Virus record (IMG/VR): IMGVR_UViG_3300035183_000841 | Span: 1 to 64,000 of that record | Origin: a virus | Length of the DNA stretch: 64,000 bases | Strand: one strand, 5' to 3' | Shown here: piece after piece, positions 1 to 64,000 of the stretch | Position numbering within the stretch: the first letter of the stretch is position 1 | Layout: each line of letters begins with the position of its first letter | Position numbers and translations under genes: made by a program | The notes under the pieces: model-generated | The model's database searches: none | Seen by the model: only the letters and a program-made list of their open reading frames with translations | Told to the model about the DNA's origin: nothing

Positions 1-13
1 AAGGGAGTGAGGG

Positions 14-685
14 ATGACGGAGATCGACTACTGGCGCCAACTCGACCTGATCTCACCGAACGAACTCCGGGATGCTTTCGTGACCATCATCGGGGTCGGC
101 GGCATCGGCTCTCCGACTGCACTGGCCCTTGCGAAGATGGGGGTTCCCGAGATCGAAGTGTGGGATGCCGACACAGTAGAGAACCACAACCTGCCGGTGC
201 AGTTGTATCGTAAGAGTGATATCGGCAGGAAGAAGGTCCATGCCCTCGCCGATGTGTTGGCAGAGTTCACCGGCGCAGTGGTCCATCCGGTGGATAGGAA
301 GTTCACTAGGAACGATTCTTTCTCGAAGAAGGGAATCGTCATCTCTGCAGTCGATTCCATGTCCGCGAGGAAGAACATCTGGTACGCAGTCAAGAAGAAC
401 AAGAACCTGGTGGACACTTACATCGATGCCAGGATGGGCCTAGAAGTGGGATGGGTGCAGGTAGTAAACCCGCTTTCAGCTCAAGATGTAACAAGATATT
501 CTAAGACATTGTACAGTGACGAGGATGCGGTAGATTTGCCTTGTACGGCCCGCGCCGTATGGTACAATGAGGTTTGTATCGCAGCCGTCATAGGGAGGAT
601 AGTGAGAGGGGTGGTAAAACGGCAGCCGGTAGACAGAGAAGTCACTTTTGATCTGAACATGATGATCTTCACCACATCCCAGTGA
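14..685 (+). CDS. ThiF/MoeB/E1-like ubiquitin-activating (adenylating) enzyme
   Basis: RQL..., IIGVGGIGS nucleotide-binding loop, WDADTVENHNLPVQ, DIGRKKV, ISAVDS, IDARMG; single late Cys (LPCTARA); no CxxC Zn pairs. Confidence 0.92.
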   Translation: MTEIDYWRQLDLISPNELRDAFVTIIGVGGIGSPTALALAKMGVPEIEVWDADTVENHNLPVQLYRKSDIGRKKVHALADVLAEFTGAVVHPVDRKFTRNDSFSKKGIVISAVDSMSARKNIWYAVKKNKNLVDTYIDARMGLEVGWVQVVNPLSAQDVTRYSKTLYSDEDAVDLPCTARAVWYNEVCIAAVIGRIVRGVVKRQPVDREVTFDLNMMIFTTSQ

Positions 686-723
686 TAGTCCCTTACGGAT
701 ATTGGGAAAGGAGGTGAAAAGAA

Positions 724-945
724 GTGGTCAAGGTTGCTATCTTCGGCTCTGACGTTCCGGTCAAGGTCGTCGAGGCTGGCGCTCTGAAGTCGGTCCTGGA
801 GCGAGTCTTCGACAACCGCCGTTCCGCCGAGGAGGCCATCGAGGGGTACACGGTGCGACTCAACGGCACCACCGTTGACGACCTCGGGACGTACGTCCCG
901 GAGGAGTCGCTCGTCACCCTCGTGCCTGAGGTGAAGGCGGGCTAA
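724..945 (+). CDS. Ubiquitin-like beta-grasp protein (ThiS/MoaD-like), C-terminus VKAG
   Basis: 73 aa directly after E1 with strong SD (AGGAGGTG); VRLNG...V.EES.VTLVPEVKAG resembles the Ubl C-terminal half. Confidence 0.8.
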   Translation: MVKVAIFGSDVPVKVVEAGALKSVLERVFDNRRSAEEAIEGYTVRLNGTTVDDLGTYVPEESLVTLVPEVKAG

Positions 946-985
946 GGCCGGCACGGACGAAAGTCTGTCGTAACAGTCAGATCTT

Positions 986-1031
986 CCGCCGGGAGGAGTC
1001 GGGTTGGTACCCCTCCCCCTCCTCCCGGCGG
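986..1031 (+). terminator. GC-rich hairpin after Ubl gene
   Basis: CCGCCGGGAGG ... CCTCCCGGCGG inverted repeat. Confidence 0.55.
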
Positions 1032-1082
1032 AACCGACCTCTCACTCAAGTAGTTGGAAGCAATGATGGGAAGGGGGGATTT

Positions 1083-1388
1083 TTGGCAATGAATGAAACT
1101 ACTTTCGATGAAATCATCAAGTCACTCGAGGTCGCCATCACGAATCACGTCGAGGCAATCTTGAGTCTAGCCACCGTCGCAGCTCACAATCCTGCCGTCG
1201 CATCGCGCTGCATGGAACTCGTCGGCGCAGAAGTCATCAGATTCATGGAGCAGATCGGATTCCCTCAGCCGCAACTCGATACGAACTCCATGCGAGGTGC
1301 CATCTTCGCTCTCGAAGCGTTCGCAGGGAAGAACAACAACCACTTCACGCCGGAGACAGAGGACTACCGTCCGGGTATCTATCTCTAA
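1083..1388 (+). CDS. Hypothetical protein
   Basis: ORF with SD-like purine run, co-oriented. Confidence 0.6.
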   Translation: MAMNETTFDEIIKSLEVAITNHVEAILSLATVAAHNPAVASRCMELVGAEVIRFMEQIGFPQPQLDTNSMRGAIFALEAFAGKNNNHFTPETEDYRPGIYL

Positions 1389-1411
1389 GACCGAGGGGGG
1401 TTTTCACTTCG

Positions 1412-1660
1412 ATGCCTAAGGTCATCGATTTCACTCCAGCCCCTCCAGGGGGCAAGGTCGCGAAGAAGCAGTGCCAGCCAGAAATCAACGGCAAACAGTC
1501 GAAGAAGCCCATCAAGACGAGAACTGTCACCATCGATGGAGTGAAGTACAAGGTCATCGTCCTGCCGCCGGAACCGGAAGCCGCGATGATGGACTCTAGG
1601 TTCATCTGGGGCGATGGCCCGAAGAAGAAGCCGACTCTCGCTCTAAATCACAAGATCTAA
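1412..1660 (+). CDS. Hypothetical basic protein
   Basis: ORF in operon context. Confidence 0.6.
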   Translation: MPKVIDFTPAPPGGKVAKKQCQPEINGKQSKKPIKTRTVTIDGVKYKVIVLPPEPEAAMMDSRFIWGDGPKKKPTLALNHKI

Positions 1661-1674
1661 GGAGGTGACTTGAT

Positions 1675-1797
1675 ATGGCCGAGGAGCTTGCACTTGGTTG
1701 CACTAGGAAGGACGGGTGGGGCAATCCAGATACCGGTCCTTGGGACTGCTTCGACCCCGACTGTCCGATGCATGGGGACAAAGAGGAAGAGGAGTGA
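1675..1797 (+). CDS. Small Cys/His peptide (MAEELALGC...DCFDPDCPMH)
   Basis: AAGGAGGTG SD before ATG; not in ORF track. Confidence 0.55.
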   Translation: MAEELALGCTRKDGWGNPDTGPWDCFDPDCPMHGDKEEEE

Positions 1798-1867
1798 GGT
1801 TCCGGTACGCACTAAAATCCGCGTGCCGGAAGAGTCGGAGTCGGAAAGGAGGAGTGGGAAGGTGAGG

Positions 1868-2239
1868 ATGGACCAGTACGTCGGGCTCACAGATAGGGCG
1901 AAGAAGTGGCTCGACGAGAACGCCACACGCCTTGAGTGGGTCAAGACCGTCACTTATTCTGACGGCAGACAGGAGACCTTCCAGGGTTCCGTGATCGAGT
2001 GGGAAGCGTACGGAGTCATCCGTGGGGCTTGGAATGATGAGGTAGCTGCACTCCGTCGGTACACGCTCAAGGACGGAAGTCGCCTCGAGGAGTTCGTCCT
2101 TGCGCAACCGTGGTCGTCTGGACCGATGTATTTCATCGGACTCAGGCCGGCACCGGATTCGCCTGCCAACTCTCTGGCGTCGGTCGCCCCTTGTGACGAG
2201 TTGAACTGGCACGAGTGGGAAATCCAGCGGGAGCTGTGA
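1868..2239 (+). CDS. Hypothetical phage protein (QPWSSGPMYF motif)
   Basis: Start re-called at the SD-preceded ATG. Confidence 0.65.
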   Translation: MDQYVGLTDRAKKWLDENATRLEWVKTVTYSDGRQETFQGSVIEWEAYGVIRGAWNDEVAALRRYTLKDGSRLEEFVLAQPWSSGPMYFIGLRPAPDSPANSLASVAPCDELNWHEWEIQREL

Positions 2240-2431
2240 ATGCTGTATCAAGACCGCATCAACGGAGCAGTCGTATGCGAGGACCATGCCGGTCCAGTGA
2301 GGCATTCGGACTGCTACGATTTCGTGCCGATGACACACACCGAGGAGTCTCTCTGGCGAGAGTTCATCACGTCGATCCACGGCCCGAACGCATCACTGTG
2401 TGAGTGGTGTAGGGCTCGAGTTATGACTTGA
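2240..2431 (+). CDS. Small Zn-finger-like protein
   Basis: CEDH ... CEWC. Confidence 0.6.
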   Translation: MLYQDRINGAVVCEDHAGPVRHSDCYDFVPMTHTEESLWREFITSIHGPNASLCEWCRARVMT

Positions 2432-2448
2432 AAGGAGGTGAAACGGGG

Positions 2449-3384
2449 ATGAGGATTAGGCCGCTTAGTGAGGAGCCGGCGAAGGAGGTGAAGTGGCTTT
2501 GGCGGCCTTACATCCCCTATGGGGCTGTCACTATCTTGGAGGGCGATCCCGGTTCTGGAAAGTCGTGGTTGGTCATGAACATCACTGCTGCCATCACGAA
2601 TGGTCGGGCACTCCCGTACAAGCGTAGGTCATCCCCAAAGGGAGTGATTTACCTTTCGGCGGAAGATGACAGTAGCACTGTCATCAGGCCGAGGCTCGAG
2701 TTGATGGGCGCGAATCTGGATAGGGTCTTCACGATCGACATGACTAAGTCTTCCAGACTGCTCGACATCATGAACAGTGCGATCGAGGATGTTGGAAAAG
2801 TCGGTATGGTAGTCATCGACCCGATCCAGGCTTTCTTCCCATCAATGTATGGCCTGAGTGTGGTCAGGGACACGATGTTTTCTTTGTACACGACTGCATC
2901 AGAGAAGGACATCGCAGTTGTCTGTATCAGGCATTTCACTAAGGGAGGGCGAGGGATGTACCGAGGGCTGGGCTCTATCGACTTGGCGGCGGCAGCTCGG
3001 TCTATCCTCGTGACGGGGACTACTCTGGCCTACCCCGACATCCGAGTGATGGGACATCTGAAGTCCTCGTACGCTGAGGTCGGCAATAGCCTCGGGTACA
3101 TCATCGACAAGCATGGATTCAAGTGGACAGGAGAAGTTGATGTTTCAGCAGCAGATCTGCTCTCAACTAGTCCTACTTCGGAGGTACGTTCGGCGCTTGA
3201 AGAAGCTAAGGAGTTCCTACTCACGATGCTCGAAGACGGCGAAGCACTTGCGAAGGACGTTCGGCGGGAAGCATCCGAACTCGGGATTTCATCGGGGACG
3301 CTCATGCGGGCTCGACGACATCTCGGAGTGAAGGCGAAGAAGGTCGGCGGGAGAGGAGGTTACTGGGTACTCACTATGCGGTAG
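2449..3384 (+). CDS. RecA/RepA-family (AAA_25-like) P-loop ATPase/helicase with C-terminal HTH-like region
   Basis: WLWRPYIP, Walker A GDPGSGKS, YLSAED, Walker B VVIDP, RHFTK, GLGS. Confidence 0.85.
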   Translation: MRIRPLSEEPAKEVKWLWRPYIPYGAVTILEGDPGSGKSWLVMNITAAITNGRALPYKRRSSPKGVIYLSAEDDSSTVIRPRLELMGANLDRVFTIDMTKSSRLLDIMNSAIEDVGKVGMVVIDPIQAFFPSMYGLSVVRDTMFSLYTTASEKDIAVVCIRHFTKGGRGMYRGLGSIDLAAAARSILVTGTTLAYPDIRVMGHLKSSYAEVGNSLGYIIDKHGFKWTGEVDVSAADLLSTSPTSEVRSALEEAKEFLLTMLEDGEALAKDVRREASELGISSGTLMRARRHLGVKAKKVGGRGGYWVLTMR

Positions 3385-3488
3385 AGACTCAGGGTTGCTC
3401 TCTTGTGAAGAATCCAAGAATCCACGATTTGTATGGATTCTTCAAACCGATAAGTACCTATTCTAACAACTGAAAGGAGGACTTAGAT

Positions 3489-4241
3489 ATGACGCACTTC
3501 CCTGTTGCGGTGATCCTGCCGAAGGACGCGGACCAGGAGTTCGCTGATGACATCGTTCACAAGCTCATGATGCCATACGATGAGGAACTCCAAGTGCCTC
3601 CCTACAAGAGGCGGTGCTGGTGCGTAGAGTCGAAGGCATACGCTGCCCTTGAGGCGAAGGAGGATGAGTTCGACGCCAAGATCAAGGAACTCAGGAAGTC
3701 ATTCGAGCCCATCGAGGAGAGCATCAGGGCGAAGTATCCGAACGCTCCGAAGGAGTTCGATCCATTCGACCCATACCTGAGTGAAGATCAGGAGCGTGAA
3801 TACTTCATCATGTCGGACGAGTTGGACTTCGCATGGACCCAGCATATCAAGGAGTTCACTGAGTACCGCGAGGCCGAGAAGGCGAGGCTCGAGAACGAGG
3901 TCGAGCCGGATCAGGACTGCGAAGAGTGCGGAGGTACCGGATTGCAGGTGACGACGTACAATCCCAGATCGAAGTGGGATTGGTACGAGGTCGGGGGTAG
4001 GTGGCACGGCGACTTCGATCCGACTGACCAGCAGCGGGACGTGCTCCTGGTCGAGGAGATGGTCCCAAGGCCGCCTTACGCCTACATCACTCCGGATGGG
4101 GAATGGCATGAGCGCGGACTCGTCGGGTGGTTCGGAGTTTTCTCGAACGAGAAGTCGCTCGGTGATTGGTCGAATGAGTGGAGGGAGGTGAGAGAGCGAT
4201 TCAGTGGACATTACTGTGTTATCGTAGATGCCCATATCTAG
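3489..4241 (+). CDS. Conserved phage hypothetical protein
   Basis: MTHFPVAV start, CxxC, NPRSKWDWYEVGGRW, TPDGEWHE, ends VDAHI; strong SD. Confidence 0.75.
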   Translation: MTHFPVAVILPKDADQEFADDIVHKLMMPYDEELQVPPYKRRCWCVESKAYAALEAKEDEFDAKIKELRKSFEPIEESIRAKYPNAPKEFDPFDPYLSEDQEREYFIMSDELDFAWTQHIKEFTEYREAEKARLENEVEPDQDCEECGGTGLQVTTYNPRSKWDWYEVGGRWHGDFDPTDQQRDVLLVEEMVPRPPYAYITPDGEWHERGLVGWFGVFSNEKSLGDWSNEWREVRERFSGHYCVIVDAHI

Positions 4242-4318
4242 AGTAATTGTCTAGTGTAAGTAATGCTGGTAGAATCGCTTTACTGCTAGAAGGTCTGGCA
4301 GGAGAAAGGAGGGAATAA

Positions 4319-4738
4319 GTGCCTAAGGTGCCACAGGAGGGAGCGGTCACTCCTCCGAAGCGTCGTGGCGGCAGGGTTAGTATCCGCCAGCAGGAAGTGC
4401 TTGAGGCACTCGAGATGCTCAAGAAGGGGGAGGGCAGTCTCGTCGAGAGCGAGGATGGAGTCAAGTACCTGTGCATCGCGCTTGATCCGTCGAAGGTGGA
4501 GACGGTCGCTCAGGCGAAGTCAGCCCTCTACAACCTGCGTTGGAAGTTGAACCCGAAGAACCCTAAGACGGCAGGGGATGCCGAACTCTACGAGTATTTC
4601 TTCTCCAAGGAGTTCGGGCGTGGAGCAGTGAAGGTGGAGGAGCAGAGCGGGGAGATCCTCCTGTTCGTTCCACTGTCGTTCGCCGCGCAGACCATCACTG
4701 CAAAGAAGAAGAAGGAGAAGGAGCCGGCAACGGCCTAG
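4319..4738 (+). CDS. Hypothetical basic protein
   Basis: SD AAAGGAGG; followed by hairpin. Confidence 0.7.
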   Translation: MPKVPQEGAVTPPKRRGGRVSIRQQEVLEALEMLKKGEGSLVESEDGVKYLCIALDPSKVETVAQAKSALYNLRWKLNPKNPKTAGDAELYEYFFSKEFGRGAVKVEEQSGEILLFVPLSFAAQTITAKKKKEKEPATA

Positions 4739-4755
4739 TGGCATGATCCCGGTAC

Positions 4756-4808
4756 GGGGTAGGGGGGAGTGTATACCCCAGGGGGGTATCCCGGATACCC
4801 CCTACCCC
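4756..4808 (+). terminator. Hairpin after 4319-4738
   Basis: GGGGTAGGGG ... CCCCTACCCC inverted repeat. Confidence 0.45.
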
Positions 4809-4833
4809 TACCGCCAAGTGGGGAGGGGGTGCA

Positions 4834-5019
4834 GTGTACGAGATGGGTAGGTTCTTAGTGACCGAGAGGTCGGGACGACTGTTCGGCGGGGAGAAGCGGT
4901 TCGGTTACATCTGCAAGCACTGCGGAGCGTTGCGGACCGATGTAGCCATGTCACTACGCGATCTGGACAAGGAATACGAGAAGCACGAGTGCGACAAGGA
5001 GGAGGGCGCAGATGAGTGA
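4834..5019 (+). CDS. Small Zn-finger protein
   Basis: CKHC ... HEC. Confidence 0.55.
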   Translation: MYEMGRFLVTERSGRLFGGEKRFGYICKHCGALRTDVAMSLRDLDKEYEKHECDKEEGADE

Positions 5020-5266
5020 GATGGACAGATTCATCACTGCTATCCTTCACGAGATCGCCGAGACGAGCAGTGAGGACACCCCAAGCGGGCGCAGCATCAA
5101 GGCTTTCGACCTAGCAGTGTCGAAGGATGAGGAGGCGCTCGACCTGTGGAGGCAGGAACTCAGGTCGGCTGCCGCTCAGGCGGCGCGTCGGTGGACGAAT
5201 CGTAGTCGCTATCGCGCCTACAAGGAGCAGAGGGACCGAGCTCGACTTGAGGGGGAGAGACAGTGA
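5012..5266 (+). CDS. Hypothetical protein
   Basis: Overlapping start/stop, SD. Confidence 0.6.
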   Translation: MSEMDRFITAILHEIAETSSEDTPSGRSIKAFDLAVSKDEEALDLWRQELRSAAAQAARRWTNRSRYRAYKEQRDRARLEGERQ

Positions 5267-5469
5267 AGTCTTATGATGTCCTCGGCTATACCTTCCCAGG
5301 GTATGCCGTATGCCTCGACTGTCATCTCAAGGTGGAGCATGAGTGCGGCGTTGAAGATTCTTGCTACCCCATCTTCGCCGACTCAGAGTGGGATTACATC
5401 CCCGCTTGTGACATCTGCGGGGAAGCCATAGAGGGAGTGAGAATCACGGAGGAGTTTCGCTCGCTCTAA
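5263..5469 (+). CDS. Small Zn-finger protein
   Basis: CLDC ... PIFADSEWD ... CDIC. Confidence 0.65.
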   Translation: MKSYDVLGYTFPGYAVCLDCHLKVEHECGVEDSCYPIFADSEWDYIPACDICGEAIEGVRITEEFRSL

Positions 5470-5526
5470 AAGAGCGGCGAGAAGAGAGTCGGAATCTGAA
5501 GCGGAAAAGTGACTAGAGGAGGTTAG

Positions 5527-5793
5527 GTGCTACTCCCGATCGACAACTACGATACAATGGTAAACACCCACGAAGTGGCGGCTTGCGGTTTGGCGTACGA
5601 CAAGGACATCCCTAAGGAGGCCCAGAAGCAGGCTGCGGAGAACTTAGAGCCGTTCAAGCGCTGGTACATCTGGGTCACTCTGAAGAGTGGCCACAACATC
5701 ACTGGAATGAGTCTCGGTTATGGACCAGGAGCGAAGAAGTTGGGGAAGGAGATGCTACACAGCCTCGCCAACGCTATCGCAGGAGGTGACTAG
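5527..5793 (+). CDS. Hypothetical protein
   Basis: SD AGGAGG. Confidence 0.6.
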   Translation: MLLPIDNYDTMVNTHEVAACGLAYDKDIPKEAQKQAAENLEPFKRWYIWVTLKSGHNITGMSLGYGPGAKKLGKEMLHSLANAIAGGD

Positions 5794-5865
5794 AGATGGC
5801 ATCACCAGGAGACCGAGCACTCTTGCGCGAAGCGTGCGATAAGTCTCCATGGACGGTGAGGTGAG

Positions 5866-6042
5866 ATGTTCTTCAAGCGCCACTATGAGTTCATCGCAGA
5901 GGTTCTGAGTCGTATCCAGCCGCCTTCGGTGAGGCTTCAGGTGGCATCGGAGTTCGCGAAGGCGTTCAAGGAAGACAACCGTAACTTCGATACGGCAAAG
6001 TTCATCGCCGCAGTTAGGCGGCAGAGGGGAGGCGACAGGTGA
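5866..6042 (+). CDS. Small phage protein (KRHYEFIA...DNRNFDTAKFIAA)
   Basis: SD GAGGTG; not in ORF track. Confidence 0.65.
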   Translation: MFFKRHYEFIAEVLSRIQPPSVRLQVASEFAKAFKEDNRNFDTAKFIAAVRRQRGGDR

Positions 6043-6320
6043 AGTTCATCAAGATCGAGAACAAGGTTTACGGACTGTTGCCGGTCGAGATGTTGTTCCG
6101 AGCAACTGATATCATCAGTAGGAACGAGGAAGTGGCCGCGAAGGACGAGATGGGCCAGTCCGATTGGTCGGATTGGGAGGAACTCGACACGGCCTACTCC
6201 GAGTTCGTCCACGACCTCGTTGACCACTTCTTCTCCGACGGGACAGACACCATCGCCAAGATCGAGTCGATCGCTGGAAGTTGGGATCCGGGAGTTGACA
6301 TCGATGTTTCTGACATCTGA
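6039..6320 (+). CDS. Hypothetical acidic protein
   Basis: GTGA overlap with upstream gene. Confidence 0.6.
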   Translation: MKFIKIENKVYGLLPVEMLFRATDIISRNEEVAAKDEMGQSDWSDWEELDTAYSEFVHDLVDHFFSDGTDTIAKIESIAGSWDPGVDIDVSDI

Positions 6321-6399
6321 GTTATCTGGTACAATCATCTTGAGCATCGCATTCTTAGTGTATCTGTTGATCGATAAATGGCTAGATAGGAGGAGTTAG

Positions 6400-6519
6400 A
6401 TGTTATTCGGAGTTCAGACTGAGATCCTTATCGCGGCAGGCGCACTCGCGCTCATGATCCTCTACATCCTTGCCGGGGAGTTCAGGTTCTGGCGGCAGAA
6501 GCGGAACTTCTGGAGGTGA
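6400..6519 (+). CDS. Small single-pass membrane peptide
   Basis: SD AGGAGG; hydrophobic stretch ILIAAGALALMILYILAG then basic tail. Confidence 0.6.
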   Translation: MLFGVQTEILIAAGALALMILYILAGEFRFWRQKRNFWR

Positions 6520-6521
6520 AG

Positions 6522-6662
6522 ATGGGAAAGCCACTGAAGAAGGCACAGGAACGACTCGAGCGGAGGATCCACGGCGGAGACGGAACCCATCGCGCTGGTA
6601 AGTGCGGGTGCGACTTGTGGTTGAAGAAGGGATACCGCAAGCCGGGCTCGATGAAGAAGTGA
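6522..6662 (+). CDS. 46-aa basic His/Cys peptide, paralog 1
   Basis: HGGDGTHR..CGC..W.KKGYRKPGSMKK; paralog at 13276. Confidence 0.75.
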   Translation: MGKPLKKAQERLERRIHGGDGTHRAGKCGCDLWLKKGYRKPGSMKK

Positions 6663-6776
6663 CTAAATCCTGGGACTAAAATTCGGCCCCGTATAAGGTC
6701 CGACTCCGAAAAGGTAGTTAAAGTCCACTAGACTCTCTCGGGGGGGGCAGAGTCGGCACTCTGCCGGCGGGCACTC

Positions 6777-6792
6777 TCGAACAGGTGTTCGG
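6777..6792 (+). promoter_or_regulatory. LexA/SOS-type box
   Basis: TCGAAC-AGGT-GTTCGG vs actinobacterial consensus TCGAAC-N4-GTTCGA. Confidence 0.65.
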
Positions 6793-6810
6793 ATGAGTGG
6801 GGAAATAGTA

Positions 6811-6840
6811 TTGTCAACTCTGATCCCGAGATGGTATCAT
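6811..6840 (+). promoter_or_regulatory. SigA-type promoter
   Basis: TTGTCA-N18-TATCAT with TG extension. Confidence 0.7.
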
Positions 6841-7215
6841 ATGTGTAGGATCGACAGAGAGTTCGATCCTAGAGTGAACCTTGAAAGTTGCATAGAGGGG
6901 GAGGCGACTCCGGAGTCGGGACCGAGATGGCCCGAGGAGTCGCCTGGCTAACAGGCCAACGGAGATCCACTCATGCCATGGGGGCACGGAGTGCGAAACG
7001 GGGACCGGACACTCTCCCGGTTCCACTCACCTCGTATCCACTCCTCGGCGGTCGAGCGGAAGTGACAAGGGGAAGAGTCCGCCACCGTCGCCCATCGGAC
7101 CTCTGAGTCGATCCCCTCGACGAGAGTCGAGACGACACCGCAGCCTGGCCGAGCCCCGAAGAAGTCCTCACTAAAGACTCCGAGTGAGCAAACACGGAGT
7201 CGGAAGGAGTCGGGG

Positions 7216-7848
7216 ATGGACATGACGTTCGTCTGTCAGAAAGCACTCCACCAGGAGTGCTCCGGGAACATCCTGGAGCGGACCCGACGTGGAGTGCGCA
7301 GGCACCGGTGCGAGTGCCGGTGCCACGACGGAGTCGCCGGCGCCGGAGTGGCCAAGCCCAAGCGGGCCACCGCTCCGAAGGGCGAGCGGTGCGCACTCTG
7401 CGGCGCCGTCGGCGACCTCGTGAAGTCGGTCGGCGAAGAGTGGATCTGCGCCGACCGATGCAGCGGCAGCGTGGCATTCACTCAGCGGACCAAGAAGTGC
7501 CCTGAGTGCAACGGGGTGATGTGGCGACTCACCCCGCCAGAGGAGGAGGACGAGGACGAGGGAGTGTGGGTCTGCTCCAGCCGAGCCCACACTCCGATCC
7601 CGGAAAAGAGTCGGCTGACCATCCGCAACGGGGTCATCCGGCTCACTTTCCCCGACGGGAGAGTCTACGAGCAGACCGTCGGGAAGACCAGGAAGAGTCG
7701 CAAGAAGAAGAAGCCGGCGAAGCGGGTCCACACTCACAAATGGGTGTTCGACCCGGAAGAGTCGGTCATGCGCTGCGCTTCCTGCCGGAAGCGTGGCGAG
7801 AAGAAGCAACTCCGCCGGGCGCCGCGACGCCGGCGGCAGACACTCTGA
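7216..7848 (+). CDS. Basic multi-Zn-finger protein
   Basis: C..H..C...CECRCH, CALC...C..C, CPEC, H..W...CASC; SD GGAAGGAG. Confidence 0.7.
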   Translation: MDMTFVCQKALHQECSGNILERTRRGVRRHRCECRCHDGVAGAGVAKPKRATAPKGERCALCGAVGDLVKSVGEEWICADRCSGSVAFTQRTKKCPECNGVMWRLTPPEEEDEDEGVWVCSSRAHTPIPEKSRLTIRNGVIRLTFPDGRVYEQTVGKTRKSRKKKKPAKRVHTHKWVFDPEESVMRCASCRKRGEKKQLRRAPRRRRQTL

Positions 7849-7917
7849 CTCTACTAAAGATCAGAGTGGAAAAAGGGCCGAGTCGGCAAGGGAGTGAGAG
7901 TGAGGACAGGAGGGACC

Positions 7918-8190
7918 ATGCAGACGTTCGACGAACTCTACGAGCAAGCCTACAACATCGCAGTCATCGGCGCGTCGAACCCGATCGGCGTTGCCGGCAC
8001 TCTGCACGAAGCCATGTTGTTCCTGAGTCGGAAGGGGTTCGACCACTCCGACATCAGGAACTCAACACCCATCCGGGCCATCGCGGCCCAATTGAACTTC
8101 CTCCTCGGGCAGGGACTCGGTCCCGAGGAGTCGGATCTCGGGCTCCTCATGACGTGGCGAGAGGAGCTCAGTCGGAAGGCGGAGGAGTAA
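7918..8190 (+). CDS. Hypothetical helical protein
   Basis: SD AGGAGG before MQTFD. Confidence 0.65.
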   Translation: MQTFDELYEQAYNIAVIGASNPIGVAGTLHEAMLFLSRKGFDHSDIRNSTPIRAIAAQLNFLLGQGLGPEESDLGLLMTWREELSRKAEE

Positions 8191-8207
8191 GGAAGGAGGG
8201 AGTCACG

Positions 8208-8462
8208 ATGGCCTGGAAGACACTCAAGACCATCTCTGCCATCCGTCAGGGGGAGTCGGGGGGGTTCCTCCCTGGGGGGGACTCTATCAACATCTCACTC
8301 GTCGAGGTGCGAGGCAAGCGACTCATCGACGTGCGAGTGTTCGGAGGGAGGGGCTACAATGGCCCCACCAAGGCCGGCTTCGCACTCGACGAGGCGTCAC
8401 TCAGCGCCCTCATCACGGCACTCACCGCCGCGAAGAAGGCGCTGAAGGACAAGAAGAAGTAG
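8208..8462 (+). CDS. PC4/YdbC-like ssDNA-binding protein
   Basis: ISLVEVRGKRLIDVRVF....PTKAGFAL matches the PC4 pattern; SD AAGGAGG. Confidence 0.75.
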   Translation: MAWKTLKTISAIRQGESGGFLPGGDSINISLVEVRGKRLIDVRVFGGRGYNGPTKAGFALDEASLSALITALTAAKKALKDKKK

Positions 8463-8473
8463 AATCCACTCTT

Positions 8474-8547
8474 GAGTGGGGTGAGGCGCTGTGGGGGTGG
8501 AGTCACCTTAGGCGCCGGGACCACGTATCCACGGCCTCACCCCACTC
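8474..8547 (+). terminator. Long stem-loop
   Basis: GAGTGGGGTGAGGC ... GCCTCACCCCACTC, 14-bp stem. Confidence 0.5.
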
Positions 8548-8602
8548 TCAACCCCCGCTAAAGATGGCGGGGCAAGAGAGTCGGACTCGGGAAGGAGTGA
8601 GA

Positions 8603-8758
8603 GTGAAGGTCTTCTGGTGGGTGCTTGAGGGCCCTAACGGGGAGTTGCTCCCCGGCAAGGAGGGCGGGCTGCTGGACTCCTTCGGCACGCGGGTGGCGGG
8701 GCCGTACCCGACTCTCCGCGAGGCCAAGGCGGCAATCAACTCGATCCTGAACCGCTGA
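8603..8758 (+). CDS. Small hypothetical protein (GPYPTLREAK)
   Basis: SD GGAAGGAG before GTG. Confidence 0.6.
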   Translation: MKVFWWVLEGPNGELLPGKEGGLLDSFGTRVAGPYPTLREAKAAINSILNR

Positions 8759-8769
8759 AGGGAAGCGAG

Positions 8770-8958
8770 ATGAATTGCTCACTCTGCGGGCAGATGATGT
8801 GGGACAACTCCATGTGCCCGCGTTGCGACTTCGCGCCGGAGCCGGAGTCCCCTCAGAGGTCGCCGTACTGCTCACTCTGTGGGGCTCTGATGGACGGAGC
8901 AGGAGAGTTCCTGTTCTGTCCGAACTGCGACCCTGAGTATGTGAAGGGAGGTGACTAG
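8770..8958 (+). CDS. Double Zn-ribbon protein
   Basis: CSLC..CPRC / CSLC..CPNC internal duplication. Confidence 0.7.
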   Translation: MNCSLCGQMMWDNSMCPRCDFAPEPESPQRSPYCSLCGALMDGAGEFLFCPNCDPEYVKGGD

Positions 8959-9108
8959 ATGACCACCATCGGGTGGCCACTCCGGGAAGTCGAGATCCCG
9001 GATGAGTTCCAATTCGACCTGCCGGTCCTCGAGCCCGTCGAGGAGCCGGCGACTCTGCCGGTGGAGGAGCCGGCGACTCTGCCGGTCGAGGAGCCGGCAC
9101 TCGTCTAG
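8959..9108 (+). CDS. 49-aa acidic Pro-rich peptide with (LPVEEPAT) repeats
   Basis: SD GGAGGTG; 24-bp tandem repeat; not in ORF track. Confidence 0.7.
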   Translation: MTTIGWPLREVEIPDEFQFDLPVLEPVEEPATLPVEEPATLPVEEPALV

Positions 9109-9153
9109 GTTCACTCTCCCTTCGGGGAAACACGATTCAGAAAGGAGTCGGAA

Positions 9154-9333
9154 ATGTTCATCGTCAACGTCCCCATGACACTCGGCGGGAAGCGTGTCTC
9201 GCGGCGACTCGCCGAGCAGGCCGCAGTCGAGCACGTCAAGCGGGAGAAGCGAGTGCTCACTCGGGTCGTCGGGGTCGTCCCGTCGGCCCAGAGTGGGACG
9301 TTCCAGGTCGTCTTGCAGAAGGTCCGACTCTGA
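9154..9333 (+). CDS. Small hypothetical protein
   Basis: SD AAAGGAG. Confidence 0.6.
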   Translation: MFIVNVPMTLGGKRVSRRLAEQAAVEHVKREKRVLTRVVGVVPSAQSGTFQVVLQKVRL

Positions 9334-9467
9334 ATTCGGGTTTGTCGGCACTCCACCCCCGCTAAATCCCCGTCCGCCGGAGTGCCGACTCGCGGAGAGT
9401 CGGAGTGCGCCGCCGCCACCCCCGAGCGCGCTCCGACTCTCCGCCTTCCCCCAGGAAAGGAGGAGTG

Positions 9468-9743
9468 ATGAACCTGCCCCCAGGCGTGGGAGTGTTCGAC
9501 ATCCCCGGTAACCGACCCGAGGATGAGGTTTGGGAACTCTTCATCGAAGAGTTCTACAAGCGCTTCAAGGAGCAGTATCCCTCATCCTTCAAGAGGATGG
9601 AGTCGCTCCTCGACGACGACGAGTTCTTCGACGCGCTGGGCGACGCACTCATCATCGCCTACGAGATGGGCGAGAGTGCCGGCTTCTCGAGTGGCCGGCT
9701 CGAGGCAGAGTTGGATCGGTACTACGAGGAGGTGGAAGAGTGA
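9468..9743 (+). CDS. Highly acidic protein
   Basis: SD AGGAGG; D/E-rich. Confidence 0.65.
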   Translation: MNLPPGVGVFDIPGNRPEDEVWELFIEEFYKRFKEQYPSSFKRMESLLDDDEFFDALGDALIIAYEMGESAGFSSGRLEAELDRYYEEVEE

Positions 9744-9955
9744 AGGTAATCCTGACCACCGAGTCCGGCGAGCAGCTCATCCTCATCGAGCGACTCGCCC
9801 CGGAGGATTTCGAGTCGCCGGCGTCGGAGTGGCTGATGGCCCAGCTCCGAGAGGCGATCGCACTCCGGAAGTCGGTGGATGAGCAGTTCGACCGTCTGAA
9901 CGAGACCTTGTTCGACCGGGAACTCTCCTTCCCGGTCGAGGATTTCGAACTCTGA
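9740..9955 (+). CDS. Acidic hypothetical protein
   Basis: GTGA overlap. Confidence 0.6.
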   Translation: MKVILTTESGEQLILIERLAPEDFESPASEWLMAQLREAIALRKSVDEQFDRLNETLFDRELSFPVEDFEL

Positions 9956-10086
9956 GAAAGGAGGTGACTATGAGAACGCGACTCGGTGAGTTCATCATCA
10001 TCTGGTCGCTCGTGACCGCACTCTTCTGCGAGTGGGTCATCGCTCTCCGTATCGTCCGGTAAGAGCCCGAAAGGAGGGAGTTGCTT

Positions 10087-10500
10087 ATGGCAAAGTCGAG
10101 CACGAAGAAGTCGCAGCCGAAGAAGTCGCAGCCGAAGAAGTCGCAGCCGGCCAAGCCCAAGACCAAGGAGTCGCCGAAGAAGGAGTCGCCGGCCCGGAAG
10201 AGGAGTCCCCGTGGCCAGGGCGACGTGAGCCGTATCGACTCCGTCGTCACGGCTGTCCTCGAGGGGCGACTCGGGAGCGCCAGGGACGGCGTGAAGGCGG
10301 AGTTGCAGCTCAACGGCACTCCCAGGAGTGCCTGGTGGAACTGGCTCTGGTACCACCGTCAGCGCCAGACTCCGACCTACGCCGCGATGATTTACCGAGG
10401 GATGCCACTCGTGGAGGAGAGTGGCAAGGTCTTCCTCATCTGGAGTGGCGAGCAGGTCGCCGAGATGAGGAAGGCGTACAAGGCAGCGAAGAAGTCGTAA
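10087..10500 (+). CDS. Basic protein with histone-like (KKSQP)3 N-terminal tail
   Basis: 15-bp repeat AAGAAGTCGCAGCCG x3; SD AAAGGAGG. Confidence 0.7.
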   Translation: MAKSSTKKSQPKKSQPKKSQPAKPKTKESPKKESPARKRSPRGQGDVSRIDSVVTAVLEGRLGSARDGVKAELQLNGTPRSAWWNWLWYHRQRQTPTYAAMIYRGMPLVEESGKVFLIWSGEQVAEMRKAYKAAKKS

Positions 10501-10508
10501 CTCCATCC

Positions 10509-10540
10509 GTGGGGGAGTCGGGGCAACCCGACTCCCCCAC
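10509..10540 (+). terminator. Hairpin with GCAA tetraloop
   Basis: GTGGGGGAGTCGGG-GCAA-CCCGACTCCCCCAC. Confidence 0.65.
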
Positions 10541-10599
10541 CCGCTAAAGGAACCGGTCGGCAGAGTCCGACTCGCGGAGAGTCGGAAAGGAGCATTCGG

Positions 10600-11817
10600 A
10601 TGTACCGCTCTGTGAATCAGGAATATGAAGTCTACATCGCGGAGTCCGACGGCGACAATCGCCGGCGACTCGGCGACAAGCAGGTGTGGTGGTTACTGAC
10701 TCTCCTCAATCGCGAGGACGAGGACAGCTGGCTGTCACTTCCGGCATACCGGCCACTCATGAACGCCATCGCGGATCACAACTCCATGAGGGCGACCGGG
10801 TGCCGACCGGGGTGCCCACTCCCAGCGACGCACGTCGTCGTGCGCCGGCGCTGCGAGTGCCGGAAGGGCGACGTGCTGTTCCGACTCGTCCACGAGTCGG
10901 AGCTCAAGATGTCCCATCGACTCGTGGAAGAAATCGTGGACGGAGTCCGCGAAGCCTTCGAGGGGGGCGGGGCGGTCCTCATCACGAACTCCACGACATC
11001 GTACTACCCCGGCATCAGGAGTGTCGGCCGCGATGTCGATCCTCTGGAGATCGAAGTCGGGAAGCGGGCGGCGGAAGCGGTGAGGTACCCACTCTGGGTG
11101 TCCATCGCGAGGAACCTGCGTCGCGCTAGGGAGACCGGTCAGGCACTCCTCATGGAGAACCTCAGCGGCGGCGAAGTGTTGGATTACGTCACTCACAACG
11201 CCGCCTTCTGCGAGGGAGTGCCCGAGGAGGCCGACCGGCGGCTCGACCCGCAGGAGCACGAAGTCGCCGTCTTCGGAGTGCACGGCTGGTCCGTCTTCGA
11301 CACTCTGAACCCGACGCTCCGCATCGCGGTCTGGCTCTCGGAGTCGGCCACCTGGGCGAAGCAGGCGGCGGAAGGAAACTCCATCATCGGGCTCCGCTTC
11401 TGGAGTCTCGATTACGACGGGCCGGTCACTCTGAGGGGCTCGTTCGGAGCGGCTTGGACGAGTCCGCGTCTCACGGCGACGTGCGACAAGCTGCACTCCG
11501 CTCCGGACAGTGAGCACACCTGCGGCATCTACGCCATCCTCCGGGACGGGGTGCAGCCCGAACTCTCCTCGGCGGGTTTCTGGCGGTACGGGACTCCGAC
11601 GTTCGGACTCGTCTCCTGCTCCGGCAAGGTCATCGTCCACGAGCGGGGAGTCCGTAGCCGGCACGCCACGTGCCGACTCCTCATCGTGTCGGACGAGGAC
11701 AAGCGGCAACTCATCCTCGCCAACCTGCCGGCATGGCGGGAGACCCGAGTCCTCACCTACGACGAGGCACTTCGGGCCATCGAGGCGGGGCTGCCGGCGT
11801 CGGAACTCATGAAGTGA
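10600..11817 (+). CDS. Protein with C-terminal G.R.W...CG.YA...G.V..H..G.R domain (paralog of 16470-17171)
   Basis: IGLRFW, CDKLHSAP..HTCGIYA, FGLVSCSGKVIVHERGVRSRHA. Confidence 0.75.
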   Translation: MYRSVNQEYEVYIAESDGDNRRRLGDKQVWWLLTLLNREDEDSWLSLPAYRPLMNAIADHNSMRATGCRPGCPLPATHVVVRRRCECRKGDVLFRLVHESELKMSHRLVEEIVDGVREAFEGGGAVLITNSTTSYYPGIRSVGRDVDPLEIEVGKRAAEAVRYPLWVSIARNLRRARETGQALLMENLSGGEVLDYVTHNAAFCEGVPEEADRRLDPQEHEVAVFGVHGWSVFDTLNPTLRIAVWLSESATWAKQAAEGNSIIGLRFWSLDYDGPVTLRGSFGAAWTSPRLTATCDKLHSAPDSEHTCGIYAILRDGVQPELSSAGFWRYGTPTFGLVSCSGKVIVHERGVRSRHATCRLLIVSDEDKRQLILANLPAWRETRVLTYDEALRAIEAGLPASELMK

Positions 11818-11914
11818 GGAAGGGGCGCGGATGAATGTTCCTTCCTCCTGAAGAACCCATACTCCAGTACCTAGAGTGTCGGTATCCAGAAGTCCGAAAG
11901 GGGGCGCTGAAAAG

Positions 11915-12181
11915 ATGTTCCAAGATCGTATCAAAACACTCTCCTGCGGATGCAACTACGACACCCTCACAGGAGCCTGTACCGCACAGTGCCGGTACCA
12001 CCGCATCTCCGAGGCGGTGAGACTCTTGAACGAGGTGCTCCGGGAGATGGACGAGGAGGCGGGAGAGTCTGCGGCTGAAGAGTTGGATCTTCCAGAGTAC
12101 GACGACATCTGTGACGAGTGCGGACACCCGCATCTCGAGGGCACCCCATGCCCCATCTGCCACATGGACTCGGACTTCTGA
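11915..12181 (+). CDS. Cys-rich Zn-binding protein
   Basis: CGC..C...C..H; CDEC..H..CPIC. Confidence 0.6.
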   Translation: MFQDRIKTLSCGCNYDTLTGACTAQCRYHRISEAVRLLNEVLREMDEEAGESAAEELDLPEYDDICDECGHPHLEGTPCPICHMDSDF

Positions 12182-12435
12182 GTCGGAGCATCTAGGGGGA
12201 CTCCCGGATATCGACCCGGAACGGACTCTAGGAAGGGGGGGACGGAGGGCCTAACCCCACTCTACCGCCCAGACTCACTAAACCTAACTCCCTACGAGTG
12301 TGAAAACCATTAGCCCCACTCTTGAGGCTAACGAGTGAACATCCGCCCTGAGCCATCCCGCCCGGAGCCGGCGGCCACTCAAACCGGGCGACTCTGAGTG
12401 CCGACTCCGCAGGGGCGCGACTCAAAGGAGGAATC

Positions 12436-12669
12436 ATGCCTGTCAATCGGTACCACATCACCTTCGAGTTCGAGGTCACCATCCCGGCCAACCGACTCCG
12501 CGACCTCGCCGACTTCGGCGAAGACCCGGAGACTCGGTTCCTGGAGGAGTTGGAGGAGTACCTGACCATCCGCGACTTCGAGAAGGTCGTGGAGTCGTAC
12601 CTCCAGGACTACGTGGCCTACGACATCAAGGTTGGGGGAGGTGGAGTGAAGAAGATCAAGAAGATGTGA
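12436..12669 (+). CDS. Hypothetical protein
   Basis: SD AAAGGAGG. Confidence 0.65.
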   Translation: MPVNRYHITFEFEVTIPANRLRDLADFGEDPETRFLEELEEYLTIRDFEKVVESYLQDYVAYDIKVGGGGVKKIKKM

Positions 12670-12732
12670 CTTCGTACCCTTGCCGGCATTGTCACTCTGA
12701 ACACGTCCCTGCTACAAGAAAGGAGACTCGAC

Positions 12733-12930
12733 ATGGGAGTGTACAACCCCGACGGCTCCTGGGAGCCACTCGCCCCTGAGGAGAAGTTCATATTCCGCCC
12801 ACTCTCGCCTGAGGAGGTTCTCGAGTTCCGCAAGTACGCACTCGAGAACGATCCGCCGGCCGACACTCCGGTCAGCATCCTGCATCCCGTCTGCGTGGAC
12901 ATCTGGAGGATGCGGGGAGTGCTGAAGTAG
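12733..12930 (+). CDS. Hypothetical phage protein (FRPLS.EE..EFRKYA...HPV)
   Basis: SD AAAGGAG. Confidence 0.65.
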   Translation: MGVYNPDGSWEPLAPEEKFIFRPLSPEEVLEFRKYALENDPPADTPVSILHPVCVDIWRMRGVLK

Positions 12931-13275
12931 AACTCTCAAACCCTGAAGTTGAGATGAAGGTCATCCTCCAGCCGTCCTTCAGACTCATCAAGAAGGAGTC
13001 CAGGAAGGAGGCAGTCAAGAAGGCGCACAGAGAGTTCCGCCGGCAGATCCGGGCGGAGAAGACCCTGAAGTTCCGGTAGCCCACTGCGAGTGACGTTGCC
13101 GGCCGGGGGGAGTCGGGCCGCGTGAGTCGCCGGCCGGCTCCCCCCCTGGGCGGGCCGTGTGAGGTCGCCGCCGGCTCCCGCTCGGTCGCCCCCCGGTCGG
13201 CCGCTCGCAGTCGGGCACTCACAGTGGCGCACTCAAGAGTCGGACTCGTAGAGTCCGACTCCGGGAAGGAGTGAC

Positions 13276-13416
13276 ATGGCAAAGGCACAGCGTAAGGCAC
13301 TGAAGAAGTTGGCTATCCGGGTCCACGGTGGGGACGGACTCCACCGAGAGTCCGGGTGCGGCTGCGCAGTCTGGGCGAAGCAGGGCTACCGCAAGCCCGG
13401 CAGCCTCAAGAAGTGA
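13276..13416 (+). CDS. 46-aa basic His/Cys peptide, paralog 2
   Basis: HGGDGLHR..CGC..W.KQGYRKPGSLKK. Confidence 0.75.
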   Translation: MAKAQRKALKKLAIRVHGGDGLHRESGCGCAVWAKQGYRKPGSLKK

Positions 13417-13799
13417 ACGACCCTGACTCTGGGGCCCGACTCGGTCGCGGTCGGGCCCCAGGGTCGCGCTCCAGACTCTGAGTCCCCCACTCAAAGTCGG
13501 GACGTATAAAGTCCCGACTCTGGCCGGCTGCGCCGGCGACTCCACACTCAAAGTCGCCTCGTATAAAGTCCGACTCCAAAGGGCACTTCGAAGTCGCGAC
13601 TCTGAGGCGGCGACTCTCTGGACGGCGGCGCTTCAAGATCAGAACCTCACTTCGAAGTGAGATCCACCTCACTTCTTGGAGTCCTTCACTATAAGGGCCA
13701 ACTCCAGAGTGGCCGACTCTGCTGGAGTCGGACTCCGAAGAGTCAACTGCCCCACTGGACCAGTCCTAGTTGGAGTCTACCGAGTCACTGGTGGTTGTC

Positions 13800-13824
13800 G
13801 GATCCGTGACGTAGGTGGTACAAT
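13800..13824 (+). promoter_or_regulatory. Repeated promoter-like element
   Basis: GGATCCGTGACGTAGGTGGTACAAT; near copy at 15653 (GGATCCATGACGTAGATGGTACAA); extended -10 TGGTACAAT. Confidence 0.55.
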
Positions 13825-13860
13825 CCCGTCACGATGGACGGTAGGCACGGGAGGAAGGGG

Positions 13861-14031
13861 GTGAGTCGCATGGTCTACGTCATCGTGCCGGCAGCATCCG
13901 AGACGGCGGAGTCGGTCACTCTGACGGCGGCGCTGCTCTGGGCGGCCAGCCGCGTCCTCGAGGGGCACTCCATCCGGATCCACACTCCGGACGAGGGGGT
14001 CGTGGAGTTCCTCGAGGAGGACGAGGAGTAA
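13861..14031 (+). CDS. Small hypothetical protein
   Basis: SD, followed by hairpin at about 14043-14079. Confidence 0.55.
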   Translation: MSRMVYVIVPAASETAESVTLTAALLWAASRVLEGHSIRIHTPDEGVVEFLEEDEE

Positions 14032-14432
14032 GCGACTCCACGGAGAGGGGCCGGCGACTCTGTCGCCGGCCCTTTCTCTGTGCCCTCGTGGATCGGCACT
14101 CTCACTCTGGCAGAAGTCGGCCACTCACAGTCGCGCACTATAAAGTCCGCGCTATAAAGTCCCGACTCTGCAGGATTTCCCCACTATAAGTGCCCACTCA
14201 AGAGTGGCCGACTCTGCTACCGACCCAGAGGGAGTCGCACTCCAGAGTCGGCCACTCCCACTCTGGTGTCAGAGTCAGCACTTTCTTGCGCCGGCCGGTG
14301 GCCGACTCAGATCTGGGCGACTCCGAGTGCCCACTCTGGGCGACGCACTCTGAGTGCCGCACTCGGAAGTCGGCACTGCCGAGTGGGCAAAAGAGAAGGC
14401 CGGCCCCTGAGTCGGGACCGGCCTTCCTCCCC

Positions 14433-14633
14433 CTACTTCTCGATGCCGACCCACCACACAGTGTGGTGGTCGATCACTTCGGCCACGTGAGTGGCCTCGG
14501 GGTCGATGCAGTAGCACCGACTCCCGTCGATGTCCTGGAGGCACGACCACGTGCCCCAGGACGCCGCGAGTCCCGCTTCCCAGATGGACTCCTCGGCTTC
14601 GTCGTGGTTCGTGAATCGGTAGGTGTTCTTCAT
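14433..14633 (-). CDS. Hypothetical protein (MKNTYRF...)
   Basis: SD GGAGGAG; start re-called. Confidence 0.6.
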   Translation of the reverse strand: MKNTYRFTNHDEAEESIWEAGLAASWGTWSCLQDIDGSRCYCIDPEATHVAEVIDHHTVWWVGIEK

Positions 14634-14644
14634 CTCACTCCTCC

Positions 14645-14950
14645 CTACTTCGCGTCCGCGATCCGGGCGCGGAGTTCCTTGACGAGCGCCCTCACGCTCG
14701 TCGGATCGAACTCCACCTCGAGGAGTCCGTCCGATGCCTCCCGCTCCTTCCAGCGCCGGACCGCACTCAGGTCCTCCAGATCGTCCTTGTTCGGCCACCG
14801 GAGGATGATGCATCCGTCGGTCTCGAGTCCGTACCCCATACGGAGCATCATGGCGGCGAACATCGCCGCCGTCTTGGAGTCGGCCTCCTCGACCACGTGG
14901 TCCGTGCCGGCCACGGACGGGAAGGCGAGGACAAGATCCTCCATTCTCAC
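14645..14950 (-). CDS. Hypothetical protein
   Basis: SD AAGGAGGTG. Confidence 0.65.
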   Translation of the reverse strand: MRMEDLVLAFPSVAGTDHVVEEADSKTAAMFAAMMLRMGYGLETDGCIILRWPNKDDLEDLSAVRRWKEREASDGLLEVEFDPTSVRALVKELRARIADAK

Positions 14951-15015
14951 TCACCTCCTTCCTCCTACTCGAACCTTCCGCTAGGCTCCCTCCCGCCGGA
15001 TCTCACTCTAGGGGC

Positions 15016-15234
15016 TTATCGGTCCACGTAGGCTCGCCGCACGTCCACCACCATGCGTGCGGCTCCTGCGGTGCCTTCCGACTCCAGGCACGCTTCGCAG
15101 ATCTGGTTGAGTCCGATCATCCCCTCGTGCGCCCATGCGCAGGATTGCAGGTGGCCGCACTCCAGCTCGACGGCCAGCGCCCAGAAGAGTCGCCGGCGGT
15201 TCCTCACGTGCTCGGGAATCCTCAGAGTCCGCAT
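15016..15234 (-). CDS. Zn-finger protein (LECGH...CEAC)
   Basis: SD GGAGG. Confidence 0.6.
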   Translation of the reverse strand: MRTLRIPEHVRNRRRLFWALAVELECGHLQSCAWAHEGMIGLNQICEACLESEGTAGAARMVVDVRRAYVDR

Positions 15235-15323
15235 GATTCCTCCTCCCTCGGCGGGAGGGAGTCTGGCGGAGGGCTCAAGTAGAGTCTCTATGATGTTCTC
15301 AAGGTACCGTACTACCGTGCCGT

Positions 15324-15352
15324 ATCGTACCGCGATTGCTCGAGCCTAGCAA
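15324..15352 (-). promoter_or_regulatory. SigA-type leftward promoter
   Basis: TTGCTA-N17-TACGAT on the minus strand. Confidence 0.6.
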
Positions 15353-15371
15353 GTATCGTCTTGACGCAACA

Positions 15372-15387
15372 CCGAACGTATGTTCGA
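15372..15387 (-). promoter_or_regulatory. LexA/SOS-type box
   Basis: TCGAAC-ATAC-GTTCGG on the minus strand. Confidence 0.65.
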
Positions 15388-15577
15388 GCCTCAGGATCGG
15401 ACGGGTTCCAGACTCCAAGCCCGGCGGCGGGTGAGTGAGGAAAGGGCGCGGCATGATCTTCACTCATGAGTCGAAGTACCTTCCCGACTCTACTATAAGT
15501 CCCGTCGTATAAAGTCCCGACTCCATTGGAGTCGCACTCTGCCGGAATGTTTGGCCTCGGGGTCAACGTTGGGTCGG

Positions 15578-15608
15578 GAGCTCAACGTTGAGCTCGGCGC
15601 TCAAGGTT
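15578..15608. repeat. 18-bp palindrome plus left copy of 25-bp direct repeat
   Basis: GAGCTCAACGTTGAGCTC; AACGTTGAGCTCG-N3-CTCAAGGTT. Confidence 0.75.
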
Positions 15609-15760
15609 TCGGATCGTCGTGGGGGCGCGCCCGGATCGTCGTGGGGGTTGTCGGATCCATGACGTAGATGGTACAAGGCGCGCCCGGCCACATAGCAAGC
15701 GCCCCGGCCACGTGGCCGGGGCGCTGATGCTATGGCCGAACGGGCGCTCTATCCCTATCC

Positions 15761-16219
15761 CTACTTGTTCGCCTTGAGGGCGCGCTTGTGCTCGGCCACG
15801 GCCTCACGGATGAGGGCGCGGTCGGCCACGATGTAGCAACGCCCGTTGGCCTCGATGATGGGCGCCCGCAGCATGAGCACCCATCCGATGCGCTGGTACA
15901 GGTCGGCGCTGTGCGCCGAGCCCTCCGGCCTCAATCGGTTTGTGATGAGGCAATTGAACACCTTCCCGATTGAGGGACCGTGGCCGCCTTCCGGGCGCAG
16001 CGGGAGGTCGGCTTCGATGCGCACGGCCACGTTGTCCGTGCGCTCCTCCGAGGCCGCGCTGTAGCCACGCGGCCACAAGATAGCGCCCCACAGCGCCCGC
16101 GAGGGCGCGTGAGCGCCCGAGGCCGCGGCCTCGGCCGCGGCCTCAAGCGCGGCCACGATGGCCGCTGTAGCGTTGCTCGGGCGCGAGGCCGCCCGAGCGC
16201 GCGCGTTGCGCTTACTCAT
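15761..16219 (-). CDS. Ala/Arg-rich hypothetical protein in a standalone GC-rich cassette
   Basis: SD GAGGAG; own promoter; hairpin at about 15700-15725 downstream. Confidence 0.65.
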   Translation of the reverse strand: MSKRNARARAASRPSNATAAIVAALEAAAEAAASGAHAPSRALWGAILWPRGYSAASEERTDNVAVRIEADLPLRPEGGHGPSIGKVFNCLITNRLRPEGSAHSADLYQRIGWVLMLRAPIIEANGRCYIVADRALIREAVAEHKRALKANK

Positions 16220-16259
16220 GATGGCTCCTCTCTGCGCCCGTTCGACCATAGCACCGTGG

Positions 16260-16288
16260 ACGATACCATCTTCGGGCGCGCCCGTCAA
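16260..16288 (-). promoter_or_regulatory. SigA-type promoter
   Basis: TTGACG-N17-TATCGT with TG extension. Confidence 0.65.
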
Positions 16289-16317
16289 CATCTTACTCTA
16301 CCATAAGACTGGGGCTT

Positions 16318-16342
16318 AACGTTGAGCTCGAGTCTCAAGGTT
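16318..16342. repeat. Right copy of 25-bp direct repeat
   Basis: AACGTTGAGCTCG-AGT-CTCAAGGTT. Confidence 0.75.
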
Positions 16343-16469
16343 AGGGCATGAGTGCGACACCGTGGGGGCGCAGGCCCCGGGGGCGCGGGGCCACCCATCT
16401 CCGACGGCCACTAAAATTCCGCCCGGAAACATCTCCGGAGGCAAGCCGCATCTCCGACAGCCACTTGCC

Positions 16470-17171
16470 TCATGAGACATCCAGGATGTGGAACCTCACT
16501 CCGGGGTACGCGGAGATGTCGATGTTACCCGTCGCGACCGAAGGGATGAACACCTCACGTACCTTCGCGTACTCCGCTCGGTACCCGTAGGTATGCTCGA
16601 AAACCTTGCCGTGCAAGGTGATCACGCCGATGGCGTGGAGCCCTCCCCTCGGAAGCCCGTTAACCGCACCGGGTTTCCAGGCGTAGAACCCGCACCGGGC
16701 ATGGCGGGCGCACCCGGAGGAGAGCCGCATACCTCCGGACTTCATGAACGCCATGGGGTTCACGCACCGCGATGGGCCGACCTCCTCTTCCCAGGAGAAA
16801 TCCACCACCCAGGAGCGCAACCTCCGATCCTGGTTGGCATCGACCGACCAGAGCCTAACGCCGACGAGTCCTTGGTCGGCCCAGTCCCTCGCCGCGTTGA
16901 TCGCCCCAGCGACCATGAGCGTGGTGAACTGGCACTCATGCCCCCGATGGCCCGTCGTCGAACGGTCGAGGAACGAACAGTTGCAGACGTTCACCCCTTC
17001 GGCGTACCGGGCATCGCCGACCCATCCGATGTCGTACCCCTCTTCCCTGCGGTCGATGATGAGCCCTACGTGCATCCGGTGGAGCCGTTGGAGCGCCACG
17101 GTTATCGCCTCGGTGGTGAGCATCGCTCCGTGGCTCGAATAGTAGACGACCGGCACGGCGTTAGACCTCAT
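16470..17171 (-). CDS. Protein with G.R.W...CG.YA...G.V.EH..G.RA domain (paralog of 10600-11817)
   Basis: VGVRLW, CGFYAW, IGVITLHGKVFEHTYGYRAEYA. Confidence 0.75.
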   Translation of the reverse strand: MRSNAVPVVYYSSHGAMLTTEAITVALQRLHRMHVGLIIDRREEGYDIGWVGDARYAEGVNVCNCSFLDRSTTGHRGHECQFTTLMVAGAINAARDWADQGLVGVRLWSVDANQDRRLRSWVVDFSWEEEVGPSRCVNPMAFMKSGGMRLSSGCARHARCGFYAWKPGAVNGLPRGGLHAIGVITLHGKVFEHTYGYRAEYAKVREVFIPSVATGNIDISAYPGVRFHILDVS

Positions 17172-17469
17172 CGGACATCGGGAGCTCGAAATACCCTTTG
17201 CGCACCATGAGTGCGATGATGGCGTATCCCGCCATGTCGAGCCAACTATCGTCGAGTCCTTCGTTCACGGGGGCGTTGCCCCGTTCGATGAGGTTCTTGA
17301 TCCTGGCGAACTTGTCCCATATCCGCACCAGGAGCGCCCTCTCAGGGCCGAACGGCGAATGCAAGATGTTGTACGGGCCGTAGTCGTGTTGCTTCCTCAC
17401 GACCGTATCGCGGATCTCTTTGACCACGGCATCGATGGCCTCCTCGAAGGAGGATGGAGATCTCTTCAT
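17161..17469 (-). CDS. Nucleotide modification-associated domain 1 (DUF1599-like, all-alpha NTP-PPase fold)
   Basis: KQHDYG..N, VRIWDKFARIKNL, E.LDDSWLDMAGYAII. Confidence 0.8.
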   Translation of the reverse strand: MKRSPSSFEEAIDAVVKEIRDTVVRKQHDYGPYNILHSPFGPERALLVRIWDKFARIKNLIERGNAPVNEGLDDSWLDMAGYAIIALMVRKGYFELPMSDEV

Positions 17470-17484
17470 TGAAAATTCAACTCC

Positions 17485-17802
17485 TTGAATGATGGCGCTT
17501 CCAGGCTCATCATCATCCTACCACGGATGGCGAGCAAAGGATCGAAAGAGAGCCACAAGTTGCGGAGCAAGGCCAGGGATAGATGGCAACAAGTGGTGAA
17601 AGTGTACGGCAAGTCGTGCTTCTATTGTGGTACGATGCCTGCGGACACGATTGACCATTATATCCCGCTCGGGAAGGGCGGCACGAACGATCTGTCCAAC
17701 CTCCGCCCTGCCTGTCGGGCATGCAACGAGTCGAAAGGAGATGAGCTACCGACGCGATGGCAACCACCACGAAGAAGGACGACGCCCCCGACACCCTCGT
17801 GA
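17485..17802 (+). CDS. HNH endonuclease (start probably ATG 17527)
   Basis: CFYC, TIDHYIPLGKGG, NL.PACRACN..KG. Confidence 0.9.
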   Translation: MNDGASRLIIILPRMASKGSKESHKLRSKARDRWQQVVKVYGKSCFYCGTMPADTIDHYIPLGKGGTNDLSNLRPACRACNESKGDELPTRWQPPRRRTTPPTPS

Positions 17803-17990
17803 GGTGCAAGCATTGCGGTGCAACGCAGATGATATCTGCCCGATACTGCCTCATCAACACCTGGCCTAGGTGCCACGACGAGGCGATGCATCTAGAGGAG
17901 ACCACCGCCGACATCGGGCAGATTATCAACGACATCAACCGCGTATCTTGGAGGATCTGGCGTGGAGAGCGTGACAAGAAGAAGAAGTGA
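17757..17990 (+). CDS. Zn-ribbon protein
   Basis: CKHC ... WPRCH...M. Confidence 0.6.
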   Translation: MATTTKKDDAPDTLVRCKHCGATQMISARYCLINTWPRCHDEAMHLEETTADIGQIINDINRVSWRIWRGERDKKKK

Positions 17991-18261
17991 TGAGTGGAAG
18001 ATATCTGCGAAGTGCAGGGAGTACGACCCGGAATGGTGGTTCGAAGATGCATCTCCAGAGGAGAACAGCCGCGCCATCTGGATATGCCTGAACGAGTGTC
18101 CGGTGAAGGACACATGCCTCGAGTACGCCGTGACCCACATGATCGAGCACGGCATCTGGGGTGGGCTCCGGGCCTATGCGAGGCGGAAGTGGCAGGAGTT
18201 CAGCGGGTTCGTGCCGACCGAGGAGCGTAGGCCCATCATCATCGACACCAGGAAGCTCTGA
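17962..18261 (+). CDS. whiB: WhiB-family Fe-S transcription factor
   Basis: C...DPE.WF, ICLNECPV...CLEYA, GIWGG. Confidence 0.92.
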   Translation: MESVTRRRSDEWKISAKCREYDPEWWFEDASPEENSRAIWICLNECPVKDTCLEYAVTHMIEHGIWGGLRAYARRKWQEFSGFVPTEERRPIIIDTRKL

Positions 18262-18683
18262 TGGAGTTCTCCGGGCTTTCCCCACGGAACTGCGGGGAGC
18301 ACCGTTCCGTAGGTTCCCGAGCCTGGTGCATCGACTGCAACGACTGGTGTACGTCGCACCTTCCGTGCATCGGTTGTTCGCGACTGCCCGTGGATGACCT
18401 CATCTACGCGATAACGCAGGCGAGGTACAAGTGGGGAGATCAAGATCACATCTCCCCTATGGCATGGCTCACGATCCTGACCGAAGAGGTGGGCGAGGTC
18501 GCGCACATCGTCTGTGACCACCTCATGATCTCCGGCGATGGGGATTCGTCCCACTATCCGGAGAAGTACGATGAATTCGCGAACCTGAGGAGTGAAATCG
18601 CTCAGGTCGCCGCCGTGTGCATCAGGTGGATGCTCGCCATCGATGCCGAGGAGGACAGGAGGACGACCGATGGACGCTTTTAG
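18261..18683 (+). CDS. MazG-like NTP pyrophosphohydrolase with N-terminal Cys-rich domain
   Basis: KWG.Q.H, ILTEEVGEVA, LRSEIAQVAAV. Confidence 0.8.
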   Translation: MEFSGLSPRNCGEHRSVGSRAWCIDCNDWCTSHLPCIGCSRLPVDDLIYAITQARYKWGDQDHISPMAWLTILTEEVGEVAHIVCDHLMISGDGDSSHYPEKYDEFANLRSEIAQVAAVCIRWMLAIDAEEDRRTTDGRF

Positions 18684-18858
18684 CGTTGCGCTCAGGAAAG
18701 CCTCCGAAACGCTGCTCAGGGTCGCAGGCGATATCGAAGGTGTCGTCGATATGCTGAGCGTCTGGGAGTGCAGTAACGAAGCATCTAGGTCAGAGTACAT
18801 ATGGCAGCTCCTGGTCGAGCTGGCTGGTGACTTATCGAAAAGAGCGGAGAATCGATGA
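18670..18858 (+). CDS. Hypothetical protein
   Basis: Overlapping operon gene. Confidence 0.5.
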   Translation: MDAFSVALRKASETLLRVAGDIEGVVDMLSVWECSNEASRSEYIWQLLVELAGDLSKRAENR

Positions 18859-19097
18859 GTAAGGACTTGTACATCTTCGTTTCTGATGATATTGTCTTAG
18901 TCCTGCTCCCATGCACTGCCTCACATGCTTCAAGATGGACGAAGATAAACAACGATATACTCACCCTCATACTCCTGTACTCGATCGATGTCGAAAGGTA
19001 CGATCATCCTTGCGGTTGCACGAGCATCGTCCCCATCGGCATCAGTAGCAGTGACTTGATGTGGCTTAGAGATGAGCACGAACTTCTTCGTCTATGA
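18855..19097 (+). CDS. C..H...CGC family protein, copy 1
   Basis: PCTASH ... HPCGC. Confidence 0.6.
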   Translation: MSKDLYIFVSDDIVLVLLPCTASHASRWTKINNDILTLILLYSIDVERYDHPCGCTSIVPIGISSSDLMWLRDEHELLRL

Positions 19098-19326
19098 GAA
19101 GGATAGGGGGATCACTTCCCATGTCGGAAAGAGGTTCGCCGCAGGGGGAGGGAAGATAGGGTGGATGTGGGACATGTCTCCGGAGCTCTTCTGGATGGTG
19201 CTTTCGGTGGAAGACCCACTTTTCAAGGATGAACTTGGCAACACGTACACGTTCGATGAGATGGCAAACATCATCCGTCGCGTTGATGAGATAGACTACG
19301 GGTTCGTGGGGAGGGATTTCTTGTGA
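19072..19326 (+). CDS. Hypothetical phage protein (MSTNF..HVGKR..G...DELG)
   Basis: Overlapping operon gene. Confidence 0.65.
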   Translation: MSTNFFVYEKDRGITSHVGKRFAAGGGKIGWMWDMSPELFWMVLSVEDPLFKDELGNTYTFDEMANIIRRVDEIDYGFVGRDFL

Positions 19327-19454
19327 AGCTGCGATGCAGGATAGGTTGGCATAAGGTCGTTCCGTACGGGTGGTCGTTCCCGTTCCCGTTCGTGTGTATA
19401 GATTGCGGCAGAACCTTCCAACTCACACATTTCGGGCTGAGGCGGATAAGATGA
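19323..19454 (+). CDS. Small Zn-ribbon peptide (CRIGWHK...CIDCG)
   Basis: GTGA overlap; not in ORF track. Confidence 0.6.
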   Translation: MKLRCRIGWHKVVPYGWSFPFPFVCIDCGRTFQLTHFGLRRIR

Positions 19455-19663
19455 GATACTTCATCCATAGATGTTTCAGTCTGGGTAGACCACCACATGC
19501 GATGATGATGCCGTCTCGATGCGAGCTGCATAGCGGGAACCTTTGGTGGGAAGAGATTGATGAGTCGACGTTCAACATGGTGATGCTCGCGACCTCTAAA
19601 GTCACCAAGCATCCCTGCGGGTGTGTCGAGATATCCGAAAATGAGCACGTACTTCGTCCATAA
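19451..19663 (+). CDS. C..H...CGC family protein, copy 2
   Basis: RCELH ... HPCGC; ATGA overlap. Confidence 0.6.
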   Translation: MRYFIHRCFSLGRPPHAMMMPSRCELHSGNLWWEEIDESTFNMVMLATSKVTKHPCGCVEISENEHVLRP

Positions 19664-19901
19664 GAATTGCAATGACCCTCTCGTAAAAGCGCACTTGATA
19701 GTTGCATGCCCTAAACATGAGAAACAATTATTTGAATACCCGTACGAATGGCCCCCCATCACCGGTCACGTTCTGAGCTTCGTCCTGCTCGCTGAAGATA
19801 TCGTATATGGAGAACTTAAGTGTGGATGCAGAGAATCATATGCGGCAAAAATCACTAAGGAGTTCATATTGTCAATCCAAGGTGACGATGATGAAGATTG
19901 A
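19641..19901 (+). CDS. C..H...CGC family protein, copy 3
   Basis: ACPKH ... LKCGC. Confidence 0.6.
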   Translation: MSTYFVHKNCNDPLVKAHLIVACPKHEKQLFEYPYEWPPITGHVLSFVLLAEDIVYGELKCGCRESYAAKITKEFILSIQGDDDED

Positions 19902-20100
19902 ATACCGGTGGTCGTGGCGGACGAACGAGCTGGAGGTTCTGTGCAAGTTCGACCTGGAAGAGATCAGGAGCGCCGATTATTTCTTATGGGACCTTATCAA
20001 GCGAACTCCGAAGGATGAGCGCGCACGCATATCCAGGCAGATACTCGGGCTGGCCATCATGGCGGACAAGATAGAGGAGATGAGCAAAGATCGTAGTTGA
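19888..20100 (+). CDS. Hypothetical protein
   Basis: Overlapping operon gene. Confidence 0.55.
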   Translation: MMKIEYRWSWRTNELEVLCKFDLEEIRSADYFLWDLIKRTPKDERARISRQILGLAIMADKIEEMSKDRS

Positions 20101-20132
20101 TTTTCGTATCATCAGGTATATCATGACTATAG

Positions 20133-20339
20133 ATGAAACAGGAGAGGGTGCAGAAACAGAAGAAACCAGCGAGGCGTCAGGAAGAGCCCCTACCGCAAGA
20201 GACGGATTCGCCCCAAAAGAGCGATGCCTCTGATAAACTCATATCCGAACTCGACGACATCCTTGACGAGATCGACGAGGTGCTCGAGGAGAACGCCGAG
20301 GAATTCGTGAAGAACTACATCCAAAAAGGGGGACAATGA
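20133..20339 (+). CDS. pup: Prokaryotic ubiquitin-like protein Pup
   Basis: 68 aa, disordered N-terminus, LDDILDEIDEVLEENAEEFVKNYIQKGGQ. Confidence 0.95.
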   Translation: MKQERVQKQKKPARRQEEPLPQETDSPQKSDASDKLISELDDILDEIDEVLEENAEEFVKNYIQKGGQ

Positions 20340-20366
20340 CGAGAAAATCCGCCGGAAAGGAGGAAT

Positions 20367-20729
20367 ATGCACAAAAAACTACCTGTTTCCGCGCAATATC
20401 GGGTCGCTGGGAACCTCTGTAAGGCACTCGCCGCATCGAAGAACACCGTAGATAAAGCACTGCTCATATGCGGCTATGCCGCCATCTTGAAGAGGATCTC
20501 GGAGAGCAACCTCATCGCGGTTTCTTCGTATGCTGGTGTAGACTTCACCGATGGTACGCCATCGGATATCCTGCGCTACTACGTGAAGGCAGGCTTCATC
20601 GAGATCATCGATGAAGGGAAGGGAGTGGCAAGCATCTTCGATGATGATATCATTGAAGAAGAAGATGATGAACTTCGCTATGCGAAGGCGCAGATCGAGA
20701 AATACAGGAGAGATCTTCTGAATGGCTGA
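20367..20729 (+). CDS. Hypothetical protein
   Basis: SD AAAGGAGG. Confidence 0.65.
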   Translation: MHKKLPVSAQYRVAGNLCKALAASKNTVDKALLICGYAAILKRISESNLIAVSSYAGVDFTDGTPSDILRYYVKAGFIEIIDEGKGVASIFDDDIIEEEDDELRYAKAQIEKYRRDLLNG

Positions 20730-21036
20730 ACCTATCGGAGAATACCTATGCAAGAAGTGCGGCAAGATGCCGATAGATAATCCGTCTGCCGTGGTCATCA
20801 CGTTCCCCGAAGGGCTTAAGATGCCTGTCGCCGAGATAAAGTGCCACGGATGCGGCTCGAAGGTCCGTTCCGAGCTCACTTGGGAGGATGCCATCTTGTT
20901 CGATCAGGCGGGCGTCACCGTGAGGGGCTTCTCATTCGTAAGAGGGCCAGCACTCACCCAAGAAGAGATAGATTCATTCATCGCGAACTTCGACCGGGAA
21001 GTCGAACGATTCTTGGATATCTGTAGCCGCAAATGA
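20722..21036 (+). CDS. Zn-ribbon protein
   Basis: CKKC...CHGC, ALTQEEIDSF. Confidence 0.65.
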   Translation: MAEPIGEYLCKKCGKMPIDNPSAVVITFPEGLKMPVAEIKCHGCGSKVRSELTWEDAILFDQAGVTVRGFSFVRGPALTQEEIDSFIANFDREVERFLDICSRK

Positions 21037-22013
21037 TCGACTCCATCGCTATCTACATGGTTCCACCATCACAGGGGCCCGTGGATGGGTACTCCTACGC
21101 TGGTCTGAAGATGGTCGAGGCACTGAAAGCACTAGGGTACTCGACCCCATGGCGCGATGATGATGCTCCCGTTTCGATCTCTTTCTGCCAGCCGGAATGG
21201 TATTCCCATGCGCAGTCTCAGTTCCGTATCGGATACACCCCATGGGAATCCACCGTGATACCGAAATGGTGGCCCCAACACATGAACGAGATGGATCTCA
21301 TCTGGACCACTTCGAAGTTCTGCAAGGAAGTATTCGAAGACAATGGGGTTACGACCGAGATCCTCGTGGTACCGCACGGGATCGACATCAATGAATTCAC
21401 ACTATCACCTCGCAAGGAGGAAGATACCTTCTATTTCCTCCATATAGGAGAACCGGCGACCAGGAAGGGCGGGCAGATGGTCGTCGATGCGTTCTGCAAG
21501 GTCTTCGCCGATGACGATTCGACCAGGCTCATCATCAAGGCGAACGGATGGGCCGAGTGTCGGCTCCGCGAGCCGTTCGGGCCGGTCGATACTCACCCGA
21601 GGATAGAACTGATAAAGGAACTTCTGAACATCCACGAGTTAAACGCCCTTTACCACCGCTGCCATGCGCTGATCTACCCATCGAACGGAGAAGGGTTCGG
21701 ACTTATCCCGTTCCAGGCCATCGCCACCGGTATGCCGACGGCAGCGGTCGTATGGGGGGGCATAGCGGAGTTCGGCGAGTACTGCATCCCTATCGATTAC
21801 AAGGTGGGGTCATCCGGCCACAGCTACCATCTCGGCGATTGGGCGCATCCAGACTTCGACAGCCTCTGCGAGGTGATGTATGATATCCGGCACCGGTACT
21901 CAGACTATGCAAGGGATGCCTACGATAACGCATTGGACGTTAGGAGGGAGTGGCAGTGGAAAGATATCATAGAGAACGCATTGAACATCAGTCTTTCTAA
22001 AGGCAAATCCTGA
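21033..22013 (+). CDS. GT-B fold glycosyltransferase (GT4-like)
   Basis: YTPWES, VPHGID, RKG, YPSNGEGFGLIP..A.A.GMP. Confidence 0.9.
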   Translation: MIDSIAIYMVPPSQGPVDGYSYAGLKMVEALKALGYSTPWRDDDAPVSISFCQPEWYSHAQSQFRIGYTPWESTVIPKWWPQHMNEMDLIWTTSKFCKEVFEDNGVTTEILVVPHGIDINEFTLSPRKEEDTFYFLHIGEPATRKGGQMVVDAFCKVFADDDSTRLIIKANGWAECRLREPFGPVDTHPRIELIKELLNIHELNALYHRCHALIYPSNGEGFGLIPFQAIATGMPTAAVVWGGIAEFGEYCIPIDYKVGSSGHSYHLGDWAHPDFDSLCEVMYDIRHRYSDYARDAYDNALDVRREWQWKDIIENALNISLSKGKS

Positions 22014-22078
22014 CCCCCTCAGGGGACGGGAGTATACTTTCCCTCATCTTCGGTTGATTCGAGTAAACCATTCAGGAG

Positions 22079-24841
22079 GTGCTTCAGTTGTCTTCACCGC
22101 AACTTACGGAACAAGCTATCAGGGTATTGGAGGAGAGGTATTTCGATAAGGACGAGAACGGGAACATCATCGAGGATTGGGAAGGTCTTTCACGAAGGGT
22201 CGCCAGAGCTATAGCTTCTATCGAGTCCAGGTACGGGGTTGACCCGAGGCCGTGGGAGGAGTCGTTCTTCGACGCGATCTACAACCTCCGTTTCGTGCCG
22301 AACAGCCCAACACTGTTCAATGCTGGATCGCGTGGCGGGCTCGGGCTGCTGAGCGCCTGCTTCGTTCAGGTGCCCGACGATTCACTTGACTCTATCATGT
22401 TGCATGCTTGGCGTTCGGCGAAGCTGTTCCAGGCTGGCGCTGGAGTAGGGTATAACTTCTCCAACCTGCGGGAAGAAGGGGCCATGGTCCGTTCTTCCAT
22501 GCGTCCATCCTCTGGAGCGATCTCCTTCATGTACCACATCTTCAACTCCATCGGCGAGGTCGTGAAGCAGGGCGGTCGTCGGCGCGCAGCGATGATGGGT
22601 CTTCTGAACGATGACCACCCAGAGATCGAGAGGTTCGTCACGTTCAAGAATCATGAATCTTCACTTACGAACTTCAACATCTCGGTGTTCGCCTCCAACC
22701 GGTTCATGGAATCCGTTGAGAAGAACAAGCCGTGGCACCTCCTGGGTAGAACCAGCGGCAACGTTGTGAAGACCATCTCTGCGAAGGCGCTGATGGAGCA
22801 GATCGCCGAGAACAACTGGAAGATGGCCGAACCCGGGATGATCTGGCGCGACGCCATCAACCGGTACAACCCACTAGCTCATCTCGGCGAGAAGTATCAG
22901 ATCAACGCGGTGAATCCATGCGTCAGTGGAGACACCCGCATCCTGACCTCCCATGGTTATGTGCCGATACGTTCGGTGGTGGGGACCAAGGTGGAGGTCT
23001 GGAACGGCCAGCAGTGGTCGAAGGTTACCCCTAAGGTGACGGGTAGGAACCAGGACATGCTGAAGGTCACGCTGAGCGACGGCTCCCAGCTGCGATGCAC
23101 CCTGTACCACGGGTTCCACATCTGGGATGAGTCTCGTCCGTTCAGCCGGAGCACCCCGGTCCTGGTGGAGGCCAAAGACCTCCGTCCGGGCATGAAGCTG
23201 TGGAAGTACCAGATGCCCGTCATCGTAGAGGGCGAAGAGGTCGATACATCCGTCGCCTACACCCAGGGCGTGTACGCCGGGGACGGCTATCTCGCTAAGG
23301 ATCGGCAACAGCCGTGGGTGTACCTGTACGGGGAGAAGACGAACCTGCTGGACGGGATGGTGTACAGGTACCAGCACACTTCCGATAAATCACGCAGGGT
23401 AGAGGTCTGCCTCGATAGGGATGTGATCAAGGAGAAGACCTTCGTACCGTTCAACTGGTCTCTCGACGCCAGGTTGGCATGGCTTGCTGGGCTGATCGAT
23501 ACCGACGGGACCATCACTCGAGATGGGAGCATCCAGATCGGAAGCATCAACAAGGAGTTCCTTGATGAAGTGAGGCTGATGCTTACCACGATGGGTGTTC
23601 GGGCTAAGGTGACGTTCATGCGTTCCGGCGGTCCTCGTCGGATGCCCGATGGTCATGGGGGGACGAAGGAGTACGAGACCAAAGACTGCTACCGTTTGAT
23701 CATCGCGGGGTCTGATGTCGTCACCCTCCGCCAGTACGGGCTCAGCGACTTCCTCCGCAGGGTGGACGTGCGGAACGTCTCCTGCAACCGCAGCGCCACC
23801 CAGTTCGTCCGCGTCGTCTCCGTAGAGCCGGATGGATTCGAGGAGGAAGTGTTCTGCTTCAATGAGCCGATCAATCACACCGGCACGTTCAACGGAATAG
23901 TCACGGCGCAGTGCTCCGAAGCTACCCTTCTCAATTTCGGCAATTGCTGTTTGGGGAGCATCAACCTCGTGAAACACTTGCATGGCAAGGAGATCGACTG
24001 GGATGCGCTTGAAGCGACCACCCGTCTCGCCGTGCGGTTCCTCGATGATGTCATCGACGCCGACAACCATGTCGCGCCGGAGTTCGAGAAGGCCGCGAAG
24101 GATGTGCGCCGTATCGGCATCGGCGTAACCGGTTTCGCAGATGTGCTCGTGATGATGGATATCGTCTACGGCTCCGAATCCTCGTTCCGGGTGGCTCATG
24201 AGGTAGCTTCGTTCCTGAACCGGATCGCCGTTGATGAGTCGAGCAAGATCGCGATGGAGAAAGGACCGTATCCGCTGTGGGACAAGAGCCTTCACAAGGA
24301 CATGGGGCTCGTCCTTCGGAACATCTCGCTCCTTTCCATCGCACCAGAGGGTTCGAGGTCCATCATCACCAACACCTCGCCTTCGATAGAGCCGAACTTC
24401 GGCAGGGTTATAGTGAGGACCAACAAGGGGATCGGATCAGGAACGTTCCCCCATCCGCTCGCATCGAACCCGGCGTTCCGGACGACCTACGAGGTCCCGT
24501 TCTGGGCGCACATCAAGATGCAGTCCGTGTGGCAGAACGCGATGAACGAGAATATGGTCGGTCAGGCGATAAGCAAGACGAACAACGCGCCGAAAGACAT
24601 AAGTCCTGACGAAATGGCAGAAGCGTATCTCGAGGCATGGCGGATCGGATGCAAAGGGCTCACCGTGTATCGGGACACCAGTCGAGATGCGGTTTATTAC
24701 GAGCATAAGGATGATGAAGTCCGGGACGAACACGGCAGGCTCGTGCTAGAATGCGCTACCGGTGTATGTGACATAGGTATGGCGAAGCCTCCTGTAAGGG
24801 CATTCAAGGAGCACGATGACGCAAAGGTATTACGGGGATGA
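22079..24841 (+). CDS. nrdJ: Class II (adenosylcobalamin-dependent) ribonucleotide reductase with intein
   Basis: PNSPTLFNAG, LSACF, QGGRRRAAMM, TNFNISV, NP[intein]CSE, CCLGSINL, SIAPEG, CKGLTVYRD; start may be TTG 22088. Confidence 0.92.
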   Translation: MLQLSSPQLTEQAIRVLEERYFDKDENGNIIEDWEGLSRRVARAIASIESRYGVDPRPWEESFFDAIYNLRFVPNSPTLFNAGSRGGLGLLSACFVQVPDDSLDSIMLHAWRSAKLFQAGAGVGYNFSNLREEGAMVRSSMRPSSGAISFMYHIFNSIGEVVKQGGRRRAAMMGLLNDDHPEIERFVTFKNHESSLTNFNISVFASNRFMESVEKNKPWHLLGRTSGNVVKTISAKALMEQIAENNWKMAEPGMIWRDAINRYNPLAHLGEKYQINAVNPCVSGDTRILTSHGYVPIRSVVGTKVEVWNGQQWSKVTPKVTGRNQDMLKVTLSDGSQLRCTLYHGFHIWDESRPFSRSTPVLVEAKDLRPGMKLWKYQMPVIVEGEEVDTSVAYTQGVYAGDGYLAKDRQQPWVYLYGEKTNLLDGMVYRYQHTSDKSRRVEVCLDRDVIKEKTFVPFNWSLDARLAWLAGLIDTDGTITRDGSIQIGSINKEFLDEVRLMLTTMGVRAKVTFMRSGGPRRMPDGHGGTKEYETKDCYRLIIAGSDVVTLRQYGLSDFLRRVDVRNVSCNRSATQFVRVVSVEPDGFEEEVFCFNEPINHTGTFNGIVTAQCSEATLLNFGNCCLGSINLVKHLHGKEIDWDALEATTRLAVRFLDDVIDADNHVAPEFEKAAKDVRRIGIGVTGFADVLVMMDIVYGSESSFRVAHEVASFLNRIAVDESSKIAMEKGPYPLWDKSLHKDMGLVLRNISLLSIAPEGSRSIITNTSPSIEPNFGRVIVRTNKGIGSGTFPHPLASNPAFRTTYEVPFWAHIKMQSVWQNAMNENMVGQAISKTNNAPKDISPDEMAEAYLEAWRIGCKGLTVYRDTSRDAVYYEHKDDEVRDEHGRLVLECATGVCDIGMAKPPVRAFKEHDDAKVLRG
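22919..23911 (+). mobile_element. LAGLIDADG homing intein in NrdJ, ending in Gln
   Basis: CVSGDT...TLYH...YAGDG...LAGLIDTDG...NGIVTAQ/C. Confidence 0.9.
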
Positions 24842-25364
24842 GACGTATTGGTTCCGCCCTGTAGAGGAATCTGACCTCGAAGTACTGACAGAGCATAGGA
24901 ACGACTTCGAGACTTGGACCAAGCTAACATCGCCCCTGCCCGTGATGGCTCATCGGCAGGCCAGATGGCTCGAGTCTTTAGGCCATGAAAATATGTATTT
25001 CATAGGCCACTACAGAGAGGACGGCATGAGCCTGCTTCGGCTCACCGATATCGACTGGGCGAACCGTCATGCCGCCGTAGGGCTGGATGTGTTCAAGCCG
25101 TACCGTGGGTTCGGCCACGCGAAACCACTCTTCGCCCTGCTCTGTAGGTATGCCATACGGGAACTGGGGATGCACAGGCTATGGCTCTTGGTGCTCGAAG
25201 ACAACATCGCCGCCCAACGGGTCTATCGTTCGGTGAACTTCATTGAGGAGGGACGGTTCAGACAGCACATATTCAGGCACGGGAAGTTCAAGGATTACGT
25301 ATTGATGGGAGTATTGGAGGAAGAATTCGATGATTCAGCAATTCAAAGTTCATATGAATCCTGA
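24816..25364 (+). CDS. GNAT N-acetyltransferase (RimJ/PseH-like)
   Basis: RPVEESDL, IDW.NRHA, YRG.G, N.AA.RVY...F..EGRFRQH. Confidence 0.85.
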   Translation: MTQRYYGDETYWFRPVEESDLEVLTEHRNDFETWTKLTSPLPVMAHRQARWLESLGHENMYFIGHYREDGMSLLRLTDIDWANRHAAVGLDVFKPYRGFGHAKPLFALLCRYAIRELGMHRLWLLVLEDNIAAQRVYRSVNFIEEGRFRQHIFRHGKFKDYVLMGVLEEEFDDSAIQSSYES

Positions 25365-26442
25365 GGCCGTCAACAAGGTGAGAACCGTTCTCGGTTCCGG
25401 CTACATCGGCCAGGGATCCCGCGTCGAGGAGTTCGAGGAGCGGCTGAAGGAGAAGCTTGGTTTCAGTTATGGGGTAACGGTGAACTCAGGGACGGCCGCA
25501 CTCACGCTCGCGCTCCGATTGATCGGGGTCGGGCCGGGGGATTCGGTGGTGAGCACCCCGATGACCTGTTTGGCTACCAATGCCGCTATCACGCTCACCG
25601 GGGCAGACATCGTATGGGCTGATATCGATAAGTACGGCAACATCGATCCCGAGTCGGTAAGTGAGTCGATAAGGCCGAACACGAAAGCGGTCATGGCTGT
25701 CGACTGGGGTGGTATCCCTTGCGACTTCGATGCGCTTCGGAAGGCGATCGATGCAGCTCCGGCGAGAGGCACCCACGATATCCCGATCATCCAGGATGCT
25801 GCCCACGCCTTCGGTGCGACGTACCATGGCCGTCCCGTCGCTGCATGCGCCGACTACACCGCCTTCTCTTTCCAAGCCATCAAGCACCTCACCACCGGTG
25901 ATGGGGGGTTGCTCGTCGTCCCCGCGTCCCAGTACAAACGGGCTAAGCTGCTCAGGTGGTACGGACTCGATCGCACTTCCGGGGACAGGATGCGATGCCT
26001 CCAGAACGTCTATGAGATCGGCGATAAAATGCACATGAACGATATCGCCGCCGCGATAGGGCTCGGAAATCTCGAGTCCGTCGATGAGGTCGTGGCCAAA
26101 CACCGCGAGAACGCCAGGTACTACAACGACATCTTCTCGCTCTACGGCGGACTGGTGGAAGTCCCACCAGGTGACGTAGATCCCTCTTACTGGATATACA
26201 CCATCCACGTACCGGAACCAGCGGATTTCGAGCAGTTCATGTTCCACAACGGCGTCTCGGTATCGAGAGTACACAACCGGAATGACAACTACACCGCCTT
26301 CGAAGCATACTGGAAGCCGCTGCCGAACCTAGATAAGTGGTTCTCCACCATGACCTGTATCCCCGTCGGGTGGTGGCTGACCGTCGAGGACCGTAGTCGA
26401 ATCACTGAGCTGGTTATCCGCTACATCACTCCGAGCTGGTGA
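25330..26442 (+). CDS. DegT/DnrJ/EryC1/StrS PLP-dependent sugar aminotransferase
   Basis: VNSGTAAL, QDAAHAFG, FSFQAIKHLTTGDGG. Confidence 0.93.
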   Translation: MIQQFKVHMNPEAVNKVRTVLGSGYIGQGSRVEEFEERLKEKLGFSYGVTVNSGTAALTLALRLIGVGPGDSVVSTPMTCLATNAAITLTGADIVWADIDKYGNIDPESVSESIRPNTKAVMAVDWGGIPCDFDALRKAIDAAPARGTHDIPIIQDAAHAFGATYHGRPVAACADYTAFSFQAIKHLTTGDGGLLVVPASQYKRAKLLRWYGLDRTSGDRMRCLQNVYEIGDKMHMNDIAAAIGLGNLESVDEVVAKHRENARYYNDIFSLYGGLVEVPPGDVDPSYWIYTIHVPEPADFEQFMFHNGVSVSRVHNRNDNYTAFEAYWKPLPNLDKWFSTMTCIPVGWWLTVEDRSRITELVIRYITPSW

Positions 26443-26443
26443 T

Positions 26444-26899
26444 ATGAAAACCAGGTTCGTCGATAAACTCATCGGTATGGCTTCGTCTGTGGACGGGCGG
26501 TACCGTCTTGCAGCTATGGTCTATGACGACAAACACAACCCGATATCGTTCGGGACAAACTCCTATGTGAAGACCCATCCCGTCCAAGCGGCGCTGACCG
26601 GAGCGCAGAAGATCTTCATCCATGCTGAGATACAGGCACTGCTTCGAGCTTCCGGGAGACAAAGTAGAGGCATCTTGGTCGTGCGTGTGAACAAACATGG
26701 GCTTGCCATGGCGAGGCCGTGTCGTGCCTGTTATTGGGCCATCATCGTTTCTGGGCTAAGTGAGATTATGTATTCAGATGAAACTGGTTCTATCATGAAA
26801 GAGTATGTCGATAGACCTGATGAGATTCAAGGTAGGATTCGTATGTTTAACGGTCGGCCATTGGGATCTCATGTACGACCACATGAGGAGTTTGTATGA
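26444..26899 (+). CDS. Zn-dependent cytidine/dCMP deaminase-fold protein
   Basis: HAE ... ARPCRAC. Confidence 0.85.
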   Translation: MKTRFVDKLIGMASSVDGRYRLAAMVYDDKHNPISFGTNSYVKTHPVQAALTGAQKIFIHAEIQALLRASGRQSRGILVVRVNKHGLAMARPCRACYWAIIVSGLSEIMYSDETGSIMKEYVDRPDEIQGRIRMFNGRPLGSHVRPHEEFV

Positions 26900-27461
26900 G
26901 TGCTGGCCCCATCCAAACAAAGAGGTTTACATCGTACCGAATCTCGACTTCCGGTTATCTGTTTCCGGCGCACTTAACAAGGGCTTCCGTTGGGCCTTGC
27001 GGGATGGATGCGACTACATCGTCTACGCCGCTGACGATGTGATCATCAAGGGTGACGACATCGAGCGGCTCCTCACGACGCTGATAGAGGAGGATAAGTG
27101 GGTCGTCTCCCTACAGCTCGGTGGGCTTGCGTTCTTCGCTATCAATCCGGTTGTCTTCGATGAAGTGGGATACTGGGATGAAGGGTTCTACCCGGCGTAC
27201 TTCGAAGATAACGATTGGTACTACCGCATCAAACTGAAAGACCCGAACAGGTACAAAGAGATACCCGGCCAATCGGTCCATCTAGAGAGTGTCACCTTGA
27301 AGCGGATGAGCCCGCATGAAGTGGAGAAGCATCATATCAATTTCCGCCGTAACCGAGACAGGTACATCGCCAAGTGGGGCGGAGAGCCTTACCATGAGAC
27401 GTTCACCGTTCCATGGAACGGCGCGGAACCACCTGGTTGGGCGGTAGGAGATACAGCATGA
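26805..27461 (+). CDS. GT-A fold glycosyltransferase (GT2-like)
   Basis: LNKG, ADD, VGYWDEGFYPAYFEDND, Y..KWGG; start may be ATG 26820. Confidence 0.85.
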   Translation: MSIDLMRFKVGFVCLTVGHWDLMYDHMRSLYECWPHPNKEVYIVPNLDFRLSVSGALNKGFRWALRDGCDYIVYAADDVIIKGDDIERLLTTLIEEDKWVVSLQLGGLAFFAINPVVFDEVGYWDEGFYPAYFEDNDWYYRIKLKDPNRYKEIPGQSVHLESVTLKRMSPHEVEKHHINFRRNRDRYIAKWGGEPYHETFTVPWNGAEPPGWAVGDTA

Positions 27462-27829
27462 TTAACGATCAGGAACGTGCATTCATACGCCGCATCAACA
27501 GAACTCGACTATTGCATGGCCTCCCGAGACTGAAGCACGCACCGGACCAGGTATTCATCAACGCTCAGAGGCATAGCAAGAAGATGCTCGCGGAGAACCG
27601 TTTGTACCACAGCGACCCGCTCTCGACCGCCGTTGAAGGTGTGGACGTATGGAAAGTCGCGAGGGAGAACGTAGGTGTCGGCCTGTCTGTTCGGTCATTG
27701 CACAGGGCATTCATGGCATCTGAATACCATCGCCAGAACATCCTCGCTCGTGACGTGAGCAAGGTTGCCGTCGGCATCGCCTTCGGTGACGAAGGGCAAC
27801 TTTGGGTTACGGTCATCCTGTATGGATGA
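27458..27829 (+). CDS. CAP/SCP domain protein
   Basis: IN.TR..HGL, AQ.HS..M, ENVG, FM.S..HR.NIL, VGI. Confidence 0.85.
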   Translation: MINDQERAFIRRINRTRLLHGLPRLKHAPDQVFINAQRHSKKMLAENRLYHSDPLSTAVEGVDVWKVARENVGVGLSVRSLHRAFMASEYHRQNILARDVSKVAVGIAFGDEGQLWVTVILYG

Positions 27830-27913
27830 TTAGCCGATTTCTGGCTAAATCTTGCCTTTTTCATCGAGAAACACTACGATTTCATCAGAAAATTCCTAAA
27901 AATGGAGTGATTT

Positions 27914-28231
27914 ATGTCGAAATTATGGGTTCCACCCAACCAGACCTTCATCTGCTTATGGCTCGATGAGAACGGCAGATATGTGGTCAACGAAGATGGT
28001 GAGTTCCTCTGTGCGGAGTCCAAACGGATGGGTGATCCAGAGGTCGAGAAGAACATGAGGGCCGCTGCCAGGTACTACGGCATCGAAGGCGGTCAGCCGG
28101 TGTGGCGGCGCGGTCGGAAGGTCACGCATATGGAGTATGACACCCAGATGGAGCGACTCCTGGCCGGGCAGATCCCCGATGAGCGCGAGGCCATCGAAGC
28201 CGCAAAGGAGATTATGAAGGATGATGGATGA
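27914..28231 (+). CDS. Conserved phage protein upstream of portal
   Basis: AARYYG...GRKVT..EY..Q.ERL..G.IPD. Confidence 0.7.
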   Translation: MSKLWVPPNQTFICLWLDENGRYVVNEDGEFLCAESKRMGDPEVEKNMRAAARYYGIEGGQPVWRRGRKVTHMEYDTQMERLLAGQIPDEREAIEAAKEIMKDDG

Positions 28232-29783
28232 TTTCAGTGAAGGATTCGTAGAGATCGACCTGGACATCCTAAGTACGCACTCCATCCAGAAAACTGGATT
28301 CGATGACCCATTCTTCAAAATTCATATTGATGGACTTCCTGATGAGCTTCGCAAGGATATCTCTAAGCTAGAGAAACAGGCAGCACGAGAGGCGAAATCT
28401 AAGTCTCTAGATGCCGAAGCGCTCACCGCATACGATGTCTTCCAGCTCGTGCCTCCGCCATACAACCTGGAGGCTCTCGCCAAGCTCTACGAGAAGAACG
28501 CGGCCCACAATGCGGCGGTGACCGCTAAGGCCATCAACATCTGTGGTCTCGGGTACGACATCATCAACTCTCCGGAAACCGAGCTGAAGATAGAACGTCT
28601 CCAGGGGAGCAAACAGAAACTCGAGAAGCTCACGACTGAGCTGAAGAAGGAGCGGATACGGCTTCAGCGACTCCTCGAAGAACTCAATGACGATGACGAG
28701 TTCTCGGAGATTATGGTGAAGATATGGACAGATGTAGAGTCCCTAGGCAATGGGTACCTAGAGATCGGGCGGAACCTTTCCGGCAAGATAGGGTATATCG
28801 GCCATATCCCGGCCCACACGATACGGATACGAGCGAACAGGGACGGGTTCATCCAGGTCGTTGGAAATAGGTACGTATTCTTCAGGAACTTCCGTGATTT
28901 GGAAACACCTAACCCCCTGAAGAACGACCCAAGACCGAATGAGATAATCCACTTCAAGAAGTATTCTCCTAACTCAACCTATTACGGGATCCCCGACATC
29001 ATCGCTGCCATGCCAGCGGTTATGGGCGATGCGATGGCGAAGGAATACAACATAGACTATTTCGAGAACAAGGCTGTCCCGAGGTACGCCTTCATCACCA
29101 AAGGGGTCAGGTTGTCCCAGGAGGCCGAACGTACGCTGAAGGAATATTTCAGGACAGAACTCAAGGGCAAACATCACGGAACCCTGTACATCCCACTCCC
29201 AGCTGGAATGAACCAGAACGTCGATGCCCGATTCGAGCCCATCGAGGTACGACCTCAGGAACAGTCATTCGTAACCTTCATTAAGGAATCCAGGCTCGAA
29301 GTCCTTATGGCTCACCGTGTTCCGCCGCCCAAGGTGGGCATCTACGAGGACACGAACCTCGCCGTCTCACGGGACGCCGACAGAACGTTCAAGGAGCAGG
29401 TCTGCCGACCGGAACAGCGGCGGCTGGAAAAGAAGATGAACATCTTCTTCCAAGAACTATCAGGTTCAAGAGCATTCCGACTCAAGTTCAAGGAAGCAGA
29501 CATCATCGATGAGGATGTCCGCAGTCGGTTCCATGACCGATACCTGCGCACCAGGGTCCTCAAACCGAACGAGGTCCGCAACGCGCTCGGGTTCCCGTCC
29601 GTCCCCGAAGGTGAAGACTTCCTCCCCGTGCCCGGAACGGTGTCGGCGGGCAACAACCCGGTCGGACAGGCAGAGGGTAACCGCAGGAAGACCTCCGACA
29701 GGCTCCGTCCGACCGATGGCGGGCCCCTCCAGGCCGAACGCGGGGCGGAACAAGATCGGGGCGCCCCTGAGAGGAGACGATGA
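28221..29783 (+). CDS. Portal protein (PBSX/HK97-like)
   Basis: PPYNL..L, GNGYLE, EIIHFKKY....YYGIPD, YFEN.A.P, HRVPP, PNEVR..LG. Confidence 0.92.
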   Translation: MMDDFSEGFVEIDLDILSTHSIQKTGFDDPFFKIHIDGLPDELRKDISKLEKQAAREAKSKSLDAEALTAYDVFQLVPPPYNLEALAKLYEKNAAHNAAVTAKAINICGLGYDIINSPETELKIERLQGSKQKLEKLTTELKKERIRLQRLLEELNDDDEFSEIMVKIWTDVESLGNGYLEIGRNLSGKIGYIGHIPAHTIRIRANRDGFIQVVGNRYVFFRNFRDLETPNPLKNDPRPNEIIHFKKYSPNSTYYGIPDIIAAMPAVMGDAMAKEYNIDYFENKAVPRYAFITKGVRLSQEAERTLKEYFRTELKGKHHGTLYIPLPAGMNQNVDARFEPIEVRPQEQSFVTFIKESRLEVLMAHRVPPPKVGIYEDTNLAVSRDADRTFKEQVCRPEQRRLEKKMNIFFQELSGSRAFRLKFKEADIIDEDVRSRFHDRYLRTRVLKPNEVRNALGFPSVPEGEDFLPVPGTVSAGNNPVGQAEGNRRKTSDRLRPTDGGPLQAERGAEQDRGAPERRR

Positions 29784-29911
29784 GTGGTGAATCTTGCGGA
29801 TATCACTGTCCGGTATGTAACCATTGCTGCGCTTACGTATTGAAGATTTCCGGGCCACAGATAGAGTTGGAGTGTCAACGTTGCGGATGGAGATGGGCAG
29901 TAGAGATTTGA
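29780..29911 (+). CDS. Small Zn-ribbon peptide
   Basis: CPVC ... CQRC; ATGA overlap. Confidence 0.55.
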   Translation: MSGESCGYHCPVCNHCCAYVLKISGPQIELECQRCGWRWAVEI

Positions 29912-29951
29912 CATTTGCCTTTTTACTTTAGATGTTTCATCTTCATATTGA

Positions 29952-32039
29952 ATGCCGTACCGTAACGTTGCCGAAGCGGAGAAGAAAAATCCAGGCATCC
30001 GCGGACTTTCGCCCAAGGCGAAACGCGCCTGGGTGGCAGCATTCAACTCGGCCAAAGCCGAGGGAAAAGACGACGAGGCAGCCGCGAAGATCGCCTGGTT
30101 CGCGGCGAAGAGGGTTATGACGAAGATACAGGTACAAGATGACAACCTAGCGATAGGTATCCCATTCGAAAAGATCGACATCAAGAACAGGACGGTAGAG
30201 GGTTTCGCGACCCTAGATAACATCGATTCATCTGGAGAGATAGTTGATTTCGAAGCTTCCCGACAGGCTTTCCGTAACTGGCTCGGCAATATCCGCGAGA
30301 TGCACGGCCCGAAAGCCGTTGGGAAGGCACTCCACGTCGAGGAACGCGACCGGGAAGTCGATGGGAAGAAGTACCGTGGCATGTACGTTAAAGCGTATAT
30401 CTCCAAGGGCGCCCAAGACACCTGGGAGAAGATCCTCGACGGGACACTGAAAGGGTTCTCGCTCGGCGGTCGTGTGCTCGAGAAGCGGCCGGAGATCATA
30501 AAGTCCGACAATGATATCTACGCACGCCGCCAGGTCATGCGGATCACGAAATACACCCTCGGTGAGCTATCGGTGGTGGACAATCCGGCGAACCCGCTTG
30601 CCCTGTTCGACGGGGTAGAGCGCACATCCCTCGTGAAGTTCGCCGATGGGGCCCTGGAGGCGACCGATGTCCTGGCCGATGACGCTCCCATCGAGCGGTT
30701 CATCTTCTACTGCGATACGTGTGACGTAGCCAAGGTCGTCTCGGACGTTTCCGATGCGGAATGCCCGACGTGCCCGGAAACCATGATCCACGTGGCGACC
30801 ACGTACGAGCGGCCCGATGAAGGAGATATCCGCAAGATGGTGGAAGAGTTCAAGGATAAACTGAGCAAACTACAGGAAGAGGCCGTGGATGATACCGGCA
30901 AGGTCACGAAAGCATCCGTCAACTATCGCGTCGCCGACGGCGGATATTCGTGCGCCGGATGTATGCACTACCTCCAGAACCTCGGCAAATGCGAGAAGGT
31001 TGAGTACGACATATCCGCGAACTACGTCTGCGATCTCTTCGAGAAACGCGCAGAGCCAGAAGAGATCGAGCCTATCGAGGTGTACGGCAACGTCACCCAG
31101 AAATCAGAGATGACGGAGGAGGTGTCTCCCCTCATGGACGAGGAAGCCGAAGTGATCGAGAAGCGGGAGTTCTCGGATAAGGAACGTAAACGACTCGCTC
31201 GACAGGGGCTGGCGTTGCCGGATGGGAGTTACCCGATCGTTACGGTAGAAGACCTACAGAACGCCATCCGCGCATACGGTCGAGCCAGTGACAAGGAGAG
31301 GGTCAAGCGTTGGATCATCCGAAGGGCTCGTGCTCTGGGCAGGACGGATCTCCTGCCAGACGAGTGGAAGGTGTCCATGTCGAAGTCTGAAGATCCGGAC
31401 TTGCAAATGAACTCTACAGATGATACTAATCTAGTTACTATTTTGGATGAGTTCATAAACGAGATAGTGAACAGGATAAACAAATCTGCCCCTCAGGCTG
31501 AACGGGGAGGTGATCTGGAAACGGTGGATAAGGATTCCCTATCTAGGATTCTGGACATCCTCAAGTCCGCCATCGGCAATGTTGAGGACATCCTTACGAA
31601 GGCCGGTATCACTCGTCTGAATGATGAGGATGCCGCTGAAGTGGACCACGTTGAGGATGTATCGTTGCCCGCTGCGTCTGCCGACGCGGCCCCAGGAAAG
31701 GTCGATACGGACGGCGTTGGGGCAACCCAGGAGACGTTTGCCGAAACTCCTGGAGAGACGAACGTTCTCCCGCATGCCTTCGGCAAGGCCGAGGGTTCTG
31801 ATGAGGAGACGGAGAGTCTCGTGAAGGCGGTCATCACCGAGGAGATCGGCAAACTTGCAGGGAAACTGGACACCGCTTTCGAGGCTATCGAACAGCGTTT
31901 CTCTGAGTTCGCAGAGCGCATGGAGAAGCTTGAGAACAGCGGTGCTGGTAAGAAGTCTAGCGAAGTAAATGTCTCAGAAGAACTGAAGAAGTCCCGCGAT
32001 TCGTTCTGGGGTGGAAAGTTCTTCTCGGGGGATATCTAA
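29952..32039 (+). CDS. Multidomain prohead protease/scaffold (ChaB-like N-terminus, HK97/XkdF-like protease, Cys domains, scaffold tail)
   Basis: Between portal and capsid; VEGFAT..D..G, IREMH, KGFSLGG, ELSVVDNPANP. Confidence 0.85.
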   Translation: MPYRNVAEAEKKNPGIRGLSPKAKRAWVAAFNSAKAEGKDDEAAAKIAWFAAKRVMTKIQVQDDNLAIGIPFEKIDIKNRTVEGFATLDNIDSSGEIVDFEASRQAFRNWLGNIREMHGPKAVGKALHVEERDREVDGKKYRGMYVKAYISKGAQDTWEKILDGTLKGFSLGGRVLEKRPEIIKSDNDIYARRQVMRITKYTLGELSVVDNPANPLALFDGVERTSLVKFADGALEATDVLADDAPIERFIFYCDTCDVAKVVSDVSDAECPTCPETMIHVATTYERPDEGDIRKMVEEFKDKLSKLQEEAVDDTGKVTKASVNYRVADGGYSCAGCMHYLQNLGKCEKVEYDISANYVCDLFEKRAEPEEIEPIEVYGNVTQKSEMTEEVSPLMDEEAEVIEKREFSDKERKRLARQGLALPDGSYPIVTVEDLQNAIRAYGRASDKERVKRWIIRRARALGRTDLLPDEWKVSMSKSEDPDLQMNSTDDTNLVTILDEFINEIVNRINKSAPQAERGGDLETVDKDSLSRILDILKSAIGNVEDILTKAGITRLNDEDAAEVDHVEDVSLPAASADAAPGKVDTDGVGATQETFAETPGETNVLPHAFGKAEGSDEETESLVKAVITEEIGKLAGKLDTAFEAIEQRFSEFAERMEKLENSGAGKKSSEVNVSEELKKSRDSFWGGKFFSGDI

Positions 32040-32062
32040 AAAGGAGGTGAATCAGTAAAAAA

Positions 32063-33049
32063 TTGGACACTAGCGAACTGCTTCAGAAGGTAGTCGATAC
32101 AACGCTAGTTGGCTCCGGCGGTGGCGGTATCCTCAACCCGGAACAGGCAGACCGATTCATCGACTACATGGTCGACAACGGCGTCCTGACGAAGGAAGCC
32201 CGTGTCGTTCGGATGAACGCTCCGGTGAGGGAGATTGACCGTATCGGACTAGGGACCAGGCTAGCCCGACTCGCAACGGAGAACGTCGATGATGGCGTCA
32301 ACGCTGCCCCTACGTTCTCGAAAATCGCTCTCCAGACCGTGAAGATCCGTCTCGACTGGCGACTCACATCTGAATCACTGGAGGACAACATCGAGCGAGA
32401 TGACCTTGAGGACCACGTTGCACGGATGATGGCAACCCAGCTCGGCAACGACCTGGAAGACCTGTACATCAACGGAGATGTGGCCAGCTCGAACGCACTG
32501 CTCAAGGCACTCGATGGGTGGCGGAAGCTGAGCCTCAACAGCGCCCATGTCGTCGGCAACCCGTCTCAGAGCGGCACGTACAAGCTCTCTAAGGAGACCT
32601 TCAACGCTGCTCTCAAGGCGATGCCGAACAAGTACATGCAGCGCAGGGCTGACCTACGGTGGTACACCGGGTCCGGGGTCCTTCAGGACTTCCTGAACGG
32701 GCTGACCGACCGGTCGACACCTCTCGGTGACGCCGTAATCTTCGGCACTCCCGGCGGGACCCAGGGTGGCGGCCTAACTTCGATTCGCCCCTTCGGAATC
32801 CCCCTCGTGGAGGTCCCTCTGTTCGACTCAACGCTGAGCGGCACCTACTCCGGTGCTTCGGGGAACCACAGTTACGTAGAGCTGACCTTCCCGCAGAACC
32901 GTATCGTGGGCATCCAGCGCGAGATCAAGGTCTACCGCGAGTTCATGCGGCGCACCGATGCCGTCGAGTTCACCGTCTACACCCGTGTAGCGGTGGCGAC
33001 GGAAAATCTCGACGCCCTCGTGTACGTCAAGGATGTCAAGCTCCAGTAA
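32063..33049 (+). CDS. Major capsid protein (HK97 fold)
   Basis: GGILNPEQA.RFIDY, E.LEDNIE, DLE.L.INGD; strong SD; terminator after. Confidence 0.92.
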   Translation: MDTSELLQKVVDTTLVGSGGGGILNPEQADRFIDYMVDNGVLTKEARVVRMNAPVREIDRIGLGTRLARLATENVDDGVNAAPTFSKIALQTVKIRLDWRLTSESLEDNIERDDLEDHVARMMATQLGNDLEDLYINGDVASSNALLKALDGWRKLSLNSAHVVGNPSQSGTYKLSKETFNAALKAMPNKYMQRRADLRWYTGSGVLQDFLNGLTDRSTPLGDAVIFGTPGGTQGGGLTSIRPFGIPLVEVPLFDSTLSGTYSGASGNHSYVELTFPQNRIVGIQREIKVYREFMRRTDAVEFTVYTRVAVATENLDALVYVKDVKLQ

Positions 33050-33092
33050 CCGAACCGGGATAGCCTAGAGGCTAGATAAAAACAGCAAAGGT

Positions 33093-33129
33093 AAGTACGG
33101 CGGCAAGTCAGATCTTGTCGCCGTACTTT
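33093..33129 (+). terminator. Rho-independent terminator
   Basis: AAGTACGGCGGCAAG-loop-CTTGTCGCCGTACTTT. Confidence 0.75.
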
Positions 33130-33248
33130 CATCTAGCTGGCGCGACCATGCTATACTGACCATGCAAGAGGGAACCCTCTCGCTCCTGCGTTGCGGGGGC
33201 GACTGGCCGGAGAAGGGGTTCCCTCTTGCTCATTTCTGGAGGTACACC

Positions 33249-33725
33249 ATGCGAGAAGACCTGGAGAAGCGGCTGCTCGGGATTAAGCCACGGTTCTTCG
33301 CTGGCATCGACTACCCGAAGTCATCCCTCATGGTGTTCGGGTTCGAATGCGGGGACGGGTGGTTCCATCTTATAGAGGAACTGCTCCTTGCCGCGAAACA
33401 ACGAGTCGAAGCCGGCGGATGGGGGTCATTCAGGGTCGTCCAGGTTAAAGAGAAGTTCGGTGGGCTGAGGTTCTACTACGAGGGCGGCGATGAGCATTTC
33501 GCCGGTATGGTGGAGATGGCGGAAAGGTTGAGCTTCCGTATATGTGAGGCATGCGGAGCGTGGGCTACTGAGACGAGGATAGCTCGTGACCCCGAAACAG
33601 GAGAACCTAGAGGTTATTGGGTCGCAACGCTGTGTGCCGAACACCACCGAATGAGGGATTCCGGGCTCAAGAGAGGAGAGGTGCCCAGCTCGGCCGCTCC
33701 AGCGTTCGAACAGGGGAACGATTAA
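33249..33725 (+). CDS. Conserved phage protein
   Basis: CGDGW, QVKEKFGGLRFY, CEACG, TLC..H; SD GGAGG. Confidence 0.75.
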   Translation: MREDLEKRLLGIKPRFFAGIDYPKSSLMVFGFECGDGWFHLIEELLLAAKQRVEAGGWGSFRVVQVKEKFGGLRFYYEGGDEHFAGMVEMAERLSFRICEACGAWATETRIARDPETGEPRGYWVATLCAEHHRMRDSGLKRGEVPSSAAPAFEQGND

Positions 33726-33974
33726 GTCGTAGGCTCCTTGATATACTGGCCGCGCCTTCCGAATGGAAGAGCCCCTCTCCCTGGGGGCGGGATGGTATCG
33801 TGGCCCGTCATCCCGCCCCCTCCTCCTCAGAGGGTTGCAATAAGTATGTAAGTGGTGCTAAAATGAATATGCAATGGGGCGTCTTTATGGGGCCTTTGGT
33901 GCGGTTGTCGTCCCCGAACGCCTCTGCCGTGTCGGAGGCCCCATATGGACGCCCCAAGTTAAGACAGGAGGGCT

Positions 33975-34286
33975 ATGGAAATCTTCGAAGTGCCGGAAGG
34001 CAGTTGGTATGATGAATCTAGTTTCACCGTCTCCAGCGATGGGGCGGTGTTCGTGTGGGGCAATAACCGTGTCCTTGGTTACGCCCCCCTCATCTCTGCC
34101 ATAGATTCAGAGGAATACATCGAATCACTGGAGCAGTCGAAAATCCAGTACCGTTCCGATCTCAAGCCGATGATGTGGATCGACCTTACTGGCAAGACTT
34201 GCTCGATATGCGACGCACCTGCGGCGAGTTTCATCCGGTTCGATGACGGAGATTACGAGTACTTCTGCGAACGTTGCTCGTGCTAA
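33975..34286 (+). CDS. Hypothetical protein with C-terminal Zn finger
   Basis: CSIC...CERC; SD AGGAGG. Confidence 0.6.
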   Translation: MEIFEVPEGSWYDESSFTVSSDGAVFVWGNNRVLGYAPLISAIDSEEYIESLEQSKIQYRSDLKPMMWIDLTGKTCSICDAPAASFIRFDDGDYEYFCERCSC

Positions 34287-34299
34287 GGAGGGAGTGGGC

Positions 34300-34695
34300 A
34301 TGGCGAAAGACGCTGTAACCAGCGAAGATGTTCGTCCCCGGAGGGGCGATGCTGAGAAAGTCCTTGGAGGCCCCCCACCAGAAGAGGATGCCGATGTGGC
34401 TGGGACCAACGTCGGCGCTGACACCGTAGAGGCCATCCAGGAGATGGCGAAGAAGGAAGAACAAAAGCTCCGTCAAGAGCAGACCAGGAAAGTTCTCGAA
34501 GAAGCTGCGCTACCTGGTCGCGTCTTGCTGAAGATGGAGCGCAAGAACTCTTCCTGGACCACCCGTTCCGGCGTGATCTTCACCCAGGAACACCCCTTCC
34601 AGCTCGTCCCCGAAGAAGAGGTCGAGGAGTTGGTGCGCGAAGGTGGTTTCCGCAGGGCAGATCCCCAAGAGGTCGTCTACTTCTACGCGTCATAA
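34300..34695 (+). CDS. Putative head-associated protein
   Basis: G..FT.EHPF.LV, FR.A.P.EV..FY; follows the capsid gene region. Confidence 0.6.
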   Translation: MAKDAVTSEDVRPRRGDAEKVLGGPPPEEDADVAGTNVGADTVEAIQEMAKKEEQKLRQEQTRKVLEEAALPGRVLLKMERKNSSWTTRSGVIFTQEHPFQLVPEEEVEELVREGGFRRADPQEVVYFYAS

Positions 34696-35827
34696 GCACA
34701 GAAAGTCCATAGCCTTGAACATCGAGCAGAACATCAACGGGCATATAGTTCATACCGTTACGAGCTATGATGAATACCTCCTGGAGGGAATCGTCCAGAA
34801 GTACGGTTTGAATCATCGGGTCCTCAGGGCGAAACATTCCGACTTCGGGATAGAGGAGATAGCCGCTCTTCTGCCTGGCTATTCGAAGGTCCTCAGCGTG
34901 AAGACCGATACCGAACACGCTATCTTCCTCCACAAGAACAACGAAGAGTTAGTGAACGTCTACATCACGCCATCTCGGATGGTGAACCTCGTCGTCTGCG
35001 CCGTAGATAGTCGCGCAGAAGACATCATGAACCGTCTCTTGGGGCACCTACCGAGCCCGGTGGTCGGCGATGATAGCGTCCTCGTGAGGTTCTGGCATCT
35101 AGGGAGGTACGCGGAATCCTACGACAGACGGATCGAGGTCCCGTCATTCGACTCGATAGTGCATAATTATGCGAAGTCTACGACTAGGCCAGCGCTGGAA
35201 GCACTTTTCAAGCGCTTCCTCCCAGATGCGGCGCAAGGGGGCAAACTCATCTTGTGGCACGGCGATCCTGGCACAGGGAAGACATATGCCCTGAGAGCGC
35301 TCGCCAGGGAATGGCGGGATTGGTGTAGGTTTCACTATATCCTTGACCCGGAGAACTTCTTCGGGTCAAACGCCTCCTACATGCTCGAAGTCCTCTTGCA
35401 GGAACATTTCGAAGACGACCTGTGGAAACTCGTGGTTTGCGAAGATACCGGCGAGCTCCTTTCCAGGACCGCTAAGGCCGAAACTGGTCAAGGGTTGTCG
35501 AGGCTCCTGAACCTCTGTGATGGGCTCATCGGGCAGGGCTTGAAGATCCTCATCCTGATTACTACCAATGAAGATCTGGGGCGCCTCCATCCAGCGGTGA
35601 CGAGGCCGGGCAGATGCGTGGCCGATATCACGTTCCAGCCGTTCCAAGACAGTGAGGCTGCGGAGTGGTTGGAGGCGCATGGCGTTCCTCATGACGGCCA
35701 TCGCCCCAGACTTCTTGCTGAACTTTATGATATTATAAACAAGCAACAAATCAGAGATGACACCCCGGTGAAGCCTGTAGGGTTCGCACCGATAGACCTC
35801 ACCGAGATGGTTATGGAGAAACGATGA
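34643..35827 (+). CDS. AAA+ ATPase (start uncertain)
   Basis: GDPGTGKT, VVCED, LLNLCDG, TTN, L.PAV.RPGR. Confidence 0.88.
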   Translation: MVSAGQIPKRSSTSTRHKHRKSIALNIEQNINGHIVHTVTSYDEYLLEGIVQKYGLNHRVLRAKHSDFGIEEIAALLPGYSKVLSVKTDTEHAIFLHKNNEELVNVYITPSRMVNLVVCAVDSRAEDIMNRLLGHLPSPVVGDDSVLVRFWHLGRYAESYDRRIEVPSFDSIVHNYAKSTTRPALEALFKRFLPDAAQGGKLILWHGDPGTGKTYALRALAREWRDWCRFHYILDPENFFGSNASYMLEVLLQEHFEDDLWKLVVCEDTGELLSRTAKAETGQGLSRLLNLCDGLIGQGLKILILITTNEDLGRLHPAVTRPGRCVADITFQPFQDSEAAEWLEAHGVPHDGHRPRLLAELYDIINKQQIRDDTPVKPVGFAPIDLTEMVMEKR

Positions 35828-35934
35828 ATATCGGAGAATTCGAAAGGGAGATCTGGGTGCCTGAACCAGAAGATGTTCCAATGCTTATCCCAGACAAGGA
35901 AGACGAACGAGAGAAAGAACCAGTTCCTGTATGA
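35824..35934 (+). CDS. 36-aa acidic Pro-rich peptide (MNIGEFEREIWVP...EPVPV)
   Basis: ATGA overlap with AAA gene; resembles the 8959 peptide. Confidence 0.6.
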   Translation: MNIGEFEREIWVPEPEDVPMLIPDKEDEREKEPVPV

Positions 35935-36736
35935 GGAGAAAGAAGAATCAAGACCCTCGAGAGTTAGAGAAGAGGGTCAGTGACCTCATCGAAAGAGTGA
36001 AGGCGATAAGAGAATCAGTGAAGGAGTTGATTGAACTTGTCAGCGGTAGATGAGATAAAGCCCTGTGACAGATGCGGCGGTAAAGATTTCCCAGTATATC
36101 CTTGTCTCTGCGGCAAAGAGTTTTGCGCTTGGTGTGATTTCAGGCATTCCGATTGGTGTTTGATCCTGCATGACCGCTAGCTATGTTGGATATAGCACTT
36201 ATCGTACTCTTACTGCTGGTTGTGCTATGGCTCGGGTGCCTAGGCTGTGATGGACAGTGAAGATCTACCTAAGTGGTGATACTAGAGATTCGATATTGAG
36301 ATGCGAATGGTGTGGTCGCGAACTTGACCATATCCCCCCGATGGAAGCTCCTGAAACCATCTGTGGTCCATGTATGGCGAGACTAAGATTTACCCGTAAC
36401 ATAGGTGAGCCTAGGGATGAGAGGAATCGGTAATCTGGTGATTACTTACATACTTACCGTCATCATATTCACGACGCTCGCATGGGTCTTCTTCAACCTT
36501 CTGGAGCGATTCGCTCGATGGTGGGATGCCAGGAAGGATGACATCCCTAGGACCGATGATTAGTCCCGTTTCACCAAACTACAAACCAAACTACAACTGG
36601 TACATGATAGCCAGTGTTAGTCTTATGATAAGACTATGTTGTGACTCGTTGCATCAAGAGCGGGCCATGAGCATCTCGCACAAATCGATGTTGAGTTGTG
36701 GGCCAACATGGCATAAAATGGTAAGGATATTTAAAT

Positions 36737-37030
36737 ATGACACACGCATCGCCATGTCAAATCCATCGTTACCATAGTCCGCACGTCGTCGATACCGATG
36801 TGCATCATATCGTGCCTCTTTCCTGGGGTGGTCCCAACATCCCTTCTAACAAAGTTTCCATCTGCCCGACCGGGCACCGCAACGTGCATGAACTTCTACG
36901 TGAATACGCTGAGTTTGGTGGAACTCCGCCGTGGGAGATTAGATGTCGGTTCTCGGTGGCAGAGAGAGAACTCGCCCAGCGAGGATGGGATGGATACATA
37001 AAACTGGAAAATGAAATCTTGGCGCATTAA
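36737..37030 (+). CDS. HNH-family protein
   Basis: HHIVPLSWGG...N...C..GH..VH. Confidence 0.75.
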   Translation: MTHASPCQIHRYHSPHVVDTDVHHIVPLSWGGPNIPSNKVSICPTGHRNVHELLREYAEFGGTPPWEIRCRFSVAERELAQRGWDGYIKLENEILAH

Positions 37031-37039
37031 TCTGATTGC

Positions 37040-37933
37040 GTGCAGATATACTACCAGTCAACTTCTTTCTTAAGATTTACTATCATCGTAGATTCACAGC
37101 CCGCCGATGCAGACATCATCGCTGGGCAGTACCAGGTTTTCGCCACCGTTAAGAAAATCCCTGATGGCACCATCATCATCAGCGATGAGGCGACCGATCG
37201 TGAGTCGCTCGGTGTGTACCTGTTAACGCTCCCGCCGTCGAAGACATCGACGCTCGGGCGTTACCAGGTGACCTGGACGTATACCGTCTCCGGAGTCACG
37301 AACACGAGGACGACATTCTACGAGGTCGTCGTCGCTCATGTGACCGCATCGGAGATACGCTCTGAGGTTCCTGAGCTTGCGAACAAGACCGACGACGAAA
37401 TCTACCGGAAGGAACGACTGGCCAGGCAGATAATCGAGACGTACTGCAACCAGCGATTCACTTTCGAACTCGGGAAGACCTACAAGGTGCTCGGTACCGG
37501 CAGGAACACGCTCCTGCTTCCGAACCGGATCTTCACACTCACCAGCGTGAAGGCCGGCGCAGATACGGTTGAGGATATCACGGCATACGTCGAGATACAT
37601 GACGACTACCACCTAAGGTGGGCACAAGCCCCCTGGGGGGTAGATCTTGCAAGGGAGTTCTTCGATACCTATCTGTTCAAGAAGAATGAGGTATACCGGG
37701 TTACCGGTGATTGGGGGTGGCAGTACGTCCCCGAAGAGGTGAAGTTGGCCACGATATATCTAATCAAAGACTATTTCACCGACGATTACGTCCTCAGGCA
37801 ACATGGGATCATAAGTGCGAACATAGGAGATGAGTCTTACCGGTTCGCCGACGAGTTGTGGCCGAGCACGGGGAACGTTGATGTAGATGCGCTCCTGTCG
37901 AACTACGTCAGACCTCGCGTAGAGGTGATCTAG
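37040..37933 (+). CDS. Head-to-tail adaptor with N-terminal Ig-like domain
   Basis: IIETYCNQ.F, GDWGW..VP..V..A, STGN..VD.LL..Y. Confidence 0.75.
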   Translation: MQIYYQSTSFLRFTIIVDSQPADADIIAGQYQVFATVKKIPDGTIIISDEATDRESLGVYLLTLPPSKTSTLGRYQVTWTYTVSGVTNTRTTFYEVVVAHVTASEIRSEVPELANKTDDEIYRKERLARQIIETYCNQRFTFELGKTYKVLGTGRNTLLLPNRIFTLTSVKAGADTVEDITAYVEIHDDYHLRWAQAPWGVDLAREFFDTYLFKKNEVYRVTGDWGWQYVPEEVKLATIYLIKDYFTDDYVLRQHGIISANIGDESYRFADELWPSTGNVDVDALLSNYVRPRVEVI

Positions 37934-38284
37934 TTGAGGTCCTATACGCCGTACCCATTCCTCATCGATGTCTACAAGAAGACCATCGACTACGACGATT
38001 CCGGACAGAGCGTAGAGGTCTGGACGCTCGACAGGACGGTGAAGGTCAACTACATGCCGGCCCGAGGCGAGGAACGTCTCGTCGGGAGAGTGCAGAACCC
38101 ACACAGCTACACGATATGGACTGAAGATACCGATGTCTCGGTGACCGATCAGCTCCGGAATCTCCGCGATGCGGGTGGGAATCTCGTCGAGGAAGGGGCG
38201 CTGAATGTGATCTCGGTCAAGAAGTTCCCGAGGCTCGGCAAGGTCAGACATTGCGAAATCAACGCACAGGTGATACTTGACTGA
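37934..38284 (+). CDS. Head closure/stopper protein
   Basis: Size, position, beta-rich pattern. Confidence 0.65.
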   Translation: MRSYTPYPFLIDVYKKTIDYDDSGQSVEVWTLDRTVKVNYMPARGEERLVGRVQNPHSYTIWTEDTDVSVTDQLRNLRDAGGNLVEEGALNVISVKKFPRLGKVRHCEINAQVILD

Positions 38285-38898
38285 TGGCGAACTTCATCAT
38301 CAACAAGAGAACCAATGAAATCCTATACCGGGCGACCACCGGCCCCTTCAAGGGGACTTACGTCCGTATCAAGAATGCCGACATCCTGGGTAAAATCGCC
38401 AAAGCGAGCAACCTCACCACGAGGTATCTGGCCAGAGATGCCGCCAACGCTGCGTTCGATCTCTACGATTCGTGGTCACGTAGGATGCCGGAACCGGTGA
38501 AGGGTAAGTTCGTCATAGACGTTTCCCCTAGTTCAGACCAAAGATACCTCGTTCAAGCCACCGTCCTTCAAGAACCAGGTGAGAGACGACCGAAGAGTAG
38601 GGCCACCGTCTTCGTGGACAAATCCGGCAGGGTGATGCGCGGTAGGAGATACCGCAATCTACGCGAAGCTCCTTCGATCAGTCTTTACGTGGCTCGTGAA
38701 CTGCACATCGCACTCGAGGCGGCGATGGTTGAGGTGCAAGAGGCATCCAGAGAGCGTGTGCAGAGAACGATCAGAGAAGCCATGCAAGAGTTCGGTGTTA
38801 AGATGGGTGGCAGAATCCGTGCCCCCATAGGCGGGATCGAATTCGGCGGGAAATACTATAAGGGAGGACAATACCTACCCGTCAAACAATGGCGATAG
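38284..38898 (+). CDS. Basic neck/tail-completion protein
   Basis: Position; C-terminal RAP.GG...G..YKGGQYLP. Confidence 0.5.
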   Translation: MANFIINKRTNEILYRATTGPFKGTYVRIKNADILGKIAKASNLTTRYLARDAANAAFDLYDSWSRRMPEPVKGKFVIDVSPSSDQRYLVQATVLQEPGERRPKSRATVFVDKSGRVMRGRRYRNLREAPSISLYVARELHIALEAAMVEVQEASRERVQRTIREAMQEFGVKMGGRIRAPIGGIEFGGKYYKGGQYLPVKQWR

Positions 38899-39401
38899 TA
38901 AACAACAAGGTAAGCGCACTTCGCAAAAGGACATCGACGAAGTCATATTCGGTAGAGGTGAAGGTCAACAAGCCAGACTTCACCGAAGCCGTGTACATCC
39001 TCAACGATTACCTGATGTCCGATGCGCAACTGAAGAATCTGATGGGTGGTCCGTTCGTAATCCAACCTATGGTCATCGATGCTCCTTCCGGTGGGCCGAG
39101 CACCCCGTATATTAGGTACGTGTCCCTCCCCGCGATAGGCCCGATATGGAGGGTGAGAGCCGATATCGTCAGATACTACATAGGTAGTAAGAGCTATAAA
39201 GAATCTGGGAAGATCCAGGAAAGGTTGAAGGAGTTACTCATCGTAGATGACTCCCTCCCACCTTTCCCTCTGAAAAATGACAAATTCAAGATACAGTCGA
39301 TAGACTTCTTAGGCGGCACAGCCCCTACCGGCCCCGACCAGGAAGAAGGCGTGATGGAGCGTGGTGTGAACGTTGCGATAATATACACCGTGCTATCATG
39401 A
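38889..39401 (+). CDS. Tail terminator-like protein
   Basis: Position before major tail; PYIRY motif. Confidence 0.55.
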   Translation: MAIVNNKVSALRKRTSTKSYSVEVKVNKPDFTEAVYILNDYLMSDAQLKNLMGGPFVIQPMVIDAPSGGPSTPYIRYVSLPAIGPIWRVRADIVRYYIGSKSYKESGKIQERLKELLIVDDSLPPFPLKNDKFKIQSIDFLGGTAPTGPDQEEGVMERGVNVAIIYTVLS

Positions 39402-39457
39402 TATTGACTTTTAGATACTCACACGACAAACTATGATTGCCAAGGAGGTGAACCAGG

Positions 39458-39997
39458 ATAGCAGTCACAATCAACAACATCATCGTGGGTGCGGGGAACC
39501 TCTTCATTTCCGCCAAGAACGTTGCGCTTGAGAGCCTGAGCGCCGCTGCCCGTGAGCCGTATCACGTCGGGGCAACGGTTGATGGCGTGGAGATCGCATA
39601 TGAGCCGGATTACACGGATATCGTCGTAGACCAACTGAAGGACGCCGCCATCATCTTCCAGAACGGTTTCCGGGTGACGGTTAGGACCCAGCTCGCCGAA
39701 GCGACCCTCGCGAACCTGAAGATGGCATGGGGCATGCCGGACTCTGCGCTTACGTCCAACAAGCTCAGCATCGGCGTTCCGCCGGACGAGCCAACAGAGA
39801 GGAAGCTCCTCGTCATAGGACGCAACCCGCAGGACTTCGAGCGGAGGTACTTCGCACGTCGAGCGGTAGCTGTAGACACATCATCGCACATGCTCAGACG
39901 GGCCGAAGCGACGCTGTTCCCCGTCGCCTTCCGCCTCCTCGGCGATCCTGCATACACCGGCTCCGAGTACGGGTACATAGAAGACGCAACCTCATAA
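39458..39997 (+). CDS. Major tail (tube) protein, apparent ATA start
   Basis: AAGGAGGTG then ATA; NIIVGAG, VG.T..GVE..YEP, V.T.LAEATL.NL; terminator after. Confidence 0.85.
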   Translation: MAVTINNIIVGAGNLFISAKNVALESLSAAAREPYHVGATVDGVEIAYEPDYTDIVVDQLKDAAIIFQNGFRVTVRTQLAEATLANLKMAWGMPDSALTSNKLSIGVPPDEPTERKLLVIGRNPQDFERRYFARRAVAVDTSSHMLRRAEATLFPVAFRLLGDPAYTGSEYGYIEDATS

Positions 39998-40040
39998 CGG
40001 CACTCGGCTACCACTCCCTCCTTTCCCTCCCGAGTGCAAA

Positions 40041-40068
40041 GAAGGGGCGACCGCCCGGTCGCCCCTTC
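40041..40068 (+). terminator. Terminator hairpin
   Basis: GAAGGGGCGACC-GCCC-GGTCGCCCCTTC. Confidence 0.7.
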
Positions 40069-40238
40069 TCCTATGACCAGATTCGCTTTGGATGTTATCG
40101 GTGTGGATATCGGACATTTACCGGATGTATGTCAGCACTGACGCAACCTGGACTTTTCATCGCTGTTACTGCTAACATTAGATCGACGAATACAGCTGAG
40201 AGGGCCTCGAACAGGTCCGGCGAAGGAGGTTGTGTGTG

Positions 40239-40562
40239 ATGAGTAACAAAGATCATGTAGCAAGGATAGAGTCGGCTATCGAATTCGCCGACGGGAAGGT
40301 TCGAACGGTAAAACCACTCACAATCAAGTCTCTACGTAAGTTCGTCAAGGTTATCGAGGGCCTTAACGTCGGCCCTGATACGCCGATGACCGATGAGACG
40401 ATCGACAAGATGGTAGAAGCGGCTACGATAGCGCTGGAGCAGATTGACCCAGAGCTCGCCCGCGACAAAGAGGCGGTGGAGTCTGCCCTGGATATGGACG
40501 TTTTCCAGAAACTCATGACGGTGGCGATGGGTAATCGCCTGATGGACCCAAATCAAGGGTAG
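40239..40562 (+). CDS. Tail assembly chaperone (gpG-like)
   Basis: KPL.I..LRKF; between major tail and tape measure. Confidence 0.8.
   Translation: MSNKDHVARIESAIEFADGKVRTVKPLTIKSLRKFVKVIEGLNVGPDTPMTDETIDKMVEAATIALEQIDPELARDKEAVESALDMDVFQKLMTVAMGNRLMDPNQG
40547..40553 (+). other. -1 programmed frameshift site C-CCA-AAT
   Basis: X-XXY-YYZ heptamer; the -1 frame is open to 40876. Confidence 0.8.
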
Positions 40563-40876
40563 AGGGGGGAGGAACGAAGTTCGAGGACATCCCGCTAGCG
40601 AAGTTCGAATCGGAGGTCTTCTGCGAGGTCGGGGCGTGGAAGAACTATGAAGAACTCGAGGAATATATGACCATGGATGAGCTTTTCCTGGCTTATGAAG
40701 CAGCTGCGGAACGCCAGAAGCGGCTCATGAAAGTCGTGGCTGCTGCACTTGGAGCGCCCTACGACGAAGGTAGTTCTTCTTCAGAGTCTTCCGGATACCC
40801 CCCGGGAACGTTCGTTGATGACAAGGGCAACGTGGCACAACTATTCGGTTACAGGAAGGTGGACAAGATTGAATAG
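40547..40876 (+). CDS. Frameshifted extension of tail chaperone (gpGT-like)
   Basis: ...LAKFESEVF...G.WKNYEELEE.MTMDEL. Confidence 0.75.
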   Translation, partial: PKSRVEGGGTKFEDIPLAKFESEVFCEVGAWKNYEELEEYMTMDELFLAYEAAAERQKRLMKVVAAALGAPYDEGSSSSESSGYPPGTFVDDKGNVAQLFGYRKVDKIE

Positions 40877-43800
40877 GCCGGTCATCGGCCACACGCAATC
40901 CGGCAAACCGGTATATCCGATAGCCGGAGGAGCGGTATCGGATAACCAGATTACGGTCGAGGTCCAGTTCTCTGCGGATCTCGGTAACCTTGAGCACGCA
41001 CTCAGAACAGCCAACGCTCAACTGAACCAGTTGTCCATGACCAATGCGAGGGTCATGCAGACGACCGGCAAACTCTTGCCCACCCTTTCCGACCAGATCC
41101 TCGTCCTAAAGGCATTGGCTTCTGAGGGAGACAAGACAGCGAAGACACTTATAGATGTTGCCCACTCTCAGGGAGCCTTTTATACCGCCTTCTCGGGTAA
41201 CGTCAAACAGAACCTGGCAGCTCTATTCAGGAGCAGGACTTCTTACAAAGAGTTCACCAAGCAACTCCAAGCGGACTTCGCGAGAACTGCAGTCATCAGC
41301 AACCAGGCCGGGCAAGCGCTCACGACGGTTGCCGACGATATAGCTCTTCGGTACCGGCTGATGGGCCAGGTCATGGTCGAGAACATCGACCGTGCCGCCA
41401 CGAAGATGATCACGCTGGGTAAACAGGCCCAGTGGGTTGGTCGTCAGCTCATCGTCGGTGTAACCGCTCCCGTCACCGCCGCCTTCTACATGCTGAGCAG
41501 AGAAGCCCTGCAATTGTCCAGGGCAGAAACGGAACTCGTCAAGTTCATGATGGGGACCGGTGAAAGCGCTTCCGAGGTGGCTGCGCGCATCAAGAAGGAG
41601 CTTATACCGCAACTTCAGCAAGTCTCGGTAGAACTTGGCGTTGCACAAGAAGAGACCGTCAACCTGGCGGCTTCGTGGGTTGCAGCCGGTTTCGATAATG
41701 AAGCCTTGCTCGTTCAGATAACCAAACTTACAGAGCAACTCGCAGCTCTGACCCAAGGCGACCTCGAACTGGCTGATGCTCAGGAACTCGTTAGGTCAAT
41801 CATGGCTACCTTCTTCGACCAGACCGAAGAAGGGGTGAGACAAACCGAGGAGGCGCTGCACCAGCTCCAGCTCATCCAATCAATCACTTCGCTGCAGATG
41901 GCTGACATGGCCAAAGCGTTGCCGCTCGTATCGTCGGTGGCGAAGACACTTAGTCTGAGTGTATCCGAGATTGCAGCGATGCTGGCCGGTATGCGCCAGC
42001 TCGGTGTGCAGGCTCCGGTAGCGGCGAACGCATTGAAGTTCGGACTAGCGAGACTGGTTGAACCTACTGAAGAAGCGAAAGCATCATGGGAGGCCCTCAC
42101 AGGCACCGATCTCGGCAAGATCCTGTTCGAGGGTGGCGAACCGCGAGGGCTAGCCGCCCTTCGCGACATCTTCAACATCCTTTCGAAGCTGAACTCAGAG
42201 CAAAGGACCCAGATGGCTGCGCTGCTGTTCGGTGCCCGGCAGTATGACCGATTCCTGAAACTCATACAGGCGATGAAGGACCCAACGTCCGACTTCGCCA
42301 AGGCCATGCTCGCCGTGCAAGACCAGACGAAGGCCGACTCTTTCTGGCAGGAGCAGCTGAACGCCGTCCTCGATTCCGCAGTGAAGAAATGGGAGCGGTT
42401 CAAGGTTCAGATCCAGGTATTCGCGGCTAGACTTGGTGAGATAGTCCTCCCCCAGATGGAGAAGGTCATCAAGGGGTTCCTCAGGATGCTCGAAGTCATC
42501 GACAAGCTGCCAGATTCGGTGAAGAGGCTTGCCGTGACCATAGCTTCACTCGCCGCCGCGATGGGTCCGCTCATCTACTCCATGGCGTTCATCAAACAGA
42601 TCATCCCGGGCAACATCATCAAGATCCCTGCGTTCATCGGCAGGAAGATATTCGGTGTTCGTGGCGTCGAAGCTCCTGAAGCTACAGTTCCCGGGATAGC
42701 TGGTTTGGTCCTTGAGGGCGTACCCTTGCTCGGACAGCCGATCACTGCAGCAGAACTAACGATAGCTAAAGAGATGCAAGTTAGAGAGATAGCCAAAAAA
42801 CTTGCATCTGCAGTGCCTGGAGCGAATATCTCGCGGAAGATCTTCGAACTTCCGACCAGCACGTTGGTTGCTGCTGCTGGAGGCAAAGCACTCACTAAAG
42901 AAGAACTTAGGCCATTAGCATATACCCTCTTTAGGGAGACTGAGTCTGGCAAGAAGGTGATGCTTTCATACAACAAGATAAAAGAAGCGCTTGGCATCAC
43001 CATAGCTGAGGCTACATCGTCAGGGATAGCCTCAGGCGCGACCGCAGCGGCAACCACGAAGAAAGGCTTTTTCAACAGCATACGATCTGTGTTCAGTACC
43101 GCCACTGCTGCGGGGATGGAAGACGCGACGAAGAACCGCACGTTCATAGGCAGATTCTTCGCCAACATGCAGAGCGGATTCAGGGGTCTATTCGGAAGTT
43201 TCGAGACGAACGTTGTCGCTGGTACTGGCGCTCAAGGCGCAGGGAGATTCGCTAAGATACTGCTCCAATTCACTTCTGCTTTACCGAAGATAATCCTACT
43301 TGTCACGGTAGCGATCGGCGTGATGGCGCACTGGCGCCAGATATGGGAAGGACTTGCCCCTTCGATCACCAAGGTGATCAAGATCCTCTCCGGAACCTTC
43401 ACGAGGATAGCCGAGACAATCACGAGAGCCATCAAGGGGGCCGGTGACGGAGCGAAATCAACCAAAGAGATTTGGGTCGAGTTCGGCCAAGTTGTCGGAA
43501 TGATGTTGGAGGGGATTGCGAAAAGAATCGACGAACTCTCCAAAGCCTTTGGACCACTCATCGGGTGGTTCGTCCGTATCGGTAAGGTCGCATTCGAAGC
43601 CATAGCTCCTATATTCAACTTGCTCTCCGGCGATTTCAAGGGGTTCATCACCGGCATCACCAGGGCCGGGAAGGGTATCGATGCTATCACCCGATCCATC
43701 GGCTACATGGTGGCCATCCTCACGGTCGCATACACCGCTTGGAGGGTTTACAACAGTCAACTTGTTCAAGCAACACTTGGCACGTTCGGGTTAACGGAGG

Positions 43801-46604
43801 CAACGGTAAGTCTCGGTACTGCCTTGAAGGGCCTCAATTTCTCAGGATGGTTGGCGATGTTCAGCTTGGTAGCGGCCGGGATCGAGTTGATCATCAACCT
43901 GTTCCATAAGAACGACCAGACCGCACAAGAACTCGCAAAAAGTCTATCTGAACTCACTGACGAGTTCGCTGATTTCATCAACAAAGCCAAGCAGCTCACC
44001 TCAGAAGATGATCTATCACAGTTCGCAGAACTAGCGGCTCAACAGTTCGACACCCTCAAGAAGAAGATCGGTGATCTCGCAGTTGAGTTCGGAAAACTCA
44101 GACCAGTCCCGCCACTTATGGATCGGGTCATCGCAGCGACAAACGTCTTGATCCCGCTTATGGCCGATCTTAATGAACTTACTGCTGATCAGCTCAAGAT
44201 TACGCAAGATGTTTTCGCACAGAAACTCAAAGAGGTCGGCCTTGAGAGGCGGATGACAGCCGAGATTATCAATGAGCTCAAACTTCGCAGAGCAGCACTT
44301 ATCGCTCAGAGAGATGAGATCGTTAAGAATGCACAAGCCTCTATCTATGATGACGAAAGTAGATCCAAGTTCACCGGTGAGGTACTGAAGAAGCAACTAT
44401 CATTCATAGATAGCCAACTCGATCAAATCGATAAACTCCTCGAAGAGCAGAACATCAAACTGCAACGCTTGAACATCCTGTTGCCAGTCTTCACGAGGCT
44501 GAACAAGACAGCGTTCGAAAGCGCTTGGGCTGATAAGTTCAACGAGTCCATATCTTCGACATATTCACTGCTTGATAAGGCGAAGTTCGCCATCGAAGGT
44601 ATGGGAGGAGCCGCCGATAAGACGAAGAAGAGCATGGAGGATCTCAAGGATACCCTTGCGAATCAGCTCGGCGATGTGATTGACCGGTTCGTATCTGCCG
44701 TCCTGGAGTCTTTCGATAGGCAGACCGAGTCCATGGTCGATGCCATGCAGGCCAGGATAGACAAGGTTTCGGAGTTCTACGACAAACAGATCGAGAAGAT
44801 TAATGAACTGAACGACAAAGAGGACTGGCTCCAACAGCAGAGGGAGTACCGCCAGCGCCGGGAAGAGCTGCTTCGTCAGATGGAACTCAACTCCGCCATC
44901 GCCGCACTGGAACGCCGCAAGGCCATCGCGATGGGCCAGTTCGACGAAGCGAAACTCATCTCCCTGCGCGCACAAGCCGACCGTGAGGCTTCTGAGCGAC
45001 AGCTCAAGGAACTCGATGAACAACACAAACGTGATGTCATCCGCAGGCAGCGCGAGTTGCGCATCAAGGAACTCCAGGCGGAGAAGGAACGCAAGGTTGC
45101 CCTCCTCGAAGCGCAGCAGGAACAACTACAGAAGATGCGGGATGCCCAGCGAACAGTCCTGCAGAACATGCTCGATGACCTCACTGAGTTCGGTGCTCGC
45201 AACAAGAAAGAGTGGATGAATCTCAGGGATGAGATCCTCAAACTCGTCGACAACTACGGCATCAACCTGAACGAGATCAACAAGACCCATATGGAGGTAT
45301 TCGGGCGCAACCTGGCTCAAGAGTTGCGCGATGCCTTCCATGATGCGCAGATAGAAGCATCTCGAAGTGCCGAACAGACAGGCAAGACGATCGGCAACTC
45401 ATTGGCCGAAGGTGTGTCGCAGAGCGAGGCGTTGAAGAAAGTCGATGAGATGTTCCAGAAGGTCAAAGAGTACGAACAGCGCATCAGGATGCTCAAGGCC
45501 AAGGGGATACTCGATGAGGCAACCGCAACCCAGTTGTGGAACAAAACACTGGCCGGCATCAAGAAAGACATATACGAATTAACCCATCAGACATTCCACA
45601 CAGGTGGCTTCGTTGGTGGCCGTGGAGAGGTTCCGGCCATACTCGAAAGCGGAGAATACGTCCTCCGTAAAGAAGCAGTTCAAGCCATCGGCAAGGCGCG
45701 GCTCGATCAGATAAACGACAACGAGCCGAGACGATACCACTTCGGTGGCTTGGTGAGAGCTTCATCTGCATATCTCACTTCAGGTATCGGTCAGATGATG
45801 AGCCTGTTCGGGTTCTCCGCCGGGCAGAGGATCGGGACCGGACTTGGCGTATACCTCATCAAAGCTCTGGTCGAGAATATCGCCGCGAGAGCTGGTGAGG
45901 CAGTGAAAAATGTTGCAGTGCAAACGTTCAAGGGGAGGGGGCCGTTCAGGACGTTCCCTATCGCTGGAACGAGGAATTACAGTTACTCCGATACGTTCGG
46001 CGCACCAAGACCTGGCGGTAGGACGCACCAAGGTATCGACATCATCGCACCGATGGGCACGCCGGTGGTCGCTACCTTCCCGGGGTTCATAGAGAGGGTA
46101 CCGAACGAACTCGGTGGACTTGCGGTTCATGTAAGAGGCTCGAGGGGTTACACGTACAATGCTCACTTCAGTAAGTATGGCAAGTCCGGTAGGGTAGGAA
46201 CAGGGGATGTCATCGGATACGTGGGGCAGACCGGTAATGCCAAGTATTCGGTGCCTCACCTCCACTTCGAGTGGCACCCCAACAACGGCCCAGCAGTCGA
46301 CCCGTACCAGTATCTGAGAGCCGTTGACCCGAAACTGAACCCGAAGATGCACACCGGCGGTATCGTGAGGTTCAACACCCCAGCCATGCTTCACTCAGGA
46401 GAGACGGTCATCCCGGCAAGCGTGACGAAGGCTCTGTCTCGTGCAGGTAGCCAGCCTCCTGTGGTGAACGTGAACGTGACGATTGAGGGTGACATCTACG
46501 GAGACGAGAACTCTTACCGCAGGCTCTATGAAACGCTCGAGCGGGTCGGTAACAAGGTTGCACGGCAAAGGGGGGTGGATAACGTCTACCTGACGATCGG
46601 TTAA
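40869..46604 (+). CDS. Tape measure protein with C-terminal M23 peptidase
   Basis: About 1910 aa, helical/coiled-coil; HQGID...HLHFE; FHTGG repeats; start re-called at TTG. Confidence 0.92.
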   Translation: MNRPVIGHTQSGKPVYPIAGGAVSDNQITVEVQFSADLGNLEHALRTANAQLNQLSMTNARVMQTTGKLLPTLSDQILVLKALASEGDKTAKTLIDVAHSQGAFYTAFSGNVKQNLAALFRSRTSYKEFTKQLQADFARTAVISNQAGQALTTVADDIALRYRLMGQVMVENIDRAATKMITLGKQAQWVGRQLIVGVTAPVTAAFYMLSREALQLSRAETELVKFMMGTGESASEVAARIKKELIPQLQQVSVELGVAQEETVNLAASWVAAGFDNEALLVQITKLTEQLAALTQGDLELADAQELVRSIMATFFDQTEEGVRQTEEALHQLQLIQSITSLQMADMAKALPLVSSVAKTLSLSVSEIAAMLAGMRQLGVQAPVAANALKFGLARLVEPTEEAKASWEALTGTDLGKILFEGGEPRGLAALRDIFNILSKLNSEQRTQMAALLFGARQYDRFLKLIQAMKDPTSDFAKAMLAVQDQTKADSFWQEQLNAVLDSAVKKWERFKVQIQVFAARLGEIVLPQMEKVIKGFLRMLEVIDKLPDSVKRLAVTIASLAAAMGPLIYSMAFIKQIIPGNIIKIPAFIGRKIFGVRGVEAPEATVPGIAGLVLEGVPLLGQPITAAELTIAKEMQVREIAKKLASAVPGANISRKIFELPTSTLVAAAGGKALTKEELRPLAYTLFRETESGKKVMLSYNKIKEALGITIAEATSSGIASGATAAATTKKGFFNSIRSVFSTATAAGMEDATKNRTFIGRFFANMQSGFRGLFGSFETNVVAGTGAQGAGRFAKILLQFTSALPKIILLVTVAIGVMAHWRQIWEGLAPSITKVIKILSGTFTRIAETITRAIKGAGDGAKSTKEIWVEFGQVVGMMLEGIAKRIDELSKAFGPLIGWFVRIGKVAFEAIAPIFNLLSGDFKGFITGITRAGKGIDAITRSIGYMVAILTVAYTAWRVYNSQLVQATLGTFGLTEATVSLGTALKGLNFSGWLAMFSLVAAGIELIINLFHKNDQTAQELAKSLSELTDEFADFINKAKQLTSEDDLSQFAELAAQQFDTLKKKIGDLAVEFGKLRPVPPLMDRVIAATNVLIPLMADLNELTADQLKITQDVFAQKLKEVGLERRMTAEIINELKLRRAALIAQRDEIVKNAQASIYDDESRSKFTGEVLKKQLSFIDSQLDQIDKLLEEQNIKLQRLNILLPVFTRLNKTAFESAWADKFNESISSTYSLLDKAKFAIEGMGGAADKTKKSMEDLKDTLANQLGDVIDRFVSAVLESFDRQTESMVDAMQARIDKVSEFYDKQIEKINELNDKEDWLQQQREYRQRREELLRQMELNSAIAALERRKAIAMGQFDEAKLISLRAQADREASERQLKELDEQHKRDVIRRQRELRIKELQAEKERKVALLEAQQEQLQKMRDAQRTVLQNMLDDLTEFGARNKKEWMNLRDEILKLVDNYGINLNEINKTHMEVFGRNLAQELRDAFHDAQIEASRSAEQTGKTIGNSLAEGVSQSEALKKVDEMFQKVKEYEQRIRMLKAKGILDEATATQLWNKTLAGIKKDIYELTHQTFHTGGFVGGRGEVPAILESGEYVLRKEAVQAIGKARLDQINDNEPRRYHFGGLVRASSAYLTSGIGQMMSLFGFSAGQRIGTGLGVYLIKALVENIAARAGEAVKNVAVQTFKGRGPFRTFPIAGTRNYSYSDTFGAPRPGGRTHQGIDIIAPMGTPVVATFPGFIERVPNELGGLAVHVRGSRGYTYNAHFSKYGKSGRVGTGDVIGYVGQTGNAKYSVPHLHFEWHPNNGPAVDPYQYLRAVDPKLNPKMHTGGIVRFNTPAMLHSGETVIPASVTKALSRAGSQPPVVNVNVTIEGDIYGDENSYRRLYETLERVGNKVARQRGVDNVYLTIG

Positions 46605-46606
46605 CC

Positions 46607-47023
46607 ATGGCCATATCACTTCCCAAGGGATCACTGATAACGATCAACTCCACACAACTGAGCGAGCACAACAGAAGTGCGATGCAGTTGCAGCGGGAGA
46701 TATTGAAGTCCGACCAGAGAACGGTCACTGGCGTGATGCGTAGGTATTTCATCGGCCAGAAACGCCGGATAGCGATATCGTGGGAACGGCTACCCGCACT
46801 CGACAGCCAGACCGTAGATGGGAAGACCGGTAGGAATTCGCTGAAAGCCCTCTACGAAGCTAACATCGGCAATACTGTGACGGTATCCTATTACGAGGTT
46901 GACTCTAACAACAATCAGACGCAGGTGACGTTTACCGGATTCATCGATTCATATGAAGAGACGCTGCTGAAACGCTACAGTTCTCAGCTTTGGGACGTGA
47001 GTATAACCTTAGTGGAGCAGTGA
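46607..47023 (+). CDS. Distal tail-like minor tail protein
   Basis: LSEHNRS, R..G.MRRY, WDVSITLVE; follows tape measure. Confidence 0.7.
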   Translation: MAISLPKGSLITINSTQLSEHNRSAMQLQREILKSDQRTVTGVMRRYFIGQKRRIAISWERLPALDSQTVDGKTGRNSLKALYEANIGNTVTVSYYEVDSNNNQTQVTFTGFIDSYEETLLKRYSSQLWDVSITLVEQ

Positions 47024-47026
47024 TGT

Positions 47027-49756
47027 GTGATGCAATCGATAAGTGCAAACCTTACGAGCGCTCTCGGCGCTGGAGTTCTTTCTCCGAAAACCCGTATCGT
47101 TATGCATCTATCGAACAACCGCACAGGCTCCCCTACCGTCACCGCCGATACCGACAAGAACAAGGTAGCGATAGTTGACGGTTGGTACGTCCCTTCCATG
47201 AAGTTCGCGAGAACCGATTCGGAATACCTCACTGACGACTGGGCTAGGATATGGCCGATGGATGTCGGCACGAACACGAAGGTGCCATGGACCAGCTCAT
47301 CGAATCCACCCACCACCATAACCGTCGACTACGGTCAACCGGTGAACTGCAACAAGATACTCATCAGCACTGACCCATTCGTCGATCGGGCCACCCAGAT
47401 AACGGTGCAGATAGATAAAGGTTCCGGGTTCCAGACAATCGCCAACAACTATTCGCCTAGCGGGTACCTGACTGAACTATACCTGCAATCATCTGATGGG
47501 AACACCTGGAGCGATACAGTCAACAGGAACTATCTGACGCAGATCTATAAAGTCAGAGTAACCATCAATGCAACAGCATCTGGATACCCCGTCCAGGTCT
47601 ATGAGATTGATGCCATGATCGAGGCAGATATATCTGATGATGTACTATCCTGGACCATAAATAAAGACAGAGACATCTCTTCCCAAACAGCATCACCTAT
47701 CGGGATGAGCAATGCCAATTCTGCATCGATAACGCTCGACAACTCATCGAATAAGTACAACAACGAGTCATCTCAGAGCCCATACAAGGACATGCTATAC
47801 CCGAACGTCAGGTTCGATATATGGCTCGGTTTCAAACTCCCAGATTCCTCATACGAATATGTGAAACAGGGGGTTTTCTACGCAGACTCTTGGGATATGT
47901 CCAACGACACATCTCAGGTCAGCGTTTCATGTCGAGATGGCTCGAAATTCCTGCAAGATTACAAAGTAACTTCGATCCTGTATGAAAACTGGCAGATAAG
48001 TGACATCATGCGCGATATCACGGAACGAGCTGGCATAAAGGATAAAGCCATCGACACTTCCCTATCGCTAGATATCACGAGACCAGAAGGTGATCATGTA
48101 GATATCATCGATGTCGAGGACACCGTATGTATCCCGAAACGCCATACCGTTTGGACCGTGGATGACCAAACCTACTGGCAGTTCCTGCAAGAAATCGCAC
48201 TTGCAGATCTAGGGTCATTCTATTTCGATGAGACCGGCACTTTCGTGTTCCAAACCAAAGAGTGGATGAAGAAAACCACGGTGAACCTCACCTTAGATCA
48301 GGATGTACACATCATCTCCGCCAAGCACAGGAACGAGATCGTGAAGAACAGCTTCAGCATCGAGTACACGATACCGAAAGTGACAGATCACAGCGTCGGC
48401 CTTTGGGAGGCCGATGATCCCACCATCCTCGATGCAACGACCCTTGGAGGTTCCATCGCCGCGAGTAACACCGTTATCCCAGCCGGTGATATCAGCGACT
48501 GGCCAAAGAAGGGCTACATCAAGATAGACGACGAGATAATCCGTTACGATAACAGAACCGACAGTGCTTTCTACAACTGCGCTAGGGGAGAACTGCATAC
48601 CAATCCTGCTAGCCACTCTGGTGGTAAAACGATATATGAGATAAGGAAGTTCGAGGTCGAATTCTCACAAGCCCCGGCAACAGATGTCGCGATCCTTTTT
48701 ACGAATGAGGTGTACACAGACATCATCGCAACCAACTTCGGTCCGTTCAAGGGTGAGTTCTACCTCCTGAACAACAACAGTGGCCTTACCATCGTTGAAG
48801 GTGCGCACGTCGAAACCGCGCTAGATGGACTTCCAGAGTTCCTCATCATCTACGGCAGGGCGATAGACGACCAAGAACCGCAAACGATAAACGTTCGAGA
48901 CGATACATCGATACGCAGATGGGGAGAACAAGAGTTCGTGATATCGTTACCATGGGTGCAATCAGAGATACACGCTAAAACACTAGCCGATTTCATGGTT
49001 GACGTGTTCAAGAAGCCCGTAGTATTCATCGATGCCGAAGTGTTCGCCATACCGCACCTGCAGATCGGTGATATCGTCAAGATCAACTATCCACGACTCG
49101 GAGTTCAGTCCAAGGCTTTCCATGTGGTGGGGATCACCATATCCGGCGGAGTGCCAGCAATCTCGCAGAGCCTAAGACTGAGGTCGGTGACGGTACATGA
49201 CATGACGACGTATGACATTATCACGAAGCCGCACTCAGTCGATGCTCTCTTAAAGGCGAGGAAGACAAGATCGGCCGCTATCGATGCCTACATAAACAAG
49301 AGATCCGTAAAGGTATCTATAGATTCATCGATACTGTTACGCGCAAGGACATCACACTATATCGACGCATATGTGTCCAAACCTACTGTTTCCCACTCGA
49401 TAGATGCATTCATACCTTCATACAACAAGGTTATACATAACCTGATAACCCAGATCACAGCCGCAAATAAGATTACCTGCAATGTTTTCTCGAGCACCAA
49501 GAAGACGATCAATATCACCGGCGATGTTTCTTCTGCAATCCAAAAGACAAGCAAGATTAACCACTTAATGGACTCGAGCACCAAGAAGACGATCAACATT
49601 AACAACTCAACGAACTCGGACATCAAGAAGACGACCCAGACCAACCACTCAATGAACTCGGACATCAAGAAGACGATTAAGACCAACCACTCAATGAACT
49701 CGGGCATCAAGAAGACGACCCAGACCAACCACTCAATGGACTCCATGATATCATAA
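47027..49756 (+). CDS. Large tail tip/hub protein with C-terminal 14-aa repeats
   Basis: G.FY.D.W, YFDE.G.F.F, PHLQIGD.V.I. Confidence 0.75.
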   Translation: MMQSISANLTSALGAGVLSPKTRIVMHLSNNRTGSPTVTADTDKNKVAIVDGWYVPSMKFARTDSEYLTDDWARIWPMDVGTNTKVPWTSSSNPPTTITVDYGQPVNCNKILISTDPFVDRATQITVQIDKGSGFQTIANNYSPSGYLTELYLQSSDGNTWSDTVNRNYLTQIYKVRVTINATASGYPVQVYEIDAMIEADISDDVLSWTINKDRDISSQTASPIGMSNANSASITLDNSSNKYNNESSQSPYKDMLYPNVRFDIWLGFKLPDSSYEYVKQGVFYADSWDMSNDTSQVSVSCRDGSKFLQDYKVTSILYENWQISDIMRDITERAGIKDKAIDTSLSLDITRPEGDHVDIIDVEDTVCIPKRHTVWTVDDQTYWQFLQEIALADLGSFYFDETGTFVFQTKEWMKKTTVNLTLDQDVHIISAKHRNEIVKNSFSIEYTIPKVTDHSVGLWEADDPTILDATTLGGSIAASNTVIPAGDISDWPKKGYIKIDDEIIRYDNRTDSAFYNCARGELHTNPASHSGGKTIYEIRKFEVEFSQAPATDVAILFTNEVYTDIIATNFGPFKGEFYLLNNNSGLTIVEGAHVETALDGLPEFLIIYGRAIDDQEPQTINVRDDTSIRRWGEQEFVISLPWVQSEIHAKTLADFMVDVFKKPVVFIDAEVFAIPHLQIGDIVKINYPRLGVQSKAFHVVGITISGGVPAISQSLRLRSVTVHDMTTYDIITKPHSVDALLKARKTRSAAIDAYINKRSVKVSIDSSILLRARTSHYIDAYVSKPTVSHSIDAFIPSYNKVIHNLITQITAANKITCNVFSSTKKTINITGDVSSAIQKTSKINHLMDSSTKKTININNSTNSDIKKTTQTNHSMNSDIKKTIKTNHSMNSGIKKTTQTNHSMDSMIS
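49490..49745 (+). repeat. 42-bp coding tandem repeat (KKTTQTNHSMNSDI-like)
   Basis: AAGAAGACGA..CAGACCAACCACTCAATGAACTCGGACATC units, degenerating leftward. Confidence 0.85.
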
Positions 49757-49760
49757 AGAC

Positions 49761-50066
49761 ATGACTAGGAGGAAGTCGGACAAACAGAGGTCGGACGAGA
49801 TAACTGAGCGACTACACAGCATACTTCGCCCTAAAGTCCAACTGATAGAAGATGCTGCATGCGAAGACGGCCAGACATCCATACCTCCTCAAGAAGAAGA
49901 TGACGAGGGGTCTGGTATAGACTATGATCTTGTGCCCCCAACGCTCACCGTTGTTTCAGAGACTATGAAGTGCAAACATAAGAAAGACTGGGTAAACATC
50001 ACTGTCAGCTATGACGCGGTAGATGATTTTGAATATGAATTCGAAATAATCGAGGCTGATCTCTGA
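49761..50066 (+). CDS. Minor tail-region protein
   Basis: Operon context. Confidence 0.55.
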   Translation: MTRRKSDKQRSDEITERLHSILRPKVQLIEDAACEDGQTSIPPQEEDDEGSGIDYDLVPPTLTVVSETMKCKHKKDWVNITVSYDAVDDFEYEFEIIEADL

Positions 50067-51262
50067 TGTCTATAGAGTACAAGACGTTCAAGAGACTCGA
50101 TTTCGATACCAGGTATTTCATCAGGGCTCGAGTGAAGTATAAAGGCAAGGTCAGTCCATGGCTCGAACCACCCCTCGATTACACGACTATGAAGAGGACA
50201 GATGTCCCCGCCCCGACCGGGGTCTCCCTCTCTTTTGACCGCAAGGAGAAGAACAGGCATAACCCTATCCGCTGCATCGTGACATGCGACGAGGTTAAAA
50301 ACCACTGCGGTGATGATGTCGATTACTACGTATTCCAACTGTGGAGATGGGATCCCGTAAATTGGTCTCTACTCGACACTGAGCCTGTGCAAAAGGCGAA
50401 GGTCGAGGCAAAAGATGAGGATGCCAACACGACCGTGAAGGCGATATTCACCAATGTCAGACAGAAAGGTTGGTACGTAGCCAGGGTTAGGGCCATCTCT
50501 GATCGACACAGGAGTAAATGGTCTGCCTTCTCTTCTCCAGGAAGCGCATCCGACTCAGTGGCACCCCCTACACCGTTGAACGTCACTATCCATGACAAGG
50601 CGACGAACAGGATTGTCATCGACTGGGACGCGCCATCAGACGATAACGATAGCGAACAGATACACCCGGATATAGCTTATTTCCAGATACAGCTATCTAC
50701 TTCAAGTGGATTTTCCAGTATCTATAAATTCGATAGATACCATATCGGGACATCTAGGTCATGGAAGATCAGAGAGTCCGATCTAGGCGAGACTTTCTAC
50801 GCAAGAGTTAGATCGGTAGATGGTTCAGGGAACAAATCGAGCTGGGTTCCGGCTACCATTATCGGAAACAGCTCACCAAGCGCAACACCAGATGGTGCCA
50901 CCGTCGGGACCGGCAAGACCATCCTCACCTTCACGATAGCAGGAGATGCCCAGGTCAAGGTCTACAAGCCACGAACCCGGGCGGAGGAGGACATGACTAT
51001 CAAGAGGGTCACCGGCGACTTCGATGATGTGCCGACGGGGGCGGATCTCATCATCGACATCCTGGTCGGAGGTGTGTCTATCTTCAGTTCGCAAGCGAAC
51101 ATGTTGCACATCCAGGATGGCGGTGACGGTAAAGGAACGACTACCGCGATAGCCAACCCGAATATCTCCGAAGGTCAGTCGATAAAGGTCTCGGTTGTTC
51201 AGGTGGGCACGAACCAGCCTGGCGGAAACGGTACAGTGCGGCTCGTGTGTACTACGAGGTGA
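50066..51262 (+). CDS. Minor tail protein with FN3-like domains
   Basis: P.P..V, W.AP, Y.IQ, YARVRSVD.SGN.S.W. Confidence 0.75.
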   Translation: MSIEYKTFKRLDFDTRYFIRARVKYKGKVSPWLEPPLDYTTMKRTDVPAPTGVSLSFDRKEKNRHNPIRCIVTCDEVKNHCGDDVDYYVFQLWRWDPVNWSLLDTEPVQKAKVEAKDEDANTTVKAIFTNVRQKGWYVARVRAISDRHRSKWSAFSSPGSASDSVAPPTPLNVTIHDKATNRIVIDWDAPSDDNDSEQIHPDIAYFQIQLSTSSGFSSIYKFDRYHIGTSRSWKIRESDLGETFYARVRSVDGSGNKSSWVPATIIGNSSPSATPDGATVGTGKTILTFTIAGDAQVKVYKPRTRAEEDMTIKRVTGDFDDVPTGADLIIDILVGGVSIFSSQANMLHIQDGGDGKGTTTAIANPNISEGQSIKVSVVQVGTNQPGGNGTVRLVCTTR

Positions 51263-51265
51263 TGG

Positions 51266-51592
51266 ATGGTGAGGACGAAGTATTGCCTCCGGGCCCAGTC
51301 TGCGAGTTTCGGACCGTGGCCCCTCACGTTGGGCTTGAGCGAAAGCAATACGACGGTGAACTCGTTCCTGCGGGTATCCCTGTACGTTCTCACGGCGCAG
51401 GACGCCATCCGTGGCTTCATCTACGACGGCAGCAAGTCCTGTCACGTCATGACCCCCAGCGACACCCGGACTTATTTCGGCCACGACCAGGCATACAACT
51501 ACACACTACGCTTGATCACATGGTGGTCGGCCGAGTCATTCAGCGGGATTAGCGGCGGGGAGCTACAGGTCGTCCAGGAGAGGGTGGGATGA
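51266..51592 (+). CDS. Hypothetical tail-region protein
   Basis: SD GAGGTG; GC-rich cassette. Confidence 0.55.
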   Translation: MVRTKYCLRAQSASFGPWPLTLGLSESNTTVNSFLRVSLYVLTAQDAIRGFIYDGSKSCHVMTPSDTRTYFGHDQAYNYTLRLITWWSAESFSGISGGELQVVQERVG

Positions 51593-52527
51593 CGACCTAC
51601 AGCTGGCAGATACTCCCGTCCCTAGGCTCCTACACCGACTACTCCGATGCCTACGCGATTAACGACTCCGGTAGGATCGTGGGGATTTCGTACCTGGGGA
51701 ACACAGCGAATGCGGTCGCGTGGGATCCAATCTCCGTCGTGAACGCGCTCACATCGGGGCAGAATAGCGCCGCGACGGACGTAAGCTCTAACGGGCACAT
51801 CTGCGGTCAGGACAACTTCGGCCACCCCTGCGTGTGGACCTCCCTGGCGGCCAGCCCCATAATCCTCGATGACGGCGGGTATGGGAGCTGGGTCAACCCT
51901 CTCGGGATTAACGGGAGCGGGCAGGTGGTGGCCTTTAACACGCTCTCCAGCTCGCAGTACGGCTGGCTCTGGCCCACCTACGGGTCCACCCATCAGCTCT
52001 TGAGCCCTTTGCCTGGGACGACGAGCTCCGCCGCCTACGCGATTAACGACTCCGGCAGGATCGTGGGGATTTCGTTCCCGAACAATACGCCCACGTACTG
52101 GGAAGCCTCCGATCCCGCCACTCCCTACGCCCTGCCAATCGGGTCGGCGGATGTCGGCAACGCCAATAACATCTCGCCGAGCGGGATCATCTGCGGGAGC
52201 GTGCGGATCGGAGGTGTGTTCTACGGAGCGCTGTGGACGCCCCCCGGATACGCGCTCACCGTCCTTCCGGGATACAACAGCATCTGCTACGGCGTGAACG
52301 ACGCCGGCGTGGCCGTCGGGGAGAGCGGTGGGCACGCCTGCGTCTGGGAAGGGGGACTGCTCACCTTCCTGCCCGAGCCTGTCGACGCACCGAACTCCTA
52401 CGCCGGCGAGATCAACGCTGACGGCTGGATCGTCGGCCAGGTGGCGGATGCCAACTACAACTACCACGCGACCCTTTGGAGGCCGCAGACTTCCGATCTC
52501 TCCGGCTGGGGCATCATCCTGGTCTGA
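51589..52527 (+). CDS. HAF-repeat-like beta-propeller, putative receptor-binding protein
   Basis: About 7 repeats of A.AINDSG.IVG...A..W. Confidence 0.75.
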   Translation: MTTYSWQILPSLGSYTDYSDAYAINDSGRIVGISYLGNTANAVAWDPISVVNALTSGQNSAATDVSSNGHICGQDNFGHPCVWTSLAASPIILDDGGYGSWVNPLGINGSGQVVAFNTLSSSQYGWLWPTYGSTHQLLSPLPGTTSSAAYAINDSGRIVGISFPNNTPTYWEASDPATPYALPIGSADVGNANNISPSGIICGSVRIGGVFYGALWTPPGYALTVLPGYNSICYGVNDAGVAVGESGGHACVWEGGLLTFLPEPVDAPNSYAGEINADGWIVGQVADANYNYHATLWRPQTSDLSGWGIILV

Positions 52528-52604
52528 ACTTGGTTCTGAGTTCACCCTCGACAAGAACCATGTGCCCCTAGATTGTCATAATGACTGTGAGGTAATATAT
52601 AGAT

Positions 52605-53099
52605 ATGCCTTTCAAACCAGTGCAGTGGCAGGAACTAGAAGTAATCAAAAGTTCCAAACTTAACGACATGGTGAACAACGACGAGTTCCTGTGGCGTCGT
52701 AAGGTATCCGGTTCCGTCCGGAATATAGATCGCGATGGGAACCCTAGGGCCGTTCCTCGATACCTGAATGAGGGGCTCGTGATGTGCGCCGGGTACAACG
52801 AGTTCACTCCAGGAGCCTCATTCCCAGAAGATTCCAAGGATGGTAAGAGGAAGGTTACACCTGTCTTCGAACGGGAGTTCAAGTTCCCGAAAGATACCTT
52901 CGACCCAGAGTTCAAACCCATAGTGATATGCACGGTCGGCACCAAAAACGGCATAAGGAAGATAACCTGGACCATCAAAACAGTATCTTCTTCTAGATTC
53001 GTGATAACTATACGTGAACTAGCAGCTTCAGCCAGCTTCGAAAGAGACATGGAGTACTTCGTCAATTGGATTGCCATGGGGGTAGGTCTGCTGCCATGA
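52605..53099 (+). CDS. Minor tail protein
   Basis: V.W..E.I.S.KLN.M..N; F...P.V; VNWIAMG. Confidence 0.65.
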   Translation: MPFKPVQWQELEVIKSSKLNDMVNNDEFLWRRKVSGSVRNIDRDGNPRAVPRYLNEGLVMCAGYNEFTPGASFPEDSKDGKRKVTPVFEREFKFPKDTFDPEFKPIVICTVGTKNGIRKITWTIKTVSSSRFVITIRELAASASFERDMEYFVNWIAMGVGLLP

Positions 53100-54286
53100 G
53101 ATTCAAGGAAGATGTGACTTGGTACCCTGGCAAACCCGTAACGCTCGAGAGCCTCACCGATATGTACTTCAATGATCTTGCCTTGATGTACGGTAAGCTT
53201 GAGTGCAAACTCAGCAATATCGACCCTTCAAACTACGAGCGCAGATCTAACAAATGGATCATCAATAAGATCGCCACCTATTCCAATCAATTATCGATAA
53301 CACCAGGTGCCGATCTTGGATACGACTCAGATGAACACGCATATTTCACGAAAGAGCACGAGTTCCCGCCAGAGTACTGGCACAAACGATACTTGCCTGT
53401 AGTCACCATAACCCCAGTAGGGAACCCGACGATTCCGCAAACGGTAACCATCAATAACGTGACACCAAGCAGGATCACCTATACTGTGTTCGTACCAGAG
53501 AAGAGGACGATAGAGCGAGACAGGGAGTTCAATCTGTCTATCTTCGCCGTAGGTGTCAGGGGAGAAGATTCGATAATCCTCGATTCTGATATCAATCATA
53601 CCCCTGGGCCGCCAGATACCGGACTGCAGGTTTGGTACGACGCCCAGTCACTTTCCGGATACTCGAACGGACAATCGGTGCCGTCTTGGCCAGATCTTTC
53701 TGGGCATAGCGGAGCGGCTACGCAACCGACAACAACGGCTCAACCCACCTACCTCTCGTCTGGCATCAACGGTCGTCCGGCCCTGAAGTTCGATGCGAAC
53801 CAATATTTCAACATGCCATCCGTTGATTCGGTCAAGGTCCTGGAAGAGTGCACGATTGCAGCCGTAGTACTAGACAGGATGGATGTCGCGGATAGCACCC
53901 GTACTTTCATAGAAAGGACCCAATCGATACGGGCTATACATGCTACATCTCCACTACGCTGGAAATACGAGGTGGCGAAATCGTCATCCCTATTTGTATC
54001 GGTAATCGGCCCAAATGTGCAAGCCAACACCCCTATCCTGTATATCGGCAATCACTCTGTCAATGACGGTGAAATCAATCTAAGGATAAATGGGATAGAC
54101 CAAGGGACGAAAACCGGCTTGACAGAAATAAATTCAGGGACATCTTGGCAAATTGCTCGGCGTGACTCAACTGCCTTCGGCGCGTTCACGATAGGAGAAA
54201 TACTGGTCTACAAGCGCAGACTTACTAAGAACGAGATAGAAGACCTAGAGTATCATCTGGCCAATAAGTGGGGGTTGTCGATATAA
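53096..54286 (+). CDS. Minor tail/fibre protein with C-terminal LamG/ConA-like domain
   Basis: N-terminus paralogous to 52605; WYDA, W.DLSG, INGRPALKFD, EILVY.R.L, YHLANKWG. Confidence 0.75.
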   Translation: MRFKEDVTWYPGKPVTLESLTDMYFNDLALMYGKLECKLSNIDPSNYERRSNKWIINKIATYSNQLSITPGADLGYDSDEHAYFTKEHEFPPEYWHKRYLPVVTITPVGNPTIPQTVTINNVTPSRITYTVFVPEKRTIERDREFNLSIFAVGVRGEDSIILDSDINHTPGPPDTGLQVWYDAQSLSGYSNGQSVPSWPDLSGHSGAATQPTTTAQPTYLSSGINGRPALKFDANQYFNMPSVDSVKVLEECTIAAVVLDRMDVADSTRTFIERTQSIRAIHATSPLRWKYEVAKSSSLFVSVIGPNVQANTPILYIGNHSVNDGEINLRINGIDQGTKTGLTEINSGTSWQIARRDSTAFGAFTIGEILVYKRRLTKNEIEDLEYHLANKWGLSI

Positions 54287-54586
54287 CTAGTCGTCTTCTG
54301 TCTCTAACCCAGACAGGATCTCTATACATAAATCGCACGTTATCTGACTTTCCTGATCAAGTGGATGTAGAATTGCGGGGTCAATATCTCTACCCCACAT
54401 ATAGGTCAACGTAAACCCACATAAAGTTTGCGGGACAGACACCATCCAGGTTGTGCTATCGATATTCTGTGTTCCAAAACACAGATGGGAAAATCCGTCC
54501 ACGACATTGAAAACCCACATAAACCCCTTCAAAGTTAAGTAGTTAATCTCATGCTCTTTCAACGTGATGCCATTCTTAATGGCCAT
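54287..54586 (-). CDS. H..T.CG...CD.C Zn-finger family, copy 1
   Basis: SHL...TLCG...ITCDLC. Confidence 0.6.
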   Translation of the reverse strand: MAIKNGITLKEHEINYLTLKGFMWVFNVVDGFSHLCFGTQNIDSTTWMVSVPQTLCGFTLTYMWGRDIDPAILHPLDQESQITCDLCIEILSGLETEDD

Positions 54587-54595
54587 CCCAGACCC

Positions 54596-54835
54596 TCAAG
54601 GGATGATAAGGGTTTCTTTGCCGCAATATCTGCAACGCACCTCGAAACGTCCAACGGTTTCCCACAGATGCCCCCAAGGCCATGACCAGAAACAGGCCCG
54701 TGAAGCTAATCGCTGTTCCCTCATGTATCGGCGCTCCATCCTACGACACTCACGTATCTCATCAACCATCTGTCGCTTCGTACGCTCTACCATCACATAC
54801 TCCCTACTGCTTCCTCTTAGCCCGAAGCGCGGCAT
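54596..54835 (-). CDS. Small Zn-ribbon protein (C...WGH.W...CRYCG), start uncertain
   Basis: Motif. Confidence 0.55.
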   Translation of the reverse strand: MPRFGLRGSSREYVMVERTKRQMVDEIRECRRMERRYMREQRLASRACFWSWPWGHLWETVGRFEVRCRYCGKETLIIP

Positions 54836-54986
54836 CGATCAGGTATTTGTTATAAGACTTCTCCTTGCTTCCACTCTCCAAGATCTTCAATTCACGGATG
54901 CGCTTCGCACACAGACGGCAGGTACTGAACTTGTCCATGCCGTGCTCGATAAGCCTATCGCCGACGAGATGCGTGATGGTACCCAT
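54804..54986 (-). CDS. Small hypothetical protein
   Basis: SD GGAGGTG; H...CRLC. Confidence 0.55.
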   Translation of the reverse strand: MGTITHLVGDRLIEHGMDKFSTCRLCAKRIRELKILESGSKEKSYNKYLIDAALRAKRKQ

Positions 54987-55011
54987 CGCTACTCACCTCC
55001 CAACTTATCGC

Positions 55012-55233
55012 TCACTTCGGCCAACACCTCCCCTTGTGACAACGCTCGTGCGCGTGCCTCCGGTATTCCGCGTGACACAGCCTTATGCATTCCGACGAGC
55101 GGTGACACAACTCGAAGGCGGGACCCCCGTAGTTGTCGAACAGAACCCACAGGGACATACCGCCCATGAAGAGCAGCAGGGGGACACCCATCACCAACAA
55201 AATCCCGATGGCTTCATCATCCACTAATCTCAC
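55012..55233 (-). CDS. Small membrane protein with Cys-rich tail
   Basis: One TM segment. Confidence 0.55.
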   Translation of the reverse strand: MRLVDDEAIGILLVMGVPLLLFMGGMSLWVLFDNYGGPAFELCHRSSECIRLCHAEYRRHAHERCHKGRCWPK

Positions 55234-55490
55234 TCCCTAGCTATTTCGTTTTTCTTAAGCACGAAGTCCACACAAATATCACATGTTATCGGCATATCGG
55301 TCCTTAACGGGTTATTGAATAATTGTGACATATCAAGCAGTGCCGTAAATATCGACAGCACCTTTACCCCGCATACCGTTGCTCTACAATCCTTATTAAA
55401 GAGGTGGATATTGTCTAGACTAGACACGTAGTAGATATATCCAGCTAAAGTATAGAATACGACTTCTTCCTCTGTCAGATAGATACGCGG
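55230..55490 (-). CDS. H..T.CG...CD.C Zn-finger family, copy 2 (start unclear)
   Basis: IHL...TVCG...ITCDIC. Confidence 0.5.
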   Translation of the reverse strand, partial: PRIYLTEEEVVFYTLAGYIYYVSSLDNIHLFNKDCRATVCGVKVLSIFTALLDMSQLFNNPLRTDMPITCDICVDFVLKKNEIARE

Positions 55491-55494
55491 TCTA

Positions 55495-55932
55495 TCATTC
55501 CCGAACTTCGTCTGTGTCGACGACAACCTCTTGCTCCTCGAACGGAAGCAGCTCCACTCCATATAGGACAGGATGGTTCTCCCTAAACCTCCCGGTATTT
55601 ATGATACTACCGTCAGGGAATACCCACGATATACACTGCACGTTCTTCCCGTTCACCGTCTGTTGCCAGCCCACCATATGGATCGTCCAGTTCTTCTCCC
55701 CGGTGATGCCGGACATCGAATGCCGCTTACGGTAAATCAGGCGCTGCCCCGGATCGAGGGCATATGCGATAACGGTGAAGTCTTTCCCCTTCAGGCGAAG
55801 GTGGAACTCCGACACTCTCTTCCTGTCAATATCCTCGTAGCGGTTCTCCGTACCGTCTGGCTCGTGCTGGCGCAAGATGGACCCGTCAGCATAAACCGCA
55901 ATCCACTCCAGATTGTCCATTTCATTACTCAT
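55495..55932 (-). CDS. Conserved hypothetical protein
   Basis: W.A.Y.DG..L.Q, RLIYR.R, VGWQ, FPDG. Confidence 0.7.
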   Translation of the reverse strand: MSNEMDNLEWIAVYADGSILRQHEPDGTENRYEDIDRKRVSEFHLRLKGKDFTVIAYALDPGQRLIYRKRHSMSGITGEKNWTIHMVGWQQTVNGKNVQCISWVFPDGSIINTGRFRENHPVLYGVELLPFEEQEVVVDTDEVRE

Positions 55933-55958
55933 ATATTCATGATACCAGATTCCCCAGA

Positions 55959-56333
55959 CTACTTGGGTATCTCATCGTATGTTACATCGAAATGTGAGAT
56001 AGCCCATGCGAAAAGCGCTAGAAGACAGCCCAATGAAAATGGCCTATGGAATCCTAGCCATGTCGCTCCTATGGAACCCGTGAAGAAACCTATCAGCGTT
56101 ACTATAAGCCATCTTGGCAGGAAGAACGCGGAAACATAGGTAAGCGGGGGCAATCTGTCCCCCTTATGGAGGAGCGCCACCCCTTCTGGTATGCCGAACC
56201 CGATTGCGGCTGCTACCGCCCATGCCCGGAATGGAACGAAGAACGCTGAGACTAGAAGGGATGCAGCGATAATCCCCCACATGAATATCCACCATCTCGC
56301 CCACTGTGAGGGGCGTTCACTCCACCTCTTCAT
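55959..56333 (-). CDS. Multi-pass membrane protein (holin candidate)
   Basis: About 4 hydrophobic segments downstream of endolysin candidate. Confidence 0.6.
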   Translation of the reverse strand: MKRWSERPSQWARWWIFMWGIIAASLLVSAFFVPFRAWAVAAAIGFGIPEGVALLHKGDRLPPLTYVSAFFLPRWLIVTLIGFFTGSIGATWLGFHRPFSLGCLLALFAWAISHFDVTYDEIPK

Positions 56334-56533
56334 TCTGAGAACCCGTTCACCCCACGGACCTTACGCAGCCAAGCCCGCATCTTCCGGGCTTCCCACCAGA
56401 TTCGCAACCTCGATGGCTTCTGCTGTTTCTGCCGTTCACAACGGCAGAACTCTGGGGGCACAACTAGACCGTCATTGATCTCTGCCAATGACCAGTGACC
56501 ACATTCTCCCCGTACCGAAACTACCCAATTCAT
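56330..56533 (-). CDS. Small Cys-containing protein
   Basis: ATGA overlaps. Confidence 0.5.
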   Translation of the reverse strand: MNWVVSVRGECGHWSLAEINDGLVVPPEFCRCERQKQQKPSRLRIWWEARKMRAWLRKVRGVNGFSE

Positions 56534-56775
56534 GGCACAGCAGTTCTACTTTTCTTGTTTGGATGTTGCCTAACAGTATTCTCTACCCGCTCCAGACGGT
56601 CAACGACCTTCTCTAGTGCAACCCTGACCTCTGTCAGGGCTTCGGTATGGGCGCTCATATGATTCCCTAGGAATCCTAGTGTGTCATTCATCGTCCTGCG
56701 CAGAGTTCTCGCGACGTGTATAAGTCCGATGATGGCAGCGACACCTACCGTGATATCACCCCACTGTATCACCAC
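56530..56775 (-). CDS. TM + coiled-coil protein (holin/lysis accessory candidate)
   Basis: Start re-called at GTG right after endolysin stop. Confidence 0.55.
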   Translation of the reverse strand: MVIQWGDITVGVAAIIGLIHVARTLRRTMNDTLGFLGNHMSAHTEALTEVRVALEKVVDRLERVENTVRQHPNKKSRTAVP

Positions 56776-56776
56776 A

Positions 56777-57442
56777 TCACCTCGCACATGGTGGAACCCC
56801 CGTGGCAAGTGGGAATCCAGAAACATGGATATGGTCGGTATGCGGGTCGATGCCGCCGTAAGCGTGCCACCCTTCGCTCCTTGTCCATATCCTCCTGTTG
56901 TAGATGACCTCTGCGACATCGAGGACATCGTAGTTCTTAACCAAGAAGTCAGCAATATCCCCCATCAGTGTGTCATGATGGATATCCCAAGCATTCTTGA
57001 ATGCGTGCTGGCTCCAATTCGATGAGCCGGCTATATGGCGGCAGTTGTAGATGCCCCAGCTCTCTACGCCATGGAACTGATTAACGACCGTCCCGTAAAT
57101 CTTATCTATCGCCGGGGTTCCTATCGTGTCAGCAACGACGACGAGGTTTATCTCGACTTTCCTAATCTCCCAGACCGCACCGTCAGAAGACTTGATGCGA
57201 TACATAGTCCCAACATCGACCTTGGGGAGAACTTCTCTTAACCTCCCAATGATATCGCTGAGCGGTTTCGGAGTACTCCACCTACCTTCGCCTCGCTTCA
57301 GTCGGAATTCTGGTTCATGCTTCGAGGCTCTATTCTGGAGGATGTCGAGGACCCGCTCCTTCTTGGCGGGTTTCGTCCACTTCCCGTCCGGCACATTCCG
57401 TAGGCGGTAACGGGTCTGGATAAGAGAGTCACTCATATTCAC
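56777..57442 (-). CDS. Putative endolysin, M15-like (LAS) Zn peptidase
   Basis: YNCR...SQHA...A.DI...H.DHIHVS. Confidence 0.7.
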   Translation of the reverse strand: MNMSDSLIQTRYRLRNVPDGKWTKPAKKERVLDILQNRASKHEPEFRLKRGEGRWSTPKPLSDIIGRLREVLPKVDVGTMYRIKSSDGAVWEIRKVEINLVVVADTIGTPAIDKIYGTVVNQFHGVESWGIYNCRHIAGSSNWSQHAFKNAWDIHHDTLMGDIADFLVKNYDVLDVAEVIYNRRIWTRSEGWHAYGGIDPHTDHIHVSGFPLATGVPPCAR

Positions 57443-57582
57443 ATTGTAGCAACTATATTTTCACGTTCAACAAATCGAGCAAGAGTGATGGCCCTTTATA
57501 TTCCTCCAAGCGACAGCGAAGCCCCTCGCGTCTTACGCGCTGGGACTCCGCTTGTGCTTTGTGCCTTGACGAACTAGGACGT

Positions 57583-58128
57583 TTACGTTTCGTCGTACTG
57601 CCAAGTGAGCTGTTCTGCTGTCGTGACTCCGGGTCCGGCGGTCGAGACAACGGCGACCTGGTAGATGACGAAGTCCCCGAAGTCACCGGTCGTCGATCCG
57701 ATTGAGCCGTTCACCGATAGCGGCGAAGCGGACGTGTACTGGAACGCGTTTGTGGCAGTAGTCGGGCTCAACGCCGATGTGTAGTTCGCAGAAGTGAGCT
57801 GGTTGCCGCTCGTACCGACAGTGCCGCTAGCCTGCACATACGCGCTACACGTCGCAACGTTGAGCGAAATACCTGTCCCCATCGAGTTCGTGCCGTCCGT
57901 GTACCACTTGATGTTGTTGATCGCCGTTGATGGAGCGGATGTTGCAGACAGCCTCGTGGCCACCCAGAACGAGTAGTTCGTACCGGAAGAAGGCACCGGG
58001 ATAGGGTTGTTGGTTCCAGGGTTCGGGTCATCAGCCGTTGCCGCCCTGTTGGTTGTCCCGGTGATGTCGGTCTTCGTTGGAGAAGCGCTCGAACCGGTCC
58101 ACCTCATTATTTTAACTGTTGCTGCCAT
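57583..58128 (-). CDS. Ser/Thr-rich beta protein, probable virion component
   Basis: PIP.P....YS.W, I.NIKWY.DG, LTWQYDE. Confidence 0.65.
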   Translation of the reverse strand: MAATVKIMRWTGSSASPTKTDITGTTNRAATADDPNPGTNNPIPVPSSGTNYSFWVATRLSATSAPSTAINNIKWYTDGTNSMGTGISLNVATCSAYVQASGTVGTSGNQLTSANYTSALSPTTATNAFQYTSASPLSVNGSIGSTTGDFGDFVIYQVAVVSTAGPGVTTAEQLTWQYDET

Positions 58129-58296
58129 CTCTTCCTACATCAACTCCTAGTTGCAAGATTTATTTATCTTGGGTGACTCCACACCTCCACATGAGGCTAA
58201 ACGATATTCGACTACAAGGCAATACCCGTGTGGAGCGGTCGTTCATGAGAGATACGATATTCAAATCGCTATCGTTTGAGCGATAATTTTAAATCT

Positions 58297-58725
58297 TCAG
58301 CCTCTAAACCGCAATAGAGGCAGAGGTTTAGCGGCGCAACCACGGTGATTCTTCGTGGTTATCCCTATCCGCTCTAGACATACGTCGCATATATCATCGC
58401 CAACTCTCAGATGGCGGAAACTCACGAGACAATCTCTGTACCCCGAATCGTCGTAGAGCCTCGTCAGTCCAGTAAAAGTGCTGACCTTTATGAGGAGATC
58501 TGCCTCACTATTTGCTAGATCGATACTTTTGATTGAAGTCGGGATGATGTAGACCATCATATAGCGCACACCGCACAGGGTATCTATGGCCAGATCATTT
58601 CTTGTTGATAGATGCGCTTTACGATCAGATAACCACGCCTTGAATGTCTTAATCTTGCGCTTAATGACCATGTACCGCTCATCCCTGAACTTGATATAGA
58701 CAGCCTCTGCTTCGCAGATGCGCAT
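58297..58725 (-). CDS. H..T.CG...CD.C Zn-finger family, copy 3
   Basis: AHL...TLCG...ICDVC; SD GAGGAG. Confidence 0.6.
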   Translation of the reverse strand: MRICEAEAVYIKFRDERYMVIKRKIKTFKAWLSDRKAHLSTRNDLAIDTLCGVRYMMVYIIPTSIKSIDLANSEADLLIKVSTFTGLTRLYDDSGYRDCLVSFRHLRVGDDICDVCLERIGITTKNHRGCAAKPLPLLRFRG

Positions 58726-58746
58726 GACATCTCCTCTCGGGAGGGG

Positions 58747-58819
58747 TGGGGCGAGTGGGGATCGAACCCACGACCGTCGGATTAAAAGTCCGCTGCTCTG
58801 CCAACTGAGCTACCGCCCC
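58747..58819 (-). tRNA. tRNA-Lys(UUU), CCA not encoded
   Basis: GGGGCGG-TAGCTCAGTTGGCAGAGC-AGCGGA-CTTTTAA-TCCG...GGTTCGATCCC; full cloverleaf. Confidence 0.93.
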
Positions 58820-58827
58820 CTCCATGC

Positions 58828-58904
58828 TGGTTGGGCGCCAGGGAATCGAACCCTGCTCCAGATGTTTATAAGACATCCGCCAGCTACCAGCTAGCATGCG
58901 CCCA
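58828..58904 (-). tRNA. tRNA-Ile(UAU) with encoded CCA
   Basis: Acceptor TGGGCGC/GCGCCCA-A-CCA; anticodon arm GATGT-CTTATAA-ACATC; T-loop GGTTCGATTCC. Confidence 0.88.
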
Positions 58905-58908
58905 TAAG

Positions 58909-58992
58909 TGGCGAGGACGGGAGTATGTGGCGCATTCGCTTACCTTCCCCAAGGGTCTATATTCTTTTGTAAAGAAGCCTCCCGCCCTCGCC
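58909..58992 (-). ncRNA. Unassigned structured small RNA upstream of tRNAs
   Basis: 14-bp terminal stem GGCGAGGGCGGGAG/CTCCCGTCCTCGCC enclosing small hairpins. Confidence 0.4.
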
Positions 58993-59001
58993 GAGAGGAT
59001 T

Positions 59002-59643
59002 CTACCCGACGGACAAATCCCGCTCCATCGCTAAACAAATCTCTAGAGCAAGCTCTCTCGGTATCTTTGCTTTTATCTCAGATGGGGTTCTACTTTGGAC
59101 GCCTGTCAATGACCCCCTAGGAGCCCTTACATGGCAAGGGTCTCCATTACTACAGATAGGTCTGGGGGCCCAACTTTTAGGGAACCCTCCCCAAAGGTCG
59201 GTCGGCTTCATGTACTTCAGCCCGTACTGGCAGTAAGTTACAGTAACCCTATCGAACCTGGCCATCATAGGAAGTTTCCTGAGCTTAGCCCTGGGGTTCT
59301 CTATAACGAAGAATCTAGGAGACATCTGTTCGATAAGATTTATTGTCTTCTCGACCAGCTTAACTGCATGTGCAGCTTCCGGCGTCTTCGGGGAATGGGG
59401 GTTCGGGTCATCCGGTCCGGTCCAGTTCCGCCCAATCCGAAGAACCGAAAACGCCTCGCACGGAGGGCTAGCGAGGATCGCATCTGGCCTCCATGGGAAA
59501 TCCTCTGGTTCTACTTCCAAGATGTCAGCAACGATATCAGGGTGGAACTTCGGATCTATATCGAGGGTGATAACTTCATGCCCGCGCTCTAGAAACGGCT
59601 CACTCCACCCCTTGAGACCACAGAAAAGGTCTATAACATTCAT
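59002..59643 (-). CDS. Short DNA cytosine-C5 methyltransferase-like protein
   Basis: IDLFCG, LDID, ASPPC, IENP, YCQYG...KPT, IP..L. Confidence 0.8.
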   Translation of the reverse strand: MNVIDLFCGLKGWSEPFLERGHEVITLDIDPKFHPDIVADILEVEPEDFPWRPDAILASPPCEAFSVLRIGRNWTGPDDPNPHSPKTPEAAHAVKLVEKTINLIEQMSPRFFVIENPRAKLRKLPMMARFDRVTVTYCQYGLKYMKPTDLWGGFPKSWAPRPICSNGDPCHVRAPRGSLTGVQSRTPSEIKAKIPRELALEICLAMERDLSVG

Positions 59644-59645
59644 GG

Positions 59646-59933
59646 CTACTCGACCTTTAGATACTTGTTGTCCAATACTCCCAATATCTGTTTCGACTTC
59701 TTCTTCCCGAGATAGACGCCATAGACGGATATAGTATACGAGAAGTTCTCTTGGTCTTTGTTGTACTCCCAGTACAACTGCGGCAGGATGTCGATTACCG
59801 GCACATACCCCCTCTCACGCATATCCTCGATCAACCTATCTTCCAGCTCTTTACGGATACGTAGGATCGCCTCGCCGTCTACTGCAACGCCATCTATTGA
59901 GAATCTCTTTATGTTCCTCGTTACGATAGACAT
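59646..59933 (-). CDS. Conserved phage hypothetical protein
   Basis: MRERGYVPVID, S.YGVY.GK; start re-called at MSIVT. Confidence 0.65.
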   Translation of the reverse strand: MSIVTRNIKRFSIDGVAVDGEAILRIRKELEDRLIEDMRERGYVPVIDILPQLYWEYNKDQENFSYTISVYGVYLGKKKSKQILGVLDNKYLKVE

Positions 59934-59952
59934 GTATATGTACTCCGATAAT

Positions 59953-62229
59953 CTACCAATCGTGGACAGTAAAGACCCCAGCGTCCCAATCCCAAGTCGC
60001 CTTGAATGCAAACAGCTCTGACCTCCTGGACTTCTTAGCTTCAACCGTGACAAGTTGCCCAGATCTGAACAATGATAGAACCAAGTCACTGTCGTAGGCA
60101 AGCTGTTTGCTCCAGGCCACCTCATTGAGTTCCGGTGCTCTACTGTCATGACCTTCCTCCATGGTAACAGCAACTATATCTATGATCGGGATACCGTATC
60201 TTACTGCCATCCTTTTGAAATCCTTAGACAGGTTACGGTGTCTTTCTGTTTCAGAACTTCCTCTTCTTGAATCACTAATGAGAGCGTGGTAATCGCAATT
60301 ATGGCTCATACCGAAATCGGTCAGATAGGTATGACTGTTCGTCTGGATCGGGACGAATACATCCTGTCCGATGGGCGTCACGCTTTTCACCCTCGTCCAT
60401 AGGAAACCCGAGTCTATGAAGGCAGACCTCATCCCGTTTCCGGCATCATCATAAGAGACAAGTGCATACGTCTGCTTCGTTTCTGAAACTATCCCGTTCG
60501 GGAACTCTCTTATACCTGGAGCCGCCGACTTGTATATGGAAGAGGAAACCCCCAGCCTAGCCAATATCCTTCTCAGTGCCAGTAATCCAGGAAGATGGAC
60601 GCTAACGATGCTCCTCCTCCTGTCTGTGTCTCTTGAACCGTCGGCGGCGAAGTACCCGTCTACAAGTGCCCTCTGATATGTGAAGTCGATCCTCTCCACC
60701 CAATCGGGAGGACACTTCATAGAGTTCCCTACCCTCCAGGTCCTCAACCACCTAGCCAATGCGACGTTGCAGAAACTTACCTTTTTGCACCCATTCAACT
60801 GGCGCACAAGGTACTTCTTGTTGCTGAGTAACGACGTGATCCTTTCGAATGTTTCTGTGTCGTTATCCGCTATAGAGACTTCAACTCTGTTTTGGTTGAG
60901 ATTGCCGTCTCCCCACCAATACCCGAAGAACCACCACCAATCTTTATCATAGAATTCATCTGGAACGTATTTGATGACTTTGCTTCTTATCTTATTTTCT
61001 ATTGGTTGCGGTTCAATCACCTCGTAATCTATCGGGAACCCTATGTAATGCGAAGAAGTCAGATCCTTGGCCTCTACCCAACCGTCTACGCCTCGTATGT
61101 TCAGGTATGAGTCAGCGATGTCTGGATTCTCTTTCAGATAGTCTTTACCACGCGATTTCCAATCAAGTATCCTATTCACGATCCTAATCCTTTCTTTGAA
61201 ATCTACGAATCTAGCCCAATAACGATGCTCATGGGTGACTATCTCGCTGAACGGTATACCCCTGAGTCGCACCTCAACGCCTTCAGATACTCGCTCTATT
61301 GCTGTTGGATGTTCCTCAACACGCATCCACTTGCCTTCATCGAAGATCATCGTGCCTTTCTTATGGCAAACAACCATATCCGGCCTATATTGTTCAATCT
61401 TCATTTGAATTGTTGTTTGTGTTATCTCATCAAGACCTTCATTCGTAACTATCCAGAACGGCTGTTTACCAGGATAGGTCTTGGCAGCCCAATCTTCGTA
61501 CGAGTCTATGTTGATGTTCCTGGCGTTTATGAGTCCGGTGTTCGATAGCGAACCGCCGCCCAGTAGCGTGTCAACCCGATACCCGATCTGTATATCGTCC
61601 ATCTCCAATGACACATACATCGGCTTGTACCCCATCTTCCATGCATGGGTAGCCAGGTACGTAGCGAACCATGTCTTCCCACTACCGGTCCATCCCATGA
61701 TGACGATGAAGTCACCCTTCTGCCATCCGCCGAAGAGGAGGTCGAGCTGCGGGATGCCGGATGGGATGCCGAGGATTTGCTTCCCGTTGTCGGACAACTC
61801 GGCCCTTTCCCGGAGGGAGTTCACCCTCAACCAATATTCGTTCGCAAGATCTCGGTCGCGGACGACATCGGTCTGATATCCAAGGACTGAAGACTTGGCG
61901 AAGATGTATTCTAGAGCTTCTCTTGGGTTTTCTTCGAGCATCCTCGAAGAGTTGACGAGTAAGTCTTCGATCCTGAATCTGAGGTACTCGTTGTTCACCT
62001 CATCGATCAGGTATTCGAGCGTAGCCTCAGTATGCTCAGGGTCGAAGTCAGGGAACTTATCTTTGATTATATCGAGGGTGGGCGAAGTGCGATACTTCAT
62101 GTAATAGTTCTCGATGAAGTTCCATATGTCCTTATGGAACTGTATCGAGTTGGCCACCTTCCCGTTTATGGCCTTCGTGACATCGCGCTCTTCTAGGACC
62201 TTCGTGATAAGTGCAGCTTCAAGATTCAT
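59953..62229 (-). CDS. dnaB: DnaB-like replicative helicase with intein
   Basis: GIPSG...LD..GG, GWTGSGKT, SLEM, VV[intein]CDY, YDSD.V. Confidence 0.92.
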   Translation of the reverse strand: MNLEAALITKVLEERDVTKAINGKVANSIQFHKDIWNFIENYYMKYRTSPTLDIIKDKFPDFDPEHTEATLEYLIDEVNNEYLRFRIEDLLVNSSRMLEENPREALEYIFAKSSVLGYQTDVVRDRDLANEYWLRVNSLRERAELSDNGKQILGIPSGIPQLDLLFGGWQKGDFIVIMGWTGSGKTWFATYLATHAWKMGYKPMYVSLEMDDIQIGYRVDTLLGGGSLSNTGLINARNINIDSYEDWAAKTYPGKQPFWIVTNEGLDEITQTTIQMKIEQYRPDMVVCHKKGTMIFDEGKWMRVEEHPTAIERVSEGVEVRLRGIPFSEIVTHEHRYWARFVDFKERIRIVNRILDWKSRGKDYLKENPDIADSYLNIRGVDGWVEAKDLTSSHYIGFPIDYEVIEPQPIENKIRSKVIKYVPDEFYDKDWWWFFGYWWGDGNLNQNRVEVSIADNDTETFERITSLLSNKKYLVRQLNGCKKVSFCNVALARWLRTWRVGNSMKCPPDWVERIDFTYQRALVDGYFAADGSRDTDRRRSIVSVHLPGLLALRRILARLGVSSSIYKSAAPGIREFPNGIVSETKQTYALVSYDDAGNGMRSAFIDSGFLWTRVKSVTPIGQDVFVPIQTNSHTYLTDFGMSHNCDYHALISDSRRGSSETERHRNLSKDFKRMAVRYGIPIIDIVAVTMEEGHDSRAPELNEVAWSKQLAYDSDLVLSLFRSGQLVTVEAKKSRRSELFAFKATWDWDAGVFTVHDW
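60298..61368 (-). mobile_element. LAGLIDADG intein in DnaB Walker B
   Basis: CHKKGT...VTHEH...GYWWGDG...DGYFAADG...MSHN/C. Confidence 0.9.
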
Positions 62230-62569
62230 CTATCTTGAATTCCCCCATCTTGCGCCTAGTCTTTTCCAATAGTTCCTCAACCCTTTTCTTCGCGGCATCT
62301 TCATTTTCTGATGCTCGCAAGCACTCATCTATCTTCTCTATGAAGGACCATAGATCATGCTTAGTCCTGGTCCTGAAGTAGTACTCCAGCGCCCTACCGA
62401 CCTCGCTAACGGTATAGTGTTCACCGACCCTTTCCGCTGCTCTCACCATCGGCCAGTTGACGAGATACTTGCTGCCGTGAGCGTACTCGTACTGGTCGAT
62501 GAACATCTCAACGATCCTCTTCGAGGCATTGGTTCTCTTCTTGCTCGATTTGGATCCCGTAGACATCAC
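62219..62569 (-). CDS. Hypothetical protein (helicase-adjacent)
   Basis: Overlaps dnaB start; ALEYYF. Confidence 0.65.
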   Translation of the reverse strand: MMSTGSKSSKKRTNASKRIVEMFIDQYEYAHGSKYLVNWPMVRAAERVGEHYTVSEVGRALEYYFRTRTKHDLWSFIEKIDECLRASENEDAAKKRVEELLEKTRRKMGEFKIDES

Positions 62570-62802
62570 TCGTTCATTATGCTTTCGGCCCGCTCCACGG
62601 CGTTATCGACCTCCCGCTCGACGACACGCCAAGCCCTGTCCCACGCCTGTTCATCCGACTCATCGGGACGCCTGGTGATGGACACGGAAGAGCCGAAACT
62701 GATCGATGAATAGTTCGGTAGCCCTTTCTTGAATTCGAGATGGACAGTGATCTTGTCTCCGGGATCAGTGAGATCGATGTCCTTTGCAGATTTCTTCGGC
62801 AT
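62566..62802 (-). CDS. Hypothetical protein (K.GLPNYSS..F)
   Basis: SD AAGGAGG before MPKK. Confidence 0.65.
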   Translation of the reverse strand: MPKKSAKDIDLTDPGDKITVHLEFKKGLPNYSSISFGSSVSITRRPDESDEQAWDRAWRVVEREVDNAVERAESIMNE

Positions 62803-62953
62803 CAGTTTTCCCTCCTTACCAATAGTTCTTCGTATTTGTCTACCTTCATGAAAACAGTTCTGCCGCAATTGATACACAACAGCTCGACATCATCCCTGCT
62901 GTCAGATTCAACCTTGACGACGAACCCCTTGCACCGATTGCACCTTAGAGACA

Positions 62954-64000
62954 CTATGCTTTATCACCCCTGAACACCATGTGGGGTAGAGCCTCTACCG
63001 CCCCATTATAAGTCACCTCGATGAGCCGATCCATCTCATGGACATCATCGATAGAGCCGCAACCCATGTAGGCCAGTCCAAGACGTATGCCTTTCACGAA
63101 ATCGGCGAACGTCTTCTCGAAATCATAGTCGATATCGAGCAGGAACTCCTCCCCCTCTACGGCATAATCGACTTCCCCCTTATCCTTCAGAGCCGAATCG
63201 GAGGCCATCCCCCTGAATACCTTCTTCTTCACGATACGTTCGCCGAAATCTATCTCGGTAACCCCCTTCTGCAACAACTCACCTGTATCGGTACCTTTAA
63301 CCGGAGCGACCATGGAGCGCACCACACTGTTGAGATTCGACTTCTCTCCGGTATTCACTAGCATGACCGGCCCCGCCGAAACTGGGTACGGAGCCAGTAC
63401 GCCTCCCAGCATCACCGCATCAGCTCCGGCCGCTATCGCCTTCACGGCATCGCCACTCGTGCGGATACCGCCATCAGCAACTATCACAACCTGACTATCT
63501 AGATGATCCCTCGCCCTGGCTGCATCCATGATCGCCGTTATCTGGGGAACACCTACACCAGCTACTTTCCTGGTCGTACAGGCACTCCCTCCTCCGATGC
63601 CGACCCGCAGCACATGAGCGCCAGCCTCTATATAGTCACATGCCGCCTCGTAAGTGCATATATTGCCGGACATCACGATGACATCATGGCCAAGACCGAC
63701 CAGCTTGTCCGTCCTGTCCAGAGCGGCTTCGGTATGCCCGTGAGCGACATCGATGGTGATGAGGCTAGCCCCAGCCTCGATGAGACTCAATGCACGTTCC
63801 CACGAGTCGCCGTTCACGCCGACAGCCGCACCAACATAGAACCCCTCATCGGCCAATGTCTTCACAATCTCTACCTGGGTGTCGATGGCACAGTACCGAT
63901 GTACTACCCCGATCCCCCCATTCGACGCAATGAACCTAGCCATGCTATAGCCGGTTACGGTGTCCATGGGAGAAGAGAGGATGGGGATATCCAGAACCAG
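62954..64000 (-). CDS. IMP dehydrogenase/GMP reductase family, no CBS domains; start beyond window edge
   Basis: IPILSSPMDTVT, IDVAHGH, GIGGGSACTTR, ADGGIRTSGD..KA..AGAD.VM.G, FRGMAS. Confidence 0.9.
   Translation of the reverse strand: MVLDIPILSSPMDTVTGYSMARFIASNGGIGVVHRYCAIDTQVEIVKTLADEGFYVGAAVGVNGDSWERALSLIEAGASLITIDVAHGHTEAALDRTDKLVGLGHDVIVMSGNICTYEAACDYIEAGAHVLRVGIGGGSACTTRKVAGVGVPQITAIMDAARARDHLDSQVVIVADGGIRTSGDAVKAIAAGADAVMLGGVLAPYPVSAGPVMLVNTGEKSNLNSVVRSMVAPVKGTDTGELLQKGVTEIDFGERIVKKKVFRGMASDSALKDKGEVDYAVEGEEFLLDIDYDFEKTFADFVKGIRLGLAYMGCGSIDDVHEMDRLIEVTYNGAVEALPHMVFRGDKA

Follow-up and report, generated by a model that had tools for sequence, protein, structure and literature searches.

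A block of small genes in the genome of an uncultured hot-spring phage is saturated with the short word GAGTS (S being C or G) and its complement SACTC, and this enrichment is a selected signal rather than an artefact of composition or codon usage. The word probably labels this block as a target of a DNA-binding factor. The DNA analysed, referred to as the window, comprises 64,000 nucleotides (positions 1 to 64,000 of IMG/VR record IMGVR_UViG_3300035183_000841); the whole record is 84.7 kb long and was estimated by CheckV to be 64% complete. The saturated domain lies at 6663..15550 (8,888 bp) and holds 313 GAGT/ACTC words (35/kb), 269 of them with an S flank.

Enrichment and extent of the domain

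A high density of GAGT(C/G) and (C/G)ACTC on both strands had been proposed from the letters alone (hereafter the sequence-only reading), and the counts were found to be stronger than it had stated; its hand count of 18 words in 14161-14400 was reproduced exactly (seven GAGTS and 11 SACTC). The density is not uniform along the genome, as it falls to 7/kb in the rest of the 84.7-kb record. Counted in 2-kb bins, GAGT and ACTC together number 62, 73, 57, 77 and 55 across 6001-16000, 25-34 in the three bins before 6001 and 9-25 in the 24 bins after 16000, and this low baseline persists through the remainder of the 84,709-b record. The borders are sharp: dense sites begin at 6703, and a cumulative-excess change-point places the right border at 15536, in agreement with the drop that had been noticed past about 15550. 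To the left lies an intermediate zone (1..6662, + strand) with 99 words (15/kb), whose genes include a ThiF/E1-like gene and an AAA_25 ATPase.

Base composition predicts 60.4 words in the domain, and a second-order Markov model predicts 215.6, a value inflated because the domain's own trinucleotides are raised by GAGT/ACTC itself. At 15551-84709 the word is at chance level (492 vs 535 expected). GAGT/ACTC is the top 4-mer of the domain with a z of 12.9, while the top words of nine control blocks from the same genome reach 3.8-7.9; the near-variant GAGC/GCTC falls short of expectation (67 vs 93). The G+C content is about 63% in the domain and about 52% elsewhere. The word is densest in non-coding domain DNA (46/kb), where 135 copies were counted against 39.3±5.4 after dinucleotide shuffling (maximum 57 in 500).

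The selected word is GAGTS/SACTC, enriched about 10-fold: GAGTC occurs 72 times, GACTC 69, GAGTG 53 and CACTC 75, where the rest of the record predicts 6-8; the A/T-flanked forms are enriched at most 1.6-fold. It is enriched in + strand genes, in - strand genes and in non-coding DNA, and the sense strand of the domain genes carries both orientations (80 GAGT and 90 ACTC). This symmetry of both orientation and S flank is consistent with a word read on double-stranded DNA. GAWTC is not enriched in the domain (GAATC/GATTC 5/2, less than elsewhere in the genome), which rules out a GANTC signal. The suggestion that the sites act as decoys for a host GANTC/GAGTC-recognising defence finds no support, since GAGTG/CACTC (53/75) is as enriched as GAGTC/GACTC (72/69).

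The word within genes

Genes were called with a simple purpose-made caller, which gave 21 genes in the domain. These contain 170 words, against 91.0±5.7 after within-gene synonymous shuffling (z 13.8; maximum 107 in 200), 62.0±6.4 after shuffling of codon order and 57.9±5.7 after back-translation using codon frequencies from the remaining genes; the 99 genes outside the domain show no excess under synonymous shuffling (z = 0.0). The proposal of a selected DNA-level signal thus withstands both codon-shuffle and composition nulls. Codons ending in A make up 113/1801 (6%) of domain codons overall, but 56/115 (49%) of those immediately before CTC (p 5e-32). Outside the domain this effect is absent (17% and 19%), and in the zone at 1-6662 it is present in weaker form (22/60, or 37%, vs 12%; p 1e-6). 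The codon pairs that had been singled out by eye proved to be the commonest word-forming ones, with 13 CGA-CTC and 12 GAG-TCG. The word is thus imposed on the DNA against coding convenience.

Spacing of the sites

The sites are more evenly spaced than random placement allows, with a coefficient of variation of the gaps of 0.65 against 0.98±0.054 (minimum 0.84 in 2000). Gap sizes are spread evenly from 5 to 40 bp and drop beyond, gaps above 40 bp being rare. Same-orientation pairs 7-12 bp apart are almost excluded (5 vs 32.6±5.7; minimum 14 in 1000), and pairs 14-15 bp apart are in excess (31 vs 11.0±3.2; maximum 22), as are inverted pairs 5-9 nt apart (40 vs 27.3). No long-range periodicity of the sites was found in the domain. 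The earlier description of the word as dispersed rather than tandem was largely right, except that short local runs occur in a 14-15-bp register, such as the SACTC run at 14305..14365 (+) in a 400-bp non-coding stretch. The one close relative that carries the same domain (G001) shows similar spacing, with 6 vs 22.7 pairs at 7-12 bp, 18 vs 7.6 at 14-15 bp and a coefficient of variation of 0.61, although these values are not independent of those of the present phage (G000), as 203 sites are common to both.

Genes and elements of the domain

Eighteen small genes of 30-405 aa, with AGGAG-type ribosome sites and 14-43 words/kb in every gene, run along the + strand at 7216..14031. None of their products scored above the Pfam, PHROG or NCBIfam threshold, but they are real genes, since the two phages differ most at the third codon position. 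Three further small genes (14433..15207, - strand) carry about 20 words/kb.

A LexA/Cheo-box-like palindrome, CGAAC-N4-GTTCG, is found twice in the whole record, once at each edge of the domain: at 6778..6791, about 40 bp upstream of TGGTATCAT, and at 15373..15386, within the largest word-free gap (15282-15412). A Sigma-70-like extended -10 element (..GATCCGTGACGTAGGTGGTACAA) at 13789..13823 (+), repeated at 15642-15676 with 91% identity, falls in another of the five largest word-free gaps (13782-13863). Two copies of a repeat of about 32 nt, ACTCAAAGTC..GTATAAAGTCC(C)GACTC (family D1), lie at 13489..13577, with further copies at 6675, 14123, 14137 and 15492; all are non-coding and on the + strand, and the TATAAA of the element sits in the loop of a 9-bp hairpin (13495-13519). 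Intergenic hairpins built from the word occupy 10509..10586 (+); one has a 14-bp stem (10509-10540), and another, TCCGACTC-gcgga-GAGTCGGA at 10566-10586, recurs at 9385-9403.

Conservation in relatives

G001 is the sole sequence-accessible relative with the domain, and its equivalent of the intermediate zone is about 10 kb long. In this single pairwise comparison, on which word conservation rests, 203 of 248 aligned words (82%) are intact, against 67% for all 4-mers; the word ranks 4th of 100 classes in the domain and 63rd of 132 in the flanks. Identity in non-coding DNA is 95.6% inside words (351/367) and 89.0% outside (1505/1691; p 4e-5). Within genes it is 95.9% vs 91.1% at codon position 1 (p 0.018) and 88.1% vs 83.7% at position 3 (p 0.12), and no significant extra conservation was seen at position 2. 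The word thus appears, from this alignment, to be conserved above its surroundings, clearly in non-coding DNA and weakly inside genes. Compensating gain and loss of sites is at most suggestive (8/45 vs 4.6±1.9 expected), and the alternative words at the 79 non-shared sites are diverse. The two phages are 83-88% identical in the domain and 93-95% in the flanks.

Conservation of the bias in related phages, raised by the sequence-only reading, therefore holds for G001 and does not extend to the named relatives, which are Streptomyces cluster-BE-type phages without the domain. Synteny places the domain at the site of the terminal repeat of cluster-BE Streptomyces phages, which is roughly 11 kb long (PMC5764925). 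The block may be an early, first-injected or terminal-repeat region, as had been supposed; assemblies pass through both borders unbroken at the level of contigs.

A proposed coated array of docking boxes

The reading that we favour, with a probability of roughly 0.4, is that the domain is an array of docking boxes for a cooperatively binding double-stranded-DNA protein that coats one orphan early-type gene module. About 270-310 short boxes, 5'-GAGTS-3', would be read either way on double-stranded DNA, each by a single protomer or dimer covering some 14 bp, and the protein, of phage or host origin, would bind cooperatively and coat the entire 8.9-kb module. With boxes seldom more than 40 bp apart the coat could be continuous, and the widest stretches free of boxes hold the promoter cores and both boundary palindromes. 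Such a coat would handle the gene block as a single unit and set it apart from the remaining genome, most likely for shut-off or shielding, with a weaker version over the adjacent 7-10 kb or so. Among the functions suggested earlier, loading sites for a coating protein fit best, as neighbouring sites are excluded at 7-12 bp, are packed at 14-15 bp and seldom leave a gap above 40 bp.

No protein that would read the word was found. There is no match to RHH_1, ParG, ParB_N or Sigma70_r2 in the 84.7-kb record, which is 64% complete by the CheckV estimate, and no protein of the domain reached a family threshold. A 59-aa candidate is the only one predicted to fold confidently (pLDDT 90.7); its predicted fold is beta-alpha-beta-beta rather than ribbon-helix-helix, and it matched no solved fold at E ≤ 0.001. 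Atlas look-ups with two basic proteins gave scores all below 0.9. A coat of this kind would be costly, at about 300 protomers per genome copy, and we know of no phage or host coating system of such size and kind.

The closest precedent, for logic and core word, is ParG of plasmid TP228, a ribbon-helix-helix protein acting at the parH centromere and the OF operator. According to PMC3130281, ParG cooperatively coats arrays of 5'-ACTC-3' boxes, direct or inverted, with one dimer per box; a single box is insufficient, and activity rises with box number. The tetramer is shared with the domain, but the 20 TP228 boxes fill about 160 bp of non-coding DNA, keeping a strict 8-bp register and separated by AT-rich spacers, whereas the domain has about 300 in 8.9 kb, mostly in genes, with G/C flanks, spacings of 7-12 bp excluded and packing at 14-15 bp.

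Alternative explanations

It is possible, though unlikely, that the words are targets of DNA modification, such as N6-adenine methylation, by a phage or host enzyme, giving a dense epigenetic mark on the module. Such a mark could shield the module from nucleases or guide-based defences, or tell injected from newly replicated copies. The word has exactly one A on each strand, its strand symmetry is compatible, and a site at least every 40 bp or so would put a mark within any 30-40-bp footprint. A DUF1599 'nucleotide modification associated' gene adjoins the domain, and the record encodes a C5-methylase-like gene and a divergent Dam-family (D12) methyltransferase, which reaches 41 bits against PF02086 and, short of the 114.85 cut-off, 50 bits against TIGR00571, and for which no PDB relative was found. 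However, no link between either methylase and the word emerged, and no N6_N4 (HinfI/CcrM-class) methylase was found in the record. Orphan phage methylases usually modify the whole genome, whereas here the remaining 69 kb carries the word at chance level; nor would a modifying enzyme by itself lead one to expect an exclusion zone at 7-12 bp or a peak at 14-15 bp.

An RNA-level signal is about as doubtful. GAGUS and SACUC would pair, or be bound or cut by a factor, in structured early mRNAs, serving stability, protection from Rho or RNase, or timed decay. Against dinucleotide shuffles the domain folds with a mean z of -1.54 (37% of 75 windows below -2), compared with -0.54 and -0.22 in the flanks; perfect hairpins occur at 6.9/kb vs 2.5/kb, with the word in the stem of 14 of 62, and the excess of inverted pairs and the presence of the word in 10 of 16 ribosome-site regions inspected by eye point the same way. 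The native energy is -47.0 kcal per 120 nt, yet a token-preserving shuffle gives -41.6 and a plain shuffle -41.0. As the former restores hardly any of the extra stability, the structure is not explained by the words, nor would a demand for structure account for the choice of a single word. The word is equally enriched in its two orientations, which share one flank, in every gene's sense strand and whichever strand is coding, as reading of double-stranded DNA predicts.

Chi-like sites that tame a host end-processing helicase-nuclease (AddAB, AdnAB or RecBCD type) near a genome end are still less probable. Synteny puts the domain at the relatives' genome end or terminal repeat, a terminal repeat at both ends would need both orientations, and phages with Chi piled near one end are documented. 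In the lambdoid phages LLS and MD8, which lack recombination genes, a short host-read word has been amassed by selection in one region against the local base composition, as in the domain; according to PMC12315714, LLS has 23 Chi sites, 20 of them in active orientation and half in the last 22% of the genome. Those Chi sites, however, are 8-mers present in 20-32 copies, strongly biased to a single orientation and lying about 2 kb apart, whereas the domain has a symmetric, evenly spaced 5-mer every 28-33 bp. For Chi, neither regular spacing nor an exclusion zone nor packing at 14-15 bp would have any meaning. The terminal position is putative, and assemblies cross both borders.

A role as start or recognition signals for a phage polymerase is very improbable, whether for a primase (5'-GAGTS-3' template giving a primer that begins with ACUC) or as partial T7/T3-like promoter cores (CGACTC, or ..CTCACTAAAG / CACTATAAG elements between genes). 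T7-type primases do use short recognition words with an uncopied 3' base, and the intergenic elements resemble T3/T7 promoter cores; but priming words should be genome-wide rather than confined to 9 kb, and promoters should be few and co-oriented with genes, whereas the word is symmetric with 313 copies. A search of the record for a PF00940 RNA polymerase gave none, a weak result as the controls of that search were silent.

A functionless by-product of context-specific mutational bias, or of import from a donor of odd composition, would suit the distinct G+C content, the greater divergence from the relative and the depletion of GAGC/GCTC, but is already disfavoured and equally improbable, since the diverse alternatives at non-shared sites leave no single mutational path, random mutation predicts Poisson spacing, and the words outlast their surroundings inside the domain only.

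Other comparable systems

The GATC clusters at E. coli oriC, which SeqA reads, and the Dam sites in the pac site of phage P1 also show a 4-bp word at about 40/kb whose reader needs neighbouring sites, with modification state coupled to regional control, but they occupy 160-250 bp of non-coding DNA rather than 9 kb of genes. Cyanobacterial HIP1 and uptake sequences are short words carried in genes through codon choice, as in the domain, although they are other words than GAGTS and mostly genome-wide.

The left arm of the cluster-BE phage BoomerJR (MK359351.1) has no saturating word (GAGT/ACTC at 1-14/kb; top word of the terminal-repeat genes at z 4.5), its genes run opposite to those of the domain, and no shared genes were found. 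Both nevertheless consist of small orphan genes in a row, have intergenic signals of their own and occupy the same position relative to a minus-strand block, glycosyltransferase, ribonucleotide reductase and portal, and the BoomerJR arm is also richer in G+C than the rest of its genome (55-60 vs 46%).

Extent and form of the enrichment

The domain at positions 6663–15550 of the window holds 313 copies of the tetramer GAGT/ACTC, counted on either strand (35.2/kb), where its base composition predicts 60.4. The right-hand 69 kb of the 84,709-b record (G000) contains 492 of these words (7.1/kb) against 535 expected, and the left-hand 6.7 kb contains 99 (14.9/kb) against 51. The density is thus not uniform along the genome, and the 18 sites counted by hand in 14161–14400 in the sequence-only reading were found again exactly on recounting. 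The fall reported there near 15550 proved to be a sharp right border, with the final dense site at 15536; on the left side, dense sites start at 6703, directly after a stop codon.

An unbiased comparison of k-mers between 6001–16000 and the remaining window placed ACTC/GAGT first at k = 4 (324 vs 81) and CGACTC/GAGTCG first at k = 6 (86 vs 6.9). The sequence context can be written as S-S-S-ACTC-Y (S being C or G), with 75–86% G/C at positions −3 to −1 and, at position −1, 86% G/C and 2% T. Among the 5-mers of the domain, GAGTC (72 copies), GACTC (69), GAGTG (53) and CACTC (75) stand against 6–8 expected from the rest, whereas GAGTA/TACTC (5/2) and GAATC/GATTC (5/2) are without enrichment, both GAATC and GATTC lying below the rest-of-genome level. 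Since GAGTG/CACTC are enriched as GAGTC/GACTC are and GAATC/GATTC are not, the word is GAGTS and not GANTC. The earlier suggestion that the sites serve as decoys for a GANTC-recognizing host defence was dropped on the same grounds.

Independence from codon usage and composition

With genes called by a crude purpose-made scorer, the 21 domain genes (5,874 bp) contain 170 words, compared with 91.0 ± 5.7 after synonymous codons were shuffled within genes (maximum 107 of 200 shuffles), 62.0 ± 6.4 after codon order was shuffled, and 57.9 ± 5.7 when the domain proteins were back-translated with the codon usage of the other genes. The synonymous shuffle gave no excess in 99 right-hand genes (429 vs 429.0, z 0.0) and a smaller one in 17 left-hand genes (90 vs 67.9, z 4.3). 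When all 4-mers in the domain were ranked against the synonymous null, ACTC/GAGT came first (z 12.9) and the near-variant GAGC/GCTC was depleted; the top 4-mer by the same test reached z 3.8–7.9 in nine G000 control blocks outside the domain and, for phage BoomerJR (MK359351.1), 4.5 in the genes of its terminal repeat. In seven of the nine control blocks the top 4-mer was CATC/GATG (about 1.3–1.4-fold), a mild bias that is genome-wide.

The effect is visible in the choice of codons. A-ending codons make up 113 of 1801 (6%) in the domain overall but 56 of 115 (49%) directly before CTC (p 5e-32). Leucine is written as CTC in 56 of 61 cases following an A-ending codon and in 59 of 114 otherwise, and glutamate is written as GAG in 46 of 47 cases ahead of a T-starting codon. 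The rest of the genome shows no such codon effect (A-ending before CTC, 19% vs 17%), and in the left zone, positions 1–6662, it is weaker than in the domain (22/60 vs 222/1881). Non-coding domain DNA is denser in words than the genes: its 2,918 bp contain 135, where dinucleotide shuffles give 39.3 ± 5.4. The enrichment noticed from the sequence alone thus persists against both kinds of null and is explained by neither codon usage nor composition.

Layout of the words and a possible coat

Words occur at 14–43 per kb in every plus-strand gene of the domain and at about 20 per kb in three minus-strand genes. The gaps between successive words are more regular than random placement yields (CV 0.65 vs 0.98 ± 0.054; minimum 0.84 of 2000), their sizes being spread evenly over 5–40 bp and declining beyond. 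Pairs in the same orientation are avoided at 7–12 bp (5 vs 32.6 ± 5.7 expected; minimum 14 of 1000) and in excess at 14–15 bp (31 vs 11.0 ± 3.2 expected; maximum 22); pairs in opposite orientation are in excess at 5–9 bp (40 vs 27.3) and short at 10–19 bp (34 vs 54.7). Long-range periodicity of the words gave no spectral peak above a gap-permutation null. The largest word-free gap (130 bp, 15282–15412) contains the right-hand copy of a palindrome, CGAAC-N4-GTTCG, together with a promoter-like stretch; a sigma-70-like element lies in a further one of the five largest gaps (13782–13863).

The word and its flank are symmetric, it occurs on either coding strand as well as in intergenic DNA, and its spacing is like that of footprints; together these features point towards a factor that recognises the word on double-stranded DNA, covers about 14 bp and profits from near-continuous coverage. 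A bolder reading, to which we give a probability of roughly 0.3, is that of a 'regional chromatin code', in which the GAGTS word in the phage's own genes would recruit a dedicated coat, that is, a cooperative layer of DNA-binding protein, onto the 9-kb module. The 5-bp word would be set every 14–40 bp by codon choice; the coat would come from the phage itself or be supplied by the host, and it would act on this module, whose genes would be of the takeover type, and more weakly on the neighbour. Several kilobases would then be switched, or gain shielding, together and independently of single promoters. The factor that reads the word would represent a family not yet described, and the principle could extend more widely. 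That a putative coat addresses the module as a unit is the preferred reading and is considered somewhat more probable, at a little under an even chance.

Known arrays of short protein-binding boxes comprise ten or twenty copies and stand ahead of genes, and over-represented words are known genome-wide; a sharply bordered word domain of kilobase scale represents a different scale of sequence-encoded regulation from either. In this domain a single 5-bp word prevails over codon preference in all genes, with a footprint-like layout. Were it read by a coat protein, the word would offer a simple and portable means of addressing a whole gene module, of interest for phage early-gene control, defence evasion and synthetic biology. 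The quantitative signature (context-dependent codon choice, gap CV and exclusion zone) can be searched for in other phages.

Comparison with the ParG system

The nearest precedent is the ParG protein of plasmid TP228, for which PMC3130281 describes cooperative coating of arrays of 5'-ACTC-3' boxes, in either orientation and with one dimer per box. As in the TP228 ParG/parH system, the ACTC core occurs in both orientations in the domain, where ACTC/GAGT is the top word (z 12.9). The 4-bp AT-rich spacers and the 8-bp register of TP228 were not found; instead, 7–12 bp is avoided, the peak is at 14–15 bp, the flanks are G/C, and the size of the array is also different. ParG and RHH_1 (PF09274, PF01402) were searched for in G000 (84.7 kb; 64% complete by the CheckV estimate), with 0 matches at E ≤ 10. 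The RHH family was absent among ten small domain-region proteins, and ParB_N and sigma-70 had no match in G000. The domain has the core word and the logic in common with ParG arrays. Because spacing, flanks, array size and the search for a ParG/RHH gene all failed to agree, the domain is, by analogy, one that 'works like' a ParG array and not a member of that class.

Two small proteins were rejected as readers of the word. A 59-aa protein folded well but was modelled as beta-alpha-beta-beta and not RHH, with no PDB fold match at E ≤ 0.001, and an 84-aa PC4-like protein scored 17.7 bits in Pfam against a cut-off of 25 and folded poorly (pLDDT 59.6). Atlas look-ups for reader candidates gave 0.80–0.82 and serve as leads only.

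Alternative readings and the terminal-repeat question

A dense target for DNA modification is an unlikely alternative; if a modification enzyme reads the word, the phage would concentrate epigenetic marks in one region. HinfI/CcrM and PleI/MlyI/N.BstNBI are restriction-modification enzymes for GANTC/GAGTC; the enrichment is not confined to such targets, GAGTG and CACTC sharing in it. G000 encodes a divergent Dam-family N6-adenine methyltransferase (78786–79712, plus strand), which falls below the TIGR00571 cut-off and has no PDB relative, and a short C5-methylase-like gene (window 59002–59643, minus strand). A DUF1599 ('nucleotide modification associated domain 1') gene (17161–17469, minus strand) lies in the minus-strand block adjoining the domain, where G+C is 62–66% and word density ordinary. 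The N6_N4 class of methyltransferases (PF01555) gave 0 matches in G000 at E ≤ 1, the controls being positive in 14 of 14 genomes.

A signal at the RNA level is equally unlikely. Perfect hairpins are more frequent in the domain (6.9/kb vs 2.5/kb), and fold stability relative to dinucleotide shuffles has a mean z of −1.54 there, compared with −0.54 and −0.22 in the flanks. The native value is −47.0 kcal per 120 nt, and shuffles that preserve the word tokens reach −41.6, plain shuffles −41.0. Since the token-preserving shuffles lose the extra stability, structure and the word are two separate properties, and RNA folding through 'sticky' words was dropped. Rfam returned 6 matches at E ≤ 1, every one far below its gathering score.

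Less probable again is end protection by Chi-like sites (compare the relevant part of PMC12315714). Chi sites near a phage end have a strong one-orientation bias, while 6001–16000 contains GAGT 154 times and ACTC 170 times. By gene order, the position of the domain does match the ~11-kb terminal repeat of BoomerJR and the genome end of phage Francob: it lies just left of the minus-strand block preceding the glycosyltransferase, reductase and portal genes. Such a repeat of ~11 kb is described for cluster BE Streptomyces phages in the portion of PMC5764925 concerned with them. G+C of the BoomerJR terminal repeat is above that of its remaining genome, likewise in the G000 domain. As to genes shared with cluster BE, for which Lsr2-like and ParB-like nuclease domain proteins would be the ones expected, PF02195 (ParB_N) gave 0 matches in G000 and the domain proteins were below all family thresholds. 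IMG/VR classes G000 as linear with no end repeats. In the close relative G001, the extra left 8.6 kb has no match in the right part of G000; hence the two records do not join into a circle. Read depth at contig level did not double inside the domain, being 10.6 in the left flank and 10.5 at 7.7–9.6 kb in X1 and 8.8 and 9.07 in X2, unreliable values in that there is one depth figure per contig.

Words for primase or promoter are very improbable: T7-like promoter fragments, which would be co-oriented and ~23 bp long, were dropped, the word being symmetric and far too frequent. The T7-group RNA polymerase (PF00940) was unmatched in G000, and control genomes were equally silent.

Relatives and conservation

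G001 (an IMG/VR contig of 62,782 b; capsid 98% identical) carries the same domain at about 15.5–22.3 kb with 229 words (33/kb); its intermediate zone at 5–15 kb has 9–19 words/kb and the density elsewhere is at baseline. The two genomes are 83–88% identical in the domain and 93–95% in the flanks, and several non-coding stretches of the domain are absent from G001. Of 248 aligned G000 words, 203 (82%) are intact in G001, compared with 67% for all 4-mers; by conservation the word ranks 4 of 100 4-mer classes in the domain and 63 of 132 in the flanks. Non-coding identity is 95.6% inside words and 89.0% outside (p 4e-5). Within genes the difference is small, at 95.9 vs 91.1% for position 1 (p 0.018), not significant for position 2, and 88.1 vs 83.7% for position 3 (p 0.12). 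Compared position by position, neither flank showed extra conservation of the word. A by-product without function is likewise very improbable, and part of the probability is assigned to none of these readings.

Codon position 3 is the most diverged between the two genomes, which indicates that the domain's small ORFs are genuine genes. The 79 sites not shared by the two genomes show many kinds of difference, hence no single mutational route, and a deaminase-type mutational origin was dropped.

The expectation that the bias would be conserved in related phages held for G001; BoomerJR (1–14 words per kb) has no such domain, and no saturated word was found in the 28 kb examined of the more distant G002 (capsid 56% identical, 42% G+C). 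The trait thus appears to be lineage-specific so far. Contigs that align to the domain with roughly 90% identity come from two further hot-spring runs; one hot-spring contig of 17,626 b spans 5–15175 in six pieces, and error-free contigs from the probable source samples cross both domain borders. Megablast of the domain and of 20–40 kb against a phage collection gave no match. A 405-aa domain protein has 3 relatives only among 5.8 billion proteins and none in viral contigs, and a profile scan of metagenome contigs confirmed 0 of 170 candidate stretches. With the gene of a 233-aa neighbour protein and the 16-nt TATAAAGTCC element as queries, G001 was the only genuine relative retrieved. Three further pattern matches (L037–L039) were unrelated by blastn and ordinary in word density. 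A narrow literature search (GAGTC/phage, general and cluster BE topics) found no description of a saturated phage domain of this kind.

Phage and host

G000, an IMG/VR virus record whose first 64 kb form the window, belongs to a tailed phage; its genes include those for portal, protease, capsid and tail length (1,951 aa), together with glycosyltransferases, an aminotransferase, an AAA_25 ATPase (2449–3384), and intein-bearing ribonucleotide reductase and DnaB. The inteins, in the reductase (window 22079–24841) and the DnaB-like helicase (59953–62229), are of the LAGLIDADG type. The closest named relatives by portal tblastn (43–48% identity) are ~128–131-kb Streptomyces phages of the cluster BE/BK type (Stanwilliamsviridae). 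A WhiB-like protein (17962–18261, plus strand), with four Cys and GIWGG read from the translation, suggests an actinobacterial host. The public runs bearing the domain are labelled as microbial-mat and hot-spring metagenomes, and no RNA data set is listed among them.

Genes and elements in and around the domain

No domain protein matched a family profile at threshold, and several are small and very basic. Basic proteins of the module are encoded at 7216–7848, 9154–9333, 10087–10500 and 12954–13079, besides the 46-aa pair described below. A 137-aa protein (10087–10500) inside the domain has an N-terminal KKSQP/KESP repeat tail, which we take to resemble the basic tails of actinobacterial HU-type proteins, and is a candidate DNA binder. 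The 405-aa protein (10600–11817, plus strand) and the 233-aa protein outside the domain (16470–17171, minus strand) have a common C-terminal region (23% identity over 154 residues, E 1e-6; ..CG[IF]YA....GKV..H..G.R..A); this family is uncharacterised and its relatives are very few. Two basic genes of 46 aa are paralogues (..HGGDG.HR...CGC..W.K.GYRKPGS.KK), one at 6522–6662, exactly at the left border, and the other at 13276–13416; TATAAAGTCC elements follow both, and gene and element look like a duplicated cassette.

The LexA/Cheo-box-like palindrome CGAAC-N4-GTTCG has two copies only in G000, one per domain border (6778–6791 and 15373–15386), and a TA...T −10-like hexamer lies ~40 bp downstream of each. 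In G001 it is found at 5644, 15596 and 22183, which are the start of the intermediate zone and both domain borders. Possible binders are host LexA and a phage regulator. A recurrent C-N-CTAAAG element (7169, 8556, 9360 and 10542, plus strand) lies 45–110 nt upstream of gene starts and in three cases within a hairpin loop (8553–8572; a 24-nt loop at about 9350–9375). The TATAAA of a D1 element, one of a family of ~32-nt non-coding elements, is also within a hairpin loop (13495–13519), both motifs being promoter-like signals presented in loops.

Similar ..AACGTTGAGCTC..CTCAAGGTT.. stretches occur at 15575–15610 and 16318–16345, on either side of a 176-aa gene (15761–16291, minus strand). It is between these stretches that G001 differs, with ~2.5 kb of additional low-G+C DNA.

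Follow-up and report, generated by a model that had tools for sequence, protein, structure and literature searches.

A predicted sugar-tailoring and glycosyltransferase module beside the head genes of an uncultured relative of large Streptomyces phages

Gene content and order at the locus

The window analyzed here is a stretch of 64,000 nucleotides, positions 1 to 64,000 of IMG/VR virus record IMGVR_UViG_3300035183_000841, which is itself 84.7 kb long and 64% complete. A second, near-identical record of 62.8 kb reaches 8.6 kb further upstream; related loci carry L-numbers below and compared records carry G-numbers, with G000 being the window's own record and G001 the near-identical one. The phage is an uncultured relative of large Streptomyces phages. 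Its capsid protein is 54% identical to Streptomyces BE-cluster capsid proteins, and at the DNA level its similarity to known phages consists of matches of 53–78 nt, all inside the GT4 gene. Six plus-strand open reading frames occupy positions 21033..27461, with the genes for portal, protease, and capsid immediately 3′ of them (Table 1). A preliminary description had placed six co-oriented, mostly overlapping or abutting genes just before the head genes, a description that was confirmed, with the coordinates exactly as given. Junctions from GT4 through NrdJ, GNAT, and DegT to the deaminase are, in order, a gap of 66 nt, overlaps of 26 and 35 nt, and a gap of 1 nt; the deaminase then overlaps the GT2-like gene by 95 nt, which overlaps the CAP gene by 49 nt. 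A 578-aa protein, possibly a terminase, that is encoded upstream of the portal in BE phages had no match in G000 or G001.

Table 1. Features of the window that bear on the predicted module, with coordinates in the window
Feature	Position	Strand	Evidence
DUF1599 ("nucleotide modification associated domain 1") protein	17161..17469	-	PF07659 4.7e-09; equals phrog_1485
GT4 (GT-B, group 1) glycosyltransferase, core of predicted module	21033..22013	+	PF13692, PF00534, PF20706, phrog_2170
Class II (B12-dependent) ribonucleotide reductase NrdJ	22079..24841	+	TIGR02504
LAGLIDADG intein in NrdJ, about residues 281-611	22919..23911	+	TIGR01445 N-terminus, residues 281-346; PF14528, residues 464-551
GNAT N-acetyltransferase	24816..25364	+	PF13302 1.2e-11
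DegT/DnrJ/EryC1-family PLP-dependent NDP-sugar aminotransferase	25330..26442	+	PF01041 1.8e-77
Small cytidine-deaminase-fold zinc deaminase	26444..26899	+	PF00383 28.7 bits, cut-off 25; HAE and PCxxC
GT2-like GT-A glycosyltransferase, core of predicted module	26805..27461	+	phrog_29879, family alignment, predicted model
CAP/YkwD-domain protein, last gene before head block	27413..27829	+	PF00188 2.1e-08; TIGR02909 1.2e-10, below cut-off
Portal	28221..29783	+	PF04860 2.5e-34
Prohead protease/scaffold	29952..32039	+	phrog_9427 4.9e-57
Major capsid protein	32063..33049	+	phrog_1623 4e-96
C5 DNA methylase	59002..59643	-	Pfam/PHROG scan

Four of these genes, GT4, GNAT, DegT, and the GT2-like GT-A gene, are predicted to form a glycosylation module, which is split by NrdJ and the small deaminase, unrelated genes of nucleotide metabolism that are assigned to nucleotide supply. 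The module genes are under purifying selection: in comparison with L005, an approximately 95% identical contig from another record, dN/dS was 0.04–0.17 for GT4, GNAT, DegT, deaminase, and GT2, and 0.04–0.15 for portal, protease, and capsid, with NrdJ excluded on account of its unequal length in the two records. Promoter and terminator counts between positions 18000 and 34000 did not exceed those in shuffled sequence, so that operon boundaries cannot be claimed; module and head genes would presumably share one late operon.

The GT4 product was assigned on models above their cut-offs, PF13692 (3.9e-09; 37.4 bits, cut-off 27) and PF00534 (7.1e-09; 35.9 bits, cut-off 26.4), and also matched phrog_2170 (3e-37) and PF20706, the GT4-conflict family (3e-07; 30.2 bits, cut-off 26). 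The Pfam matches cover only the C-terminal half of the protein, and identity with the Paradiddles glycosyltransferase is 36% over the full length. GT4 homologs were found in phage records of Streptomyces (127), Rhodococcus (9), and Arthrobacter (5). Large Streptomyces and Rhodococcus phages have been isolated by students by the hundred.

The GT2-like protein scored 21.6 bits against PF00535, below the cut-off of 23.3, and 4.4e-20 against phrog_29879; PF00535 was carried by half of its homologs among the matches listed (27/54). The first 95 nt of its reading frame overlap the non-conserved tail of the deaminase frame. Its AlphaFold model (pLDDT 93) places an N-terminal strand at residues 10–16 and matches heparosan synthase, WrtF, SpsA, and B4GalT in Foldseek (E 1e-5 to 1e-6). 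In the family alignment, A1, D78 is invariant, AYFEDND and KWGGEP motifs are present, and E134-D135-N136 is invariant or nearly so; D78 and the E134-D135-N136 stretch are what we take to be the DxD-type and ED motifs, respectively. The protein is thus modelled as a GT-A fold with both acidic motifs. At least 536 relatives were found in IMG/VR.

NrdJ matched TIGR02504 at the equivalog level (494.6 bits, cut-off 399.95) in three stretches broken by the intein, which, with boundaries read from the sequence, appears to interrupt the NPC-SE active-site motif ahead of its Cys. A ribonucleotide reductase (RNR) gene also follows GT4 in Paradiddles, TunaTartare, L032, and L033, and this adjacency is inherited backbone synteny common to Streptomyces BE-cluster phages rather than, as the preliminary description had it, an RNR interleaved with a sugar pathway. 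A like claim for the deaminase did not hold, as no homolog was found in any of 160 related loci, and its membership in the module was rejected. With HAE and PCxxC zinc motifs and a CDA fold, the deaminase belongs to the dCMP/cytidine deaminase superfamily. Because a word-index search returned only the deaminase itself, homologs were taken from an exhaustive search, in which 764 library representatives matched at E≤0.001; H60, E62, P92, C93, and C96 were invariant in 45 sequences, and PF00383 was present in 45/45 aligned members. The nearest structures to its model (pLDDT 85) are the PBCV-1 dCMP/dCTP deaminase, human dCMP deaminase, and cytidine deaminases, and the enzyme probably serves pyrimidine nucleotide metabolism; a second, canonical dCMP deaminase is present in the record. 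Homologs of DegT and of the deaminase may, judged solely by equal size, occur together on one Logan contig (2,309 bp). The CAP/YkwD protein likewise had no homolog in the 160 related loci.

Conservation of the glycosyltransferase core and of the GNAT-DegT pair

The pairing of GT4 with a GT2-like gene beside head genes is conserved in this phage group and its uncultured relatives. In 7 of 80 loci a GT4 homolog and a GT2-like gene were no more than 6 kb apart, and the homologs in L032, L033, L038, and L052 were 38–42% identical to the window's GT4. Two of the four records with the closest GT4 homologs had a capsid match, with capsid proteins 50–59% identical to the window's, and in relative G003 the capsid gene lies a few kb downstream of GT4-NrdJ and a GNAT gene directly precedes the GT2-like gene. 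In the wider GT2-like family, other sugar enzymes were neighbours in 14 of 24 loci, and terminase, portal, head, or tail genes lay within 3.3 kb in five and were absent at that distance in 19. Small cultured phages have GT2-like homologs inside the structural block, between capsid and neck genes in phiPsal1, between portal and protease genes in S-CBS4, and between the tail terminator and tail genes in KellEzio.

Gene neighbourhoods also support GNAT and DegT as a conserved gene pair that would act as an amino-sugar N-acetylation unit. The DegT product met PF01041 over its full length (261.4 bits, cut-off 19.8, residues 10–361), and its residues 1–360 align to solved chains 4zwv/4xau (283 bits), which are presumably AtmS13 (the PDB name shown is "putative aminotransferase"), to CalS13 4zas (234 bits), and then to ArnB. 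The lysine of its FSFQAIKH motif, invariant as K185 in 20 relatives, aligns with that of FSFQALKH in 4zwv and is presumably the PLP-binding lysine. Among 80 loci of the DegT clade, GNAT homologs (24–42% identical) were found in 14 and were directly adjacent in 11, six of these with the window's gene order and one as a GNAT-GT2 fusion. Phage LR756511 has adjacent DegT (40% identical) and GNAT (30%) genes in a sugar cluster with GDP-mannose 4,6-dehydratase, and GNAT-GT2 fusions adjoin DegT homologs in L011 and L100. The fused GNAT domains of L011 and L025 (BLASTP E 6e-04 and 0.011) are generic GNATs only, so the homologs of the window's GNAT were counted without them. Sugar-tailoring genes differ among relatives, which have none, GNAT only, DegT with GNAT, or a full dehydratase pathway.

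Predicted sugar, its source, and its acceptor

We consider it plausible, if somewhat short of probable, that the phage converts a host NDP-4-keto sugar into an N-acetylated 4-amino sugar, which it attaches to virion proteins. DegT would transaminate an NDP-4-keto sugar, with dTDP-4-keto-6-deoxyglucose, GDP-4-keto-6-deoxymannose, or a UDP-4-keto sugar as candidates; the nucleotide sugar is kept broad because two homologous DegT-GNAT contexts carry GDP-mannose 4,6-dehydratase. The GNAT would then N-acetylate the resulting amino sugar with acetyl-CoA, and the two soluble glycosyltransferases would sequentially attach the acetamido sugar and another sugar to a late-made acceptor, most likely virion proteins of the capsid and/or tail. 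The preliminary description's amino-sugar synthesis and transfer interpretation therefore stands in part: the GNAT-DegT unit with its glycosyltransferases is borne out by the conserved pair and by the recurrent co-occurrence of GT4 and GT2-like genes, and the membership of RNR and deaminase is corrected.

The host would supply the keto sugar, or else the unsequenced third of the genome would encode a dehydratase that makes it. As had been observed earlier, no dehydratase is visible: no SDR dehydratase/epimerase (PF01370) was found in six frames of the 84.7-kb record or in the 62.8-kb record, and a 92%-complete relative with GT4 and GT2-like genes had no dehydratase, ThyA-family, or TET gene. 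The pathway is thus incomplete as sequenced, in a record that is itself 64% complete.

Portal, protease, and capsid genes (28221..33049) form the candidate acceptor block. The capsid C-terminus equals that of relatives and is collinear with Paradiddles, and among 26 reading frames from 27413 to 56139, including head and tail genes, none carried a Ser/Thr-rich tail; the highest Ser/Thr content in a 20-residue window was 45%, inside a minor tail protein. Rhodococcus homologs of the window's GT4 belong to cluster CB, in which a phage glycosyltransferase is suggested, not tested, to glycosylate virions (PMC13313380), and capsid and tail-tube glycosylation has been reported in mycobacteriophages (PMC12619734, PMC11256854).

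An alternative explanation could be DNA hypermodification, in which an acetamido sugar on a modified phage base would block host nucleases and NrdJ, deaminases, DUF1599, and methylases would belong to the same programme. Glycosylation of 5hmC by phage GT-A and GT-B enzymes has been described, in some cases with structural genes nearby (bioRxiv 10.1101/2023.12.21.572611), the window's GT4 has a match to Pfam's "GT4 in conflict systems" family, and GT2-like genes elsewhere are often found amid nucleotide-metabolism genes (ThyX in 3/24 loci, two of the three above the equivalog cut-off, GMP reductase in 4/24, and DUF1599 in two, L039 and L040, as phrog_1485) and in L031 beside two homologs of phrog_842, "glucosyl-HMC glucosyltransferase". 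The preliminary description had counted DUF1599-like, MazG-like, and methylase genes as compatible with hypermodification. The DUF1599 gene is indeed present 3.6 kb upstream, and there is a C5 DNA methylase within the window as well as a Dam-type methylase outside it, but the C5 gene is 31 kb away with no oxygenase beside it and no MazG match (PF03819) was found in the record. Nor did six frames of the 84.7-kb record match the ThyA family (PF00303), ThyX, or TET/JBP (PF12851), or relatives G003 and G005 match PF00303 or PF12851, with the TET negatives being weak because no control genome scored above the TET model cut-off. As the record is incomplete, these negatives fall short of proof of absence. 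PHROG and Pfam scans recognised no modification enzymes in the left 18 kb or in the further 8.6 kb upstream in G001. The 92%-complete relative carries a weak ThyX-like gene, and the thymidylate synthases near GT2-like genes elsewhere are ThyX, which is not known to make hydroxylated bases. These hints are therefore weak, and we regard hypermodification as improbable.

It would likewise be surprising if the soluble transferases decorated a cell-wall polymer or cytoplasmic precursor of teichoic-acid or polysaccharide type, a modification of the host envelope that would stop superinfection or the adsorption of progeny to debris. Both transferase families mostly build cell-envelope glycans, with weak NCBIfam matches here to BshA, MshA, and EPS enzymes and Foldseek matches to polysaccharide synthases and SpsA. 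TarP is a prophage-encoded enzyme. In a discussion of phage GT-A enzymes, this ribitol-phosphate (teichoic acid) glycosyltransferase is named as their top solved homolog (bioRxiv 10.1101/2023.12.21.572611). Against this, a scan of 104 reading frames turned up no flippase, lipid-carrier transferase, or membrane glycosyltransferase, the module is directly upstream of and co-oriented with the head genes with which it may share a late operon, and the cultured relatives, which are large phages, have been described as lytic (PMC12509530). Finally, we think it very unlikely that the genes share no pathway and are independent auxiliary genes, with the GNAT acting on polyamines or proteins and DegT in another PLP reaction. 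This would be consistent with the GNAT's best solved relatives, which are SpeG-type spermidine/diamine acetyltransferases (1e-13, with PseH 4ri1 at 8e-05), with GNAT and DegT both falling below every NCBIfam equivalog cut-off, and with the interspersed and unrelated NrdJ, deaminase, and CAP genes, but it would not account for the adjacency of GNAT and DegT in 11 loci and LR756511, for the fusions beside DegT homologs, or for PseH being the best NCBIfam family of both the GNAT and its L103 homolog. Rather, the GNAT may well acetylate an amino sugar.

Virion glycosylation, our preferred reading, would extend to a more general and distinctly speculative scheme, in which a fixed GT4 and GT2-like core before the head genes has tailoring genes swapped around it, and the window's phage represents a minimal "shunt" whose two enzymes divert a host NDP-4-keto intermediate (the RmlB or Gmd product) into a non-host acetamido sugar on the virion surface. 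If this is true, an arms race with recognition by the host or in the environment diversifies the glycan coat of the particle. To our knowledge phage-particle glycosylation has been shown experimentally for a few mycobacteriophages only, and such cassettes suggest that it may be common, both among uncultured phages and among the large phages of Streptomyces and Rhodococcus. GT4 and the widespread GT2-like family offer a concrete, testable pairing, the GNAT-DegT unit is amenable to in vitro reconstitution, and mass spectrometry of cultured relatives, the BE-cluster phages with the same GT4, could identify the acceptor.

Comparison with known systems

Among phage DNA glycosylation clusters (T4 alpha/beta-GT; methyltransferase with 5mYOX and GT; ThyA homolog with arabinosyltransferases), the window shares GT-A and GT-B genes near nucleotide-metabolism genes. 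Unlike them, neither its record nor the 92%-complete relative yielded an enzyme for the hydroxylated base, whether a ThyA homolog or a C5-methyltransferase with TET-type oxygenase for 5hmC, 5hmU, or 5hoC; the C5 methylase stands without an oxygenase.

The pairing of a DegT-family aminotransferase with a GNAT N-acetyltransferase resembles two bacterial pairs, PseC/PseH of the pseudaminic acid pathway and WecE/WecD of the dTDP-Fuc4NAc pathway, WecD being a GNAT. Best NCBIfam matches were PseC for DegT (187.9 bits, cut-off 423.5) and PseH for the GNAT (63.9 bits, cut-off 93.1); membership in a pseudaminic-acid pathway was rejected on these scores and because the rest of that pathway was absent, with no PseB-type dehydratase (PF01370 in six frames), PseG, PseI, or PseF among the 104 reading frames scanned in this 64%-complete record. 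The closest solved sequences to DegT are 4zwv/4xau, presumably AtmS13, and CalS13, from actinomycete aminopentose pathways, followed by ArnB. AtmS13 is postulated to install the C-4 amine of TDP-2-deoxy-4-keto-pentose (PMC10951976); unlike those pathways, the window's record yielded no SDR, UDP-glucuronate decarboxylase included.

Flavobacterium phage immuto, huge phage LR756511, and L033 have, like the window, DegT homologs (39–40% identical in immuto and LR756511, 28% in L033) amid acetyltransferases and several glycosyltransferases, and in L033 a GT2-like gene, a member of the same GT4 family, and a class II RNR, though of another subtype, stand in one row. Unlike the window's record, each of those clusters includes a 4,6-dehydratase.

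Virion glycosylation in mycobacteriophages Che8, Corndog, and Myrna (Freeman et al. 2023, Cell Host Microbe, as presented in PMC11256854, PMC12619734, and PMC13313380) also involves actinobacteriophages with several soluble glycosyltransferases, with capsid and tail proteins as proposed acceptors. No close homology to the Che8 glycosyltransferases gp108-110 was seen, and any relationship is remote at best: BLASTP matches were motif-level only (E 0.005, 0.015, and 1.0), and hhalign of family A1 with gp109 gave 91% probability (E 9e-07, 179 columns), a value that could also arise from generic GT-A similarity. In mycobacteriophages, capsid or tail-tube subunits bear acceptor tails at their C-termini (PMC12619734), in contrast to the lack of Ser/Thr-rich C-terminal tails on the 26 frames considered above. 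Che8 glycosyltransferase genes are positioned at the far genome end and the window's before the head genes, and the window has in addition a DegT and GNAT sugar-tailoring unit.

The six genes and their setting

The six open reading frames lie at exactly the coordinates given in the preliminary description, all on the + strand (see the table). Junctions, in gene order, are +66, -26, -35, +1, -95 and -49 nt, and the cluster is followed 3′ by genes for a CAP/YkwD protein, a small phrog_9394 protein, the portal, a protease and the capsid protein, in that order. The last protein of the cluster scores 21.6 bits against the Pfam GT2 model, below the cut-off of 23.3, and is a member of a large GT2-like family with a predicted GT-A fold (pLDDT 93). 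The 95-nt overlap between the deaminase and GT2-like genes is genuine; the N-terminal strand of the GT2-like protein is conserved and confidently modelled and the overlapped part of the deaminase is a non-conserved tail, as seen from relatives that stop near residue 120–125 of the window deaminase. Values of dN/dS against a ~95%-identical relative were 0.04–0.17 in the five cluster genes tested, NrdJ being excluded because lengths differ, with a similar range for the portal, protease and capsid genes against the same relative.

Genes of the cluster, with positions in the window and the basis of each assignment
Gene product	Position	Strand	Basis
GT4 glycosyltransferase	21033-22013	+	Pfam and PHROG matches
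NrdJ, class II RNR	22079-24841	+	above NCBIfam equivalog cut-off; interrupted by LAGLIDADG intein
GNAT acetyltransferase	24816-25364	+	Pfam
DegT aminotransferase	25330-26442	+	Pfam
Cytidine-deaminase-fold protein	26444-26899	+	HAE and PCxxC motifs
GT2-like protein, 218 aa	26805-27461	+	PHROG/family membership, GT-A model

The window covers positions 1–64,000 of an 84,709-base record that is classed as linear and 64% complete. Its major capsid protein shares 54% identity with the capsid proteins of BE-cluster Streptomyces phages, which have genomes of ~130 kb and belong to the family Stanwilliamsviridae, and matches to known phages at the DNA level were only stretches of 53–78 nt, all within the GT4 gene. 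A 62.8-kb record from elsewhere is ~95% identical to the window and extends 8.6 kb further upstream, where it encodes an ATPase, an HNH nuclease, an RNase H and a phosphatase. The left end of the window holds a ThiF-family (E1-like) protein and an AAA_25/KaiC-like ATPase (14-685 and 2428-3384). G+C is 60–64% at ~6000–18000 vs ~53% in the cluster, and the open reading frames tried there on both strands had no Pfam or PHROG match, with the exception of a DUF1599 gene (17161-17469). The CAP/YkwD (SCP/PR-1-like) domain protein (27413-27829) occupies the site of an endolysin or LysM protein in BE-cluster phages. No terminase large subunit was found beside the portal (27461-28221), and the 578-aa protein whose gene is the second one 5′ of the portal gene in the BE-cluster phage Paradiddles had no homolog in the whole record or its near-identical relative; for related Rhodococcus phages, the terminase is reported to lie more than 16 kb from other structural genes (PMC13313380).

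A putative sugar module and its product

Window proteins were searched by tblastn against 160 related loci, 80 obtained from IMG/VR through the GT2-like family (the best 80 of at least 536 relatives, neighbourhood counts being taken from 24 of 40 full-flank loci) and 80 from metagenomes through the DegT clade (the best 80 of at least 581, counts from 24 loci), with open reading frames called by a simple longest-ORF rule. GNAT homologs occurred in 14 of these best 80 DegT loci and directly adjoined DegT in 11, six in the window's order of GNAT then DegT, four directly downstream, and one as a fusion of GNAT and GT2 that runs up to the start of DegT. A Pfam scan covered three open reading frames on each side of DegT in the 24 loci, of which 7 had a GNAT, 4 an SDR dehydratase/epimerase and 9 a GT2. 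The 595-kb phage LR756511 has adjoining homologs of DegT (40% identity) and GNAT (30%), in a cluster that also holds a GDP-mannose 4,6-dehydratase, a second DegT, a hexapeptide acetyltransferase and a GT11. A GT4 homolog lay less than 6 kb from the GT2-like gene in 7 of the best 80 GT2-like loci, four at 38–42% identity; two of the four records with these closest homologs also match the capsid protein (uncultured relatives G003 at 58% and G005 at 50–59% identity), and the other two, fragments 17–24% complete, had no capsid match. There was no tblastn match to the deaminase, CAP protein, portal or capsid gene in any of the 160 loci. By these co-occurrences, the module comprises GT4, GNAT, DegT and the GT2-like gene. 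Its DegT and GT2-like proteins have homologs of 60–68% identity on Logan and JGI contigs of 8,603, 8,613, 8,585 and 31,170 bp.

The solved chains that align best to DegT, over its residues 1–360, are 4zwv/4xau (283 bits) and CalS13 (234 bits), followed by ArnB and perosamine synthases. The best NCBIfam families are PseC for DegT, far below cut-off, and PseH for GNAT, also below cut-off; the best solved relatives of GNAT are SpeG-type acetyltransferases. The simplest product would be an NDP-4-acetamido sugar. The earlier observation that no dehydratase is visible was upheld by a six-frame search for SDR dehydratases/epimerases, which found none in the 84.7-kb record (64% complete) or the 62.8-kb near-identical record, and the keto-sugar precursor would be supplied by the host or by an enzyme encoded in the missing third of the genome. 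In GT2-like neighbourhoods elsewhere, drawn from the best 80 of at least 536, an SDR dehydratase occurred in 8 of 24, DegT in 4 and an acetyltransferase in 5. One related locus, L033, has a complete set side by side, with a Polysacc_synt_2 dehydratase, DegT, a hexapeptide acetyltransferase, three GT2-type genes, GT4 and an RNR. G005, at 92% completeness, combines GT4 with the GT2-like gene and has neither DegT nor SDR; in G003 a GNAT immediately precedes the GT2-like gene, and the sequenced 61% holds no DegT. Tailoring genes differ within the phage group, the window having DegT and GNAT.

The RNR and the deaminase

The preliminary description had the RNR and deaminase interleaved with the sugar genes, and neither is read here as part of the sugar pathway. 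An RNR gene lies directly 3′ of the GT4 gene in Paradiddles, in TunaTartare (another BE-cluster phage), in the uncultured G003 and in L033, an order common to BE phages and uncultured relatives and therefore inherited, with no pathway link; homologs of the deaminase were present in 0 of the 160 related loci. When the window NrdJ (22079-24841) was compared with RNRs of related loci (L001:9471-11423, L095:4011-5954 and L033:9407-12637), BLASTP gave nothing better than E 0.2 with the BE-phage RNRs, and the L033 RNR matched the BE type at 5e-27 and the window NrdJ only at 3.5e-05. The RNR beside GT4 has kept its position and not its type, as if a different class II RNR had taken over the site.

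The NrdJ intein (LAGLIDADG, ~331 aa, 22919-23911) directly precedes the Cys residue in the active-site motif NPC-SE and has an apparent C-terminal Gln, not Asn (…NGIVTAQ|CSE); the L033 RNR has its own intein at a different insertion point. A LAGLIDADG element also splits a DnaB-type helicase gene (59953-62229, − strand; PF03796 and PF14528), so that replication or nucleotide genes with inteins number at least two in this phage.

The cluster deaminase belongs to a large family of 100–150-aa proteins (764 representatives at E ≤ 0.001), and its model is nearest to PBCV-1 dCMP/dCTP deaminase, human dCMP deaminase and tetrameric cytidine deaminases. A canonical, ComEB-like dCMP deaminase (PF00383, 4e-23) is encoded beyond the window at 69498-69986 (+) of the record (L003:5498-5986). 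We read the RNR and small deaminase both as probable nucleotide supply. Near GT2-like genes of other phages, again among the best 80 of at least 536, GMP reductase occurred in 4 of 24 loci, ThyX in 3 and a dNMP kinase in one; the placement of GT2-like genes among nucleotide-metabolism genes is a common pattern and not special to the window. A GMP reductase/IMPDH-family gene (62954-64114, − strand; PF00478, 8.4e-80) crosses the window end; it is of the family seen beside GT2-like genes in those 4 of 24 loci, which come from unrelated phages. Further along the record, DNA polymerase III alpha is divided between two overlapping open reading frames (70152-71441 and 71386-73752, +), the first with PHP and the beginning of the NTPase domain and the second with the remainder, which could reflect a frameshift, a split gene or a sequencing error.

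The acceptor and comparison with known systems

The sugar was proposed earlier to decorate virions or DNA. Virion proteins may tentatively be taken as the likeliest acceptor, a reading that falls somewhat short of probable. The module lies directly 5′ of head genes in the window and in G003, and in small cultured phages homologs are found between capsid and neck genes (phiPsal1, with a group-1 GT and a methyltransferase), between portal and protease genes (S-CBS4), and, for GT4, between the tail terminator and tail genes (KellEzio). Terminase, portal, head or tail genes were at most 3.3 kb away in 5 of 24 GT2-like loci from the best 80 of at least 536. A 2026 paper (PMC13313380) puts forward, as an untested suggestion, glycosylated virions for cluster CB Rhodococcus phages, members of which carry homologs of the window GT4. 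Against a virion acceptor, or neutral to it, are the lack of Ser/Thr-rich tails on the 26 open reading frames examined at 27413-56139 and the only remote similarity to the virion-glycosylation enzymes of mycobacteriophage Che8.

DNA is an unlikely acceptor, as ThyA-family, ThyX, TET and MazG all had no match in the 84.7-kb record, G003 and G005 had no ThyA-family or TET match (the TET model lacking a positive control above cut-off), and the thymidylate synthases neighbouring GT2-like genes elsewhere are ThyX. Transfer to the host envelope is likewise improbable, no membrane or lipid-carrier enzyme having been found among 104 open reading frames scanned.

The window cassette belongs to an already known, mostly untested kind of phage sugar cassette, of which the annotated genome of Flavobacterium phage immuto is an example with DegT and acetyltransferases, as in the window. 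Specific to the window are a dehydratase-less version, within the sequenced part of the genome, and a core of GT4 and the GT2-like gene that is common to relatives of BE-cluster phages and around which the tailoring genes vary.
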